Origin: Spirochaetaceae bacterium
GTDB lineage: Bacteria; Spirochaetota; Spirochaetia; DSM-2461
Assembly: GCA_051531975.1 (NCBI GenBank)
Contig: JAOPTT010000004.1
Coordinates: 128,001-192,000, forward strand
Reading direction: 5' to 3'
DNA length: 64,000 bases
The notes under the pieces were generated by a model. The model searched no databases. It was not told where the DNA came from and saw nothing but the letters and a program-made list of their open reading frames with translations. The translations under genes were made by a program, and so were the position numbers. Of this stretch, positions 1-64,000 are shown piece by piece (the first letter of the stretch is position 1; each line of letters begins with the position of its first letter).

Positions 1-9
1 GAAAAATTA

Positions 10-1086
10 ATGAAATCATTAGTTAAGCTAGTTAGTGTTACAACATTAACATTAGTTTTATTTACATCATGTAGTGGAAAAACTACAGAGGTTACAACTA
101 CAGAAGCATCTGCACCAGTAATTGAAAAAGAAAAATCAACTCTAGAAATGGTTAAAGAACGTGGGAAAGTTATAGTAGGTGTTACTGCTGGTGTTCCAGG
201 TTATTCTGCTCCTGATAGTGATGGTAAATGGCAAGGATTTGATGTCGATTTAGCAAAAGCAATTGCAGCGGCTGTATTAGGTGATGCTGAAGCTATTGAG
301 TGTAGACCATTAAGTGCAAAAGAGAGATTTACAGCACTTCAGTCAGGTGAAATTGATGTTCTAAGTCGTGTAACAACATGGACAGCTTCAAGAGATGCCG
401 GTTTGGGGCTTAATTTTGCAGGGGTTAACTACTACGATGGTCAAGGTTTTATGGTTTCAAAAGAGTCAGGGATTACATCTTTGGCTGAGTTAGATGGTGC
501 AACAATTGCAGTTCAAGCTGGAACTACTACTGAACTAAACTTATCAGACTACTTCAGAAAAGAAGGTTTGGACTTTGAGTTAATTGCATTTGAGAAAAAT
601 GACCAAGCTACTGCTGCATTAGAGGCAGGTAGAGCAGATGCTGTAACTAGTGATCAATCACAGTTGTACGCATTAAGAACTAAATTTAAAAACCCAGATG
701 ACTTTATTATGTTATCAGAAGTTATATCTAAAGAGCCACTAGGTCCTGTTGTAAGACAAGGGGATGATGAGTGGTTCGATATTGTTAAATGGTCTCTGAT
801 TGTTATGGTAAATGCAGAAGAGTATGGAGTTACATCAGCTAATGTTGATGAAATGAAAGCATCTAGTACTAACCCAAATGTTAAGAGAATGTTAAGTGTC
901 GAAGGTAAATTATATGAAGGTTTTGGTTTAGAAGCAGACTGGGCTTATGACATTATTAAGCAAGTTGGTAACTACGGAGAAAGTTTTGATAGAAACCTTG
1001 GAATGGGTTCTCCTCTTAAAATTGATAGAGGTTACAACGCACAATGGAATGAAGGTGGATTACACTACGGAATCCCTTTAAGATAG
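10..1086 (+). CDS. aapJ: General L-amino acid ABC transporter substrate-binding lipoprotein (AapJ/BztA family)
   Basis: Lipobox LFTSC; family motifs ERFTALQSGEIDVLSR, ISKEPLGP, IKQVGNYGE. Confidence 0.9.
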   Translation: MKSLVKLVSVTTLTLVLFTSCSGKTTEVTTTEASAPVIEKEKSTLEMVKERGKVIVGVTAGVPGYSAPDSDGKWQGFDVDLAKAIAAAVLGDAEAIECRPLSAKERFTALQSGEIDVLSRVTTWTASRDAGLGLNFAGVNYYDGQGFMVSKESGITSLAELDGATIAVQAGTTTELNLSDYFRKEGLDFELIAFEKNDQATAALEAGRADAVTSDQSQLYALRTKFKNPDDFIMLSEVISKEPLGPVVRQGDDEWFDIVKWSLIVMVNAEEYGVTSANVDEMKASSTNPNVKRMLSVEGKLYEGFGLEADWAYDIIKQVGNYGESFDRNLGMGSPLKIDRGYNAQWNEGGLHYGIPLR

Positions 1087-1100
1087 TTTCTTATTTAGTA

Positions 1101-1132
1101 GACACCTTTAATCCAGGTTAAAGGTGTTTTTT
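1101..1132 (+). terminator. Stem-loop with U-tract after aapJ (terminator or mRNA stabiliser)
   Basis: ACACCTTTAA-tccagg-TTAAAGGTGT followed by T run. Confidence 0.7.
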
Positions 1133-1157
1133 ATTACAAAACAGGAGTTCTACTTAC

Positions 1158-2327
1158 ATGAAGAAATTTAATATAAAGAATATATCAATACAGACTGGGA
1201 TAATTATATTCTTGGTTGTACTTTTTATTTTCTTCGCAAATACCTATGCCTATAATATCAATAAAAGAAACATTGGAATCGGGTTTGGATTTCTAGACGA
1301 TACCGCTGGTTTCTCTATCAGTCAGACATTAATAGATTACGATGAGTCTGATACTTTTGGTAGAACATTTTTAGTTGGCCTATTAAATACACTACTTGCA
1401 TCATTTATAGCTATAATTTTAGCTACAATTCTAGGTTTTTTTGTTGGACTTCTTAGAATGTCCAAAAACAAACTTTTAAGCAATATCGCAAAAGGCTATG
1501 TTGAGCTTTTAAGAAACATACCCCCACTTCTGCATGTACTTTTTTGGTACCAGGTTGTGTTTCTAAATATTTTACCTCCATTTAAACAGTCATTTAATCT
1601 TAATAATTGGTTATATATAAATGTTCGAGGGATTACAATTCCTTCCTTCCTTCCAGGGATAAATGCTCCAACTTTTAATATTTTAGTATTTGTTTCTATA
1701 GCAGCTCTGATATATATTTCTAATGTCAAAAAAATTCAGGTTCTTCGAGGTGTTCATAAGGTTTTATGGCCATGGAGAATTATTGTTATTTTAATTCCAG
1801 TAATATTTGCACTTGTTGCGCTGCCATACGAAATACTTTTACCAGAAATGGCAAAATTCAAGTTTAAAAATGGTATGACATTAAGACCTGAGATGTTCTC
1901 TGTTGTAGTAGCTCTTAGTACTTATACATCTACTTACATCTCTGAAATTGTTAGAAGTTCAATAGCCGCAGTTCCAAAAGGGCAGATGGAAGCAGCCAAG
2001 AGTTTAGGATTTAATAACTGGGATAGACTTCGGCTTATTATAGTACCGCAGGCAATGAGAACGATGATACCGCCTGTTACTAATCAGTATTTAAATATTA
2101 TTAAGAATACATCTTTAGGTATGGCTGTTGCTTATCCTGATTTAACTTCGGTATTTGCTGGGACTACTTTAAACCAGACTGGGCGAGCTTTAGAGGTTAT
2201 GTCGTTAGTTATGATTACATATTTAGGAATAAGTCTTTTCACCTCTTTAATAATGAATTGGTATAACAAGTCAATTATTAATAAAAAAGGAGAAATGTTA
2301 AGCAAGGAGGATATTCCCTATGAGTAA
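1158..2327 (+). CDS. aapQ: Amino acid ABC transporter permease (AapQ family)
   Basis: Hydrophobic; GLLNTL, YVELLRNIP, EIVRSSIAAVPKGQMEAA motifs; AGGAG RBS. Confidence 0.85.
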   Translation: MKKFNIKNISIQTGIIIFLVVLFIFFANTYAYNINKRNIGIGFGFLDDTAGFSISQTLIDYDESDTFGRTFLVGLLNTLLASFIAIILATILGFFVGLLRMSKNKLLSNIAKGYVELLRNIPPLLHVLFWYQVVFLNILPPFKQSFNLNNWLYINVRGITIPSFLPGINAPTFNILVFVSIAALIYISNVKKIQVLRGVHKVLWPWRIIVILIPVIFALVALPYEILLPEMAKFKFKNGMTLRPEMFSVVVALSTYTSTYISEIVRSSIAAVPKGQMEAAKSLGFNNWDRLRLIIVPQAMRTMIPPVTNQYLNIIKNTSLGMAVAYPDLTSVFAGTTLNQTGRALEVMSLVMITYLGISLFTSLIMNWYNKSIINKKGEMLSKEDIPYE

Positions 2328-3384
2328 AAATCTTAAAAAGATTAAAACAGATTATTTTAATACTCCAATAAATGGATTTTTCTCCATAGTTGCACTATTT
2401 ATAATTGTGAAATTTGGAATTTGGTTTGTTAACTGGGCTATTTTAGATGCAGTATGGTTTGGGGAAACTCGGGATGTTGCAAATAAAGATGGTGCTACAT
2501 GGGCATTTATTATTAATAAAATAAGATTTTTCATGTTTGGTTTTTTTCCAAAAGAAGAGATCTGGAGGATAATTGTAGCGGGTATACTTATAGTTCTAAG
2601 TTTTATTCCATATTTTATGAAAAGAATTAAACATAAGCTATTTGTATTTGCTGGTCATATGGTTATATGGCCAATAATTATATTGATTTTTCTCTCTGGA
2701 GGTGGAATCTTTTCCGATGTTTCTACAAATGATTGGGGAGGTTTAACCCTTACTTGTATATTGTCATTGTTAGGACTACTTTATTCATTTCCAATTGGTG
2801 TAGGTTTAGCCCTTGCTAGACGAAGTGAACTTCCAGTAATTAGAGGTTTATCAATTGTTTATATTGAGTTTTTTAGGGGTATACCTCTAATAACTATACT
2901 TTTTATGTCTTCAGTTGTTGTTCCATTCTTTTTACCCGATGGTGTTTCGTTGGATAAAATTGTAAGAGTTGTAATTGGGATGACATTTTTTCAATCAGCT
3001 TATTTAGCAGAGGTTATTCGTGGAGGTTTACAAGCTATTCCAAAAGGACAATATGAGGCTGCAGAATCTTTAGGCTTTAAGTTTGGATTTCAATCTTATC
3101 TAATAATATTACCCCAGGTTATAAAAGTTACAATGTCAAATATAGGTGGAATATCAATCTCATTTATTAAAGATACAACACTTGTTTTAATTATTGGAAT
3201 GTTTGATCTATTAGGTATAGTGAATCCATTAGCTAGTGATAGTAATTGGTTAGGAATGGAACCTGAAGGTCTGGTTTTTGCTGGATTTGTTTATTGGGTT
3301 ATATGTTTTATTACATCAAAGATTACTGACAAAGCAGAATACAGATTAAATACAATACCTGAAGTTAGTGGAGAGATTAAATGA
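2320..3384 (+). CDS. aapM: Amino acid ABC transporter permease (AapM family)
   Basis: [36 protein letters not shown] motifs. Confidence 0.85.
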
Positions 3385-4142
3385 GTGAAGTTTTAAAAGA
3401 AGACGATAGTATAATTACAATAAATAAATTAAATAAATGGTATGGTGATTTTCATGTTTTAAAGGATGTTGACTTAAAAGTCTCTCCAGGAGAAAAAATT
3501 GTTGTTTGTGGACCTTCTGGTTCTGGGAAATCTACATTAATTAGATGTATTAATCATTTGGAGAAACACCAAAAGGGTTCAATTAATGTTATGGGTCATG
3601 AATTAACTCATGACATTAAAGACATTTCATTAATACGTCAGGAAGTTGGAATGTGTTTCCAAAGTTTTAATCTTTTTCCACATCTTTCTATTCTTGATAA
3701 TTTAACTTTAGCACCTATATGGGTTAGGAAGATTTCAAAAAAAGAAGCAGAAAAAATTGCTTGGAAATATTTAAAACGTGTAAATATTGCTGAGCATGCC
3801 TTAAAATTTCCATCTCAATTATCTGGAGGACAGCAACAGAGAGCTGCTATAGCCAGAAGTTTATGCATGCAACCTGAAATTATGCTATTTGATGAACCTA
3901 CATCTGCATTAGATCCGGAAATGGTAAATGAAGTATTAGATGTAATGGTATCCTTAGCAGAAGAGGGTATGACAATGATTGTTGTTACCCATGAGATGGG
4001 TTTTGCCCGGAGAGTTGCAGACCATGTCATCTTTATGGATGAGGGTAGAATAGTTGAGAGACAAGTACCTGAAAAGTTCTTCAAAAATCCTGAAAATGAG
4101 AGAACTATAGAATTTCTAAAGCAGATACACGCAATTTCATAA
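3381..4142 (+). CDS. aapP: Amino acid ABC transporter ATP-binding protein
   Basis: Walker A GPSGSGKS, signature LSGGQQQR, Walker [10 protein letters not shown]. Confidence 0.9.
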
Positions 4143-4183
4143 TAGTTAAGGCTAAATCTTCTAATGGATTTAGCCTTAACTAT
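4142..4183 (+). terminator. Perfect 17-bp stem-loop ending the aap operon
   Basis: ATAGTTAAGGCTAAATC-N8-GATTTAGCCTTAACTAT directly at the aapP stop. Confidence 0.7.
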
Positions 4184-4199
4184 GTGGTAAAATGCTATT

Positions 4200-4376
4200 A
4201 TGAATGAAAAAATTGGACAATCTTTAATTCGATTAGATCTTTTATCTTTTGACCAAGCTGAAGAAGTTCTTAGAGTTCAACAGGAAGAACCCCATAGAAT
4301 ATTTGGTGATATCGCAATGTCTCTTGGGTATATTAGCAGTGATGATTTAGACGGTTTTATCGATAATAGTAAGTAA
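4200..4376 (+). CDS. 58-aa stand-alone MshEN-like (putative c-di-GMP-binding) protein, not in the ORF track
   Basis: Translated by hand: MNEKIGQSLIRLDLLSFDQAEEVLRVQQEEPHRIFGDIAMSLGYISSDDLDGFIDNSK; two RLGxxL..GxI-like repeats; TGnTAAAAT 6 nt before ATG. Confidence 0.7.
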   Translation: MNEKIGQSLIRLDLLSFDQAEEVLRVQQEEPHRIFGDIAMSLGYISSDDLDGFIDNSK

Positions 4377-4418
4377 TATTGTTAGCCATGTATTATACTA
4401 CTATTAAGAGGTTTAAAA

Positions 4419-4652
4419 ATGAAAAGATTTACATGTAAAGAGATCATGAATGGTGAAGGTGGCTGCGATAAAGTATTTGAAGCAGAAACAGCTATGGACA
4501 TATCAAAAATAAGTTCTGGCCACTTTATGGAAACTACAGATGAAGCCCATAAACCTATGAGGGATATGATGACCACCGGGCATAGTAAAGAAGAGGCGGA
4601 CAAATGGTGGGCATGGTTTAGTGCCGAGTGGGATAAAAAAGAACTTAGTTAA
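4419..4652 (+). CDS. Small putative metal-binding protein (DUF1059-like)
   Basis: MKRFTCKE..GGCD...H...H pattern; GAGG RBS upstream. Confidence 0.6.
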   Translation: MKRFTCKEIMNGEGGCDKVFEAETAMDISKISSGHFMETTDEAHKPMRDMMTTGHSKEEADKWWAWFSAEWDKKELS

Positions 4653-5862
4653 GTTTATCTACTATTAACTTTGATGTGGAGAATGCTGCCTGGATGTTAT
4701 AACCTCCAGTATCTCCATCTATATCCATAATTTCTCCAGCTAAAAAAAGACCAGGTAAAATTTTAGATTCCATAGTTTTTCTATCAATCTCAGTTATATC
4801 TACTCCACCTGCAGTAACCATTGAAGCGTTAAATCCTAGTTTTGATGATACTTTAAATGGGAAGCTTAATAGATGGTTCACAAGTTTACTTTTAACCTTC
4901 TTATTTAACTCTTTTCCAGTTGAAGTTGAAGGGATATCTAGATAACTACACAAACTTTCTACCATAGATGCTGTTAACCCCAACTCTTTTAGAATTTTTT
5001 TAATAGTAATCTTTGATGCACTGTTTAGGATTTGCATTATTTCAGTTCTTTTTTCTTCTTTATTATTGCAACTGATTATAGATACAGCTAAAAGATCGGC
5101 TTTATCTATAAATCTAGAGTTATTTAATATACCTGGACCTGAAAGACCATGATGGGTAAATAGAACATCTCCGGTTTTTTGTAGATATCTTTTAGTTTCC
5201 GAATTTCTAAAAAATTCTATATTTGATCCCTTTACAGAACTACCAGATAGATTTTTAAATGGATAGTTTTCAACTTTTATACCAACTAATGCTTGGGTTG
5301 GATCTATGATTTTATGACCTAGGGATTTTGCTAAAATATAACCTGAGCCATCTGAACCAGTTTCAGGATATGACTTACCTCCGGTTGCTAATACAATATT
5401 TTTTGCTTTATAATTATCAGTACCACAGTTTACAATAAAACAGTCTGATTGCTTTTGTATAGAAAGAACTTTACTGTTATATTTGATTAAAGTACCATTT
5501 TTACTAATTTCTCGTTGTAAAAAATCAATTACAGTTTGGGCTTTTAATGTCTCCGGGAAAACTTTACCATCATCTCTGATTTCTAGCCCTAATCCAATTG
5601 ATTTTAACCAATCTCTATTAGCCTTAGTTGGGAAATTTAGCAGTGCCGCTTTTAAAAAATTACTTTTCTTTTTATCTCCAAACCGGGTTAAAAAGTCCTC
5701 TGTAGAGTCCATGTTTGTTATATTACACATGCCTCCACCAGTTATTAGAATCTTTTGCCCTAGACGTTTCCCACCTTCAATAAGTAGGTTTTTTCCACTA
5801 GTTAAGTTCGCCGCAGTAAAAAGTCCTGCAGCACCACCACCAATTATTATCGTTTTATACAA
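4645..5862 (-). CDS. HI0933/BaiN/YhiN family flavoprotein
   Basis: GGGAAG FAD motif, GQKILITGGGMCNITN, TGGKSYP, DIDGDTGGYNIQAA. Confidence 0.9.
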   Translation of the reverse strand: MYKTIIIGGGAAGLFTAANLTSGKNLLIEGGKRLGQKILITGGGMCNITNMDSTEDFLTRFGDKKKSNFLKAALLNFPTKANRDWLKSIGLGLEIRDDGKVFPETLKAQTVIDFLQREISKNGTLIKYNSKVLSIQKQSDCFIVNCGTDNYKAKNIVLATGGKSYPETGSDGSGYILAKSLGHKIIDPTQALVGIKVENYPFKNLSGSSVKGSNIEFFRNSETKRYLQKTGDVLFTHHGLSGPGILNNSRFIDKADLLAVSIISCNNKEEKRTEIMQILNSASKITIKKILKELGLTASMVESLCSYLDIPSTSTGKELNKKVKSKLVNHLLSFPFKVSSKLGFNASMVTAGGVDITEIDRKTMESKILPGLFLAGEIMDIDGDTGGYNIQAAFSTSKLIVDKLN

Positions 5863-5864
5863 AA

Positions 5865-7118
5865 TTAGACCCTTTTAATGTAAATTCTAGAGTTTCTCTC
5901 AGAGTTATAAATATCCTGTTTCCACTCTGGTAGATCCTCTATTGTTCCTTTTTGGAAACCAATAGACTCAAACCAGTCAGAGGTTCTTGTTGTTAATACA
6001 AAAAACGTTTTGATACCTGTTTCTGTACCTTTTGTTATTAGGTATTCAACAATGGCTTTACCTGTACCCATCTTATTAGAGGAAGATGCTGTTGCAAGAC
6101 CTGCAATTTCACCTATATCACCATCTTTTAAGTGAAGTGCACCACAAGCATGTATTTTTTTATCAATTTCATAAACAACATAGTCATCCAATGTGTCTTT
6201 AAACTGATCAACTGTTCTTTTAACAAGTATTCCTTCATTTACAAAAGGCTTCATTAGATTCATCACATCGGTTATATCTTTAGACATCATTGGTCTAATC
6301 TGCTCATATTCGTTGGCATGAATCATTGTTCCAACACCGGTATTAGAAAATATCTCTTTTAAGATTACACCCTCTATTCTGCCATCAACTATATGAACTC
6401 TTTTTACACCATTGTTACAAGCTTCAACACCATAATCTACTAGAGACTTTGTTTCACCTTGATATAATTCAGCTTCATTTAAGTCCATTCTGCTAAGACC
6501 ATTTAATCTTTCGTGTTCTCCTATAAAAAACAACTTACTAGACTTTAGGGTTAAACTAATCGCTGTTGCAAGTTCAGTACTACTTATATTGTATGGTTTA
6601 CCTATTGAGTTCCAGCCTATACATGGAAAAATTGGTACAAGATCATCACCAATAATTTTAAGTAGTGACTCTTTAGAAATCTTATCTACAACTCCTGTTT
6701 CCTGATAATCTACACCATCTAAAACACCCTTTCCTCTAGCATGTACCCAGTTCCCAATAACTGCAGGTATCTTAGATCTGGTTAAAGAAGTCATTACTCT
6801 ATTTGCAACATCAAATGCTGCCATTTTAATAAATGGGATAGTCTCATGGGTTGAGATTCTAATACCATTGTTCATAGTTGTTTTTACATTATATTGCTTT
6901 AAAATTCTATCTATATGATTATGGGCACCAGGGACAATTACAATGTTAATACCAGCATCTTTTAACATTGCTAAATCTTTAATTAATCCATGAAAGTTAT
7001 CACTTTCTAAAATACTATTCTCTATCTGAAAAACAAAAGTTTGTTCCTTAAATCTTCTAGTATAATAAAATACCTCTCTAATTAGATCTACACTCTCTTT
7101 TAATTTATCTCGTTTCAT
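5865..7118 (-). CDS. argA: Amino-acid N-acetyltransferase (N-acetylglutamate synthase, kinase-like + GNAT domains)
   Basis: N-terminal AAK-like domain (GVKRVHIVDG..EIFSNTGVGTMI); C-terminal GNAT with VLTTRTSDWF and YNSERNSRI. Confidence 0.85.
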   Translation of the reverse strand: MKRDKLKESVDLIREVFYYTRRFKEQTFVFQIENSILESDNFHGLIKDLAMLKDAGINIVIVPGAHNHIDRILKQYNVKTTMNNGIRISTHETIPFIKMAAFDVANRVMTSLTRSKIPAVIGNWVHARGKGVLDGVDYQETGVVDKISKESLLKIIGDDLVPIFPCIGWNSIGKPYNISSTELATAISLTLKSSKLFFIGEHERLNGLSRMDLNEAELYQGETKSLVDYGVEACNNGVKRVHIVDGRIEGVILKEIFSNTGVGTMIHANEYEQIRPMMSKDITDVMNLMKPFVNEGILVKRTVDQFKDTLDDYVVYEIDKKIHACGALHLKDGDIGEIAGLATASSSNKMGTGKAIVEYLITKGTETGIKTFFVLTTRTSDWFESIGFQKGTIEDLPEWKQDIYNSERNSRIYIKRV

Positions 7119-8365
7119 AGGTTTCCTTTTTTTAAGAAGTAGCTGTCCAGCATATCCTGTTCAAATTCTTCATTTGAGCTATATTCTCTATTAAATACAT
7201 CCATCCAGAGTTTTTTATCCTCCATACACATGTAAAAAAATACATCCCTATGCCATTTATCGAAGGAATTGTATAAAAAGCTGAACATTTTATTCTTAAT
7301 ATCGTAGGTATATGACTGTTTCCCCTCTGCATCGGCTAAAGGAATCTGTAAAATCTTGGATTTGAAGTTTCTACTTCTAATCTGTTTAATAACTGGCTTT
7401 ATAAAAGTTAAAGTACCAATGGATATTAAAGCTACCATTTGGGAGTTAAAATTATCCATTATCTTTGTGGCTATTTCCTTGTATTCATTTTCCCATCCAG
7501 TGTAATAAACCATAGGGTGAAAGTGGAAGCCAACTAATATTCCCTTATCATGTATCTGCTTTGCTGCTTCTAATCTTTCAGATAATGATGATGTTAAATG
7601 TTCCTCGTTATCTATAACTGTTTGCGTATTTAACGACCATGTACAAATTATATTTTTAGGAACCTGACACTCTAGTAGATACTTTATGTTGTTCGACTTA
7701 GTTTTAAGTTCCAATATTACATTAGGGTTCTCTCTGGCAAAGTTAAATAGGTGCTTTAAATTATCTTCTCTATTACCCCACATCAGAGAGTCGGAAGATT
7801 GCCCTGTACCAATATGATACCTTTTATTAGAGTCTAGTTCTAAATTATCTAACTTCAATTTAAGGTTCTTTTCAAAGAGGATTTTTCCACCTTTATAAAA
7901 AGACTGGATTGTACAATAACTACAGTCATAACCACAGTTAATAACAGAATCTAATGTTTTTAAATTACAACACCTTGTTTTATCCGATGCTACCGGACAG
8001 TCTCCTAAAATGGTTCTATCCTCTTTAATATCTACAAACTTAATATCATCTTTTTTATAATCCGATAGGGGAGTGAATCCCTGGTAATCTGTGGGTTCAT
8101 TCTTTAGTTTTAACCAGGTCTCTTTTACAATCCCAGTCATGTAAGCATTCAGAGCTTTATCTTTTAATTCTGACTCTGCTTTTGGCCAGTAAAACTCTAA
8201 AGCTTCCTCATCCCAGGACTCTAGGTCTATAGATATATCTATTAATTGTTTAATATCCTGATACGATAATCTAAACTCGCTAGCAACATTAGTGATAAAT
8301 AATCTGTTAATTCCCCCTAGCCTTAGCCAGGGTTTTGTATCAAAAAACTGGGATATTTTACTCAT
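7115..8365 (-). CDS. Radical SAM protein, spore photoproduct lyase (SplB)-like family
   Basis: CGYDCSYC cluster motif, GTGQSSDSL, LELKTKS, WSLN, GFHFHPM, YMCME. Confidence 0.75.
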   Translation of the reverse strand: MSKISQFFDTKPWLRLGGINRLFITNVASEFRLSYQDIKQLIDISIDLESWDEEALEFYWPKAESELKDKALNAYMTGIVKETWLKLKNEPTDYQGFTPLSDYKKDDIKFVDIKEDRTILGDCPVASDKTRCCNLKTLDSVINCGYDCSYCTIQSFYKGGKILFEKNLKLKLDNLELDSNKRYHIGTGQSSDSLMWGNREDNLKHLFNFARENPNVILELKTKSNNIKYLLECQVPKNIICTWSLNTQTVIDNEEHLTSSLSERLEAAKQIHDKGILVGFHFHPMVYYTGWENEYKEIATKIMDNFNSQMVALISIGTLTFIKPVIKQIRSRNFKSKILQIPLADAEGKQSYTYDIKNKMFSFLYNSFDKWHRDVFFYMCMEDKKLWMDVFNREYSSNEEFEQDMLDSYFLKKGNL

Positions 8366-8607
8366 TAGCCAATTTTAAACTGTTTTAGATTTCTATGCTA
8401 TATCAGGATATTTAAAACATACTAATATTCTGTATTCAGTTTTTTAAAAACACCTTACTTGGATATAACATATAAGAAGTCATATCGTTGTAAAGTTTAT
8501 TCATATATCGGGTATAAGTATGATTTACTGTTAAAGTTATAGTACTTTCGGCTGATATTGTTCAATTAAAACTTTATATGTGTATTTAGGGTAACTATAT
8601 ATAAGTC

Positions 8608-8818
8608 ATAGGGAAAATCCCTATATGAAATGAAGAGTCTGCCTCATATACGGATAAACTATCGGATGGTATATTTAGAACATATTAAAAAGTAATAAAA
8701 ATAAAGTTAATTAAAAAAAGGTTTTTGTTTTTATTTAAAAAAGTAAGATTAAAGTGAATTGAAAAAAGTAAAAGTTTATTTAAAAGTTGAGGGTTTGTAA
8801 TGGTACAAACCCTTTTTT
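8608..8818 (+). ncRNA. Cassette copy 1: palindromic box, promoter, putative ~137-nt AAAGU-repeat sRNA (about 8682-8818) and terminator
   Basis: ATAGGGAAAATCCCTAT 8608-8624; TGgTATATT -10 at 8670-8675; 7 AAAGT motifs; terminator AGGGTTTGTA-atgg-TACAAACCCT-T5; homologous to two other copies. Confidence 0.65.
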
Positions 8819-8826
8819 ATTTATAA

Positions 8827-9432
8827 TTAGCCTCTATAATTTAGAGCAGATTTAAAATTATGTTTGTTAGTTATGAATATTTGTTTTTTGAATGATATAA
8901 AGTCAATATCCCCATCTAGTTTAAAAACTTCTTTTTCATCAAGATCTACTAACATATTATCAGTTAAAACAGTGTTTGCAAATTGTCTAACTTTTTTTGT
9001 ATTCCAAGCGGCTGAAACTTTTCTAACTGAGTATAATTCCTGATCATCAAATATTAATCTTGCTACATAAAACCAAGATCCTAATAGTTCATCAGGCGTT
9101 ATTGCTAGTTCGGGTTTAGGTGTTGAATTTATAGTCTGAAGAATTTCATCAAAGTCAGTTTCACTATTTTCTATAACTAGGGCGTTATTTGGTTCTTCGT
9201 TATTTTCTTTTTTTAGATCTGTAATACTTTTTATATAATAAATTTTATTTGTAGTTATTCCTTTTAGCTTAAAATGTAGATCACGTTCTAATTTTAGTTC
9301 TTTAATACTGTATTTTGCTTTTTTATCTCTAAGGGTTCGTTTGACTATAAAAAAGGTTAATTTTGCATCATGCCAGTTTACCTCTTTTAGATTGTCTAAT
9401 ACTTGATCCATTTCTTGCACTTTTTTCTCCAA
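8827..9432 (-). CDS. KwaB-like (DUF4868) protein, apparently N-terminal domain only
   Basis: VFKLDGDIDFISFKKQIFITNKHNFKSALNYR resembles my recollection of the DUF4868 core; 201 aa versus about 300 aa for typical KwaB; start codon uncertain. Confidence 0.55.
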   Translation of the reverse strand: MEKKVQEMDQVLDNLKEVNWHDAKLTFFIVKRTLRDKKAKYSIKELKLERDLHFKLKGITTNKIYYIKSITDLKKENNEEPNNALVIENSETDFDEILQTINSTPKPELAITPDELLGSWFYVARLIFDDQELYSVRKVSAAWNTKKVRQFANTVLTDNMLVDLDEKEVFKLDGDIDFISFKKQIFITNKHNFKSALNYRG

Positions 9433-9461
9433 ACTTTTTTTATATACTAATAACCCTTACT

Positions 9462-9488
9462 ATATCGGCATAAATACTTATAACTAAA
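9462..9488 (-). promoter_or_regulatory. Candidate sigma-28 (FliA) promoter for the KwaB-like gene
   Basis: Minus strand reads TTTAGTTA-N11-GCCGATAT versus consensus TAAAGTTT-N11-GCCGATAA. Confidence 0.5.
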
Positions 9489-9713
9489 TAGGGAAAATCC
9501 CTATGTAAAATGAATAAATGACCTCATATACGGATATCAGATGTGATGTTATATTTAAATCATATTAAAAAGTTAAATAAATAAAGTTGATTAAAAGAAA
9601 GTATTAAGAAAAAAGTTTAAGTTTTATTTAAAAAAAGTAAGAGCAATGTTTATTTCAAAAAGTATTTTTTAATTAGTATTCTAAGGGAATGTAATGGTGC
9701 AGTCCCTTTTTTT
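9488..9713 (+). ncRNA. Cassette copy 2: palindromic box, promoter, putative ~152-nt AAAGU-repeat sRNA (about 9562-9713) and terminator
   Basis: ATAGGGAAAATCCCTAT 9488-9504; TGtTATATT -10 at 9550-9555; 6 AAAGT motifs; terminator AAGGGAaTGTA-atgg-TGCAgTCCCTT-T5. Confidence 0.65.
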
Positions 9714-9831
9714 ATGCCCTTTTTCTATAATTAATCACACTGACAAATTAAACTTATTCGGTTGTCTATAACATTTACAAAAGCCTTAAAGAAATTACTT
9801 ATTCAAATCTCCTATTAGTGGTTGTTTTTTG

Positions 9832-9883
9832 TTGACAGCGAGCAATTGCTCACTTAGTATATTGTAGAGCTCTATCTCTACAA
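9832..9883 (+). promoter_or_regulatory. Sigma-70 promoter with palindromic operator in the spacer, plus a downstream inverted repeat
   Basis: TTGACA(9832)-17 bp-TAGTAT(9855); GAGCAATTGCTC 9840-9851; TTGTAGAG-N6-CTCTACAA 9862-9883. Confidence 0.65.
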
Positions 9884-9914
9884 GGTATAAAACCAATATT
9901 AGGAGAAACATAAA

Positions 9915-11921
9915 ATGAAAAAATCTACAAAAAGAGGATTAATTATCCTTGGAGTGATTATCTTATTAATAACATATGTTGGAGTAACTGTTTCAGTAGA
10001 TCTAAAAAATAACAATGCTATTGTAAAGATTCCACGTGATAAACCTGAAAGTGGTGAAGGGAGAGGTAGTGTTGGTGATGTCCTTGGTCAGATTATTAGG
10101 GACGGAGAGTACACCTCTAGTATGATTAGAACCATTGATTATTTAAATGGTCGACATGACTGTGCTGATTTCCGACTTCCTGTAGCTATGCACCTATTAT
10201 ATGAATTCCCTGATAAACTAACAAATGAAGATCTTACTGATTTAAAACAGGCAGTTTTAAACTTTAAATATTGGATGGAAGACCCAGGTTATGACAGTAT
10301 GTGTCACTGGAGTGAAAATCATCAGATTCTTTTTGCAACAGGAGAATATTTAGCCGGTCAGTTATATCCTGATACAGTTTTTACTAATACAGGAGAGAAG
10401 GGGTCATGGCATAAAGAAAGAGGTAAGTCCCGGGTTTTAGCATGGCTTGAACAACGTTGGAACCATGGGTACATAGAGTGGAATTCCAATACATATTATA
10501 AAGAGGACATCGCACCACTTGCAGCACTAATTGAGTTTTCTGGGGATGATGAGGTACTAATAAAAGCACAGATGGTTATGGATCTTATGATGTACGATAT
10601 GGCAAGCCAATCCTTTAAAGGGGCATTTGTTTCAACTAGTGGACGATCCTATGAAACTAAAAAAATGGCTGGTCATCAATCATCCATGAAACGTTATACT
10701 GAGATTTTAAGTGGATATGACGTAGATTCTAATTTTCCAGAAGACATTTATGGTGGTAACATGGATATAACCTTCATGACTTCTAAGCGATATGAAATTC
10801 CTAGTGTTTTCAAAAAAATAGCCAGAGATGATAAAGATACTAGAATTATTAAAGCATCTACAGGTTTAGATTTAACAGAGCTTAAAGGATATGATCTGAT
10901 AGGACAGGAACCACACCAGATTTTAATGCAGTGGGGAATGGAAGCCTTTAGTAATCCTGAGATTGTTAATAACTCTATTAAATATATTGAAGATAATGAA
11001 ATGTTTAAAAACTCAGACCTTTATGCCTTTAAGGACTTTAACTTCAAGATACTTAAAAGATTAAACTTAATACCAACTATAAGTAAGCTGATAAATCCTC
11101 AATCAAACGGTGTTGCAATCCAGAGAGCTAACCAGTATCTATATAAAACCCCCTATTATAGTATCTATACTGCTCAGGCATATCACCCAGGTTTTTATGG
11201 AGATCAACAACATATTGCAGGTGTTACATTATCTAATGATCTTAGTGTTTTTAATGCACACCCAGCAGTTGATGAGGGTGATCGTGGACCTAATGGCAAC
11301 TCGCCTAAATACTGGGTTGGCCAAGGTCACTTTCCTCATACTGTTCAACATGAGAATGTTAACCTATCTATCTACCGGACTCCTAAAAAGAAAGGTATGA
11401 TGGAGGCAAAGCTTCTTGATTATACCCATGGATATTTTCCAGAGATACAATTTGATGAATCCTCCATCGAGGGCAACTTAGCTTTTGGTAAGTTAGGAGA
11501 TGCTTATATCGCTTTTATAACGACCAACGATCTTAGTTACAAAAAGTATGAAGAGATTACTCGGGATTGGCAGGGTGAGAATTATGATCTAATCCAACCA
11601 GGGAAAGAGGTTTACTGGATTACGGAAGCATCTGATGTAACTGTTGATGGTTCATTTAGTACTTTTAAATCTAGAATTAAAGAACAAGCAAAAACTATAA
11701 CCTACGATGGTAAAAAAATCTCTTATACCTCTATGGGTAGAGAGTTAAACCTAGAGTTTAAAGGTGACTTTAAGGTAAACGGCGAGGTTATGGATCTTAA
11801 TTACGATCGTTTTGATTCTCCATATATTCAGGCTAACCGAACACCAACTGAGATGACGTTTAAGTTAGGTGATAAAGAGTTATACCTAAACTTTAAGAAG
11901 ATGATTCGAGAATATAACTAG
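9915..11921 (+). CDS. Membrane-anchored conserved hypothetical protein, possibly heparinase II/III-like lyase fold
   Basis: N-terminal TM helix; WSENHQILF and GYIEWNSNTYY motifs; AGGAG RBS; function inferred only loosely. Confidence 0.5.
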   Translation: MKKSTKRGLIILGVIILLITYVGVTVSVDLKNNNAIVKIPRDKPESGEGRGSVGDVLGQIIRDGEYTSSMIRTIDYLNGRHDCADFRLPVAMHLLYEFPDKLTNEDLTDLKQAVLNFKYWMEDPGYDSMCHWSENHQILFATGEYLAGQLYPDTVFTNTGEKGSWHKERGKSRVLAWLEQRWNHGYIEWNSNTYYKEDIAPLAALIEFSGDDEVLIKAQMVMDLMMYDMASQSFKGAFVSTSGRSYETKKMAGHQSSMKRYTEILSGYDVDSNFPEDIYGGNMDITFMTSKRYEIPSVFKKIARDDKDTRIIKASTGLDLTELKGYDLIGQEPHQILMQWGMEAFSNPEIVNNSIKYIEDNEMFKNSDLYAFKDFNFKILKRLNLIPTISKLINPQSNGVAIQRANQYLYKTPYYSIYTAQAYHPGFYGDQQHIAGVTLSNDLSVFNAHPAVDEGDRGPNGNSPKYWVGQGHFPHTVQHENVNLSIYRTPKKKGMMEAKLLDYTHGYFPEIQFDESSIEGNLAFGKLGDAYIAFITTNDLSYKKYEEITRDWQGENYDLIQPGKEVYWITEASDVTVDGSFSTFKSRIKEQAKTITYDGKKISYTSMGRELNLEFKGDFKVNGEVMDLNYDRFDSPYIQANRTPTEMTFKLGDKELYLNFKKMIREYN

Positions 11922-11940
11922 ATATATCAATTGTTGATAT

Positions 11941-11963
11941 AAGGAGCCCCTTGGGCTCCTTTT
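11941..11963 (+). terminator. Intrinsic terminator between convergent genes
   Basis: AAGGAGCCC-ctt-GGGCTCCTT-TT. Confidence 0.75.
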
Positions 11964-12022
11964 AAATATAGAATAATAAATTTTCTAGACGGAACTTGTA
12001 TTACGAAAGTAGTGTAGATTTA

Positions 12023-14200
12023 TCACTCAACATCAAAATAAGATATTTCAGATATAATACTAGACACCATCTCTTTATTGGTTAAACTAACGTTCATTAT
12101 ATCATCTACAGCAGTTTTTATTTCAGAAGTACTCGATGTAATTTCATCTATTTGAATAGTGCTGTCCTCTGCCATCTCTTTAAGTTTTATCACTTCGGAT
12201 AGTACAAGAGAGCTTCCAGCTTGGATCTCAGAGGCTCCGCCTTTAACAGTGATTGCAATCTGGCTCATATGATCCAAAGATTCTAGAATCTGCTCGCTGC
12301 CCTGCTTCTGTTCAATAACTGCCATTCTAACTTCTTCACTTCTTCCATTAACTGTTGATATCATAGTTTGAATATTTGTAAAACTATCTACAGTATCTTT
12401 TGAACTTATAACTATATCATTAATCAATATATCAATGTTTTTTAGAATATCTGAAACTCCACGACTCTGTTGAGTTGTAGACTCTGCTAATTTTCTAATT
12501 TCGTCAGCAACAACACTAAAACCTTTTCCTGCTTCTCCAGCATGAGCAGCTTCTATTGCTGCATTCATTGCTAATAGATTTGTTTGACTTGCTATATTGT
12601 TAATGATCTGGTTCGTCTGCATTAGTTTTTTTGACTCCTCAGCTATAGTTTTTATCTGATTACTACTAGTGTCTACTTTTTGCTGACCCAATTTACTTGC
12701 TTCTGTTAAATCCACAGTTGATTGATAAACCCTGTCCATATTTTCTGAAACACTAACTATTGATCCAACCATCTCTTCTATTGAGCTTGAGGATTCTGTA
12801 ATTTGATTATTTTGTTTGTTAATAGATTCATTTAAAGATTCAATATTACTGGAAATTTCTGTTACAGCAGCAGTTACCTCCTCAACACTATCTAGTTGTG
12901 ATCTGAAATGACCATTTATTGAGGTTATATTTGATGATACTAAAGATATTGAGGCACTAGATTCTTCAGAACTTGAAGACAGAGTGTCGCCAACTTCTCC
13001 TAATGATATACAACTACTTTTATTTTTTCCTATAATTTGAATTAACTTTTTAACCATTCCCATAAATGATATTGAGAGATCGCCAAGTTCATCATTCTTA
13101 AAAAGAGGTTTAGCTCCATGTTCCGTATCAAAATCTACTTTTAGATCACCATTAGCTACTTTTGTTACTACATTTTTGATAGCTAATATAGGTCTATAAA
13201 TATCCCTAATAATATAAATGCTAAAAAGTACTAAGCAAGTAAGTATAATTGTAATAGAGATGATATATAACCACATAGATCTTTTTGCCAATGATTTAAA
13301 GCTAGTTATAGTTAAATAGAAGTCTTCAATTAGTTGCAGTTCTACATCAAGCATAAGATTAATCTTTTTTGACATAAGATCGTACCAATGAGTTGGATCA
13401 ATTTTACCAAGTGTATCAGAACCCGCTTTTTCAAAGGCTATATCTCTTAGCCTCTGTACTTCTATTACAACATCTCCACTTAATGATTCATTATATATTT
13501 TTTGTTGGTGTGGTTCAGCGTCCGAGAGAAAAACATTAATAAAAACATCTTGACTTACTACGAGATTATTAAAGGTTTTGAAACCTTCAAAATCCAAACG
13601 GTCTGCGGCAAAGGCACTACTTAGAACAGCTCTCTCAATTCCTGCCCTCTCTTTTCCCATAAGAAAATTACTATATGCATTTAAACTTTTTCTAATTTCA
13701 ACAGTAGGAGTATTATATCCAATATAACGGATCAGATCTAAAATCATTTTATGCAAGTCTGTATACCATTTGATTCCTACGTCTATGCTTAAGTTATCTT
13801 TATTGATACTTTTTCTATGACTAATTAATCCTTTAGTTTCAGCTATAAAATTATTTACTTTCGTATTAAATTCTGACCCAAATGATTCCGTGTCAATTTC
13901 TGATAAATAAGTTATTAATTCATTAAGCTTTTTATCAGTGAGAAGTCTCTGTTGTGGTAGTTCTGATGTAAACTTAAGCCCAGCGCTACCTATAAATCCG
14001 GCAGTCATACCACGTTCTTTCTGAGATTCATGTACAAAAGCGCTCATTTTTACAGATATTGTAGTTAATATTTCCGAGTTATTAACATCCCTTAAGTGAG
14101 TTGTTAGATTAGTTATAGTGATAGCTGAAAAAAATAGAATTATTATCATTGGTAATATTGTAAGTAAAGATATTTTGGATTTGATTGTAAACCGTTTCAT
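12023..14200 (-). CDS. Methyl-accepting chemotaxis protein with NIT (nitrate/nitrite-sensing) domain
   Basis: HESQKERG and [12 protein letters not shown] motifs; two TM helices, [39 protein letters not shown]. Confidence 0.9.
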
Positions 14201-14277
14201 ATGGATTTCCTTGTAATAACCTCTTATGATATTGGTTATTATTACTATTATAAGCTAAATAATAGGTTGTTACAAAT

Positions 14278-14901
14278 CTAATGAGCTTTTTTCATTTTAT
14301 TATTCTTATAAGTCTGTTGAAGTTTTACCATTTGTCTGAATATTGATATTAACCCATCGGGGTTGATATCCTTATTACATACTCCAGATTCCTGTAGCTC
14401 TTTAATTAAGAAATAAGTTGACTCAATTGTTGAAAGGCAAAAATTTGCAGGCTGTTTTTTTATTTCAAAAGCCGATCGATACTCTTTTTTAAATGATAAT
14501 TTGGGCAGATTCAGAAGTGATGGGCTTCTTGTTATCATTTTTTTTGCAAATGACCATGTTGCATCAATTAAAAAAATCAATAATTCCCTATCTTCCCCAT
14601 ATTTCTTAAAATCAAATGTTTGAGCAAAATGTGCATCTTCATCGGGGTAGAGAACCATAGGAAAATATTCGGGACTGTTTATTAGTTCTTGTACTCTTAT
14701 GTTATTATCAAATGTTTCATCTATAATTATTTCTGAATTAACTATTGTTAAACTTGCTAACCGACCAGTACCTGTTTTTTGTTTATAAGCTTCTTTGGGA
14801 TGCATTAAAAATACAAACTTAATATTAGGCTCAAAAGGTTCTATATATTTGCAATAACAAGTTTTAATGGGCCTATAACATTTGTAACACTTCGTAATCA
14901 T
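14278..14901 (-). CDS. DTW-domain tRNA-uridine aminocarboxypropyltransferase
   Basis: N-terminal CxxC..CxC, HPKE, TGRL, LIDATW, LSTIES. Confidence 0.85.
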   Translation of the reverse strand: MITKCYKCYRPIKTCYCKYIEPFEPNIKFVFLMHPKEAYKQKTGTGRLASLTIVNSEIIIDETFDNNIRVQELINSPEYFPMVLYPDEDAHFAQTFDFKKYGEDRELLIFLIDATWSFAKKMITRSPSLLNLPKLSFKKEYRSAFEIKKQPANFCLSTIESTYFLIKELQESGVCNKDINPDGLISIFRQMVKLQQTYKNNKMKKAH

Positions 14902-14934
14902 TTAAGCAGTCTACCATAATTTCCCTATTTATAA

Positions 14935-15159
14935 ATAGGGAAAATCCCTATATAAAATGAAGAGTATGCCTCATGTCCTAAATTAGAATGTGGGTGTATA
15001 TTTAGAACATATTAAAAAGTTATATAAATAAAGTTAATTAGAAAAAAGTTTTAAGAAAAAAGTTACTTATTTATTTAAAAATGTAAGAGCAAAGTTTATT
15101 GAAAAAAGTAAAAATTTATTTTGAAATCTAAGGGTCGTAACAGTACGATCCTTTTTTTT
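14935..15159 (+). ncRNA. Cassette copy 3: palindromic box, promoter, putative ~151-nt AAAGU-repeat sRNA (about 15009-15159) and terminator
   Basis: ATAGGGAAAATCCCTAT 14935-14951; TATATT -10 at 14997-15002; 6 AAAGT motifs; terminator AAGGGTCGTA-acag-TACGATCCTT-T6. Confidence 0.65.
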
Positions 15160-15166
15160 GTCCATT

Positions 15167-16027
15167 TTATTTTGTTACTCTAAAATGATATGGCGAAATC
15201 CCAGTATTCTTTTTAAATTGAGATGAAAATTCATATTGTGATTTGTAACCAAGTTCATCTGCTATCTGTTTTATTGATCTATCCAGGGATATTAACATCT
15301 GACAAGCCATATCAATTCTTCTTCTAACTATATACTTCCCAGGAGATACTCCAATACTCTCTTTAAATACTTTTCTAAATGATTCATAACCTAAGCCATT
15401 ATTATTACAATACTCTATTAGATTTATACGCTGGCTTAAATCTTTAGTTAAATCAGAACAGCTTTTATCTACCACTTTCTTAGGGATATCTCTTTGATCT
15501 TTAAGTTTACACTGGTTAAATATGCTTTGTAAAAGAGTTATACTTTTGATTAACAGGTCAGGTAGTTCAGATTCGGCGCAGTTTTCTAGTTTTATCATAC
15601 AGTCAAAAATGCTATCTTCTATAGTTTTATTAGGTGCCAGTTTATATACAGGGATTGTTCTATTTATGATTCTCATAGATACCAAAAAGTTAAATATTTC
15701 TGTACCAAAATCCATATAACACTCAGACCACTTACTGTCAGGATCTAATATTGTAGTATGAGTTTCTCCTGGGAATCTTTGGAAAATTGATCCAGATTTT
15801 AATTTGTATTGATTCCCTTCTGAATCAATATATAAACCAGAACCTCTAATTACATATATTATAGAATAGTAGTAGAATTTAGAGTCTTTTTCATCAATCT
15901 TCTTACCAAATTTATGTAAAAAACCAAAACCTAATTGCCCTCCAGCTTCATTTATACTAACCGACCGTATTACTTTGTTGTCTAGTGTATTATCTATTCC
16001 TTTATAACTCATAATACAAAATACCAT
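15167..16027 (-). CDS. AraC family transcriptional regulator
   Basis: N-terminal cupin; C-terminal SIKQIADELGYKSQYEFSSQFKKNTGISP; divergent from the GH2 gene. Confidence 0.9.
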   Translation of the reverse strand: MVFCIMSYKGIDNTLDNKVIRSVSINEAGGQLGFGFLHKFGKKIDEKDSKFYYYSIIYVIRGSGLYIDSEGNQYKLKSGSIFQRFPGETHTTILDPDSKWSECYMDFGTEIFNFLVSMRIINRTIPVYKLAPNKTIEDSIFDCMIKLENCAESELPDLLIKSITLLQSIFNQCKLKDQRDIPKKVVDKSCSDLTKDLSQRINLIEYCNNNGLGYESFRKVFKESIGVSPGKYIVRRRIDMACQMLISLDRSIKQIADELGYKSQYEFSSQFKKNTGISPYHFRVTK

Positions 16028-16087
16028 TTAACACATCTTTTATACCAGACAATATATTTCTTTTTCCTGGTTATGGCTTATTATTAA

Positions 16088-19210
<3,123 letters not shown>

Positions 19211-19215
19211 AAAAG

Positions 19216-19245
19216 TGTGAGTCTTTGTATATACAAGGACTCACA
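19216..19245. terminator. Hairpin between convergent genes (likely bidirectional terminator)
   Basis: TGTGAGTCtTTGTATATACAAgGACTCACA near-perfect inverted repeat. Confidence 0.7.
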
Positions 19246-19258
19246 TTGAATTCAGGGG

Positions 19259-19828
19259 TTATATTTCTCTAGAAACTTTGTTGATCTTTTTTATATAATC
19301 TATGGCATTTTCAATTTCTTTGTCAAAATTCTTTCCAGTATTAAAATAGGGCATATCCAGTTTTATACATTGTTCATACATCTTTTTACTTTCAGATAAA
19401 AATAGTTTTAAGATTTTTCCCATTTCAATATCATCAGTCTCGTTTGTCCAATCTTTCTCTCTTTGATGGCTTCTTAATTCTTTTAGTTTTTCATTTACTG
19501 TTAATTGATGATAGCCAAGGTATATAATTGGGATACCTAATTTTTCTACATATTTTTTATAGTCATTTGGAAATAATTGATATAAATCTATAACAACATC
19601 AATATCTTCATAATTCACATGAGAAATAAACTCAGCCACAAATTTCGCCAATATTGGACTAAACTCAATATTATTATCTTGATGTTTCATTCCTGTGTCA
19701 GGATATAATCTCTCTAAAGTAGAGATGATACTATCAAAAGGTATATAATTCATGTTGAGTTCTGTACAAATACGCTTGCAGACTGTAGTTTTTCCAGATC
19801 TGGAAGCACCAGCAATTATAACAATCAT
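19259..19828 (-). CDS. Small P-loop NTPase or kinase of unknown substrate
   Basis: IIAGASRSGKTT Walker A at N-terminus; 4-nt overlap with the GH15 gene. Confidence 0.7.
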   Translation of the reverse strand: MIVIIAGASRSGKTTVCKRICTELNMNYIPFDSIISTLERLYPDTGMKHQDNNIEFSPILAKFVAEFISHVNYEDIDVVIDLYQLFPNDYKKYVEKLGIPIIYLGYHQLTVNEKLKELRSHQREKDWTNETDDIEMGKILKLFLSESKKMYEQCIKLDMPYFNTGKNFDKEIENAIDYIKKINKVSREI

Positions 19829-20886
19829 TTTATTTCCTCTAATTTTTTAAATAAAATTATATACATTGCATGGGACCATAAAAGAGGTTTAGCAGATTTT
19901 CCCCATTTGTTATTCCAAAAGGGTAAATAAGAATCGTCGTTTAATGAATCAATATGTTGCTCACCTAAATATCCATTATCATCTGCTTTGCTTACAATCC
20001 AATTAAGGATATCAGCTGCATCATTCACTTTGTTTCCATTTACCAGAGTTATTCCAAGCCACGCAGTTAATAGAATCCAAATACCTCCACCATAATAAGT
20101 ATCTAATTTATACCTATGAAGGCCTCCTTCCCTAAAAAGATCACTTCTTATTTTATCTATTGTTTTAGACATTATCGGATTCTTAAAATCTAGTAAATCT
20201 GTAGGAAAACAAACACCAAGCAGGCTTGAATCAACTGCAATAGTCCCTTCGAATTTAGTTAAATATCCATCATATGTGCCTTTTGATAAAATTCTATCTT
20301 TAATCTGACCACATATGTGAGAGTATGATACTCTTGTTATCTGCTCTGTAGCTTGTAACCCACCATAAATTGTAGCCATTGTATAAATATGTCTTTTATC
20401 ACAATTTTCTTCCCAGCAGTCATAACATGGCCTGTCCCATAGTTTTACTAAATATTTTGAAACCAAACCGATAGCTTTAGACATCAAAGTAGTTAACTCA
20501 TTTCCAGACAAACTTAGGTGTTCACTAAGACTCCATAGCCAAATACCAAAACTATCTAATTGGAAATTTTCCCAATCATCTGATCCATCTTCACCGGTTA
20601 GTGTATAACGGGTGTGTAGTATTTCAGAATAAGTATCATTTTTACCTAGAAAAAAATCATTTAATTCACTTTCCCTAGCAACTATATTTTTTGCAGCCCA
20701 ATTATGAAACTGTGCTGAACTTTCATGTTCAAGCACAAGGTCCATTGAATATGCGATATAAGCACTGTCTCTAAACCAGCAATAATTATATGTGGGATAG
20801 GTAGGGCAAGCGACATATCCTCCAGATTGATGCTGTCCATTTTTTATGAGTTTTATACTTATTTTGTACAGCTCTTCCTTTGTCAT
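19825..20886 (-). CDS. GH15 glycoside hydrolase (isomaltose glucohydrolase-like)
   Basis: YNYCWFRDS, FQLD, DCWEE, LGEQ, PLLWSHAMY; catalytic domain only. Confidence 0.85.
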   Translation of the reverse strand: MTKEELYKISIKLIKNGQHQSGGYVACPTYPTYNYCWFRDSAYIAYSMDLVLEHESSAQFHNWAAKNIVARESELNDFFLGKNDTYSEILHTRYTLTGEDGSDDWENFQLDSFGIWLWSLSEHLSLSGNELTTLMSKAIGLVSKYLVKLWDRPCYDCWEENCDKRHIYTMATIYGGLQATEQITRVSYSHICGQIKDRILSKGTYDGYLTKFEGTIAVDSSLLGVCFPTDLLDFKNPIMSKTIDKIRSDLFREGGLHRYKLDTYYGGGIWILLTAWLGITLVNGNKVNDAADILNWIVSKADDNGYLGEQHIDSLNDDSYLPFWNNKWGKSAKPLLWSHAMYIILFKKLEEIK

Positions 20887-23288
20887 TTTTTTACCTCATT
20901 TGGTAGAATAATCCGGTTCAATAGTGGGTTTTTTTTCTTGAAAACAGGAATTTTATCGATAGGAGTTTTAATTGTATATGTATTATTACCTTTATAGGAT
21001 TTCCCTGTAAAAAAATCAAACCAATCTCCTGCAGGAAGGTATATTTCTCTTTCTGTTTGCCCAGCATATAGAATTGGACACACTATTAAATCTCTACCAA
21101 ACAGATACTGATCTTCTAATTCCCAGCATTTTGGATCTTCAGGAAAGTCAATAAATAGAAATTTCATTAGAGGTGATGCTGTTTTTTTACAAAATTCTGC
21201 TTCTTCTAATATGTATGGAATTAGTTCCATCCTTAATTTTGCATAATATCTATAAATATCTATAACTTCAGGGCTATCTGTTCTTTTTGCAATATTCCAT
21301 GGTGTCCGGTCTACATGGTTCTCTTCGTGGTTAAAAAATTCAGAATGGTACTGCATAATAGAACCAAAACAGGCAAAAGAAGTCGATCTTAAATATAATT
21401 CAGCTGTTGGGATTTCACCACTAAAACCACCGATATCCCAACCCATAAACGGAACACCTGATATTCCTGTATTTAAAACAGCATTTAATACAGATCTATG
21501 TGCATCCCATGTCGAATCCTGATCTCCAGCCCAATGAACAGGTGAGTTTTGTACTCCCATAAATCCAGATCTACTAAATGTAATTCCACCATTTTTTTCA
21601 TTAATAAACTTATAATAGCTATTAATATAATGGTTTGGATACTCATTCCATAATTCAGATCCAGTTCTTCCATCAGAAAATTTTAATTCTGTGCCCCAAA
21701 GATGTTCTCCTCCATCAGTTTTAAATCCATCGATACCTAAATCATCGATTAAATATTCTCTTTTTTTCATCCACCATTCAGTCGCTTCCTCACTTGTAAA
21801 ATCAACAACAAGACTGTCGGTAAACCACCACGGTTTTACAAGGTATGGGGAACCATCTTCATTTTTTACACAATAACCTTTATCAATCATATACTGTTTA
21901 TCTTTTGCATTTTGTTCACAGGTCACACCAGGTTCTAATTTTTTAGATACAGGTATCTGCCATAAAATAAGTTTTGTTCCATCACTATGAATATCATCAA
22001 TCATTGATTTTGGGTTTGGCCATAATCCTTCTTCAGGAAATGTAAAATCTTCATATTTAAAGAATTCTGAAGGCTCCTTTATTTCATGTTTAGCATCATT
22101 CCAAATATAAAAGTTTTTTTCATCACTCCACGCCTCAATAACTAATACAGTAGCTGGGATGTCTAACTCTCTACTTTTATGAATTTCGTTTAATACTCTT
22201 TCTTGACTATTCCATTCATTACTACTCATCCATGGACCAAATGCCCACTCTGGAGGTAATACAGGGAAACCTGTAATTTCTGCCTGAGAAGTTAGGATCT
22301 CTGTAGGTTCGCCTATATGATAAAAGCATTCAAGATCAAAATTTTCTAATTCTACCTCAAAGTTCCAGGAGTTTGTTTCAACAAGATCATAAGTAACTTT
22401 ACGAGATGAATTTACACAATGTCCCCAATTCCCAGATGATAGAAAAAAAGGTATAGGTAGGTAGGTTCGACTTCCTTCTCCCTGTGATTTATACTCTTCG
22501 TAAACTCTTACATCTAGATTTTTACCACGCTGATTAAATCCGTTAAATCTCTCACCAAAACCAAAAAACTTCTCAGTAGTTTGGGCATATATTGTTGTTT
22601 TTTGACTTACAGGTTTACCTGCAGAATCAAATCTAAATTCAATAGCTTCGGTTTCTGAATATAAAACTTTGTTATTTTCATTAATAGTTACTTTTCCTGT
22701 TGTTGAATCTATAGAAACCTTATAGTTATTAATATTAACAGTAATATGCTCTGAATTTAATTTCACTATTTCTGATTTGTCATATATTTTTGTATTAATT
22801 AAAGACCCTTGATGTAGTGCAATTCTATTTTTCTCTGAAAAATCTAGAGATCTTTTAAAAACAAAATTATTAATAGATAATTCAATAAATATAATATCTT
22901 CACTTTTTCTAATAGATTTAACTTCTGATACAGAATTAAACCCTTCAAGAATATAAGTAAAATCCTCAGTCACTTTTTCTTCGTTTAATAGAAAACTATA
23001 TGTAAATTTTTCATATGCTTCACCTTTAGGCATAGCTATTTTCCATTCACTTGAAGAATCAGTATCTTTTATCCATTCAGCGTTTATCTGTTTTTCAATA
23101 CCACTATTACTGAAAATTGAGGCTTTTAAGTCTACATTTTTATCTGCCGGTTCAGTTACGACTCCAACAATAACATTATCCTTAAAAGAAGGTATTCTTG
23201 GTATTCTTTCTTCTGGTCCTGAAACGTAAGGATTCCCAACCCCAGTTGGATTATGATTTATATTTATTATCAATTTAAGTATCTCCAT
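20883..23288 (-). CDS. GH31 alpha-glycosidase, likely cycloalternan-degrading 1,3-alpha-isomaltosidase
   Basis: WMSSNEW, LVIEAWSDE, GFKTDGGE nucleophile, HWAGD acid/base, GWDIGGF, MQYHSE; no signal peptide. Confidence 0.8.
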   Translation of the reverse strand: MEILKLIININHNPTGVGNPYVSGPEERIPRIPSFKDNVIVGVVTEPADKNVDLKASIFSNSGIEKQINAEWIKDTDSSSEWKIAMPKGEAYEKFTYSFLLNEEKVTEDFTYILEGFNSVSEVKSIRKSEDIIFIELSINNFVFKRSLDFSEKNRIALHQGSLINTKIYDKSEIVKLNSEHITVNINNYKVSIDSTTGKVTINENNKVLYSETEAIEFRFDSAGKPVSQKTTIYAQTTEKFFGFGERFNGFNQRGKNLDVRVYEEYKSQGEGSRTYLPIPFFLSSGNWGHCVNSSRKVTYDLVETNSWNFEVELENFDLECFYHIGEPTEILTSQAEITGFPVLPPEWAFGPWMSSNEWNSQERVLNEIHKSRELDIPATVLVIEAWSDEKNFYIWNDAKHEIKEPSEFFKYEDFTFPEEGLWPNPKSMIDDIHSDGTKLILWQIPVSKKLEPGVTCEQNAKDKQYMIDKGYCVKNEDGSPYLVKPWWFTDSLVVDFTSEEATEWWMKKREYLIDDLGIDGFKTDGGEHLWGTELKFSDGRTGSELWNEYPNHYINSYYKFINEKNGGITFSRSGFMGVQNSPVHWAGDQDSTWDAHRSVLNAVLNTGISGVPFMGWDIGGFSGEIPTAELYLRSTSFACFGSIMQYHSEFFNHEENHVDRTPWNIAKRTDSPEVIDIYRYYAKLRMELIPYILEEAEFCKKTASPLMKFLFIDFPEDPKCWELEDQYLFGRDLIVCPILYAGQTEREIYLPAGDWFDFFTGKSYKGNNTYTIKTPIDKIPVFKKKNPLLNRIILPNEVKK

Positions 23289-23304
23289 AATTTTATTTTG
23301 TAAA

Positions 23305-23335
23305 GTGACCCTAAATACTATTTAATTAGGGTCAC
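23305..23335 (-). terminator. Intra-operon stem-loop downstream of the SBP gene
   Basis: GTGACCCTAA-N11-TTAGGGTCAC. Confidence 0.6.
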
Positions 23336-23344
23336 AATATTATT

Positions 23345-24604
23345 TTATCTAAGTGTTTCGATTAGTTTTGCACTATTTTCCAATGCTTCTTCTGCAGAGA
23401 TAAGTCCAAGGTTTGCTTCAGCTAAGAAAGCCCCGATACCATCTTGTAGTTCGTTCTGCTTTTCAATAACTGGTGGAACAATAGAGTATTTTAATGAATT
23501 AAATACAGCCTCTCTATTCGCTGGACTTCCCATTCCTATATAAGAAGCAACAATACTTTCATCTTTTATAGTTGGTAACTCCCAGCCAGTTCTAATTCTC
23601 ATATCAGCAGATTCTTTGCTTGAAGAGAAAAATTTTGCCCATTTCCATGCAGCTTCAGATTTTTTGGTACTGCCACTAATTGCTAAAGTATTTGCAAAAA
23701 AGTGTGTAGCTTTCTCACTCATTCCTGGCTCTACTTCTATGTCCCAATCAAATTCTGCTGCACCAAATGCATCAAACATCCAGATACCACTTACAAGCAT
23801 TCCAAGTTTCCCAGATATAAACAGATCTCCGTCAGATACTCCTGCCATCTCTGTTTCTGTTGGCATAATTCCTAAATCATTTTGAATCGCAAGCATCTTT
23901 TTAAAAGCTTCAACATTCTGTGGAGAATCAATTACGACTTTTCCGTTTGCATCAAAAACTGATCCACCATTTTGTGCCATTTTTTTATAGAATTCCCAGA
24001 ATTGGATTCCAGAATATAATCCCCAAACATCATTCTCAACATCTCTTATTTTAAGAGCTGCTTTAATTGCATCGTCCCATGTCCAGTCTTCTGTAGGAGC
24101 AGAAAGCCCTGCGGTCGAAAATAGGTCCTTATTATAGTAGAGAACTACAGTTGAAAATGTTTCAGGAAGCCCATATTGTACCCCTTTATAGTTAAAGGAA
24201 TCATATGATCTTGGGTAAAAAATATCTTTTGAAAAATCACTATCAGCTGCTGCAAGTTTATCCATATCATATAAAATACCTTTTGCTGCATATGTTACAA
24301 AGTTCTCGTAGTTTAGTTCAAAAACATCTGGAAGCATTCCAGCTGCAGCGTTTACCTGTAATTTATTAAAGTAGTCATTCCAGCCTGCTGTTTCAACTTT
24401 AACTGTGATATCCTTGTTTTTCTCTTCAAAAATGGATATCATTTCGTTTAGATGATCTAAATGATCTGGGGCTGCTGAGAAGGTAAAATAAGTTATTTCT
24501 GTTTTTTCCGAACCTGAGTTAACTTGTTTTTCCTGCTGCCCACTTGCACTGATTGTCGTAATTAGAATAATCATCAATGTGATTAAACATAATTTTTTCT
24601 TCAT
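23345..24604 (-). CDS. Carbohydrate ABC transporter substrate-binding protein
   Basis: Spirochaete-type signal (ISASGQQE), PDVF, YGLP..VLYYNKDLF, WTWDD. Confidence 0.9.
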   Translation of the reverse strand: MKKKLCLITLMIILITTISASGQQEKQVNSGSEKTEITYFTFSAAPDHLDHLNEMISIFEEKNKDITVKVETAGWNDYFNKLQVNAAAGMLPDVFELNYENFVTYAAKGILYDMDKLAAADSDFSKDIFYPRSYDSFNYKGVQYGLPETFSTVVLYYNKDLFSTAGLSAPTEDWTWDDAIKAALKIRDVENDVWGLYSGIQFWEFYKKMAQNGGSVFDANGKVVIDSPQNVEAFKKMLAIQNDLGIMPTETEMAGVSDGDLFISGKLGMLVSGIWMFDAFGAAEFDWDIEVEPGMSEKATHFFANTLAISGSTKKSEAAWKWAKFFSSSKESADMRIRTGWELPTIKDESIVASYIGMGSPANREAVFNSLKYSIVPPVIEKQNELQDGIGAFLAEANLGLISAEEALENSAKLIETLR

Positions 24605-24650
24605 TTCTATTCTCCTTTTATCTATTAAGATACAACGTATCTTTAAATTA

Positions 24651-25481
24651 CTAATCTTTTATTCCTGAATGACTTATACCTTGAATAAAATGTCTCTGGT
24701 TAAACATAAAAACTATTACAATTGGAACAATTGATATAACACCACCAGCCATTACCATGTTCCATTTAGTAGCATACCGACCATGTAAAAATGATAGCCC
24801 AACTGGAAGTGTCATCATTGTTTCACTTTTGGATACAATAAGAGGCCATAAAAATGAATTCCACGATCCCATAAAAGATAAAACACATAGTGTTGCAATT
24901 GCCGGTTTAACTAATGGTACAATTATTTTTGAAAAGACTATAAAGTGATTTGCTCCGTCCATAAAAGCAGATTCTTCCAACTCTTTTGGTATTTGTAATA
25001 AAGACTGTTTTAGATGAAATACTCCAAATGCAGAATGAAGTGCTGGAACAATTAATGCTAAATATGTATCTATCCAACCAAATAATTTCATTGTTGCAAA
25101 TAGGGGAGTTAATGTTACCTGGAAAGGTACCATCATAGTTCCAATAAAAACCATAAATAAAATCTCTTTCCCTCTGAAGTTCATTCTTGCAAAAGCATAA
25201 GCAGCCATTATACTGGTCAGAATTTGTCCAGATGTTACTAATGTCGCTACAAGAACGCTATTTATCAACATTCTAAACATAGGAAACAGTTTAAAAAGTT
25301 CCCTATAACTATCCAATGTTGCATTTTCAGGGAAAAACCGAGGAGGCATTTCTAAAATATACTGGTTAGACTTTACAGAAGTTGAAATCATCCAGAGTAG
25401 GGGTATTATCATTGTTAATGCAGCCAATATTATAAGAACATATAAGATTATTTGTTTTTTATGTACAATTTTATTAGTCAT
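24651..25481 (-). CDS. Carbohydrate ABC transporter permease (MalG type)
   Basis: IPKELEESAFMDGA EAA loop, WNSFLWP. Confidence 0.9.
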   Translation of the reverse strand: MTNKIVHKKQIILYVLIILAALTMIIPLLWMISTSVKSNQYILEMPPRFFPENATLDSYRELFKLFPMFRMLINSVLVATLVTSGQILTSIMAAYAFARMNFRGKEILFMVFIGTMMVPFQVTLTPLFATMKLFGWIDTYLALIVPALHSAFGVFHLKQSLLQIPKELEESAFMDGANHFIVFSKIIVPLVKPAIATLCVLSFMGSWNSFLWPLIVSKSETMMTLPVGLSFLHGRYATKWNMVMAGGVISIVPIVIVFMFNQRHFIQGISHSGIKD

Positions 25482-26355
25482 AATGTACCCACCTTTTTTG
25501 TCCTTTAACCTGCAATACTGTTATCAATAAAATAATTATGAATAAGGCGAATGCTATTGTTGATGCATAACCCATGTTGTAATACCTAAATGCATGTTTA
25601 TAAACTTGTTCCACTAAGACACTTGTAGAGCCAACAGGACCACCCTCTGTCATTACCCAAACCTGATCAAATACCTGGAATGAATTAATCAGAGATATTA
25701 TTAAAACAAAAAATGTTGTTGGTGATAATAATGGTATTGTTATTTTGAAGAAACATCTAACTTTTCCAGCACCGTCAATAGATGCAGCTTCGATTAAACT
25801 TTTGGGTATTGCCTGTAGCCCGGATAAAAATAACATCATTACAAATCCTGTATCTTTCCATACACTTGTTATTATTATTGCGATCATAGCCCACTGGGGA
25901 TCATATAACCACGCCGGACCTGTTTGGCCTAAAAGGGATATAACATAGTTAATTAGCCCATATTTAGGATTAAACAACCATGTCCATAACAATGCTACAG
26001 CGATCCAGGAAGAGACAACGGGAATAAAAAAAGCCGTTCTAAATATACCCTTCCCCTTAATATTACTATTCATTAAAACAGCAACAAAAAGACCTGATAT
26101 CATTACTAATGGAATATATCCAATAACAAATGTTATTGTATGTAATAATGAATCACTGAATTTTTCATCAGTAAAAAGTTTTGCAAAATTCTGAAGACCT
26201 ACAAATTTCATATCACTAATTAGATCCCACCTAAAACCTGTTAGTAGAAAGGATAATATTATCGGTATAACTGTGAACAATACCAAACCTGTTATTGCTG
26301 GTAAAATAAAAAACAATACCCAAAGGTTTTTTTTAGTTCTGTTTTCTCCTACCAT
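25474..26355 (-). CDS. Carbohydrate ABC transporter permease (MalF type)
   Basis: FVGLQNF, LQAIPKSLIEAASIDGA, FQVFDQ. Confidence 0.9.
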   Translation of the reverse strand: MVGENRTKKNLWVLFFILPAITGLVLFTVIPIILSFLLTGFRWDLISDMKFVGLQNFAKLFTDEKFSDSLLHTITFVIGYIPLVMISGLFVAVLMNSNIKGKGIFRTAFFIPVVSSWIAVALLWTWLFNPKYGLINYVISLLGQTGPAWLYDPQWAMIAIIITSVWKDTGFVMMLFLSGLQAIPKSLIEAASIDGAGKVRCFFKITIPLLSPTTFFVLIISLINSFQVFDQVWVMTEGGPVGSTSVLVEQVYKHAFRYYNMGYASTIAFALFIIILLITVLQVKGQKRWVHYD

Positions 26356-26371
26356 CTGTTACTCTTTTTAA

Positions 26372-27541
26372 TCAAATTTCTCTCCTGAAAACTTCTTTAA
26401 TTACTAGGGTTGCGACCCCTCTTATCCATAAATTATCATTGTATGTAACAGACTTTATCTCAATTTCATCTGATAGACCGTATACTACATTTTCTTTTAA
26501 AGAGCTCTGAACTGCTTCTTTCATGTAGTCGTAATATACAGCTCCTTCACCACTTACAATAATTGTCTCAGGATCAAATAAGTTCATTAAAGTTGACATT
26601 CCTATTCCAAGGTATGTACCTGCAGTAACAAATGCTTTCAAGGCACTTTCATCGCTTTTTTCTGCAAGGGAAATTAGATCATCTATAGTTACATCACAAC
26701 CTGTAAATTCTTTGTAATAACCCAATATTGCACTGTTAGAAGCATATGCTTCTAGACAACCACTTTGTCCACAATTACATTTATGAATATTTGTTGCGTC
26801 GGATATTTTCATATGGCCAAACTCACATGCTAAATGATGACTTCCTCTATATAAATCATCTGCAATTATAACTCCAGCACCGATTCCTCTACCTAATGAA
26901 ACACAGAGGAAATTGCTAAATTCCTGACCAACTCCAAAATACTTTTCACCAAGGGTAAATGCATTTACATCATTTTCTAAAAAAAGTGGAATTCCAGTTT
27001 GCTTTTCGATAAGAGAAGCTATAGGAACATTTTTTAGTTTCAAAATTGAGCTTTCAATAAGTATTCCTTCCTCGAAGTTTATCTTGCCACCAAGTCCAAC
27101 ACCTATACCAAATATTTTTCCATTATTGTTATTTTTTTCATATTTTATTAAGGATTTTACTATGTCCAACAGTACTTCCACTAATTCTGCTTCTGTAAAA
27201 TCATGGCTAAACTCTTTTGATGATGTTTTAATAATTTTACTACTTAAATCAACTAACGCTCCAACTATTCTATTCTGCATCAGTTTTATTCCGATTGCTC
27301 GTCCACCTTCATAATTCACTCTTAGAAGTATGGCTTTTCTACCTCCTGAAGATAGATCTTTCCCAGTTTCACAAACTAACCCCTCTGAGATTAGTTGATC
27401 AACTAAATTTGAGCATGTAGAACGACTTAAGCCAGTGGATTTTGATAGTGATGCTCTGGATATGGGCCCATCAAGTCTAATTTTCTCTAGAACAACAGTT
27501 ATATTCATATTTTTAATATAATCTTGATCTCCAATTTTCAA
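26372..27541 (-). CDS. ROK family transcriptional repressor
   Basis: N-terminal HTH (SRASLSKSTGLSRST..GGRKA), LENDVN, EFGH, CNCGQSGCLE. Confidence 0.9.
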   Translation of the reverse strand: MKIGDQDYIKNMNITVVLEKIRLDGPISRASLSKSTGLSRSTCSNLVDQLISEGLVCETGKDLSSGGRKAILLRVNYEGGRAIGIKLMQNRIVGALVDLSSKIIKTSSKEFSHDFTEAELVEVLLDIVKSLIKYEKNNNNGKIFGIGVGLGGKINFEEGILIESSILKLKNVPIASLIEKQTGIPLFLENDVNAFTLGEKYFGVGQEFSNFLCVSLGRGIGAGVIIADDLYRGSHHLACEFGHMKISDATNIHKCNCGQSGCLEAYASNSAILGYYKEFTGCDVTIDDLISLAEKSDESALKAFVTAGTYLGIGMSTLMNLFDPETIIVSGEGAVYYDYMKEAVQSSLKENVVYGLSDEIEIKSVTYNDNLWIRGVATLVIKEVFRREI

Positions 27542-27567
27542 TTTATAGTACCTACCTCTCCAAATCG

Positions 27568-27620
27568 TTTGTTTGTTCGATGGATAAACAAAGTATAGGG
27601 TCAGATTTATTTTCTGTCAA
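27568..27620 (-). promoter_or_regulatory. Sigma-70 promoter and XylR/ROK-type 25-bp operator
   Basis: Minus strand TTGACA(27620)-17 bp-TATACT(27597); imperfect palindrome TTTGTTTGTTCGATGGATAAACAAA 27568-27592 covering the start site. Confidence 0.75.
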
Positions 27621-27735
27621 TAAAAGATATTGGTTAAATAAAAAAAATGTATACTTGTCTAAGGTTGTTGAGAATATATAACATGTTCTTGTTAGATTTT
27701 TTAGTGTATATCTTAACAAGGTAAAAGGTTAAGCT

Positions 27736-28257
27736 ATGTTCATGAGTTGGATATATAAAAACAGTTTAGACAATAGACAAAGGTATGTACTTGGAGAGGA
27801 AGGGAGTAAAATCCTTGTCTGTATTGGTATAAATCCCAGTACTGCTGAGCCAAATAACCTAGACAATACTTTAATCAGGGTTAAAAATAGAGCTCTGTCC
27901 TTAGGTTATGACTCTTGGATCATGATAAATGTATATCCACAGAGAGCAACTAACCCGGATAAATTACACAAAAATTTACACCTCGATATCCATAAAAAAA
28001 ACATACTTGAGATTTCCGAAACCCTTAAGGGAAGAAATTTTGATGTATGGGCAGCATGGGGGACTCTACTTACAAAACGTAAATATTTAAAAAGATGTCT
28101 TAGTGATATTGTGGATGTTTTAGGAGATGGTTTCGATTGGTTTACAATTGGAAAAAGATCGGTAGATGGGCATCCACATCACCCTCTGTATCTTACAAAT
28201 GGTCTGCCATTAGATTCATTTAGTATTTCTAGTTATATTAAATTATTAAGTAAATAG
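27736..28257 (+). CDS. DUF1643 domain protein
   Basis: GINPSTA..D.T, NVYPQRATNP, AAWG, GHPHHPLY. Confidence 0.85.
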   Translation: MFMSWIYKNSLDNRQRYVLGEEGSKILVCIGINPSTAEPNNLDNTLIRVKNRALSLGYDSWIMINVYPQRATNPDKLHKNLHLDIHKKNILEISETLKGRNFDVWAAWGTLLTKRKYLKRCLSDIVDVLGDGFDWFTIGKRSVDGHPHHPLYLTNGLPLDSFSISSYIKLLSK

Positions 28258-28833
28258 AAAGTTTTTAATACCTGTGAATATCATCTGTGCTGCAAGGGCT
28301 GCTAATATTAGACCTGTTAACTTACTTACAATTATTATCCCTCTCTTCTTAATAGCCCTTTCAATATAAGCTGAAACAACTAATACCATACCAACTGATA
28401 GAGCTGCTACAATAACAGCTAAAGATCCGGTTATTCTAGAATCTGAAGTAGTGAACTCCGTACCCATAATCATAATAGCACCAATAGTCGCAGGACCTAC
28501 AATTGTAGGAATTGCTAATGGAACAACTGTAAAGTCATCATCTGGATTTATATTTTTTGTTTTATTTCCTTTAATTAGGGATACCGCAGATAGGAAAAGT
28601 AGAGCACCTGCGCCAATTCTAAACGCATCTACTGTAATACCAAAAACATTAAATATCTGGTTTCCAAAAAAGAGTAAAACAAGGCTAATTACTAGTACTG
28701 AGAAGGTAGTTTTTGCAGCAAGCCCAATTCTCTCCTTCTCTGTTGCATGGTCAGTCATGGCTAAAAACATTGAGAGGGCAAAAAATGGGGTATATAGGAA
28801 AAACATCTTAATCCAGATTGATATAAAATTCAT
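28246..28833 (-). CDS. MarC family inner membrane protein
   Basis: FGITVDAFRIGAG, VPLAIPTIVGPATI. Confidence 0.9.
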   Translation of the reverse strand: MNFISIWIKMFFLYTPFFALSMFLAMTDHATEKERIGLAAKTTFSVLVISLVLLFFGNQIFNVFGITVDAFRIGAGALLFLSAVSLIKGNKTKNINPDDDFTVVPLAIPTIVGPATIGAIMIMGTEFTTSDSRITGSLAVIVAALSVGMVLVVSAYIERAIKKRGIIIVSKLTGLILAALAAQMIFTGIKNFLFT

Positions 28834-28895
28834 AAATATTTATATATCATTTAGATCTGTATGTATCAACATGAATTGACGAAAAAAGTAAAAAA

Positions 28896-30467
28896 CTACC
28901 TCTTTTTTGCCAGTTTTAGCAATCTTTTAAGTGTTTTATCCTTAAAAATGAAAAGTAATGCAAAATATATTATGAAGAATAGTAATGCAGATAAAATAAA
29001 AGGAACTCCTATTCTTAGTATTTCACCCTGGTTTGGTAGTAAATTAAGTAAAAATGATTTTGTTTTAATTAATGGATAAATAGATATTGTTGTTGCAATA
29101 ACTATCTTTAAAACTGTTGGTATCAAAGTTTTTATTGTTCTTTTAAAATTTATATTATCTTTTTTATTTAAGAAGATAAAAGATAAAAGCATCTGTATAA
29201 AAGATGATATTATAACTGCTAAGGCTATACCGTTTCCTCCCATTATAGGTGCTAAAGTAAACATTAAAATTGTACCAATTAACAGAGATATAATTCCAAG
29301 TTTTGCTGGTGTTCTTGAGTCTTCCATAGCGAAGAAAGCGGGATTTGTAATTCTAGTAACAGCAATAAAAAATAGCCCAGAGATATGATACCTAAATACT
29401 CCGGCTGTCATCTCTAACTCTTTAAGACCAAACTTTCCTCTAAAATATATTAATTCCACTATTTCATATGAGTATATAAAAGCAAATATGGATATTGGAA
29501 TTGTTATAAGTGTTATAGCTCCAAGGCTAAGTTCTAAGCTACTAGAAAAACTATCCCAGTTAAGATCCTTAGCATCTTTAGAAAGTGTAGAAATTAGAAT
29601 AGTTCCAATTGATACAACAAATATCCCTAGAACTAACTCTTGTAGTCTAAGGGAGTATATTAGGGCTGAATTAACACCTTCCCCTGTTGCTAGTGATACA
29701 AAGTTTGCAACTAAAGTACTTAGCTGGTAGGCACCCATACTTAGTAGGGTTGGTGCAATTAATCTTCCAACATTTTTTGTACCACTATTTTTAAAGGCAT
29801 TTCTTAATTTAACAAATTTGAAGCTAAATCCATTTTTAAGAACAAATGGCAGCTGATAAACCATCTGTATTAAACCACCAACTGTTACCCCAATAGCCAT
29901 AGCTCTAGCAGGATTCCCAGCAACTTTAGATAGTAAAAGTGTGGTTGTTATTACAATAACATTCCAAAGGATTGGTACAAAACCACCAGGAGCAAAGATA
30001 TTTAAACTATTTAAAACACCTTGTAGAAGTGCCGCTATTGATACAAAAGCGAGATAAGGAAACATTATCCTAGTTAGAAATACTAATTCTGTAATATCAG
30101 CATTTTTAGTATCAACAAATTTATAAATAAGTGGGGTTATTATTATTCCGATAATTACTGTTAAAGTTACTAAAAATGTTAAAATTGTAAATATAGAATT
30201 TAAAAAGTCTTTTGTATTTTTACTGTTATCTGATTTAAGTAGACCCTTAAAGGTAGGGATAAAAGCTGCAGTCATAGAGGCCTCAGCAAATAGGCGTCTT
30301 AAAACATTAGGAATTGCAAATGCAACATTAAATGCATCGTTTAATATGCTTCCTCCTATAAATCTAGCTTTCATAATCTCTCTAACTAAGCCTAGAATCC
30401 TAGAACCAAATGTTAAAAAAATAAGTGAAAGGATTGCTGACTTTTTAAGCTTCTTCTCTTTTGACAT
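28896..30467 (-). CDS. murJ: Lipid II flippase MurJ
   Basis: SRILGLVRE, DAF..AF.IPN.LRRLFAE, RIMFPYL; many TM segments. Confidence 0.9.
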   Translation of the reverse strand: MSKEKKLKKSAILSLIFLTFGSRILGLVREIMKARFIGGSILNDAFNVAFAIPNVLRRLFAEASMTAAFIPTFKGLLKSDNSKNTKDFLNSIFTILTFLVTLTVIIGIIITPLIYKFVDTKNADITELVFLTRIMFPYLAFVSIAALLQGVLNSLNIFAPGGFVPILWNVIVITTTLLLSKVAGNPARAMAIGVTVGGLIQMVYQLPFVLKNGFSFKFVKLRNAFKNSGTKNVGRLIAPTLLSMGAYQLSTLVANFVSLATGEGVNSALIYSLRLQELVLGIFVVSIGTILISTLSKDAKDLNWDSFSSSLELSLGAITLITIPISIFAFIYSYEIVELIYFRGKFGLKELEMTAGVFRYHISGLFFIAVTRITNPAFFAMEDSRTPAKLGIISLLIGTILMFTLAPIMGGNGIALAVIISSFIQMLLSFIFLNKKDNINFKRTIKTLIPTVLKIVIATTISIYPLIKTKSFLLNLLPNQGEILRIGVPFILSALLFFIIYFALLFIFKDKTLKRLLKLAKKR

Positions 30468-30534
30468 TATTACTCCTAAAAGTGATTATATCAGGTTCGT
30501 AGATTAATTAAAGATGTTTCTTTACACTGTAGCC

Positions 30535-31509
30535 ATGAACTGTTTCCAAGACTTAACTCCAGATAAAATTATACGATGTGCAGAAGAGAGCCTAGATAGA
30601 AAATTTTCTGGTTATCTACATCCATTGCCAAGTTATATTAATAGAGTTTATGAATTAGAGGATTCAGCTGGTGAGCGGTTTATTATTAAATTCTATCGAC
30701 CTGATAGATGGAAATTAGATGCATTAATGGATGAACATGATTTTATCGCCGATTGTTTTGAAGATGAAATACCAGTTGTACCACCTTTAGTACTAAATGG
30801 AGATGGTACATTATCCGATGATGATGGTATCTTTTATGCTATTTTTAATAAAAAATCAGGACGATTAATAGAACTTAATACCGATGACGATTGGATTCGT
30901 TTAGGTGCCATAATTGGCAGGATGCATAGAGCTGGTTACCAGTACGAGGCTCATAATAGAGTAATTCTTCATCCTGAAAAAACAACAAAAGATGATATTG
31001 ATTTTTTATTAGATGAGAATCTAATTCCAGAACCATATAGAAGTGAATTTATTAGATTAACTGATGTACTACTAGAATTGATTATTCCACTTTTTAAGGA
31101 TGTTCCACTACAAAGAATTCATGGAGACTGTCATTGTGGAAATATTTTAGATAGGGATAAAGAGGGGTTAATGTTAATCGATTTTGATGACATGGCAACT
31201 GGGCCAGCTGTTCATGACTTATGGTTATTACTACCTGGTTATTATGCAGATTGTATAACCCAGATGGATCTACTCCTAGAGGGTTATTCTCAGTTCTCTC
31301 ATTTTAATCCAAAACATCTGAAATTGATCGAGCCATTAAGAGCTATGCGTATGATCTATTTTACATCTTGGTGTGGGACCCAGATCGATGATTATAAATT
31401 TATGTTAAATTTTCCTGACTGGGGCTCTGTAGGCTTTTGGGAAAAGGAAATTACAGACTTAGAAGTTCAGCTATCTGTTATTATCGAGGATTTAAAGGAA
31501 AAGGACTAA
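30535..31509 (+). CDS. srkA: SrkA/RdoA (YihE) family Ser/Thr kinase
   Basis: SYINRVY, KFYRP.RW, RIHGDCH.GNIL, IDFDD, PAVHDLW; start moved to ATG 30535 behind a TACACT -10 box. Confidence 0.85.
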   Translation: MNCFQDLTPDKIIRCAEESLDRKFSGYLHPLPSYINRVYELEDSAGERFIIKFYRPDRWKLDALMDEHDFIADCFEDEIPVVPPLVLNGDGTLSDDDGIFYAIFNKKSGRLIELNTDDDWIRLGAIIGRMHRAGYQYEAHNRVILHPEKTTKDDIDFLLDENLIPEPYRSEFIRLTDVLLELIIPLFKDVPLQRIHGDCHCGNILDRDKEGLMLIDFDDMATGPAVHDLWLLLPGYYADCITQMDLLLEGYSQFSHFNPKHLKLIEPLRAMRMIYFTSWCGTQIDDYKFMLNFPDWGSVGFWEKEITDLEVQLSVIIEDLKEKD

Positions 31510-32564
31510 TCTATTGGATAGAATGTATATGCTATCCCACCCTTATTAAACCATGCTTTAGATAGGTCTGTTTTATCAAACTTATAAAAATACCCATCTT
31601 CTTTTGCAGAGTCATGAACTAAAGGGTTTCCACTCTTATCAAATCCTGCAAGCATCATTAGATGACCTTTGTATAATGGTGGACCTACTGATATTCCTAT
31701 TCTTCCACCTTTTGCTAAGACTTCCCTAGTATCAGACCAGTTTCTATATCTTGAAACATAACCTTTCAATCCTACTTGGGACGCATTTTGAACTGATCTT
31801 GGCCATACACCATAAATTCCCCAATAGGGATCTTTATTATTTTCAGAAAACAGTAGGGGATCAACTTTTACATCATAACTTTCTAAAATCATTGTTGACA
31901 TTACAGGGGAGCATATGGTTCCTCCGATTTTTGAATCAAGTTTATACTGATTTTTAAAAGAAGTTTCTATATTTATTGGTGCTGGATTATCAATTAATAC
32001 TTTCTCTATATTAAAATCTGAAGTTGTTTTTGAATCACTTAGAAATAAACTTATTTCACTTAGTGTTGGAGATAACAGTGAACTGTCTTTTCTCATCATC
32101 AATATTTTAAATTGTAAACTATTAGAGTAGGTTTTTAACTTAACAAAATCTATATCAACAATACCCCCGGACCACTCTGTTAATCCGTAGTTTTCCCATA
32201 TGTTATTTTTCCAATATCCAACTGTAACCCATGGTGACCACTCTTTTTTTTGGTCAAACCGCATCTGTATTTTAAATGAAGAATCCTCATTTAACGGTGC
32301 AAAACCATTCCAAGAAGGTAGCACTTCGTTAAATAGTGTTTCAGGTTTTATTACAGGAAATACAATGTAGCCCACCTTCGCCCCCTTAATCAATGTTAGT
32401 GAACTTCCACCTGAAGTTAACTTTATATTGTGGGAGTCAGTAGCATTATTAAAAGAATATTTTGATGATTCAAAAGTATATAATTTATCAGCATAACTAA
32501 TAGAGAATAAGCTAAAATTTAAAAGTAGTATTAATAGGATATAAAAGTATTTTTTAATAATCAT
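31506..32564 (-). CDS. Secreted peptidase C39-like family protein
   Basis: Signal peptide, PSWN, Q..CSP catalytic Cys, YGVWP, GHLMMLAGF, VHD. Confidence 0.75.
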   Translation of the reverse strand: MIIKKYFYILLILLLNFSLFSISYADKLYTFESSKYSFNNATDSHNIKLTSGGSSLTLIKGAKVGYIVFPVIKPETLFNEVLPSWNGFAPLNEDSSFKIQMRFDQKKEWSPWVTVGYWKNNIWENYGLTEWSGGIVDIDFVKLKTYSNSLQFKILMMRKDSSLLSPTLSEISLFLSDSKTTSDFNIEKVLIDNPAPINIETSFKNQYKLDSKIGGTICSPVMSTMILESYDVKVDPLLFSENNKDPYWGIYGVWPRSVQNASQVGLKGYVSRYRNWSDTREVLAKGGRIGISVGPPLYKGHLMMLAGFDKSGNPLVHDSAKEDGYFYKFDKTDLSKAWFNKGGIAYTFYPID

Positions 32565-32606
32565 ATCTAATAGTATAAACAGATATTTTACATTTATCTC
32601 TTATTA

Positions 32607-34376
32607 TTACGATTTAATTTTAAATTGACTTAAATTATTCTCAAGGTTATCTACTACTTGGGAGTTGTGGCCTGCTACATCAGATAACATGTTTACAGAT
32701 TTCTCAATAACATTTCCACGATCCTTAAGAGTCCGGGATATGTTTACAATGTCACTATTTATACTATTCAGATCAGTCATAGAGTTTTCAACATTGTCAG
32801 CTTCTTTTTTAGCTTCTTCTAAAATGTCTCTTACTTCATTAGATAGATTTACAATGTGTCCTGTATTGTGAAGTATATCTCTTGATGCTATAGCTTGTTC
32901 ATCTAACGATGTTGCAATTTCATTAGATAGGTTTGCAGAAACTGATATATCATTTAAAATTACATTAAATGCATCTTCTGCCTTTGAAGCCAAAGATGTA
33001 CTTATATCTATCTTTTCAGAAGTCGCTTTTACTATTTGTTGGATCTTAGCTGTCTCTATGCTTGAATTAGTTGCTAGCTTTCCGATCTCCCCTGCAACAA
33101 CTGCAAATCCTTTTCCTGCCACTCCAGCGTGGGCTGCTTCAATAGCTGCATTCATTGCTAAGAGACTTGTTATTGATGTTATATTTACTATCCCTTCAAC
33201 AGCTTGTGATATTTTATTTGATTCTTCTTGTATCTCTTTAATAGAGAGTAGAGCAGTATGGATATCTTTACCTCCATCTTTTGCAGTACCTAATAAATTA
33301 GCACTAATAGAGTTTGCTTTTTCTGTATTTTTACTAACAGATTCTATAGAACTAACCATCTCTTCTATACTAGCTGAGTTTTCTGAGATAGCAGCAGTTT
33401 GCCCACCCATACTTTCATTGATATTGTAGGTTTGTTGTCTCATTACATTTACTGCTTTACTAGATTCTGAAATTGCTTTTTCTTGGATTGTTAAACTGTC
33501 GTCAATTGAAACTATATTTTCAATAATGTTATTAACTGCACTTAACGTATTATTATAAGATTTATTTAGGTCCTGATTGGTTGCTTTTACACTCTCTGAA
33601 GAGGAACTAATATCTCCAATTAGTCTGTTGTAAGAGTCTGACATCATGGATATTGATTCAGATATCTCTCCTATTTCATTATTACTACTGAAATTAATAT
33701 TTTGTGTTAAATCTCCAGAGGCAATATGTTGTATCGTTTTAAGAATACTGCTTATTGGGGATAAAGTTTTAGATATAACAAATACAATAAATAGTGATGA
33801 TATTAGTACAAAAATAATAAGCAGTACTAATAGCTTTTTAATAAAAGCATATGCCTGATTAGATCTGTTGGTATATAAAAGAACTACATCGTTGGCTAAG
33901 TTTTTTATTTCCCCAGATTTTTCTATAGATATGCCTTTTTTATATGATTCAACCTTCGATGAATAACTTGATAATTTGGTAAGTTTGTTAAGTTCATCTT
34001 TAAAGTTAACCCACTCTTTATTCCATGTAGATATACTTGCTATAATTTCTACATCGGTAGTCCCAGAGATACCATGCTTTTCGCTACCTTCTATTAACCC
34101 AGTTAAAATCTCATCGTATATTATTATAGTTTCAGTTATCTGTTTTTTATATTCACTTCCACTCAGATTGTTTTTTAAAGCTTCTGAAAATGTTGTCCCT
34201 TGGTAACCTAATAAAATTGTCCGCATTCGTTCGCTACCAGCTTTATTTATTGCATTCGAATATCCATCAATTGCTGAGAATTTAGCGAATATAAAAAGAA
34301 GTATAATCAATACTCCAATTGCAAAACTACCAACGATTAATCCAATTATATTTTTGAGCTTCATTTTTTTGTCCAT
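32607..34376 (-). CDS. Methyl-accepting chemotaxis protein with PilJ/NarX-type periplasmic sensor
   Basis: AINKAGSERM P-box-like motif after TM1; [18 protein letters not shown] signalling domain. Confidence 0.85.
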   Translation of the reverse strand: MDKKMKLKNIIGLIVGSFAIGVLIILLFIFAKFSAIDGYSNAINKAGSERMRTILLGYQGTTFSEALKNNLSGSEYKKQITETIIIYDEILTGLIEGSEKHGISGTTDVEIIASISTWNKEWVNFKDELNKLTKLSSYSSKVESYKKGISIEKSGEIKNLANDVVLLYTNRSNQAYAFIKKLLVLLIIFVLISSLFIVFVISKTLSPISSILKTIQHIASGDLTQNINFSSNNEIGEISESISMMSDSYNRLIGDISSSSESVKATNQDLNKSYNNTLSAVNNIIENIVSIDDSLTIQEKAISESSKAVNVMRQQTYNINESMGGQTAAISENSASIEEMVSSIESVSKNTEKANSISANLLGTAKDGGKDIHTALLSIKEIQEESNKISQAVEGIVNITSITSLLAMNAAIEAAHAGVAGKGFAVVAGEIGKLATNSSIETAKIQQIVKATSEKIDISTSLASKAEDAFNVILNDISVSANLSNEIATSLDEQAIASRDILHNTGHIVNLSNEVRDILEEAKKEADNVENSMTDLNSINSDIVNISRTLKDRGNVIEKSVNMLSDVAGHNSQVVDNLENNLSQFKIKS

Positions 34377-34512
34377 AAAATAGTATAAGTTAAGATTAAG
34401 AATTAAGCCATTATATAGGAATAAAGTTATTATTAGGAATAATTCTTATTATTATTGCCGGTCTTGAGGGTGTAGCAGTTGAAGAAAAAAATTAAAAGTA
34501 ATATGTTTAATT

Positions 34513-36723
34513 ATGGAATTATTATCACCAGCTGGAAACCCAGAGAGTTTTAAAGCAGCCCTAGAATCTGGGGCTAATGCAATATATGTTGGTTTACCCT
34601 GGTTTAACGCCAGAAGACCTGCACTGAATTTTACACCAGATACCTTAAAAGAAGCTTTGAAACAAGCTCATGCCAAAGGTGTTAAAGTATATATAACATT
34701 AAATACTGATCTAAAATCTGCAGAGATAGAAGAAGCTGCAAAAGTTTTATTCTTAATCCAAGAACTAAAAGTCGATGCAGTAATAATAAAAGACTTTGGA
34801 CTATATTATTTGGCTAAAAAGTGTTTTCCAAGCCTAGAACTACATCTTAGTACACAGTTTGGAATTTCAAATTCATATGCTGCTGAACAGGCAAAAAAGC
34901 TTGGAGCCACTAGGGTTATCCCAGCAAGAGAGTTAAATTTTTCAGAGTTAAAAGCATTACAAAATTCTGATATGGAAATTCCTGAGATCGAAGCTTTTGT
35001 ACAAGGCTCAATGTGTTTCTCATTTTCAGGAAAGTGCCTTTTATCTAGTTGGGTTGGTGGTAAGTCTGCCAACAGAGGTGTTTGTCAGGCTCCATGTCGT
35101 CTTAAATATAGTAACGAAACCACTGAATTTCCATTCTTTTCTATGAAAGATCTAAATCTGGTATCCCACTTAAAAGAGTTAAAAGAAGCAAATATAACAT
35201 CTCTTAAAATTGAGGGTCGTTTAAAAAGTCCTGGATGGGTTGGAAATATTACATCTATTTATAATGACGCATTAAAAGGCAATTTGGATCTTAAAAATAG
35301 TTCAGAAGAGCTACTTAAATACTCAGGACGTGAGATGGGAGAAGGCTTTGCTACTGGTCTTACAAACTTAACAGCCAAACATAGGGCTAAATTTGGAAGT
35401 TATATTGGAAAGGTTCTTGAAATAATTGAGGTTAATGATGAAGAGTTTGTAAAAGTAGATTTTGAAACTAAAAGCCCAGAAACATCATTAAGATTTGTAT
35501 CTCCAGAAGACGAGTTTTTAACAATATTACATCAGGACTATAACTCTATATTAGAAGGGAATCTGATAAAAAGTAATGGACGTATTACAAAAGATTCTCT
35601 AGTTTTTGAAGTTATTCCATCTCGGAAAAATAAGTCCGGAATAGGTAAAATGAGATATGACATTGAGTTAGAGGTAGTAAAAGACAATATAGAGATAACA
35701 GTCATTACTGATACTGGTGTTTTTAAGGAGTTTGATCCTTATAAAAAAGTTGTAAAAGAAAAAAGAGGAGTATATCCTGACTCTGTTTATGACAAGTTAG
35801 AAACTAAGGTTGTTAACGGATGGCGTTTTAATAAATTATACTCAGAAGATATACTGTTATCAAAAACTCAAGTAAATAGTATTGTTAAAATAATTTCATA
35901 TATTCTTGCTGTTACGATACAAGAGAGTAATCCATTAAATCAGATAGATCTGCAGGCAGAAGTTAAAGAGTTCCTTAAACCCTTAGATCAAAGTGATTTT
36001 AAAGGTTCTAAAAGTTATATTAGGGTGAAAGCACAAAAATTAACTAAAAATATTAAGGGCCACATCATAATTGATGAAGTAGAATTTAATAAAGAGATCT
36101 TAGATAAAATAATTGAATTAGCTAAAAACAGTGATATAACCATCTCTCTATTTCCAATCTGTTTTGAGAAAGATATGGAAGAGATAAAAGATGTAGTAAA
36201 ATATTTAGAATCAAAAATTGCCCCTAAATATGAGATAAATGATATTGGCCACTATAATCTATTAAAAAACTACTTATCAGTTCCAGTTAGTAGAATGGTT
36301 GGTGGACAGGGAATGGCTTGTTATAATTATCTGTCACTAAAGTTTTTAAAAGATGAATTGGGAATTAATGACCTTTCAGTTCCTATGGAGTTAGATTCCA
36401 GAGGGATCTTAAAATTGGTTGAGTATAATAATAACTATGCAAATTTAAGATTTACAGAATTATCAACAGTTCCAATAATGTATTCTAGAGTTCAAGCCCC
36501 AGAGTTTATTGAAGGAGCAGAGTTTGTAGATAATATTGGAACTGTGTTTTCTGTTCATAAATACAGAGATTTGAACTCGTTTGTAGTTTCTGAATATTAT
36601 TCAGCAGAGGGATGTAAGGATTTAGAAGGGGTCAAGTTTAATACAACAATAGCAGATAAAACATGCTTAGATAATCCAGGGGTAGAGCGTAAGAAATTTA
36701 ATTTAGAGCGGCGATTATATTAG
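34513..36723 (+). CDS. Peptidase U32 family protein (long RlhA/TrhP-like RNA hydroxylation factor)
   Basis: ELLSPAG, GANAIYVG, HLSTQ, AREL, NRGVCQAPCR, SLKIEGR. Confidence 0.85.
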   Translation: MELLSPAGNPESFKAALESGANAIYVGLPWFNARRPALNFTPDTLKEALKQAHAKGVKVYITLNTDLKSAEIEEAAKVLFLIQELKVDAVIIKDFGLYYLAKKCFPSLELHLSTQFGISNSYAAEQAKKLGATRVIPARELNFSELKALQNSDMEIPEIEAFVQGSMCFSFSGKCLLSSWVGGKSANRGVCQAPCRLKYSNETTEFPFFSMKDLNLVSHLKELKEANITSLKIEGRLKSPGWVGNITSIYNDALKGNLDLKNSSEELLKYSGREMGEGFATGLTNLTAKHRAKFGSYIGKVLEIIEVNDEEFVKVDFETKSPETSLRFVSPEDEFLTILHQDYNSILEGNLIKSNGRITKDSLVFEVIPSRKNKSGIGKMRYDIELEVVKDNIEITVITDTGVFKEFDPYKKVVKEKRGVYPDSVYDKLETKVVNGWRFNKLYSEDILLSKTQVNSIVKIISYILAVTIQESNPLNQIDLQAEVKEFLKPLDQSDFKGSKSYIRVKAQKLTKNIKGHIIIDEVEFNKEILDKIIELAKNSDITISLFPICFEKDMEEIKDVVKYLESKIAPKYEINDIGHYNLLKNYLSVPVSRMVGGQGMACYNYLSLKFLKDELGINDLSVPMELDSRGILKLVEYNNNYANLRFTELSTVPIMYSRVQAPEFIEGAEFVDNIGTVFSVHKYRDLNSFVVSEYYSAEGCKDLEGVKFNTTIADKTCLDNPGVERKKFNLERRLY

Positions 36724-37457
36724 CTTAAATTTGTTACTTTATCCTTCCCTGTATATTTTGAGACATACATGGCTTTATTAGCTCTATGTATAATATCTGA
36801 TAAATCTTCACCATAAGAATATTTAGCTGTACCAATACTTAGTGTGAAATTTACACTATCAGATGGGTATTCTTTTTTTGTAAAGTTATTAAATACCTCT
36901 TTAAGATCAGAAAGTTTTTTGTTGATAAACTCTTGCTCTGTATTCATATAAAAAATTAGGAATTCCTGTTCAACAAAAGAGAATGCAAAATCTCCTTCTC
37001 TTTTAGAACTAGATATAATATCACCAATTTTTTTAAGAGTATGGTCTGCTTCATCTAATCCAAATTCACTTTTAAGTACATTATAGTTATCGATATCAAT
37101 AAAAGCACAAATACAGTTTTTAAATATTGCTGGGTTATTATCAAATATTTCTGTAAAGTTAGTTTTTAAATACGACCTGTTATATAGTTTTGTCTTTTTA
37201 TCGTATATAGAATCGATATACTTCTCTTTGTTCTCTTTTGAAATCTGTTTCTTTCCAGATATAAAATTGTAAAGAACTCTAGCTGTAAAAGTTCCTAATA
37301 AAAAAAGTCCAGTTAGTCTAGTAAAGATTTCCATCAGACGAATTGTTGAAGCCTGATAAGAAGATAGATCAATTATTCCTAAAACAACTCCAGTTGTTAC
37401 AAAAAGGAATCCAAAAGCGAGAAGAATGATATTAATTTTATTTATGATACGGTTCAT
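36720..37457 (-). CDS. Membrane-anchored GGDEF-domain protein with degenerate active site
   Basis: Two TM helices; DKKTKLYNR, FIDID, VEQEF in place of GGDEF, ANKAMYVSK. Confidence 0.8.
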   Translation of the reverse strand: MNRIINKINIILLAFGFLFVTTGVVLGIIDLSSYQASTIRLMEIFTRLTGLFLLGTFTARVLYNFISGKKQISKENKEKYIDSIYDKKTKLYNRSYLKTNFTEIFDNNPAIFKNCICAFIDIDNYNVLKSEFGLDEADHTLKKIGDIISSSKREGDFAFSFVEQEFLIFYMNTEQEFINKKLSDLKEVFNNFTKKEYPSDSVNFTLSIGTAKYSYGEDLSDIIHRANKAMYVSKYTGKDKVTNLS

Positions 37458-37917
37458 TCCTTAATATTCGGAAGCTTCTGTAGATTTGTTCAATTAATAT
37501 TAATTTAATTAATTGGTGGGGGAAGGTCATTTTAGAAAAACAGAGTTTGAATTTGCTCTTTTCTCTAACTGAACTATGTAAACCTAAAGATCCTCCAATT
37601 ATAAATGTAATGTGACTATTTCCGTCTACAGTAATCTTTTCAATTTTATTTGCAAGTTCGACCGAAGATAAAAGTTTTCCTTCTAATTCTAGTGTGATTA
37701 TAAAAGAGTTCGGGTTAATTTTAGCTAAAATTTTATCCGCTTCTTTTTTCTTAACAATTTCCATATCTGCAGGGCTTAAGTTTTCAGGGCATTTTTCATC
37801 AGGAACCTCTATTATCTCCATTTTTGAATAAGATGTTAGACGTTTCATATACTCTGCAATACCCTCTTTTAGGTATTTTTCTTTAAGTTTCCCTGGACCT
37901 ATTATTGTTATTTTCAC
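37438..37917 (-). CDS. rlmH: 23S rRNA pseudouridine-1915 N3-methyltransferase
   Basis: GKLKEKY, FIIGGSLGL, MTFPHQL..EQIYR..PYHK. Confidence 0.95.
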   Translation of the reverse strand: MKITIIGPGKLKEKYLKEGIAEYMKRLTSYSKMEIIEVPDEKCPENLSPADMEIVKKKEADKILAKINPNSFIITLELEGKLLSSVELANKIEKITVDGNSHITFIIGGSLGLHSSVREKSKFKLCFSKMTFPHQLIKLILIEQIYRSFRILRNEPYHK

Positions 37918-38684
37918 CTGTTCAATTCCAAGGCCTTATTAATTCCTTCTAATACTAAGTCAGGATAAACAAAATCAAATATTTCAATGTGTTTAAATAA
38001 GCCACTGAAACCACCAGTTCCAATTATTACAGGTTTTTCCCCATCAAAACATTCATCAGTAAATCTTGTGACCATCTCTTTTAACATTCCAATAGCCCCA
38101 TAAAACAGTCCAGATTGAATATTTTCTACTGTTGATCTTCCACAAATAGCACTTGGTCTTATAATTTCAACTTTTGGTAGGTTTGCAGTCCTCTGCTCTA
38201 AGGAGTCCATTGCAATTCTTAAACCTGGAATAATTGCTCCTCCAAGATGTTCTCTATTACTTGTTACAATATCGAATGTTGTAGCTGTTCCCATATCTAT
38301 AATTATTAGATTTTTATTAGGGTGACGCTTAATAGAACCTATACTTGTTGCAATTCTATCTGCACCAAGTTCTAATGGGTTTTTATATTTAATTTGTAAT
38401 CCAGATTTTATTCCTGCTCTTAGAAAAAAAGGCTTAAGCTTAAAGTATTTTTCACAAGCACTAGCTAAAGAGTGGTTTTCGTCTGGAACAACAGAACATA
38501 TGGCTATCTGTTTTACATTTTTTGGATCTAATTCGTTGGCAATTAGAACATTTTTCAGGAATATACCAATCTCATCAGAAGATGAACCCTCGCCTGTACG
38601 TTTTCTAAATCTAAGTATTATTTTCTCTCCAGAATATATTCCACCAAAAAGTTGTGTATTCCCAGCATCTATACAGAGTATCAT
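37914..38684 (-). CDS. coaX: Type III pantothenate kinase
   Basis: IDAGNT, LGADR, IDMGTATT, GGAIIPG, TGG. Confidence 0.95.
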   Translation of the reverse strand: MILCIDAGNTQLFGGIYSGEKIILRFRKRTGEGSSSDEIGIFLKNVLIANELDPKNVKQIAICSVVPDENHSLASACEKYFKLKPFFLRAGIKSGLQIKYKNPLELGADRIATSIGSIKRHPNKNLIIIDMGTATTFDIVTSNREHLGGAIIPGLRIAMDSLEQRTANLPKVEIIRPSAICGRSTVENIQSGLFYGAIGMLKEMVTRFTDECFDGEKPVIIGTGGFSGLFKHIEIFDFVYPDLVLEGINKALELNR

Positions 38685-39340
38685 TAAATCTCCTTAAATA
38701 TCTCTACTAGGGCAGTTCCTAGTTCATCTTTTGTCTTGCAATTTTTATATACTTTATTATCTTTGTAAATAGTTGATATATGAATTTCTTTATTAATAGA
38801 TGATAAATCGTTATGCACTACAAAATCAACTGCTCCACTTTCAAATTGAGTGGTTACTTTATCTGCTATTTTTATCTTATTTGCATTTTTTGTTAATTTA
38901 AATCCAATTACTTTCATAGGGGACCCACTGTACTTTTTTAATTTTTCAAGAATTTTAAAGTTTGGTTTTAAGATTATTGATAAAGGTTTAGATGAGTCTA
39001 TTTTAATATCTTCTGAGGGAGTTATTTTTACCCCTTCAGATTCTAAATAATCAACACTATAATCACTAACAGCTGCCGCATGAATAACCCCAGAAATATG
39101 GTTGTTTCCCAAAATATCTTTTAACTTATTATCTAAATCTTTGAATGATGAAAAACGGATGATATTCACATCTTGCTTAGGGTTTAGTGCTCTAAGGGAA
39201 GTTAATAAAGTCACTTTAAATCCAGCATTGTAGAAACAATCTGCTAAAACTGCTCCAGTTCTACCTGTAGAAAAGTTACTTATTGTTCTAACACCATCAA
39301 TAGGTTCCTCTGTACCCCCAGCAGTAATTAAGATTTCCAA
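38684..39340 (-). CDS. coaB: Phosphopantothenate-cysteine ligase (stand-alone CoaB)
   Basis: ITAGGTEEPIDGVRTISNFSTGRTG, HAAAVSDY, GFKL. Confidence 0.9.
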   Translation of the reverse strand: MEILITAGGTEEPIDGVRTISNFSTGRTGAVLADCFYNAGFKVTLLTSLRALNPKQDVNIIRFSSFKDLDNKLKDILGNNHISGVIHAAAVSDYSVDYLESEGVKITPSEDIKIDSSKPLSIILKPNFKILEKLKKYSGSPMKVIGFKLTKNANKIKIADKVTTQFESGAVDFVVHNDLSSINKEIHISTIYKDNKVYKNCKTKDELGTALVEIFKEI

Positions 39341-39873
39341 ACTAATTCCTTAATCTTTAAAAAAACGGTCCCGGGATCAATTACCCGACCTTTTCCAACA
39401 TCCCCACATGCCAAAAGACCTTCCTCGGTATCAAAAATATAACATCCGTACTCTTCTAATTCTTTTATGGATTTTTGTACCCTAGGGTGGTTTAACATCT
39501 CTACATTCATACCAGGGGCTAATAAATATGGTTTGTTAAAATTATTGGCTAAATATGTTGCCCCAATTAGATCATCAGCTAAACCATAGTTAAGTCTATT
39601 TAAACTATTTGCGGTAATTGGGTAGGTCACAAATAGATCCGCCCATTTTGCTAATTTTATGTGATCCATCATTTCACCTTTAGTGAATGTTGAAGTTTTA
39701 ACAGGATTTCCTGATATTCCTTCTAATGTGGCCTCCCCAATAAACTTTAGTGCACTTTCAGTTGCTACACACTGAACATTGTACCCATTTTTAACAAGGG
39801 TAGAGAGCAGAGTTCCAGCCTTAAATGCTGCGATAGAACCTGTTACTTGTAAAACGATGTTACCTTTTGACAT
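39328..39873 (-). CDS. coaC: Phosphopantothenoylcysteine decarboxylase (stand-alone CoaC)
   Basis: TGSIAAFK, HIKLAKWAD, APGMN, LACGDVGKGR. Confidence 0.9.
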   Translation of the reverse strand: MSKGNIVLQVTGSIAAFKAGTLLSTLVKNGYNVQCVATESALKFIGEATLEGISGNPVKTSTFTKGEMMDHIKLAKWADLFVTYPITANSLNRLNYGLADDLIGATYLANNFNKPYLLAPGMNVEMLNHPRVQKSIKELEEYGCYIFDTEEGLLACGDVGKGRVIDPGTVFLKIKELVWKS

Positions 39874-40624
39874 TATCTATTAACCTCACATCGCCTAGGG
39901 TTGCTGCAGCTAATACTCTATTATCTTCAATCTCGATATAATCTACTACAAATCCTAACTCCGTTAGTCTGTTTTTCATTTGATCTGTATCTATTCCACT
40001 AGAGATAATTTTATATAATTTAGGTGCCTTCAACCGATTTTCTGGAGTTAAAAGTGAGTTTCTACTAGAAAATGCTAGACCATCAGCCTCCCGAATTAAT
40101 TGGCAAGGGATAATGTTGTATGGTAAAAACATAGAGTCTATCATTCCTTTTATCAGTCTATATTGCTGCCAATCTTTCTCTCCAAAATATGCATTATCTG
40201 GGCTTACTACATTTAATAATTTTAGAACAACTGTTAATACACCATCAAAGTGGCCAGGTCTATGTGCTCCACATAATTTAGTACTAAACTTATTTTCAGT
40301 CATTTTGTATCGATATCCATCAGGGTACATCATCTGTTTATTTGGTATAAATATATAATCACATCCATCTGATTCTAATATCTGTTTGTCTTTTTCAATT
40401 GTAGTTGGATAGTTTCTTAAATCTGTAGAACTATTAAATTGTGTTGGGTTTACAAAAATGGAACATATAGTTATATCATTCTCTTTTACAGATCTTTTGA
40501 TTAAACTTTTGTGACCAATATGCAGAGCTCCCATTGTTGGAACAAGCCCCAAGCTTTTTTTACCTTTTATTTGGCTGTTGTATATCTCTTTCCATTCATC
40601 AATCGTTTCTATTATTTTAGCCAC
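39860..40624 (-). CDS. panC: Pantoate-beta-alanine ligase
   Basis: VPTMGALHIGH, SIFVNPTQF, RPGHFDGV, FGEKDWQQ, RLIDN. Confidence 0.95.
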   Translation of the reverse strand: MAKIIETIDEWKEIYNSQIKGKKSLGLVPTMGALHIGHKSLIKRSVKENDITICSIFVNPTQFNSSTDLRNYPTTIEKDKQILESDGCDYIFIPNKQMMYPDGYRYKMTENKFSTKLCGAHRPGHFDGVLTVVLKLLNVVSPDNAYFGEKDWQQYRLIKGMIDSMFLPYNIIPCQLIREADGLAFSSRNSLLTPENRLKAPKLYKIISSGIDTDQMKNRLTELGFVVDYIEIEDNRVLAAATLGDVRLIDNVKR

Positions 40625-41408
40625 CGTAGCTCTCTCCTTTACCTGGGAAATCCTTTGACTTTACTGTTGAGTCATACTCATTTAAAGCTGACTTTATAAG
40701 GTTCGCCCCATCTATAAACTTTCTAACAAATTTAGGTGTATAACCTGTATTTACACCTAACATATCTTGTAAAACTAATACCTGTCCATCTGTATCTTTC
40801 CCTGCACCTATTCCAATTGTCGGAATATCTAATATTTCTGATACTCTTCTTCCAGCAGAGTCTGGTATGCATTCTAAAACAATGGAGAAACAACCTAGTT
40901 CCTGTAGCTTTAATGCATCTTCTATCAATTGTACTACAGCTTCTTCTGTTTTGCTTTGAACTTTAAATCCGCCAAAGGCATTAAATGATTGTGGTGTCAG
41001 ACCTAAGTGCCCCATAACAGGGATTCCAGATTCAACAATGTATTTTATTGTCTCTTCATGGCCTTTAACTCCCTCGAGTTTAATAGCATTTGCTCCTGAC
41101 TGCATTAGTTTCCCCACTGAATCTAAAACTGAATCTAAACTCTTTCTATGGGATAAAAATGGCATGTCTGCAATAATAAACTTTGTAGGGGCACCTCTTC
41201 TCACTGCGGCCGTATGTAAAGACATTAGGTCTATTGTTGCAGGTATTGTAGAATCAAAACCATGACTTACCATAGCTAGACTGTCTCCAACTAAAATAGA
41301 ATCAACGTTTGATTCTTCTGCAATTGTTGCTGTCCAGTAGTCGTAACATGTGATCATAGATATTTTTTTGCTACTCTCTTTAAACTTTTTAAAATCAATT
41401 ATGTTCAT
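40617..41408 (-). CDS. panB: 3-methyl-2-oxobutanoate hydroxymethyltransferase
   Basis: LVGDSL, ADMPF, KLEG, MGHLGLTPQ, PTIGIGAG, GQVLV. Confidence 0.95.
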   Translation of the reverse strand: MNIIDFKKFKESSKKISMITCYDYWTATIAEESNVDSILVGDSLAMVSHGFDSTIPATIDLMSLHTAAVRRGAPTKFIIADMPFLSHRKSLDSVLDSVGKLMQSGANAIKLEGVKGHEETIKYIVESGIPVMGHLGLTPQSFNAFGGFKVQSKTEEAVVQLIEDALKLQELGCFSIVLECIPDSAGRRVSEILDIPTIGIGAGKDTDGQVLVLQDMLGVNTGYTPKFVRKFIDGANLIKSALNEYDSTVKSKDFPGKGESYGG

Positions 41409-42109
41409 ATAAGCTCCTTTTTGTAGGCTTTATTAAATAGGCTATAAATATTCTTCCATATCCTATGTTTTAAGGCTTTTTTGTTTCGTTTTATTGTATT
41501 TTTATCCCCTCTTTTAATAGGTCCAGTTAGTGCATTAAAAGGGTCATCTTTTAGGTTATCAAAGATCTTTGATAAGTAAGGTAATAGTACCTCTTTAGGT
41601 AGGTCTAAATCTTTTTCAAAGTCTTTCATAACCTTTTGCCAAAGAAGAGTTGTAAAGTTTCCACTGATAACACAAAGTGAGTGATATAGTGCCTTCATTT
41701 CTGGGTTCATAGTATAATATTTATTTGTTAAAGTAGGGAAAACAGAATCAAAAGTAATATCTGATTCTTCGCAAATAAATGGAATGTTTTTATACTCTTC
41801 TAGTGTGTAAAGTTTAGGGCCAAATGACATAAGAGGGTGAAATCCAACAGCTTTTTTACTGTTCATTGAGCCAGAAAAATGAATTACTGAGATGCTATTA
41901 TTAAAGTAGTTATTGTCTAGGAAGTTGGAGATAGAATCATCGGAGATTAATATTATAATATACTTGCAACCATCTAATTTTATGGTGGGAGTTTTATTAT
42001 CTAATTTTCTACTCCATCTTAAAAAAGGAATTCCTTCTAAGGTGAAATAATGGCATAAATGGGTGGCTAATAGACCATCCCCTATAATCCCATAGTCTGT
42101 TTTATACAT
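41405..42109 (-). CDS. panG: Rossmann-like/DUF2520 protein, probable PanG-type ketopantoate reductase
   Basis: IIGDG, DDSI, HFSGS, FHPLMSF, YH..C...GNF, LTGPIKRGD; first gene of the pan operon. Confidence 0.75.
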   Translation of the reverse strand: MYKTDYGIIGDGLLATHLCHYFTLEGIPFLRWSRKLDNKTPTIKLDGCKYIIILISDDSISNFLDNNYFNNSISVIHFSGSMNSKKAVGFHPLMSFGPKLYTLEEYKNIPFICEESDITFDSVFPTLTNKYYTMNPEMKALYHSLCVISGNFTTLLWQKVMKDFEKDLDLPKEVLLPYLSKIFDNLKDDPFNALTGPIKRGDKNTIKRNKKALKHRIWKNIYSLFNKAYKKELI

Positions 42110-42135
42110 GGTACCTGTCCTTTAGAATCAAGTCC
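42110..42135 (-). promoter_or_regulatory. pan-motif-like cis-regulatory hairpin occluding the panG RBS
   Basis: RNA GGACUUGAUUC-UAAA-GGACAGGUACC folds with one bulged A on each strand and ends right before the AUG. Confidence 0.6.
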
Positions 42136-42190
42136 TTATTTTTTAAAAATATGAATAAATGTCACCTTTCCCAAGAATAGATGCTCTTTA

Positions 42191-42219
42191 ATAGTATTAA
42201 TAGTAGGAATAAATGTCAA
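42191..42219 (-). promoter_or_regulatory. Sigma-70 promoter of the pan/coa operon
   Basis: Minus strand TTGACA(42219)-17 bp-TACTAT(42196). Confidence 0.6.
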
Positions 42220-42271
42220 TCAACAAGGTATTGACGTTGTATGATTAGTATGTTGGGCGTATAATATAAAC

Positions 42272-43672
42272 ATGAAAAGAATATGCTTATTAGCTATCTC
42301 TGTTATTCTTATCTCATCTTGTGGCAATCTTTCTTTAGATACAGATTCTGTAATAGTTGACTCCATAGACCCTGGTCAAGTTCTTACAATAGGGGATGTT
42401 TTTGATATTTCTCTTACTAAAAGCAGCGACTCTGTTATAGTTGATTTAACTTCTGCAATTGTAAAAATTACCCCTTTAGACCACAATAATATGAACAATG
42501 AATTCAGGGAAACTCTTGAATATGATATAGATTTAGAAGAGTATCCTAATCCTAAATTTGAAGTTACTACTGATTTTCAAGACGGTCTCTATAATATACA
42601 AATAACAGTATATGACAATGATTCTATAGCAAGTGAATATGAAGCAGAATTTATTGTATATTCTGGTTTTTTAAGTGGAAGCGTTTTTGGATTGCATCCG
42701 TCTCTATATCTATATACAAATTCTAAAGTACTTTTGGAAAGTGAAGTAACATATTCAGAATATATTGATCCATATCTTGTATGGAGTTTTGAAGATGAAG
42801 TCTTTTTTGAAGGATACCTCTCAGATGGTACAAATTCAGCAGTTTGGGATACATTAGATCGGGTAGGATTTATTGATATAAAGTTAGAACTATATCCATA
42901 TAAACTTGAATCTTATGTTGAGTCAAATATTTACGTAAACTTCTCATTTGTAATAAACCCGATAATGGTTGAACTTTCTTTAAGTCAAAATTATGAAAAC
43001 GAATTTAAGGTTCTCTATTTTAATGGTAATTATATTGATGAAGTTAATAAAGAACTAGAAATCTACTCTTATGGTGAAACTAACCCAATGTTAGTTCAAG
43101 ATTTTTATGGAATGGAAATTAATTCTGATCAAGGCTTTTTATCAGATGACTCTCTGTTTCCATTTGATCCAATAGACAACGGTATTGATCCAATAGATAA
43201 CAGCATAAAAGACTTCTCTATACTCTTAGATTTTATACCTCTAAACAGTAATGATGGATCAATAATCTATAACGAACATGGAAATTACACATTTAGTCTG
43301 TTTAGTCAGGACGGTTTTTTAAAAAACTCAATTACATCTTCTGATATAAATTCCGAAGTTGTGGATATTGTTAAACTTATTGAAGGTCAAAGCATCAATT
43401 TAATAATTAACTTTTCACTTATTGAGACTGGATTTAGTATCGATTATTATATCGATTCAATTTTAGTGAATAGTTCTGAACTTATAATTGATAACAACTT
43501 GTTAGTAGATGAGCCTTTTAGCAGGTCTATAATTGTGGGGGGCTATAGTGACACCATTGGATTTAATGCTGTACTAGATACTCTTCAGGTAAGTAATTAT
43601 TTGCTTATTGATTTAAATGATTCAAATATAACTGATTTACCAATTTTGGAATCTATTATTGAAGAATTATAA
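42272..43672 (+). CDS. Acidic lipoprotein of unknown function
   Basis: Lipobox LISSC; very D/E-rich, beta-rich composition. Confidence 0.65.
   Translation: MKRICLLAISVILISSCGNLSLDTDSVIVDSIDPGQVLTIGDVFDISLTKSSDSVIVDLTSAIVKITPLDHNNMNNEFRETLEYDIDLEEYPNPKFEVTTDFQDGLYNIQITVYDNDSIASEYEAEFIVYSGFLSGSVFGLHPSLYLYTNSKVLLESEVTYSEYIDPYLVWSFEDEVFFEGYLSDGTNSAVWDTLDRVGFIDIKLELYPYKLESYVESNIYVNFSFVINPIMVELSLSQNYENEFKVLYFNGNYIDEVNKELEIYSYGETNPMLVQDFYGMEINSDQGFLSDDSLFPFDPIDNGIDPIDNSIKDFSILLDFIPLNSNDGSIIYNEHGNYTFSLFSQDGFLKNSITSSDINSEVVDIVKLIEGQSINLIINFSLIETGFSIDYYIDSILVNSSELIIDNNLLVDEPFSRSIIVGGYSDTIGFNAVLDTLQVSNYLLIDLNDSNITDLPILESIIEEL
43164..43205 (+). repeat. 21-bp in-frame tandem duplication (DPIDNGI/DPIDNSI)
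   Basis: TTGATCCAATAGACAACGGTA then TTGATCCAATAGATAACAGCA. Confidence 0.7.
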
Positions 43673-45029
43673 AATATGTCTTTCTCTTGTAATTCTGTTT
43701 TTATTCTCATGTCAGACAAATAAAATTCCTAGCTGGGTGACGGAGCCCCCAGAAGATGATGATATTTCTATTTATATTGTTGGACATGGAGTTAATAACG
43801 ATCCAGAAGAACAGATCAAGGCATCTTTTGAATCTGTAATAGACCAACTTTACTCCAGATTTGAAATACCTTCCAATAACTATTTGAATTCAACTCTAGA
43901 TCTGCTTTTAGAAGAGGCATATAAGAGAAGCTTAACAGACTTTGAGCAGAAAATTTCTATATTAGATAAATGGAACAACGATGAAAATCTTTATATTCTT
44001 GTTAGAATAAATAGATCTTTTTTTACACCTATAATCGAATTATATGCAAACCGGTATGATGAAATGATAGATTATTCCCATGAAAGTGAAACTTTAGGTG
44101 ATAAGTTGTTAACAGATGGAGAAATGTTTAAATCCTTTGACAGCTATCTAACAGCTCTCGGTTTTATGTTAGACAAAGAAGATGAGTTTTACTCACATTC
44201 AATTCTTGATATTATGGATAAAATATACAGTCTTGTTGATTCTATAGAATATCGTTTATTAGAATCATTTGATACTTTAACTATCGATTATCCTATTCAA
44301 AATAGACTTTTATTTGAAGTTAATGACAATTCTAATAAAGATTATAATGGTTTTTCATATAAAATCTCTTTTACTGAAGGTTGGGATTCCAGAGTAAGGG
44401 TTACGACAATACCTATTAGAGATAACTTTATAGAGTTTATCCCCCCTAAACCCCTAAAAAGTGGTACTTCAGAAATAATCACAATTCTAAATATCGATGA
44501 ACTATTTAATGTATTCACTCCTTGGCAAAATAATCATAACTTAGAATCCCAGATAGGTCTGTTCAAAACTAAATTGGAAAAATTATTAGAAGAATCTAAA
44601 ACCTCTATTAAATACAATGTAAAATCAGATCTTCAGTCTATACCAAAACTTATAGCTTTTAAAAATGGTATGGTATTAGAGGGTGTTAACAGGTTCTTAT
44701 TAGATAAAGGGAATCCAGTGGAGGTTACACCTCAGTATCAATTAGATGAGCCACTACAAAGCTATTTAAGAGAGTTAGATAGAATAACAGACGGGTTTTA
44801 TAATTATCTGATAATAGGGGATGAAATTAAGGAAGTTATAGAAACACAAGATGATCAAATCTTGATTAAATTAACAGGTAGTTTCTCTTTAATAGATATT
44901 CGTACAAGTAAAATTTTAAAAACAGAGTCAGTTAGTGCCGAATATAGTGGGGAACTTGGAAGTGAAAGTTTTGCATATTTAAGTTACGGATTAGAAGTTG
45001 GAAAAATTATTCACGAATTAAAATTCTGA
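43659..45029 (+). CDS. Lipoprotein of unknown function (LPP20-like N-terminus)
   Basis: Lipobox FLFSC followed by IPSWVTEPP..IYIVGHG. Confidence 0.6.
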   Translation: MKNYKICLSLVILFLFSCQTNKIPSWVTEPPEDDDISIYIVGHGVNNDPEEQIKASFESVIDQLYSRFEIPSNNYLNSTLDLLLEEAYKRSLTDFEQKISILDKWNNDENLYILVRINRSFFTPIIELYANRYDEMIDYSHESETLGDKLLTDGEMFKSFDSYLTALGFMLDKEDEFYSHSILDIMDKIYSLVDSIEYRLLESFDTLTIDYPIQNRLLFEVNDNSNKDYNGFSYKISFTEGWDSRVRVTTIPIRDNFIEFIPPKPLKSGTSEIITILNIDELFNVFTPWQNNHNLESQIGLFKTKLEKLLEESKTSIKYNVKSDLQSIPKLIAFKNGMVLEGVNRFLLDKGNPVEVTPQYQLDEPLQSYLRELDRITDGFYNYLIIGDEIKEVIETQDDQILIKLTGSFSLIDIRTSKILKTESVSAEYSGELGSESFAYLSYGLEVGKIIHELKF

Positions 45030-45718
45030 GGGAAATTACTACAGATCCCAATACAACCAGCTTTTTCTGCTAATTTAAAGTCTTCTGGACTATCGACAGT
45101 CCAGGTATAACATTTCTTTTTTAGAATCTTTGTATAGATGTAAAAATGTAACCCTTTTAGCTGAGTTATATTTGGTTTTATTATATCGACTTTAGTAAAA
45201 AACAGACCTAATCCATTTCTTAAAAAAAATGGAAGTGTTTTCTTTTTACAATAGAGAATTGCTGTTGGGATATTACTTTTAAATCTATTGAAGTGTAATA
45301 ATACTAGAGGATCAAAACTAGATATAAAACAATGTTGTTGTAGATTATGTTTCATGATCAATTCAAATAGCTTTTTCACTAATTCTTTTCTATTCTTTTT
45401 AGGGGATTTTACTTCGATGTCATAATGAATCTTATCTTTTAACAGTAAAAAAACATCTTCTAATAGTGGAATAGATTGTTCCTCTCCAATATCTAATTTT
45501 TTTAGTTCAGAATAATTTGTTTCACAAACCTCATTATAAATACCAGTCATGTTGTAGGTATTAAAATCGTGAATTACAACTAATTGTCCATCGGCAGACA
45601 TATGTATATCGAGCTCCACTCCTTCAATGTTGTGGGTTAATAGTAGTGCAAAACTTTTTAAGCTATTTTCTGGTGCTAAAGATGGAATACCTCTATGACC
45701 GTATACTTTAGGTTTCAT
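45011..45718 (-). CDS. Glycerophosphodiester phosphodiesterase
   Basis: GHRG..PENS, ELDIH, VVIHD, IEVK, WTVD. Confidence 0.9.
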   Translation of the reverse strand: MKPKVYGHRGIPSLAPENSLKSFALLLTHNIEGVELDIHMSADGQLVVIHDFNTYNMTGIYNEVCETNYSELKKLDIGEEQSIPLLEDVFLLLKDKIHYDIEVKSPKKNRKELVKKLFELIMKHNLQQHCFISSFDPLVLLHFNRFKSNIPTAILYCKKKTLPFFLRNGLGLFFTKVDIIKPNITQLKGLHFYIYTKILKKKCYTWTVDSPEDFKLAEKAGCIGICSNFPQNFNS

Positions 45719-45793
45719 GTATAAGATAATAATATTGTTTTTATGTTATCTCAATCTTTAAAGAGTTAAATATTTGTTATATTCTTCAGTGGT

Positions 45794-47158
45794 ATGAAAA
45801 ATTTTAATTACGATCCAGACGATCTTATTGTAGCACTTGCAACACCATGGGCTGAGAGTGCCTTGGCAATTATAAGAACTAGTGGTTCTGGATCTATAGA
45901 AAAAACAGCAGAATTATTCTCAAATGGTAAAAAACTACTGAATTCAGATCATAATCAGATGAATTATGGGTTTATATTAGATCCTTTAACAAAAGAGAAG
46001 TTAGACGAGGTAATGGTTGCAACCTTTAGAGCACCAAATGGTTATACTGGACAGGATAGTACTGAAATTTATTGTCATGGTAGTTTACCTGGTATCAAAA
46101 GAATTATTGATGCCTTTAAAAATATAGGTTTTAGAAATGCATCTCCTGGTGAATATACTTTTAGAGCATTTGCCAGTGGGAAAATGGATTTAACTAGAGC
46201 GGAAGCTGTTCAGGATATTGTTAGTGCAAAATCTAAAGAGGCACAATCTTTAGCATTAAATAGACTTTCTGGTAATATTGAAGATAAGATCAATCAAATT
46301 AAGAGTCTTGTTTTAAATACTATATCAGCAATTGAGATTCAGTTAGATTACCCTGAAGATGAGGGTGGTTTAGCCCATGTTCCAATTCATGATATTTTAA
46401 CGGCTGAGAAATCAATTGAGAAACTTTTAGCAACTTATAGTGCAGGGCGAATTTATAAAGAAGGTGTTAAAGTTGTCTTAGCTGGTAAAACAAATGCTGG
46501 AAAATCATCACTGTTTAATCTGTTTTTAAGAGAAGATAGATCTATTGTTTCTGAAGTTCATGGAACAACAAGAGACTATTTAGAGTCTTGGATCTCTTTA
46601 GGTGGTATACCTGTAAAAATATATGATACTGCAGGAATTAGAAACGCCACAGATTCAGTTGAGATTGAAGGAATTAAACGAACTCAGAATATTGTAGAGA
46701 ATGCAGATATTATTATCTACTTGGTTGATGGATCTGAAGGTTTGCAAGATGATGAAAAAGAGCAGTTTAATAAATTAAAAGTCAAAGAAAATTTTATTGC
46801 TTTATGGAGTAAAATAGATAACCCAGGTGTTATTGCTCCGGAAGGTTTTTTAGGTATAAGTACAATAAATCATGAAGGTTTTACTGAACTAGAAGAGTTA
46901 ATAAAAGAGAAAATATTCAAAGGTAATTATGTTCAAACTGATGATGCTGTTATAGATTCAGAGAGACAGAAGGATCTACTTGAAAAATGTCTAAGCGAAT
47001 TAAAATTATTTAGAGATGGTATGGCATCTGGGACTCCATTAGATTTAGTTGCCCAGGATATAAAAGAAGCATTAGATTGTTTAGGCGAGATTACAGGAGA
47101 AGTAACCACCGCTGATATTTTAGAAAATATGTTCTCCCAATTTTGTGTAGGAAAATAA
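45794..47158 (+). CDS. mnmE: tRNA modification GTPase MnmE
   Basis: [19 protein letters not shown]-terminal FSQFCVGK. Confidence 0.97.
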
Positions 47159-47160
47159 AT

Positions 47161-49011
47161 ATGGATTATGATTCAATAGTAGTAGGTGCTGGGCACGCAG
47201 GTATAGAAGCGTCTTTAGCACTATCAAGAATGGGGTTTAAAACCCTTTTAATAACTCAAAACTTAGACCAAATAGGGAAGCTATCTTGTAACCCTGCAAT
47301 AGGTGGTCTTGCAAAGGGTAATATGGTTCGGGAGATTGATGCATTAGGTGGTCAGATGGCTAAACTAATAGATGCATCAATGATTCAGTTTAGAATATTA
47401 AATCAGAGTAGAGGCCCTGCTGTACAAGCTCCTAGAGCCCAGGCTGATAGGTTTTTATACCAGACGTTAGCCAAGAAAACTGTAGAGTCACAAAATAATC
47501 TTTCTGTTTTTCAGGACACTGTCGTTGAGATTTTAACTGACAAAAAAAATGAAAACTGTACTGGTGTGAAAACTGAGCGTGGTAACAGTATTAGTGCAAA
47601 AAGTGTAATAATATCTGCAGGGACTTTCTTGGATGGTAAAGTCTTTATTGGTAAATATACAGCTTCAAGTGGACGTATAGGTGAACCCGCTGCGATAGGG
47701 CTAGGAGCTGATCTAAGGTCTAAAGGCTTTAATTTAGGGCGAATGAAAACTGGAACTCCTGCAAGAATAAAAAAATCCTCAGTAGACTTTTCAAAGATGG
47801 AAGAGCAGAGTGGGGATGCTACAATGTATCCGTTTTCATTTAGTTATGATGAAATAGTTGATCGACCATACGTTCCTTGTCATATAACTTATACAAATGA
47901 TGAAACACACAAAATAATCTCAGATAATATGCACTTATCACCTCTGTATGGTGGTGATATCGTTGGTAAAGGTCCACGTTATTGTCCTTCAATTGAGGAT
48001 AAAGTGACTAGATTTCCTGAAAGAGGAAGACATCAGATTTTTATAGAACCAGAAGGTATGAATACTGAAGAGATGTATATGAATGGTATATCATCTTCTC
48101 TGCCAGAAGATGTTCAAGCACAATTTATTAGAACTATTCCAGGGCTTGAAAACGTAGAGATTATGAGACCAGGATATGCCGTAGAATACGATTATATTGA
48201 CCCAACATCTCTCTATCCAACTTTAGAGACAAAAGCTCTTAGTGGGCTCTATTTTGCTGGTCAAACAAATGGTACCTCTGGGTACGAAGAGGCTGGAGTT
48301 CAGGGATTAATGGCAGGTATTAATGCTGGATTAAAAATGAGAGGTGAGGAACCTCTAATACTAAATAGATCTGAAGCCTATGCTGGAGTATTAATCGATG
48401 ATCTTGTTACAACAGGAACCGATGAACCATATAGAATGTTTACTTCTAGGGCTGAATATAGGTTAAACCTTAGACACGATGCCGCTGATATTAGACTTTT
48501 TGAAATGGGGCAAAGAGCGGGAATTAGAACCTCGGAAGATATTTTGAAATTCCAGGAGAAAGTTAAAAATATAGATGCAATCAAAGACTTATTAAGAGAT
48601 AGTAGAATTAAAAAAGAGCTTTTATCAGAAACAATAAAAGAGAATGCATTAGGCAAAACCTTATACGATGTGGTTAAAGATCCAACAATTTCAATTCATA
48701 ATGTAAAAGAGGTTGTTCCTGAATTAGAAAAATATTCTGAACCACTTTTAAATCATGTAGAGTTGGATATCAAATATGAGGGTTATATAGTTAAACAAAA
48801 CCAACAAGTAAAAAAATTCATGAAAATGGAAAAAGTAAAAATTCCAGTCGATTATGATTTTAAAGCTATTGATGGATTATCAAATGAGTCCAAAGAGAAG
48901 CTTACAAAAATAAAACCTCTAAGTGTAGGACAAGCATCTAGAATATCAGGTGTGAGAACCTCAGATATTGCAGTTCTTCTGCTAATGCTTGGAAAAGGTG
49001 GTAAGAAGTAG
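47161..49011 (+). CDS. mnmG: tRNA uridine 5-carboxymethylaminomethyl modification enzyme MnmG
   Basis: [40 protein letters not shown]; start placed at ATG 47161. Confidence 0.97.
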
Positions 49012-49634
49012 TGTCAGTATTAATAGATGGATTAAAAGAACTAAAAATAGATTATGCAAGTGAGCAGTTAGATTTAATTACTGAATATATAGATGAAGTA
49101 ATGTTATTTAATCCTAAGTATAGCCTTGTAAATGCAACAGGAGATACTTTTATTATTAAACATATTTTAGACTCATTAGCTGGAGTTCATGAAATTAGAA
49201 AACTTGATCCAAAAACAATAGCCGATGTTGGTTCTGGTGGTGGTTTCCCAGGAATTCCATTAGCCATAATATTACCAGAAGTTGAATTTCATCTGATTGA
49301 AAGGTCTGGGAAAAGGTGTAATTTTTTAAGAAATGCAATATTAACCCTTGGGCTTAAAAATGTAACTGTTAGAGAGTCTGCTGTAGAGAAAATAAAAGAG
49401 AGGTTTGACATTGTAACCTTTAGAGCATTTACTCCAATGGAGCCACCAATAACAAAATGTCTACTTTCCTTATTAAATGATGAAGGGATTATATTTGCAT
49501 ATAAAGGTAAAAAAGAGACTATAGTTCAAGAACTTAAAGTTATTGATAATTTAGTGAACGATACAAAGATAATACCTATAAAAGTGCCTTTCTTAGATGA
49601 TAAGCGTAACTTTTTAATACTAAGTAATAATTAG
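49011..49634 (+). CDS. rsmG: 16S rRNA m7G527 methyltransferase
   Basis: HILDSL, DVGSGGGFPGIPLAI, RAF; follows mnmG. Confidence 0.95.
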   Translation: MSVLIDGLKELKIDYASEQLDLITEYIDEVMLFNPKYSLVNATGDTFIIKHILDSLAGVHEIRKLDPKTIADVGSGGGFPGIPLAIILPEVEFHLIERSGKRCNFLRNAILTLGLKNVTVRESAVEKIKERFDIVTFRAFTPMEPPITKCLLSLLNDEGIIFAYKGKKETIVQELKVIDNLVNDTKIIPIKVPFLDDKRNFLILSNN

Positions 49635-50974
49635 TTATCAACTTTGTTGAGGAATTTTAGAAGTTTAGGCTTATCGATTAGATCAATAAGTCTTGCTTCA
49701 ACAAAGCTTTGAGCGCCTTCAGAAAAACTACCACATGTAAAACAAAAACCTCTACCAGCTCTAGTATCTTTTAATCTAGCATATAATTCTCTAATCACAA
49801 GTTCTCCAATGTCGCCCTCTGTTCTCATAAACTTAAAAAGGATAATATCTTCCCACTTTCTATTTTTTACTTCTGCAATAATTTCTACAAAGTCAGAACT
49901 TCCTTGAACTATATCAATTATTTTAATTGATGATTTAGAGAATGTAACTGCAACAATGCTTTTACATAAGTTAACATATTCAGGAGTTTGAGAATTAAGA
50001 TATGAACCAAGGTTTCTATTTACAGCTAACTCTTTAAATCTATTAAGTAAAATAGGAACATCTTTATAATTTATTGATAAATTATTAACTTTTTTCAAAT
50101 GCATTATAGAGTCATCGTGCTGTCCAGTTTTTGCAAAAACTAAAGCAAGTCTATAGTGTATCTCAACTTTAATATCCGAAACGATATTACTGTTTCTAAG
50201 ACCAACTTCAAAGTCTACTATTGCATCATCATAATTTCTTTGAGATGTATTAATTGTTCCTGCAAAAAGTGCTGCATTTGGGCCCCATTTATCATCTAGT
50301 CGGAGACCTGTAAATAGTTTTAATGCTCTGTCACTTTGGTTTACTTTATGGCAGCATTTAGCAAAGTTAAATACAGTTTCTTTATCGCTATAATCTGCTT
50401 CTACTGCTTTCGCTAAATGTGGATAGGCAAGTTTAAAATCTTTTAATTTAAAAAAGCTTAGCCCTAAATATTTTCTATTATCACTATCATTTGGTTTTTC
50501 GTCGACACACTTTTTTAATAGTCCTGCAGCTTTATCGTATTTTTTTAGTTTGTACTCAATTTTACCAAGAGTAGAGTTTAGAACATAGTTCTCTTTATCC
50601 AAGCTCCAAGCAAATAGAAGAGACTTATATGCTGTATCAAATGAGTGTAGTTGATAAGAACTCATACCATATCTAAAGTTAATTAACCCCTGATCCAGAG
50701 TAGGTTGAGTTACACATAGATCAAGAAGTATTCGATAAGTTTGTAATGCTTTCTCAAAGTTGTTTTCATTATAATATATATCTGCTAAAATCAGTAGTGC
50801 TGATGGGTCTCTAGGGTTATGTGCTAACCTTTTTGTTGCTTCTTTTAAAAGAGATTTTTTATCTTTTTTCTTATCGTGTCCATGAGCAACTTTATTTTTA
50901 AAGTAGAATACTATCCCTATAGTAGACATAATTACTAATAGGATAATAATAAGTGCTATTATGTTTGTAGTCAT
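49631..50974 (-). CDS. Membrane-anchored TPR protein with C-terminal Mrr-like restriction-endonuclease fold
   Basis: N-terminal TM helix, multiple TPRs, IGELVIRELY..GFCFTCGSFSEGA..IDLID. Confidence 0.7.
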   Translation of the reverse strand: MTTNIIALIIILLVIMSTIGIVFYFKNKVAHGHDKKKDKKSLLKEATKRLAHNPRDPSALLILADIYYNENNFEKALQTYRILLDLCVTQPTLDQGLINFRYGMSSYQLHSFDTAYKSLLFAWSLDKENYVLNSTLGKIEYKLKKYDKAAGLLKKCVDEKPNDSDNRKYLGLSFFKLKDFKLAYPHLAKAVEADYSDKETVFNFAKCCHKVNQSDRALKLFTGLRLDDKWGPNAALFAGTINTSQRNYDDAIVDFEVGLRNSNIVSDIKVEIHYRLALVFAKTGQHDDSIMHLKKVNNLSINYKDVPILLNRFKELAVNRNLGSYLNSQTPEYVNLCKSIVAVTFSKSSIKIIDIVQGSSDFVEIIAEVKNRKWEDIILFKFMRTEGDIGELVIRELYARLKDTRAGRGFCFTCGSFSEGAQSFVEARLIDLIDKPKLLKFLNKVDN

Positions 50975-51028
50975 ATGATATTATGCTATCAGTAAACTTC
51001 AAATGTCAAGAAACTAAATTAAATAGGA

Positions 51029-53188
51029 TTGAAGGTATACATGTTTGTGTTCAATAAAAATACTAAAAAACAATATTTATCTATTCTTACTCTAATAATA
51101 GTCATTTTATTAGTAAACTCATGTTCCCTTGGAAGGGTGTTTGGTCTCAAAAAAGAGGACTTTTTAGGAAAAGTTTCAAGAAAAGATTATGGTTTTTTGT
51201 CTGAAGTAGATTATTTAAAAAATAGTATTACTGAGATTAATAGACTAGGTGATGGTGCATCCTATTATATGTCTTTTGTTTATAAAAACAACAATATGCT
51301 ACTGTTTAGTAATAAGTTGTTATATCAGGAAATTCAAAATAAACATGCATTTTATGGACCTAAAGCTGCATTCCAACTTTTAAAACAACTCTTACACGAA
51401 AAGGATTATATTAAAGCAGAAGCACATGCTTTAGATTTTTATGATATCTATGATGGTGATTATCCTGGAATAAGAAAACAATATATCGAAGCTTTATATT
51501 GGCAGAGAAAAGATGACCAAGTTGTTCCATATATCTCAAACTTAGATAGATCTTTATATTCTGATTATTCTAATTATGAGTTAGATATGCTTAAGTGCGT
51601 ATCTAGTGCACGGTTAAACAGTTCAGATTGGGAAGATCAGTATAGATCACTTTTTTACAATCAACCTCTTTCTCACTTGTTAACTAGAGCTTATTCATTT
51701 ATAGATGTATACCCAGATTATGGTAAAGGATTTTCTAAGGATGAAAAATTAACGTTTAAAGCTCTTGCAGCTGCTAGTAGTGGAAAATATAATTCTGCTC
51801 AAGATATGTTAAGACCACTACTGTATAAAAATGCTGAAATATTCTCTACTAAACAATCAATTAAAAATGTATCAAAAATTATAAAATCTTCAAATGTTAT
51901 TACATTAAACTTAGACGCATTTTATTATGCTATGGAAAATAGTATTGATGACAGAAAAGATGATGCTCTTGTTGCATATGCCGCTCTGTTTTTCAAAAGA
52001 AATAGTTATAGAGCCGTTGTAGAACTATTGGAAGATTCATTAGAAGATATGCCGATTGGAAATACAAAGGATGATGGAATATGGTACTACCTTTTAAGTT
52101 TATCCCATGTAAAAACTGAAAGTGTTGTTTCAAATTTAAAGTTTTATGTTGGGCAACTAAGTGATAATAACTATGCTTCAGATATTATTGACCATGTAAT
52201 TACAGCTTTAGTTCAAAACAAAGAGTGGGATTCCGTTTTAGAAATAGAATCAGTTGTAAAAAAATCAGGATCAATCCAGGATCAGTCTAGAGTTTCGTGG
52301 ATATTATCTAGAATATATTTTCATAATTTTATCTACTCAGATAATAAAGAAAAAATAATAGAAGAGGCTCTTGATAGTATTGTTACGTCTGATAGTTCTT
52401 CCTATTACTCATATATTGCAAACGCTCTACTTAAAAGAGAGTCAAATCTGGTGCTATTAGAGCCAAAAGATTCTACAGAACTTACAGATGACGATTTTTG
52501 GATTCATGGTTTTTTAACTTATGGCTTGGAAGATGAATCACTACTTTTTACAAAACAAGTTAAGGACTTAAACTATGATGTTGCCATTGAGCTTGCTACA
52601 CTTTTAGATAGTGAAGATAAACATTTGGAAACATTAAGGTTTTTATCTAAAAGTAGTGTTCCTCTTAATTCAGAGAGTTTCCCTCTATATTATCCATTAC
52701 CTTATAAAGATAAGATTGTAGAAATAGCTTCTGCATATAATTTCCCAGCAACACTTTTTTCAGGTTTAATAAGAACTGAAAGTGGGTTTGATATGGACGT
52801 TGTCTCATCAGCTGGAGCTGTTGGTTTATCACAACTAATGCCTAGGACAGCTGTTGAACAAGCTACCGATCTAGGTTTAGGTACTCCTGATCTAACTGAT
52901 CCAGATATGAATATATTATTAGGTGGAACATATATCGATTGGTTAGTAGACCGATTTTATACTCTTTCAATATCTTGTATGGCATATAATGCCGGACCTG
53001 GTAATGTTTGGAGGTGGCAGAAACTGTGGGGAGATCTTCCCGATGAGCTATTTATAGAAGCCGCTCCTTTTAAAGAGACCCGAGATTATGTACCTAAAAT
53101 AGTTAGATCTGCAATTTATTATGGTCACGAAGAGTTCGATGTGACACCATATGATGTTGTTAAACAAATTTTTCCAGATATAGATTAA
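51029..53188 (+). CDS. Lytic transglycosylase lipoprotein (SLT domain)
   Basis: Lipobox LVNSC; IRTESGF, AGAVGLSQLMP, AYNAGPG, ETRDYV. Confidence 0.9.
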   Translation: MKVYMFVFNKNTKKQYLSILTLIIVILLVNSCSLGRVFGLKKEDFLGKVSRKDYGFLSEVDYLKNSITEINRLGDGASYYMSFVYKNNNMLLFSNKLLYQEIQNKHAFYGPKAAFQLLKQLLHEKDYIKAEAHALDFYDIYDGDYPGIRKQYIEALYWQRKDDQVVPYISNLDRSLYSDYSNYELDMLKCVSSARLNSSDWEDQYRSLFYNQPLSHLLTRAYSFIDVYPDYGKGFSKDEKLTFKALAAASSGKYNSAQDMLRPLLYKNAEIFSTKQSIKNVSKIIKSSNVITLNLDAFYYAMENSIDDRKDDALVAYAALFFKRNSYRAVVELLEDSLEDMPIGNTKDDGIWYYLLSLSHVKTESVVSNLKFYVGQLSDNNYASDIIDHVITALVQNKEWDSVLEIESVVKKSGSIQDQSRVSWILSRIYFHNFIYSDNKEKIIEEALDSIVTSDSSSYYSYIANALLKRESNLVLLEPKDSTELTDDDFWIHGFLTYGLEDESLLFTKQVKDLNYDVAIELATLLDSEDKHLETLRFLSKSSVPLNSESFPLYYPLPYKDKIVEIASAYNFPATLFSGLIRTESGFDMDVVSSAGAVGLSQLMPRTAVEQATDLGLGTPDLTDPDMNILLGGTYIDWLVDRFYTLSISCMAYNAGPGNVWRWQKLWGDLPDELFIEAAPFKETRDYVPKIVRSAIYYGHEEFDVTPYDVVKQIFPDID

Positions 53189-53205
53189 TAAAATAAGAGG
53201 AATTC

Positions 53206-53997
53206 ATGAATTATTTACAAGCTTTAATTTTAAGTGTTATACAAGGGATTGCAGAATTTCTTCCAATTTCAAGTTCGGGGCACCTGTTTATATTGCGACA
53301 TTTTATGGAGCTACAAGATGTTCCAGTGCTTTTTGATATATTACTTCACTTAGCTACTTTAGTAGTTATTTTTGTTGTTTTTAGAAAACGTATTTGGTCA
53401 CTAATTAAGGTTTTAACTGAGCTAAATAAATTAAAAACTGATAATGATGTAAAACAGAGATTTAATGTTATTTTATTAATCCTATTAACAACCTTTATTA
53501 CTGCAGTCATAGGTCTCTTTTTTAATAATATGGATATTCAAAATCCAAAAGTTGCTTACGCTTTATTTATTTTCACGGGAGCTTTTTTAATCGCAGGTAA
53601 ATATTTAAATGGTAAAACTCCATTTCAAGAAGCAGGACTAAAAAGTTCAATTTTAATTGGTATTTCCCAAGGTATTGGTGTATTACCAGGTGTTTCAAGA
53701 TCTGGAATTACAATAACTACTGGTATTTTCTCTGGTCTTAGTAGAGAAGCTGCTTCTGAGTACTCATTTATTATTGCTATTCCAGCTATATTAGGAGCAG
53801 TAATATTAGATATTGGTGATAGTGGGGAGCTTTTAAGTGTTGTTGCCCTTCCTGTTCTTATCTTTTCATTTGTTACAACAATGGTTGTTGGCTATTTCTC
53901 TTTGAAGTTGCTTTTAAAACTACTAAATTCTGGAAAATTTCATTTCTTTAGTTTTTATCTTATACCTATTGGGATTTTAGGGTTAATTTTAGGTTAA
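53206..53997 (+). CDS. uppP: Undecaprenyl-diphosphate phosphatase
   Basis: QGIAEFLPISSSGHL, PGVSRSGITI. Confidence 0.95.
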   Translation: MNYLQALILSVIQGIAEFLPISSSGHLFILRHFMELQDVPVLFDILLHLATLVVIFVVFRKRIWSLIKVLTELNKLKTDNDVKQRFNVILLILLTTFITAVIGLFFNNMDIQNPKVAYALFIFTGAFLIAGKYLNGKTPFQEAGLKSSILIGISQGIGVLPGVSRSGITITTGIFSGLSREAASEYSFIIAIPAILGAVILDIGDSGELLSVVALPVLIFSFVTTMVVGYFSLKLLLKLLNSGKFHFFSFYLIPIGILGLILG

Positions 53998-54040
53998 ATA
54001 TCCTTTTTATCTACCGATAAATATAAGAAGGAGAACTTAA

Positions 54041-56755
54041 TTGTTAAAGAAACAAGACATAATTGCTGCCTATTCATTGGTGATCATAGGTACTTTACAG
54101 CTTATATTATTATTATTAACTATATTAGGATTCAGAGGAGATATTTTTACTGCTCTATTATATAACTCCTTTCATATAGCTGCTGTTTATATTCCAGGAC
54201 TACTTTTTTTTGGTGCATATTTAATTGTAAAAAAACCTCTCGATAAGTTACTTTTTTTTAGCTCTATCGCCTCTATATTTATGTTTTTCCCAATTTCAAC
54301 CATATTGAAAATTCTGTTTTCAGATAAAAAAGATCCAGTAATCAATTTTTTTCATGAGCACTTTGATACTGCTAATAGTAACCTTGGTTCTGTTTTTATT
54401 TTATTAGGTATTACAGCAATATTAGCACTCTCTGCTAAAATTGTTATAAAAAGGCAATTAACTGAAGATGTTGAAGAAGATGAAGAATCTCCAATTCTGG
54501 ATGATATAACTGCTATGTCTACTAAGACAGATGAGTCAGCTATAGTTACTATCGCAAAAAATATTGATTCAAATTTTGCCTATGGTAATATCTACTCTGA
54601 AGTTGATCCAGATATTGATGATCTTAGTTCTGATAAAGATATATTAAATAGAGAAGAAACAGAATTTGAAAAAAACTCAATAAGTCCTGAAGAAGATTTT
54701 TTAGAAGAGTCTGATTTAGAAGAACCTGATTCAGAAGAAAGTTTAGGATTCCAGATCGATCAAATACGTAGTGAGATTAATGAGTATTATGTTAATGAAG
54801 AAAAAAAAGAGGAGATTGCCAAGAATATTCCTTTTGAGGAACCTATTTTTCCCGATAGTACAGAAGAGGTAGACATCGATGCATTAGACGCATCTAATAA
54901 CGCCTTATCTGACATGATTGAAACAGAATTAACAAAAGAAGAAAGTGATTACATTGATAGTTTTGATGAGTTTGAAACATTTAATGTTAATCAGGGTGTA
55001 ATTATGGAAGAGGATCCAGCTTTGGCTTTTCTTGCTGATGATTCAGAACATGACTACATTGATGAACCACCTATAACTGATGAGTGGTTTAGTAAGGATT
55101 TGGTGGCAGATGTTGAAATTGAACCAGAAGTTGAATCAGAAGTTGAATCAGAAGTTGAATCAGAACCGATAATTGAACTAGAACAGGTAATTGAATCAGA
55201 ACCGATAATTGACCCAGAAATAATACCAGAAATAATACCAGAAATTGAACCAGTAACCAGAGTTCTTGAACCTGAGGGAAAAACATATAGTCAAATTAAC
55301 CCAACATCAAATGATTATATTGTTCCTATAGAAGGAATTTTATCTTTAAAATCGGACCATTCATACGAAGAGATCGATGAAGCAACAAAAAGATCAGCAG
55401 CTATATTAGAACAAACTCTAGAAGAGTTTAATATAAAAGGTAAGGTCACAGGAATAAAAAAAGGTCCAGTTATTACTATGTTTGAACTACTTCCTGCACC
55501 AGGTGTTAAACTATCAAAAATTGTAAATCTTTCAGATAATATTGCTCTTGGACTAGCTGCATCTAATGTTAGGATTGTTGCTCCTATTCCAGGAAAACAT
55601 GCTGTTGGTATTGAGGTTCCAAATAAAAAAAGATCTATTGTAACTTTTAGTGAGTTAATCGATGCTAAAGAAGACTCTTATGATGATAGTGCCATTCCGA
55701 TTGTATTGGGTAAGAGTATAAATGGTGATAATAAAATAATTGATCTTGCAAAAACACCCCATTTATTAATAGCTGGAGCTACTGGGGCTGGTAAATCAGT
55801 ATGTGTTAACTCTTTAATATGTTCCATACTGTGTAAAAGATCTCATAACGATGTAAAGCTAATAATGGTTGATCCAAAAATTGTTGAGTTAAAATTATAT
55901 AATGGTATTCCTCATCTATTAACTCCTGTTATTACAGACCCAAAACGAGCATTTCAGGCAATTCAGTGGTGTCTTTTTGAAATGGAAAGACGATACGCTC
56001 TCTTAGACTCTATGGGTGTAAGAGATATTACAACCTATAACAAACGAATTAAAGAGCAGAATATAGCAACTACTAAGATCCCATATTTAGTGCTTATTGT
56101 AGATGAGTTTGCCGACTTAATGGCTACATCAGGTAAAGAACTGGAAGGTATATTAGCCCGTTTAGCAGCTATGAGTAGAGCTGTAGGGATACATTTAGTA
56201 TTAGCAACACAAAGACCATCAATAGATGTTATTACAGGTCTGATTAAGGCCAATTTCCCATCTAGAATTGCTTTTATGGTATCAAGTAAGACAGACTCAA
56301 GAATCATTTTAGATGGTATGGGAGCAGAGAAACTATTAGGTCGTGGAGATATGCTCTTTTCATCATCATGGGATCCATTTCCTGTTAGAATTCAGGGTTC
56401 ATTTTTATCTGATGAAGAGGTAGAAAGTGTTGTTGATTATGTTAAACAGCTTGGAGAACCAGATTATATTGACGATGAAATATTTATTGATGACGATGAA
56501 GAGGGTGAAGAAGAAACTGATAAATCATTTTTTGGTGATGACCCACTTTATAATAGAGCATTAGAAATTGTAATAACAGCAAAAAAGGCTTCAGCATCAT
56601 TTTTACAGCGGAGACTTAAGATTGGTTACAATAGAGCAGCTCGTCTGGTTGAAGAGATGGAAGAGAGAGGAATTATTGGGCCTCAAAATGGTAGTAAACC
56701 AAGAGATATCTTAAAAATACCAGATAGTCACAAAGAGGTGAGTGATTATGTATAA
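54041..56755 (+). CDS. ftsK: DNA translocase FtsK
   Basis: N-terminal TMs, acidic linker, PHLLIAGATGAGKS, VDEFADLM, ATQRPS, gamma domain LQRRLKIGYNRAAR. Confidence 0.95.
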   Translation: MLKKQDIIAAYSLVIIGTLQLILLLLTILGFRGDIFTALLYNSFHIAAVYIPGLLFFGAYLIVKKPLDKLLFFSSIASIFMFFPISTILKILFSDKKDPVINFFHEHFDTANSNLGSVFILLGITAILALSAKIVIKRQLTEDVEEDEESPILDDITAMSTKTDESAIVTIAKNIDSNFAYGNIYSEVDPDIDDLSSDKDILNREETEFEKNSISPEEDFLEESDLEEPDSEESLGFQIDQIRSEINEYYVNEEKKEEIAKNIPFEEPIFPDSTEEVDIDALDASNNALSDMIETELTKEESDYIDSFDEFETFNVNQGVIMEEDPALAFLADDSEHDYIDEPPITDEWFSKDLVADVEIEPEVESEVESEVESEPIIELEQVIESEPIIDPEIIPEIIPEIEPVTRVLEPEGKTYSQINPTSNDYIVPIEGILSLKSDHSYEEIDEATKRSAAILEQTLEEFNIKGKVTGIKKGPVITMFELLPAPGVKLSKIVNLSDNIALGLAASNVRIVAPIPGKHAVGIEVPNKKRSIVTFSELIDAKEDSYDDSAIPIVLGKSINGDNKIIDLAKTPHLLIAGATGAGKSVCVNSLICSILCKRSHNDVKLIMVDPKIVELKLYNGIPHLLTPVITDPKRAFQAIQWCLFEMERRYALLDSMGVRDITTYNKRIKEQNIATTKIPYLVLIVDEFADLMATSGKELEGILARLAAMSRAVGIHLVLATQRPSIDVITGLIKANFPSRIAFMVSSKTDSRIILDGMGAEKLLGRGDMLFSSSWDPFPVRIQGSFLSDEEVESVVDYVKQLGEPDYIDDEIFIDDDEEGEEETDKSFFGDDPLYNRALEIVITAKKASASFLQRRLKIGYNRAARLVEEMEERGIIGPQNGSKPRDILKIPDSHKEVSDYV
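55127..55249 (+). repeat. 12-bp coding tandem repeats in the FtsK linker
   Basis: GAAGTTGAATCA x3 (EVES) at 55127-55162; CCAGAAATAATA x2 (PEII) at 55214-55237. Confidence 0.8.
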
Positions 56756-57551
56756 TAAATATGAATTTTTTAACAACTCTATTAAAGTGACTGCTCATCG
56801 TGGGGATTCTAAATATTTCCCAGAGAACTCAATGCAGGCATTTCAAAGTGCTGTTGATCTTGGGGTTGATGTTATTGAAACAGATGTTCATATCAGTTCC
56901 GATGGAGTTGTATTTGTATGGCATGATGATAATTCCTTCAAATTAGATGGTAATACTGCTAATATTGCAACTAGAAGTTGGAGTGAATTAAAAGACCTAG
57001 ATCTAGGTTTTCTATTTGTTGATAATGATGGTAAAAGGCCATTTTCAAGTCAAGGTATTCGTTTAATGAAATTCATAGACGTATTAAAAATTTTTCCAAA
57101 AACTAGATTTAATGTAGATTTAAAAGATAAAAATAGTAAGCTTGTAACTGGTATGTTTAATATCTTAAAAGAAGAAAATGCCTTTAATCGAGTCGTAGTT
57201 GCATCTTTTCACACTGAAAATCTGAAAGCAATACGTAGAATGTCAAATAAAGTTGCAACATCTTATGGACGATCTGAAGTTCGACTTAGGGTTATTTTAT
57301 CAAATATAGGGCTTCTTAGAGCAGCTTCTAGATTTTTAGGAAGATCCCCAGTAATGCAGGTGCCTGTTATTTCTGGTTCTACTACCGTTATTACAAAGTA
57401 TTTTATTAAAGTCCTACATAAACGTGGAATAAAAGTACAAGTTTGGACCATAAATGAAGAAGATGAGATGCGACGATTATATAAAATGGGTGTTGATGGT
57501 GTTATGACCGATGATCCTAGATTATTACTTAGCGTCGTACAAAACCCATAG
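56742..57551 (+). CDS. Glycerophosphodiester phosphodiesterase
   Basis: AHRG..PENS, ETDVH, WHD, NVDLK, WTIN, GVDGVMTDDP. Confidence 0.9.
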   Translation: MIMYNKYEFFNNSIKVTAHRGDSKYFPENSMQAFQSAVDLGVDVIETDVHISSDGVVFVWHDDNSFKLDGNTANIATRSWSELKDLDLGFLFVDNDGKRPFSSQGIRLMKFIDVLKIFPKTRFNVDLKDKNSKLVTGMFNILKEENAFNRVVVASFHTENLKAIRRMSNKVATSYGRSEVRLRVILSNIGLLRAASRFLGRSPVMQVPVISGSTTVITKYFIKVLHKRGIKVQVWTINEEDEMRRLYKMGVDGVMTDDPRLLLSVVQNP

Positions 57552-58013
57552 ATCTATAAAGGTTTTATATGTAGACATTATTGATATTAACTCGAATTCT
57601 TCATCTATTATATTAACAGAACTTGTAACTAAATCCTCTGTTATAATTTTATAAAGAGCAGCACCATTATTATTTTTAAAATAATAGCTGTTCTTATAAA
57701 TAACTTTTCTGTTTTGTATAATGGTACCAGTAATTATTGTGGTATCTCCTCTGAAAGAACTATCTAGAAAATTAAAATATATAATTTTATCAGCTGGATA
57801 TTCAACTAGTGTAGGAATAGTTAAAAAGAAGAAATTAGGAGTAACATTCAGAGAAGTTCCATCAGATTTTAATTTAATATCTGAACTCCAAAACTCACTC
57901 TCCAAAATTTCTTGGCTTTTAGTTTGCGGGATTTGTTCAATTAGTTTAAAACCTATTTTAAATAACAAGATTCCAAATACAAATAAAACGATTAAAACTA
58001 ATTTGTTTTTCAT
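57525..58013 (-). CDS. Hypothetical membrane-anchored protein
   Basis: N-terminal hydrophobic helix; 4 nt downstream of the M48 gene. Confidence 0.5.
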   Translation of the reverse strand: MKNKLVLIVLFVFGILLFKIGFKLIEQIPQTKSQEILESEFWSSDIKLKSDGTSLNVTPNFFFLTIPTLVEYPADKIIYFNFLDSSFRGDTTIITGTIIQNRKVIYKNSYYFKNNNGAALYKIITEDLVTSSVNIIDEEFELISIMSTYKTFIDLWVLYDAK

Positions 58014-58017
58014 GAGT

Positions 58018-58716
58018 TTATTTTAGGAAGGAAAGAAGATAATAGCCAGCCTCTTGCAACATGTTTTTATGTTTTTTGAATTCAGGATCCAATGTTGCTA
58101 CTAAATTCCAAAATTTTGTGGAATGATCTAAATGTTTTAGATGGCATACTTCGTGGATTACTAGATATTCAATTAGTTTTATATCTGTTAAGATTACTTT
58201 CCAATTATAGTTAAGATTATTTTTTCCACTACAACTTCCCCATCTTGTTTTTTGCTCTTTTATGAAGATTTTATTGTATTCAAGTTTCATCATTATAGTA
58301 TACTTATCTGTTAAATTTGTTAGAATCTCTCTTGCCTGTTCTCGATACCATTTATTTAATAGTTTATTTTTATCATTAGTATTCTCTGGTAGAAGTAAAG
58401 AATTATTAACATTTTTTATTCCTCTTTTATGTGTCCCTTGTAATAACTGAAGTTTTTCTCCTAAAAAAGGAACTGTTGTCCCTATTTCTAATGAATATTG
58501 AATTTTATTGCTTTTTGCTCTAAGGAGTTTTGTATTTATCCATTCTGTCTGATTTGTTATGAATTTCTTGATATTAGACTGCAATAAAAATTTTGGGGCT
58601 CTAACTTCCATATCTCCTACAGTATTTATAGATAAAGTCATGCTTTTCCGGTTACTTCGTATTAAATTAATGGGTATTTGTTCGTCTTTATATAAAAAAT
58701 GTAGCTTTTTCTCCAT
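58018..58716 (-). CDS. YgjP/DUF45 (M48-like) metal-dependent hydrolase
   Basis: KTRWGSCS, YLVIHEVCHL..DHS.KFW. Confidence 0.9.
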   Translation of the reverse strand: MEKKLHFLYKDEQIPINLIRSNRKSMTLSINTVGDMEVRAPKFLLQSNIKKFITNQTEWINTKLLRAKSNKIQYSLEIGTTVPFLGEKLQLLQGTHKRGIKNVNNSLLLPENTNDKNKLLNKWYREQAREILTNLTDKYTIMMKLEYNKIFIKEQKTRWGSCSGKNNLNYNWKVILTDIKLIEYLVIHEVCHLKHLDHSTKFWNLVATLDPEFKKHKNMLQEAGYYLLSFLK

Positions 58717-58802
58717 GTTGGGATCCTATCTTTTATTCGACGAAACCTCAATATAAAATCAAAGCTTGCTATAAACTTGGAAGGTATAGTATAATTCCGG
58801 CA

Positions 58803-60284
58803 ATGCGAAAGAATGAAAATCTCAGCACAATATTAAATATGCTGGGCACTCTAACCTTAGTTATGGGGGGGTTACTTTTACTCCCAATATTTTTTGCCAT
58901 AGGTATTAAAGAGTATTCCTTAATCGACTCATTTTTAATCTCTTCTGGTATAGCTTTAATAGTAGGAGCAATCTTAAGATTCTCATTTAAACATTATAGA
59001 ATTGATTTTAAAGGTAGTATGTTAATATGTGGATTAGCTTGGGTTCAGTTATGTATCTTTGCAGCTTTACCATTCTTTTTTGAGACTGGAAAATCTTTCC
59101 TGGATTGTTATTTTGAGACGGTTAGTGGTTTTACAACTACTGGAATAACCATATATACAAATATTGAATCATTAGATAAAACAATAATTTTATGGAGAAG
59201 TTTTACTCAATGGTTAGGTGGACTTGGAATAATTACATTTTTCCTAGCTATAGCTGCAAACTCAGGTAGTGGCTTTTCTCATCTACTTTCCGCGGAATCT
59301 CATAAAATTGACTCTGCAAGATTAACTCCTAGTGTAAAAAAAACAGCAATGATTTTATGGGGTGTTTATATAGGTATTTCTATATTTCAGATCATAACAT
59401 TAAAACTATTAGGAATGTCATTTTTTGATTCTGTTAACCATACTATGACTGCACTTTCTACTGGTGGATTCTCCCCCTATGATTCTAGTATTAATCATTT
59501 CAGATTAGCTGGATATAAAAACTATAAACAGATTGAGTACGCTTTAACATTTTTTATGTTTTTAGGTGGAATGAACTTTGTCCTTCACTTTAAATTCTTA
59601 AAAGGTCATTTTAAAGAGTTTTTTACAAATAGAGAACTTCAAACATATTTTCTTATTGTATTAGTAACTACGCTATTAATTATAGCTAATATATTTTTCA
59701 GATCTATAAATCCAAATTCACTAGACCCAGAAGAGAGTTTTAGAAGATCAATATTTACTGTTGTATCTATTTTAACTACTACAGGATTTGGAACCGAAGA
59801 TATAAACTCCCTCTATTTCCCAGCTTTTGCTAAGCAGGTGTTCCTATTACTTATGGTTGTTGGTGGCTGTATCGGATCTACAGCTGGTGGTATTAAAGTA
59901 CAAAGGGTAATTATTTTATGGCGGTTATTTCTTAGGCAGATTAAAAGACTTAGACTACCTAGAACCGCACTTTCATATGTAAAATATCAAGGAGTTCTTG
60001 TCAGTCTAGATGAACTACAAAGAATTGCTGGACTGTTTACAGGTTGGTTAATATTTTTAGCTTTTGGTGGTTTTATAACTGCATTTTTTACAGATTTAAG
60101 TGGATGGGCCGCTTTTTCTGGAATGTTCTCTGCAATGGGAAATATTGGTCCATGTTTTTTTAGTGTTGATACAATGTCTAATTTACCAGCTGTGGTAAAG
60201 ATAACTTATATAATTGGAATGTTAGCTGGTAGACTTGAAATTCTACCAATACTTTTAATCTTTAGCCGAAGAGCTTGGAGATAA
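58803..60284 (+). CDS. trkH: Trk potassium uptake membrane protein
   Basis: FETVSGFTTTG, QWLGGLG, STGGFS, TTTGF, GGCIGSTAGGIK, GRLE. Confidence 0.93.
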   Translation: MRKNENLSTILNMLGTLTLVMGGLLLLPIFFAIGIKEYSLIDSFLISSGIALIVGAILRFSFKHYRIDFKGSMLICGLAWVQLCIFAALPFFFETGKSFLDCYFETVSGFTTTGITIYTNIESLDKTIILWRSFTQWLGGLGIITFFLAIAANSGSGFSHLLSAESHKIDSARLTPSVKKTAMILWGVYIGISIFQIITLKLLGMSFFDSVNHTMTALSTGGFSPYDSSINHFRLAGYKNYKQIEYALTFFMFLGGMNFVLHFKFLKGHFKEFFTNRELQTYFLIVLVTTLLIIANIFFRSINPNSLDPEESFRRSIFTVVSILTTTGFGTEDINSLYFPAFAKQVFLLLMVVGGCIGSTAGGIKVQRVIILWRLFLRQIKRLRLPRTALSYVKYQGVLVSLDELQRIAGLFTGWLIFLAFGGFITAFFTDLSGWAAFSGMFSAMGNIGPCFFSVDTMSNLPAVVKITYIIGMLAGRLEILPILLIFSRRAWR

Positions 60285-60306
60285 AGGTAAACTTAAGGAG
60301 TTTGAT

Positions 60307-60972
60307 TTGTATATTTTAATTGCTGGTGGTGGTTTAGTTGGTAAAGGTCTTGCAAAGACTTTAACTTCAGGGAAACATGATGTTGTAATAATTGATAGTA
60401 ATGCTGAAGTATGTAGAGAGTTATATTCATCTACAGGGGCTGTTACAGTTACTGGAAGTGCCACAGATTTAAATGTATTAGAAGATGCAGGTATCGACAA
60501 GGCGGATGTTTGTATCGGTGTACTAGATAATGATTCTGACAATATCTCATTTGCACTTTTAGCTAAATTTAAGAAGATAAAACAAGTCCAGGTTCAGATG
60601 ATTGATCCTAAATATGAAGATGTATATAAAAGTATTGGAATAGAGCATATCGCAAGGGCTACAGAGTTATTAATTGATCAATTAATTGTTAGTATTGAAA
60701 GTCCTGATCTTAGGAAACTTATAGGATTTGGAGAACTTGAACTCTGTATAATTAATGTCCCTATTGGTTCTATAATATCAGATCTATCAGTTATTCAATT
60801 TAAAGAAGTAAAAGGTATACCTGAAGATCTAAATATTACATGTATCTATGATGGAGATTCTGGAGAACTTATTTTGCCTAATAAAGATACTATAATTAAA
60901 GGTAATGATAGATTGTTTATTTGTGGAACCAGGCAAAACCTTAAACTAACAGCTAAGATAATAAACAAATAG
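60307..60972 (+). CDS. trkA: TrkA family potassium uptake NAD-binding subunit
   Basis: IAGGGLVG, LEDAGIDKAD RCK-N domain and an RCK-C tail. Confidence 0.88.
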   Translation: MYILIAGGGLVGKGLAKTLTSGKHDVVIIDSNAEVCRELYSSTGAVTVTGSATDLNVLEDAGIDKADVCIGVLDNDSDNISFALLAKFKKIKQVQVQMIDPKYEDVYKSIGIEHIARATELLIDQLIVSIESPDLRKLIGFGELELCIINVPIGSIISDLSVIQFKEVKGIPEDLNITCIYDGDSGELILPNKDTIIKGNDRLFICGTRQNLKLTAKIINK

Positions 60973-60974
60973 TA

Positions 60975-61736
60975 TTATTCTTGTTTGTTTTTATTAAAAT
61001 ATGCACCAGAAATATTAGCTAGTTCAGAATTTGTAGCAAGATTGATTGAAGGTTTTGCTCCATCTTGTGCATTTGGTAATATCTTATACAAAAGTTTATT
61101 TAACCAAGTAGGGTAGTCTCTAAATACTTCCGATGCTATAACTCCAGGGTGAACACTGTTAACAGTTATATTAGTATCTTTTAGTGTTTCTGCTAGCTCT
61201 TTTGTATAATTAACTACTGCAAGTTTACTGTTTGCATATTGTTGGAATCCTCTATATTTTTTAGGTGGAATTAATACGTCTTTTATCTCTTTTCCTTTTT
61301 TATGAACCATAGATGAAACATTTATTATTCTGCCTTGCTCTGATATCTTTAACAGTGGTAGAAGATTCTCAGACATATATTTGGGAGCTAAATAGTTTAC
61401 AGCTATATTCATCTCAATTCCTACTGAATTAAGTTCTAATTCCGAATTAAATAATCCAGCATTGTTTATTAGAACATCCACCCTGTCTACTGATAATGAT
61501 ATCTTATCTGTTGCGCTTTTAATTTCATCCTTGTTACTAAGATCAGCAAATATCATTGAGATCTCTTTGTTTTGTGACTCACAAATTATATCTGTTAATG
61601 ATTCTTTAGATTTATGGCTATCTCTGTTTATTAAAATAAGTTTATGACCTAGTTTTGCTAAACCAATAGCAGTCTCTTTACCTATTCCTGAACTTGTTCC
61701 TGTTATCACAATTATTTTTTTCATATTTTTTCCCAT
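60975..61736 (-). CDS. Short-chain dehydrogenase/reductase (retinol dehydrogenase-like)
   Basis: TGTSSGIG, LINNAG, NVSS, YANSK, HPG; start likely ATG 61736 or 61724. Confidence 0.9.
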   Translation of the reverse strand: MGKNMKKIIVITGTSSGIGKETAIGLAKLGHKLILINRDSHKSKESLTDIICESQNKEISMIFADLSNKDEIKSATDKISLSVDRVDVLINNAGLFNSELELNSVGIEMNIAVNYLAPKYMSENLLPLLKISEQGRIINVSSMVHKKGKEIKDVLIPPKKYRGFQQYANSKLAVVNYTKELAETLKDTNITVNSVHPGVIASEVFRDYPTWLNKLLYKILPNAQDGAKPSINLATNSELANISGAYFNKNKQE

Positions 61737-61737
61737 T

Positions 61738-62367
61738 TCAGTAAAATTCAACACGGTTTTTTCCATTCTTTTTGGCTTTTAACAGTGCTTTATCAGCTCT
61801 TAGTATTACAGTAATTTCATCATCATCTTCTAAAGAAAGTGTTACCCCCAAAGATGCAGTAACAGGACCAACAACATTTAATTTAAGTGTTTCTATAGCT
61901 ATCCTTAGTTTTTCTGCAAGAAGTAAAACGGTTTTTTTATCAGTTTGAGAGTATATTATTAGAAACTTATCTCCACGCCAACGACCTATTATATCAATTT
62001 TACGTGTATTGTGTTTAATTAGAACTGATAATTCTGTTAGAACATAGTCCCCTAATCGAGTTGTATTTTCACTATTTATATTCTTGATAGAGTCGACACC
62101 GATTAACACGACCCCCATAGGTTTATGAGATCTTTTTATTCTTGCAAGTTCATGCTGTAATTCCGAATCTAATTTGTGCCAATTGTATATATCTGTTAAC
62201 GGGTCAATAATTGCAAGTTTTTTTAGTTCTTCTGATTTATTATACACTTCTGTATTTAATAACTTTATTTCATTCTGTAAACCCTGCATTTTGTTATTAA
62301 TAGCAACAATAATTATTGTTAATACAATGATTATCACTACAGCTATAATTAGAATTATTATAGTCAA
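61738..62367 (-). CDS. Membrane-anchored GGDEF-domain protein with degenerate active site
   Basis: TM plus coiled coil; DPLTDIYN, GRWRGDKF in place of GGDEF, RADKAL..AK..GKNR. Confidence 0.8.
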   Translation of the reverse strand: MTIIILIIAVVIIIVLTIIIVAINNKMQGLQNEIKLLNTEVYNKSEELKKLAIIDPLTDIYNWHKLDSELQHELARIKRSHKPMGVVLIGVDSIKNINSENTTRLGDYVLTELSVLIKHNTRKIDIIGRWRGDKFLIIYSQTDKKTVLLLAEKLRIAIETLKLNVVGPVTASLGVTLSLEDDDEITVILRADKALLKAKKNGKNRVEFY

Positions 62368-62388
62368 TTAATTCTCCTTGATTTAAGT

Positions 62389-63894
62389 TTAGACATTCTC
62401 ATATCTAATTCTACCATATTCTTTATCAAGGGAGAACTTTACTCTGCTTAGCTTCTGTTCAACCTGATACCGCATATGGCAAATCTCTATTGTTGTTCCT
62501 GGAAATATTGTTCCATGAACGATTAATAAACTGGTGTCATTTTTGTCTAATCTAACCAACAAACTTCTAGAAAAATTATTTAAACTGTTTAATTTGTTTT
62601 TTAGTGATAGATATGCATATTTTATCTTATTTTTCTCTATTCTGCTATAATCTTTGTTCAAGAGTTTCTGTATTTTCTCTATCTCTTTATTAATTTCCTT
62701 AGTCGCTACTTGTACTTTGGCTAATTTTTCTTTTATTTGGAAGTCTATTCCCAAAATTATTTTAGTTTCAACTTCATGCTCATTGCCTATGTTTCCTGCG
62801 ATGATCCCGTTTTGAGAACATATTTCACCACCAACAATTGTTGCCTTTTTATCTAATAATATCCGGTCCGAGCTATAAATGAACGAGCTTAGAACCCCTC
62901 GTAATATGTTTATTGAACCAAAACTTTTAATGTATGCATGTTCTATATGAGCGGTTGTAACAATACCTTTACATTCAATTAAGTGATTTTTTGAACCTAT
63001 AATACCTTCCTCAACTGTTAGATTATGTCCACAACTTATATCTGCTGGTTCAATACAACCCTTAACAATTATGTCACCACCTGAAATAACAGAAAATCCT
63101 TCTCGAACTGTTTTTGTTATATTTATATCACCTTTATATTCAATATCTCCCGTGTGATAATCTACATCAGTTTCAACTGTTAATAGAGGGTCTATAGTTA
63201 TTATATTTCCTTTTATAATTTTGTATGTCCCATCAATTTCAGAGTATAGATGGTTGTTGTCTATGTATATATTTTCACCGATTTTTAAAATATTTATTGT
63301 TTTTTTAGGACAAGGAATCTCTATTTTCTCTAAGTTTAAACCTGGGTTCCCTTTTACTTCAGGAATCATCTCTCCTAAGAATTCCCCTTTTTGAATAATA
63401 ATAAAGGATTGTACACAGTGATAATTTACCTGCCCTGAATTTGTAAATGTTGGTTTAAATGTGGCAAAGAGACTCTCTTTTAAGATTATATGTCCAGGAA
63501 TTTTAAACTCAACTGGTCTACCAGACGCAATTTTTACTTCTGGAATAATTTCTCCGTCAAACATGATTCTATCATATGTATTTCTTATAATATCCCAGTC
63601 AACTACTGAATCTAAATAACTTCCCCATTGTAATATTTCATCTTTTATATTTTCTATGCTTATTTCAAAACTTGAGTTTACTGGAGCTTTTAACAACATA
63701 AAGAAACCCATTTTCATGGAGTCCATACGAAACTTTAAAGATCCTGGAGATTCTATTTCTTCTTCGAAACTGTGTTCTATTTCTGAATTATAGAATCCTT
63801 CGCTTTTTATTTCGTTGTCCAATTCTGAGTCTTCTAATAACTTGTTCGTCCGATCTAAATTTTCAGTAATTTGAATACTTTTTTTATCAGTCAT
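62389..63894 (-). CDS. FapA/DUF342 family protein
   Basis: GQVNY, DVDYHTGDIEYKGDI.I...V.EGF, GGEI, GTIFPGT.IEI. Confidence 0.85.
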   Translation of the reverse strand: MTDKKSIQITENLDRTNKLLEDSELDNEIKSEGFYNSEIEHSFEEEIESPGSLKFRMDSMKMGFFMLLKAPVNSSFEISIENIKDEILQWGSYLDSVVDWDIIRNTYDRIMFDGEIIPEVKIASGRPVEFKIPGHIILKESLFATFKPTFTNSGQVNYHCVQSFIIIQKGEFLGEMIPEVKGNPGLNLEKIEIPCPKKTINILKIGENIYIDNNHLYSEIDGTYKIIKGNIITIDPLLTVETDVDYHTGDIEYKGDINITKTVREGFSVISGGDIIVKGCIEPADISCGHNLTVEEGIIGSKNHLIECKGIVTTAHIEHAYIKSFGSINILRGVLSSFIYSSDRILLDKKATIVGGEICSQNGIIAGNIGNEHEVETKIILGIDFQIKEKLAKVQVATKEINKEIEKIQKLLNKDYSRIEKNKIKYAYLSLKNKLNSLNNFSRSLLVRLDKNDTSLLIVHGTIFPGTTIEICHMRYQVEQKLSRVKFSLDKEYGRIRYENV

Positions 63895-64000
63895 ACCTAG
63901 TGTAAAGTATTTTATATTTTGTTGTAGTTTGCAATAAAATTTTAACTTGAACTATTCTTTAAATAAGTAGTAGTTGTGCGGAAGCTAGAAGACATAATGG

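Follow-up and report, generated by a model that had tools for sequence, protein, structure and literature searches.

The question raised by this locus is what three look-alike intergenic cassettes on the + strand of a 64-kb window (the whole stretch of DNA analysed here) encode, and how their products might act. We propose that they are very probably stand-alone, regulated small RNA (sRNA) genes that depend on an activator. A decoy mechanism, in which the AAAGU units of the RNAs titrate an RNA-binding factor, is the action we favour, but tentatively and by analogy, with a chance somewhat below even. Transcription and its start site, like the dependence on an activator and the action as decoys, are inferred from sequence.

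Structurally, each cassette lies between ORFs and is made up of the same parts in the same order. Copy 1 opens with an exact upstream palindromic box, ATAGGGA-AAA-TCCCTAT (8608 to 8624, no strand assigned), centred at about -66 from the predicted start. This is followed on the + strand by a second promoter element, AAATGAAG-N7-CTCAT (8628 to 8647, about -54 to -35), which overlaps the weak -35 region, and by a TATATT -10 box (8670 to 8675) that lies 52 nt after the start of TCCCTAT. The predicted sRNA of about 137 nt (8682 to 8818, + strand) carries seven AAAGT motifs and a terminator hairpin at 8789 to 8814, then a U run. The other two copies, again with an exact, strandless box and all other parts on the + strand, repeat the pattern. 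In copy 2, the box (9488 to 9504), the second element aligned as AAATGAAT-N7-CTCAT (9508 to 9527) and TATATT (9550 to 9555) precede a predicted sRNA of about 152 nt (9562 to 9713) with six AAAGT motifs (seven AAWGT), a terminator hairpin at 9685 to 9706 and a U run at 9707 to 9713. In copy 3, the box (14935 to 14951), the element aligned as AAATGAAG-N7-CTCAT (14955 to 14974) and TATATT (14997 to 15002) precede a predicted sRNA of about 151 nt (15009 to 15159), also with six AAAGT motifs (seven AAWGT) and with a terminator hairpin at 15130 to 15153, then a U run. Mean column identity across the three-way alignment is 81%, and the A, TGA and AT columns of the second promoter element are invariant in alignments A3 and A4. 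A truncated KwaB-like gene is flanked by copies 1 and 2.

Most of this layout had been anticipated by the original prediction, which was made from the window alone. Its palindrome, ATAGGGAAAATCCCTAT, is found exactly at 8608, 9488 and 14935, always on the + strand; at up to three mismatches there are seven matches in the window, made up of the three sites on both strands and a 3-mismatch site at 62474, while shuffles averaged 0.42 matches and none of 100 reached seven. The ATGA-N10-TCAT motif that it described is present at 8630, 9510 and 14957, and in each copy TATATT does stand 62 bp past the palindrome start. The absence of a consensus -35 was borne out by a sigma-70 consensus scan, which calls no promoter at the three -10 boxes and so finds no good -35. 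The proposed identical start, CATATTAAAAAGT, is the same in all three, and the claimed six to seven AAAGT motifs per body are counted as seven, six and six in copies 1, 2 and 3. Indels were said to occur only past the predicted start, and in the three-way alignment the stretch from palindrome to start is indeed ungapped, with the first long indel in the body. Of the predicted intrinsic terminators, those at 8789-8814 and 15130-15153 are called by the scan; the copy 2 hairpin (9685-9706) folds but was missed because of an internal mismatch. The bodies were described as having no conserved ORF, and none is common to the three copies, in which stop-to-stop frames within the bodies reach at most 37 aa. 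Only the count needs amending: the three cassettes are real, but a three-copy family is incomplete, as nhmmer adds a fourth, diverged genomic copy (G000:C3:232861-233053, - strand, E 2.7e-17).

A model search of the genome and of other spirochaetes, which the original prediction had suggested, places the family well beyond the window. Covariance model R1 gave 24 matches at E<=0.001 in four of four genomes of genus g1; all comparative support comes from these four related genomes, in which the copies are not independent, and the statistics therefore overstate the case. Copy 1 (G000:C4:136606-136819), copy 2 and copy 3 score 135.4, 121.7 and 135.5 bits, respectively. Copy number ranges from 4 to 8 per genome (G000, 4; G001, 5; G002, 7; G003, 8), and there are no R1 matches in 34 other genomes of the family and order. 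An RNA-only model, R2, returned 19 matches, a subset of the R1 loci and no others. In a class sample of 151 genomes, matches were confined to G000 and G001; two weak ones (E 0.003 and 0.009) were rejected, as they were not cassettes when read. Within the genomes searched, the family is limited to a single genus of marine spirochaetes. The claim that it is not a described RNA family also stands: cmscan of the whole window against all 4227 families of Rfam 15 gave no match at the gathering score. At E<=10 over 8400-15400 there were nine matches, none to the CsrB/RsmX/Y/Z families, and the sole low-score match on any cassette was sau-19 (21.6 bits vs a cut-off of 80), over the terminator. The AAAGU-repeat RNAs are a previously undescribed RNA family, of a known general kind.

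The promoter of these cassettes is rigid in its geometry. Of 23 cassettes, 22 have the TAnnnT -10 at 52 nt from the TCCCTAT half-site, and the remaining one has it at 53 nt. Alignment columns 11-50 and 61-70 of the promoter contain no gap cells, with two single insert columns elsewhere in it; body gap cells in the same alignment number in the hundreds. In 14 aligned cassettes the T, A and final T of the -10 box are invariant. Over 23 cassettes the upstream box has the consensus (A)TAGGRA-N3/4-TCCCTAT, and the second element, AAAWTGAR-N7/8-CTYAT, extends into the -35 region. The right half of the palindrome, TCCCTAT, is nearly invariant in these 23 while the left half is variable, and compensatory change is seen in none of seven pairs (82.7% of cells paired vs 83.4% in shuffles). 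As it varies on one side and lacks compensatory pairs, the palindrome behaves as a DNA site. Seven of nine pairs in the terminator stem show compensatory changes and 96% of cells are paired, a level reached by 0 of 500 shuffles; the stem therefore behaves as RNA, with selection acting on the helix. When G000 is scanned with a promoter-only profile, the four RNA loci score E 1e-12 to 5e-11 and the next match has E = 2; the promoter is near-exclusive to the AAAGU-repeat RNA genes. Across the cassette neighbourhoods, no gene for a regulator or an RNA-binding protein lies next to the copies with any consistency.

The sequence features expected of a generic trans-acting sRNA gene are present, namely an intergenic site, a dedicated promoter, an RNA-selected terminator and no conserved ORF. 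The structural part of the original prediction, independent multi-copy non-coding RNA genes with an activator box and a terminator, is strongly supported by the 24 matches, the fixed spacing and the terminator covariation. The paralogous genes would each yield a small non-coding RNA of about 90-170 nt, transcribed from a sigma-70-type promoter and ending at the conserved intrinsic terminator. With a conserved TAnnnT -10 and a weak -35, this promoter would depend on an activator at two fixed upstream elements, the inverted repeat centred near -66 and the AAAWTGAR-N7/8-CTYAT element reaching the -35 region.

What the RNAs might do is suggested by their bodies. The 23 bodies (1934 nt) consist of 52% A, 33% U, 11% G and 4% C (85% A+U), and nearly all G residues fall within AAAGU(U) units. 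AAAGT occurs 77 times vs 32.5 expected from 300 dinucleotide shuffles (z = 10), and AAAAGTT 41 times vs 9.1. Of the 57 successive AAGT-to-AAGT distances, 31 are 14-15 nt and six more are 27-29 nt, and length differences between copies correspond to whole repeat units. Within the body, conservation is highest in the 5'-proximal unit and in the final one ahead of the terminator. The bodies are predicted to be unstructured and share no fold: the ensemble frequency of the optimal structure is 0.0025-0.064, and the terminator is the one element that recurs. AAAGU(U) units set 14-15 nt apart on an A/U tract would be displayed multivalently, and could bind and titrate an RNA-binding factor. The sponge reading of the original prediction stays an analogy: motif enrichment, period, bodies predicted to be unstructured and the near-exclusive promoter speak for it, but four of the 23 copies contain a single AAAGT, so multivalency is not universal. 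Tandem duplication within a low-complexity A/U tract, and not selection for binding sites, could also account in part for the 14-nt repeat.

The closest parallels to such decoys are RsmX/RsmY/RsmZ and CsrB/CsrC, sRNAs that titrate CsrA/RsmA. As in the family here, the genes are redundant, with several to a genome; their promoters are poor in the -35 and have a palindromic activating box at a set spacing; a short motif recurs in variable number; and an intrinsic terminator ends the gene. The direct targets of GacA/UvrY are essentially only sRNA genes; likewise, the promoter here is found only at the four RNA loci in G000. The details differ. The Rsm/Csr sRNAs belong to a different phylum and present GGA in hairpin loops, whereas here AAAGU(U) is set in an A/U tract predicted to be unstructured, and GGA is absent from 18 of the 23 bodies and occurs once or twice in the other five. 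The GacA box is TGTAAG-N6-CTTACA, compared with ATAGGRA-N3/4-TCCCTAT here. In flagellated Gram-positives and spirochaetes the known antagonist of CsrA is FliW and not an sRNA. Three of the four genomes here have a CsrA gene; the remaining one is 81% complete. CrcZ/CrcY resemble the family in an A-rich, single-stranded repeated motif that serves as a decoy (a role presumed here), in a single dedicated activator (CbrB there, presumed here) and in having more than one copy in some species. However, the CrcZ promoter is sigma-54-dependent, while the 23-promoter consensus here lacks GG-N10-GC and reads TAnnnT from -12 to -7, and the motif has an obligatory G-U, unlike that of CrcZ. CrcZ/CrcY titrate Hfq/Crc, but Hfq is undetectable by Pfam in the four genomes here, a search that was positive in control genomes and that very divergent Hfq-like proteins would escape. 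Neither these systems nor Qrr and csRNA, discussed below, share the lack of an Rfam match.

Alternatively, the same RNA genes could act by antisense pairing, with the AAAGUU(A/G)AUU units and a conserved central UAUUUAAAAAUGUAA block as redundant seeds for mRNAs or another RNA, a serious but rather unlikely possibility. The multi-copy, activator-driven layout fits Qrr1-5 of Vibrio and the CiaR-dependent csRNA1-5 of Streptococcus equally well; both are sets of paralogous sRNAs, with four to five or more members of about 100-150 nt, in which every copy has a terminator and a common promoter that is response-regulator-dependent. The csRNA promoters have no -35, and their regulator site lies at a fixed distance from the -10. 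The conservation of the 5'-proximal and last pre-terminator units is as often seen for seeds, and the single AAAGT of four copies suits a seed better than a sponge. Nevertheless, Qrr and csRNA pair by way of a C/U-rich seed that is conserved (in csRNAs, anti-SD/anti-AUG), whereas the bodies here, with their 4% C, have no anti-Shine-Dalgarno CCUCC, and duplexes made of A/U pairs and one G would have little stability. Nor was there excess complementarity to start regions in crude tests, which used ORF-based gene starts, one copy, sampled windows and the -40 to +20 region only and could miss a few specific targets: the unit-complementary word ATTAACTTT occurs eight times at 4177 gene starts vs 4-12 times for control words, and when the copy 3 body is paired with 900 of the 4177 start regions, the duplex energies have a 1st percentile of -19.7, inside the -18.7 to -20.9 spanned by 10 dinucleotide shuffles. 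A complementary-motif array is absent elsewhere in the genome, as the 14 matches comprise four in copies 2 and 3 and ten others, none of them an A/U array (five matches for the reversed-motif control).

It is improbable that the cassettes are instead a DNA-level or mobile element, such as a MITE-like repeat or a protein-binding A-tract array that carries promoter-like and terminator-like sequence. The copies are scattered over non-syntenic positions next to unrelated genes, and the truncated gene between copies 1 and 2 would suit a mobile element. The original prediction had itself raised an IS or MITE origin; the box-to-promoter spacing is conserved, however, and target-site duplications are absent: in each of 22 cassettes the 40-nt flanks have no word longer than 6 nt in common (mean length of the longest, 5.45 vs 5.61 for mismatched flank pairs). 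In addition, the cassette ends do not read as inverted repeats of each other, the promoter-body-terminator orientation is strict, the compensatory changes in the terminator stem point to selection on an RNA helix, and at least one position, 3' of a xylose-isomerase-like gene (55% identical between the two), is syntenic between two genomes. A-tract bending is also unlikely, as the 14-15 nt period is unlike the DNA helical repeat.

Least probable of all is a cis-acting or toxin-linked RNA, either a leader that attenuates transcription of the next gene or an array of type III antitoxin-like repeats against an adjacent endoribonuclease: the succession of promoter, tandem short RNA repeats and intrinsic terminator resembles ToxI-type arrays and a co-oriented gene lies 57-210 nt downstream in eight of 20 readable cassettes, but the downstream gene is convergent in 11 of the 20, the eight co-oriented genes come from families with no relation to one another, the repeats recur every 14-15 nt and not at the roughly 34-36 nt of ToxI, and no conserved downstream toxin gene exists, with no ToxN/AbiQ-like gene seen beside any copy. 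The co-oriented products are 668-aa, 394-aa and 299-aa proteins without a family match, a YhgA-like transposase, a metallo-beta-lactamase fold protein, an ECF sigma factor, a DUF4097 protein and a VCA0040-like protein.

We return, then, to activator-dependent sRNA genes whose products may serve as decoys. If they do titrate an RNA-binding factor, the signal received by the activator would be relayed post-transcriptionally in these spirochaetes, as it is by the Rsm/Csr and Crc decoy RNAs, and would be so through a motif and a partner that differ from those of both systems.

Three cassettes on the + strand (copies 1, 2, and 3, at 8608-8818, 9488-9713, and 14935-15159) share one layout, and every element listed in the original prediction is present on reading of the window. 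The 17-nt palindrome ATAGGGAAAATCCCTAT occurs exactly at 8608, 9488, and 14935. Allowing as many as 3 mismatches gives 7 matches in the window, made up of these three sites on both strands and an unrelated 3-mismatch site at 62474; shuffled sequences gave a mean of 0.42 matches, and 7 was reached in 0 of 100. The hexamer TATATT lies at 8670, 9550, and 14997, which is 62 nt after the palindrome start in all copies, and is followed by CATATTAAAAAGT, identical in the three. Their alignment has a mean column identity of 81% and is gap-free up to the predicted start, the first long indel falling in the body. All three copies sit between ORFs and have no reading frame in common. Terminators are called by a consensus scan at 8789-8814 (+) in copy 1 and 15130-15153 (+) in copy 3, and the hairpin of copy 2 at 9685-9706 (+), which carries one internal mismatch, also folds. 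The predicted lack of a consensus -35 agrees with the same scan, which calls zero sigma-70 promoters at the cassettes.

The description of a three-copy family holds for the three copies themselves, but the count was incomplete. The source genome (G000; 5.46 Mb, 31.5% G+C, 29 contigs), of which the window is C4:128001-192000, has a fourth copy at G000:C3:232861-233053 (-), found at E 2.7e-17 with a profile built from the three; its box is a variant, ATAGTGA-GTTT-TCCCTAT, and its body is shorter. BLAST and pattern searches located the same layout in the three other genomes of the genus (G001, G002, and G003). A covariance model of promoter plus RNA (193 positions, terminator stem supplied) gave 24 matches at E<=0.001 in all four genomes of the genus, with 4 in G000, 5 in G001, 8 in G003, and 7 in G002, and 0 in the family's 34 other genomes, the family being the whole order in the genome set used; E-values from this model and from an RNA-only model are rough, as calibration was shortened. 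The RNA-only model found 19 matches, all among the same loci and none beyond, and therefore there is no copy without the promoter. Across the class, a sample of 151 genomes gave true matches in G000 and G001 alone; on reading, two weaker ones (E 0.003 and 0.009) are ordinary terminators. A pattern scan of the genomes of 185,579 species returned 13 loci, 2 of them real and both in Spirochaetales bacterium MAGs, and a strict scan of JGI metagenome contigs returned 5, of which none proved real (the best E against the model being 0.15); such pattern searches overlook diverged copies. The claim that this is not a recognized RNA family also stands, as no Rfam 15 family reaches its gathering score anywhere in the window and the matches at E<=10 include nothing relevant. 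In the part of the literature reached by full-text search, no description of an AAAGU cassette family was found. This is a new predicted RNA family, novel in both its motif and its promoter box, and so far seen only in a single genus of marine spirochaetes.

Several features of the surroundings were noted. In all four G000 copies, as in several copies from other genomes, the word TTATAA or TATAA stands 3-6 nt ahead of the palindrome (8598-8604, 9478-9484, and 14927-14933 in the window), and the conserved cassette may for this reason begin ~10 nt before the box. Exactly between copies 1 and 2 lies a 201-aa ORF resembling KwaB of the Kiwa defence system (8827-9432, -), which covers profile positions 3-198 of 312 (PADLOC, E 5.8e-43) and is therefore C-terminally truncated. 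The idea that copy 1 had inserted into this gene was rejected, there being no KwaB remnant on the far side of the copy. A 668-aa ORF with an N-terminal hydrophobic stretch (9915-11921, +) begins ~200 nt beyond copy 2, in the same orientation, and matches nothing in Pfam, NCBIfam, or PADLOC. The 416-aa protein at 7115-8365 (-), whose gene shows translational coupling with an N-acetylglutamate-synthase-like gene (5865-7118), matches the spore-photoproduct-lyase (SPL) Pfam family (E 1.2e-16) but scores 70 bits against the 400-bit cut-off of the NCBIfam equivalog, so it is a distant SPL-like radical SAM enzyme. Close cassette pairs are also present in other genomes, ~450 nt apart in G002:C1 (locus L046, 1031-1649) and flanking a 245-aa ORF in G003:C22 (locus L088, 1501-2755). 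In G002 and G003 a cassette occupies a syntenic position 3' of a xylose-isomerase-like gene (L049/L074, G003:C31), the two genes being 55% identical.

The promoter was compared across 23 distinct cassettes. Columns 11-50 and 61-70 of this alignment are gap-free, the remaining gaps being held by two single insert columns, and the distance from the start of TCCCTAT to the TAnnnT hexamer is 52 nt in 22 cassettes and 53 nt in one. Invariant positions in a 14-cassette alignment are C-CTAT of the right half-site of the box, A/TGA of AAAWTGAR and AT of CTYAT in the second element, and the T, A, and final T of the -10. With the hexamer placed at -12 to -7, the center of the inverted repeat falls at ~-66 and the second element spans ~-55 to -35, stopping at the place expected for a weak -35 (e.g., TTTGAA, TATTCA, or TATACG). 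Rigid spacing together with a poor -35 is a signature from which we infer an activator-dependent promoter. The palindrome behaves as a protein-binding DNA site rather than an RNA hairpin, since its right half is constant while its left half varies, compensatory changes are seen in 0 of 7 pairs, and pairing (82.7%) is at the level of shuffles (83.4%).

Across 14 cassettes, pairing in the terminator stem stands at 96%, and 7 of the 9 pairs show compensatory changes; this was reached by 0 of 500 shuffles, slid controls giving 30-54% pairing, and the covariation indicates selection on an RNA helix. The terminator sequence is also conserved (GAGUYUGUAAUGGUACARACUC). Its loop keeps AAYGG/AAURG while the stem covaries (e.g., 8798-8803, 9694-9697, and 15139-15144 in the window), a hint that recognition may involve the loop itself. 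The bodies, by composition, are 52% A, 33% U, 11% G, and 4% C (23 sequences, 1934 nt, terminators excluded). Measured against 300 dinucleotide-preserving shuffles, AAAGT occurs 77 times where 32.5 are expected (z = 10), AAAAGT 62 times for 20.0, and AAAAGTT 41 times for 9.1, these counts being non-independent because the sequences are paralogues from four related genomes. Successive AAGT motifs are 14-15 nt apart in 31 of 57 cases and 27-29 nt apart in a further 6, with a degenerate AAUGU unit between, and the fuller repeat unit reads AAAAGUU(A/G)AUU. Copies hold 1-7 AAAGT motifs, with a single one in four diverged copies, and body length differs by whole units, such as a 13-nt block absent from copy 1. 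Predicted folds show weak, non-conserved A-U pairing (best-fold frequency 0.0025-0.064), and the terminator is the sole common helix. A search for motif arrays found none elsewhere in the genome, its 14 matches being 4 in copies 2 and 3 and 10 at sites other than A/U arrays; the reversed control gave 5.

The cassettes are probably real, regulated, stand-alone sRNA genes, their expression, ends, and abundance being predictions from sequence. The predicted RNAs measure ~90-170 nt, with starts ~7 nt past the TAnnnT box (near 8682, 9562, and 15009 in the window) and ends in the U run. The same-sample metatranscriptome holds a single 155-nt contig (~92% likeness) on a chemoreceptor gene and zero on the cassettes, which is evidence neither way. 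If they are sRNA genes, a decoy mechanism is a reasonable, still tentative, expectation. A dedicated activator would drive several redundant sRNA genes, and the multivalent AAAGU(U) tract would bind an RNA-binding factor. The features that such a decoy would be expected to show are a tract predicted to be single-stranded, G falling almost only in the repeated motif, a varying unit number, redundant genes, and an activator that seems dedicated to them. The layout is like that of RsmX/Y/Z-CsrB, CrcZ, Qrr, and the csRNAs. The family matches no Rfam model, however, and differs from RsmX/Y/Z-CsrB in lacking GGA in 18 of 23 bodies, from CrcZ in having no sigma-54 promoter and no detectable Hfq (0 of 4 genomes of the genus by Pfam), and from Qrr and the csRNAs in having no C-rich seed. 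A CsrA gene is present in 3 of the 4 genomes (in G000 at C16:84763-84918), but most bodies lack its GGA motif. Of the family's 38 genomes, 36 encode small single-domain RRM proteins, none being found in the incomplete genomes G002 and G003, and the one RRM_1-domain protein of this kind in G000 (G000:C6:270788-270997, +; open frame of 113 aa) is a candidate partner of the decoy, as a lead only. Somewhat less likely is the full proposal of a new Csr/Rsm-like post-transcriptional switch in Spirochaetes, in which the activator regulon would consist almost only of 4-8 decoy genes and AAAGU(U) at 14-15 nt would sequester an RNA-binding protein that is neither CsrA nor Hfq.

Alternatively, such sRNAs may act by base pairing, which seems somewhat less likely than the decoy. 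At 4177 ORF-derived translation starts, words complementary to them show no excess over control words, and duplex energies of the copy 3 body against 900 of these starts lie inside the range of 10 shuffles, although both tests are crude. A cis-acting leader or type III antitoxin array was rejected, as 11 of 20 readable cassettes are followed by a convergent gene and 8 by a co-oriented one (crude ORF lists; another cassette follows in one case and 3 were not readable), and the co-oriented genes are mutually unrelated. Nor are the cassettes MITE-like, direct words in their flanks being <=6 nt in 22 of 22, the same as in mismatched flanks.

A promoter-only profile run on G000 picks out the four RNA loci (E 1.2e-12 to 5.4e-11) and nothing else better than E = 2. 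Across the four genomes the sole protein-coding unit found with an sRNA-type promoter is a five-gene efflux operon in G001 (1074-7221, -, of L101, G001:C1:281500-291500), encoding an HlyD-type adaptor, an ABC ATPase, two FtsX/MacB-type permeases, and an outer-membrane efflux protein (OEP). Its promoter, near 7222-7290 of L101, combines the box with AAAATGA, CCTTAT, and a -10-like GATATT, spaced almost as in the cassettes, and the region is a partial match to the promoter-plus-RNA model. The putative activator therefore appears to act mainly on sRNA genes, in the manner of GacA/UvrY and LuxO. One G002 cassette has an OmpR-type response regulator and a kinase immediately upstream, but as conserved neighbors they were rejected, their G000 orthologues (65% and 48% identity) lying at C3:113400-114855, far from the copies. 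AraC-family genes adjoin 3 of 23 cassettes. No autoregulatory box was identified, both G000 near-palindromes (2 mismatches) being inside ORFs. An exact TCCCTAT-NN-AAAWTGA at C2:376687, also set aside, falls at the 3' end of a kinase gene, before a receiver/HD-GYP-like gene without a DNA-binding domain on reading, and when one mismatch is allowed this pattern shows no excess over its reversed control.

To our knowledge, global post-transcriptional switches built on decoy RNAs (Csr/Rsm and Crc) come almost only from Proteobacteria, and we know of no sRNA antagonist of an RNA-binding protein in spirochaetes. The covariance model is ready for annotation of marine spirochaete genomes. The anatomy is clean, with a fixed activator site, a short one-motif body, and several copies per genome, and therefore the identity of the activator, its signal, and the factor that reads AAAGU are directly testable. 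Should the RNAs act by base pairing instead, they would still form a well-defined genus-specific regulon; if the full Csr/Rsm-like proposal is true, they would represent a new class of decoy RNA and point to a new global RNA-binding regulator.
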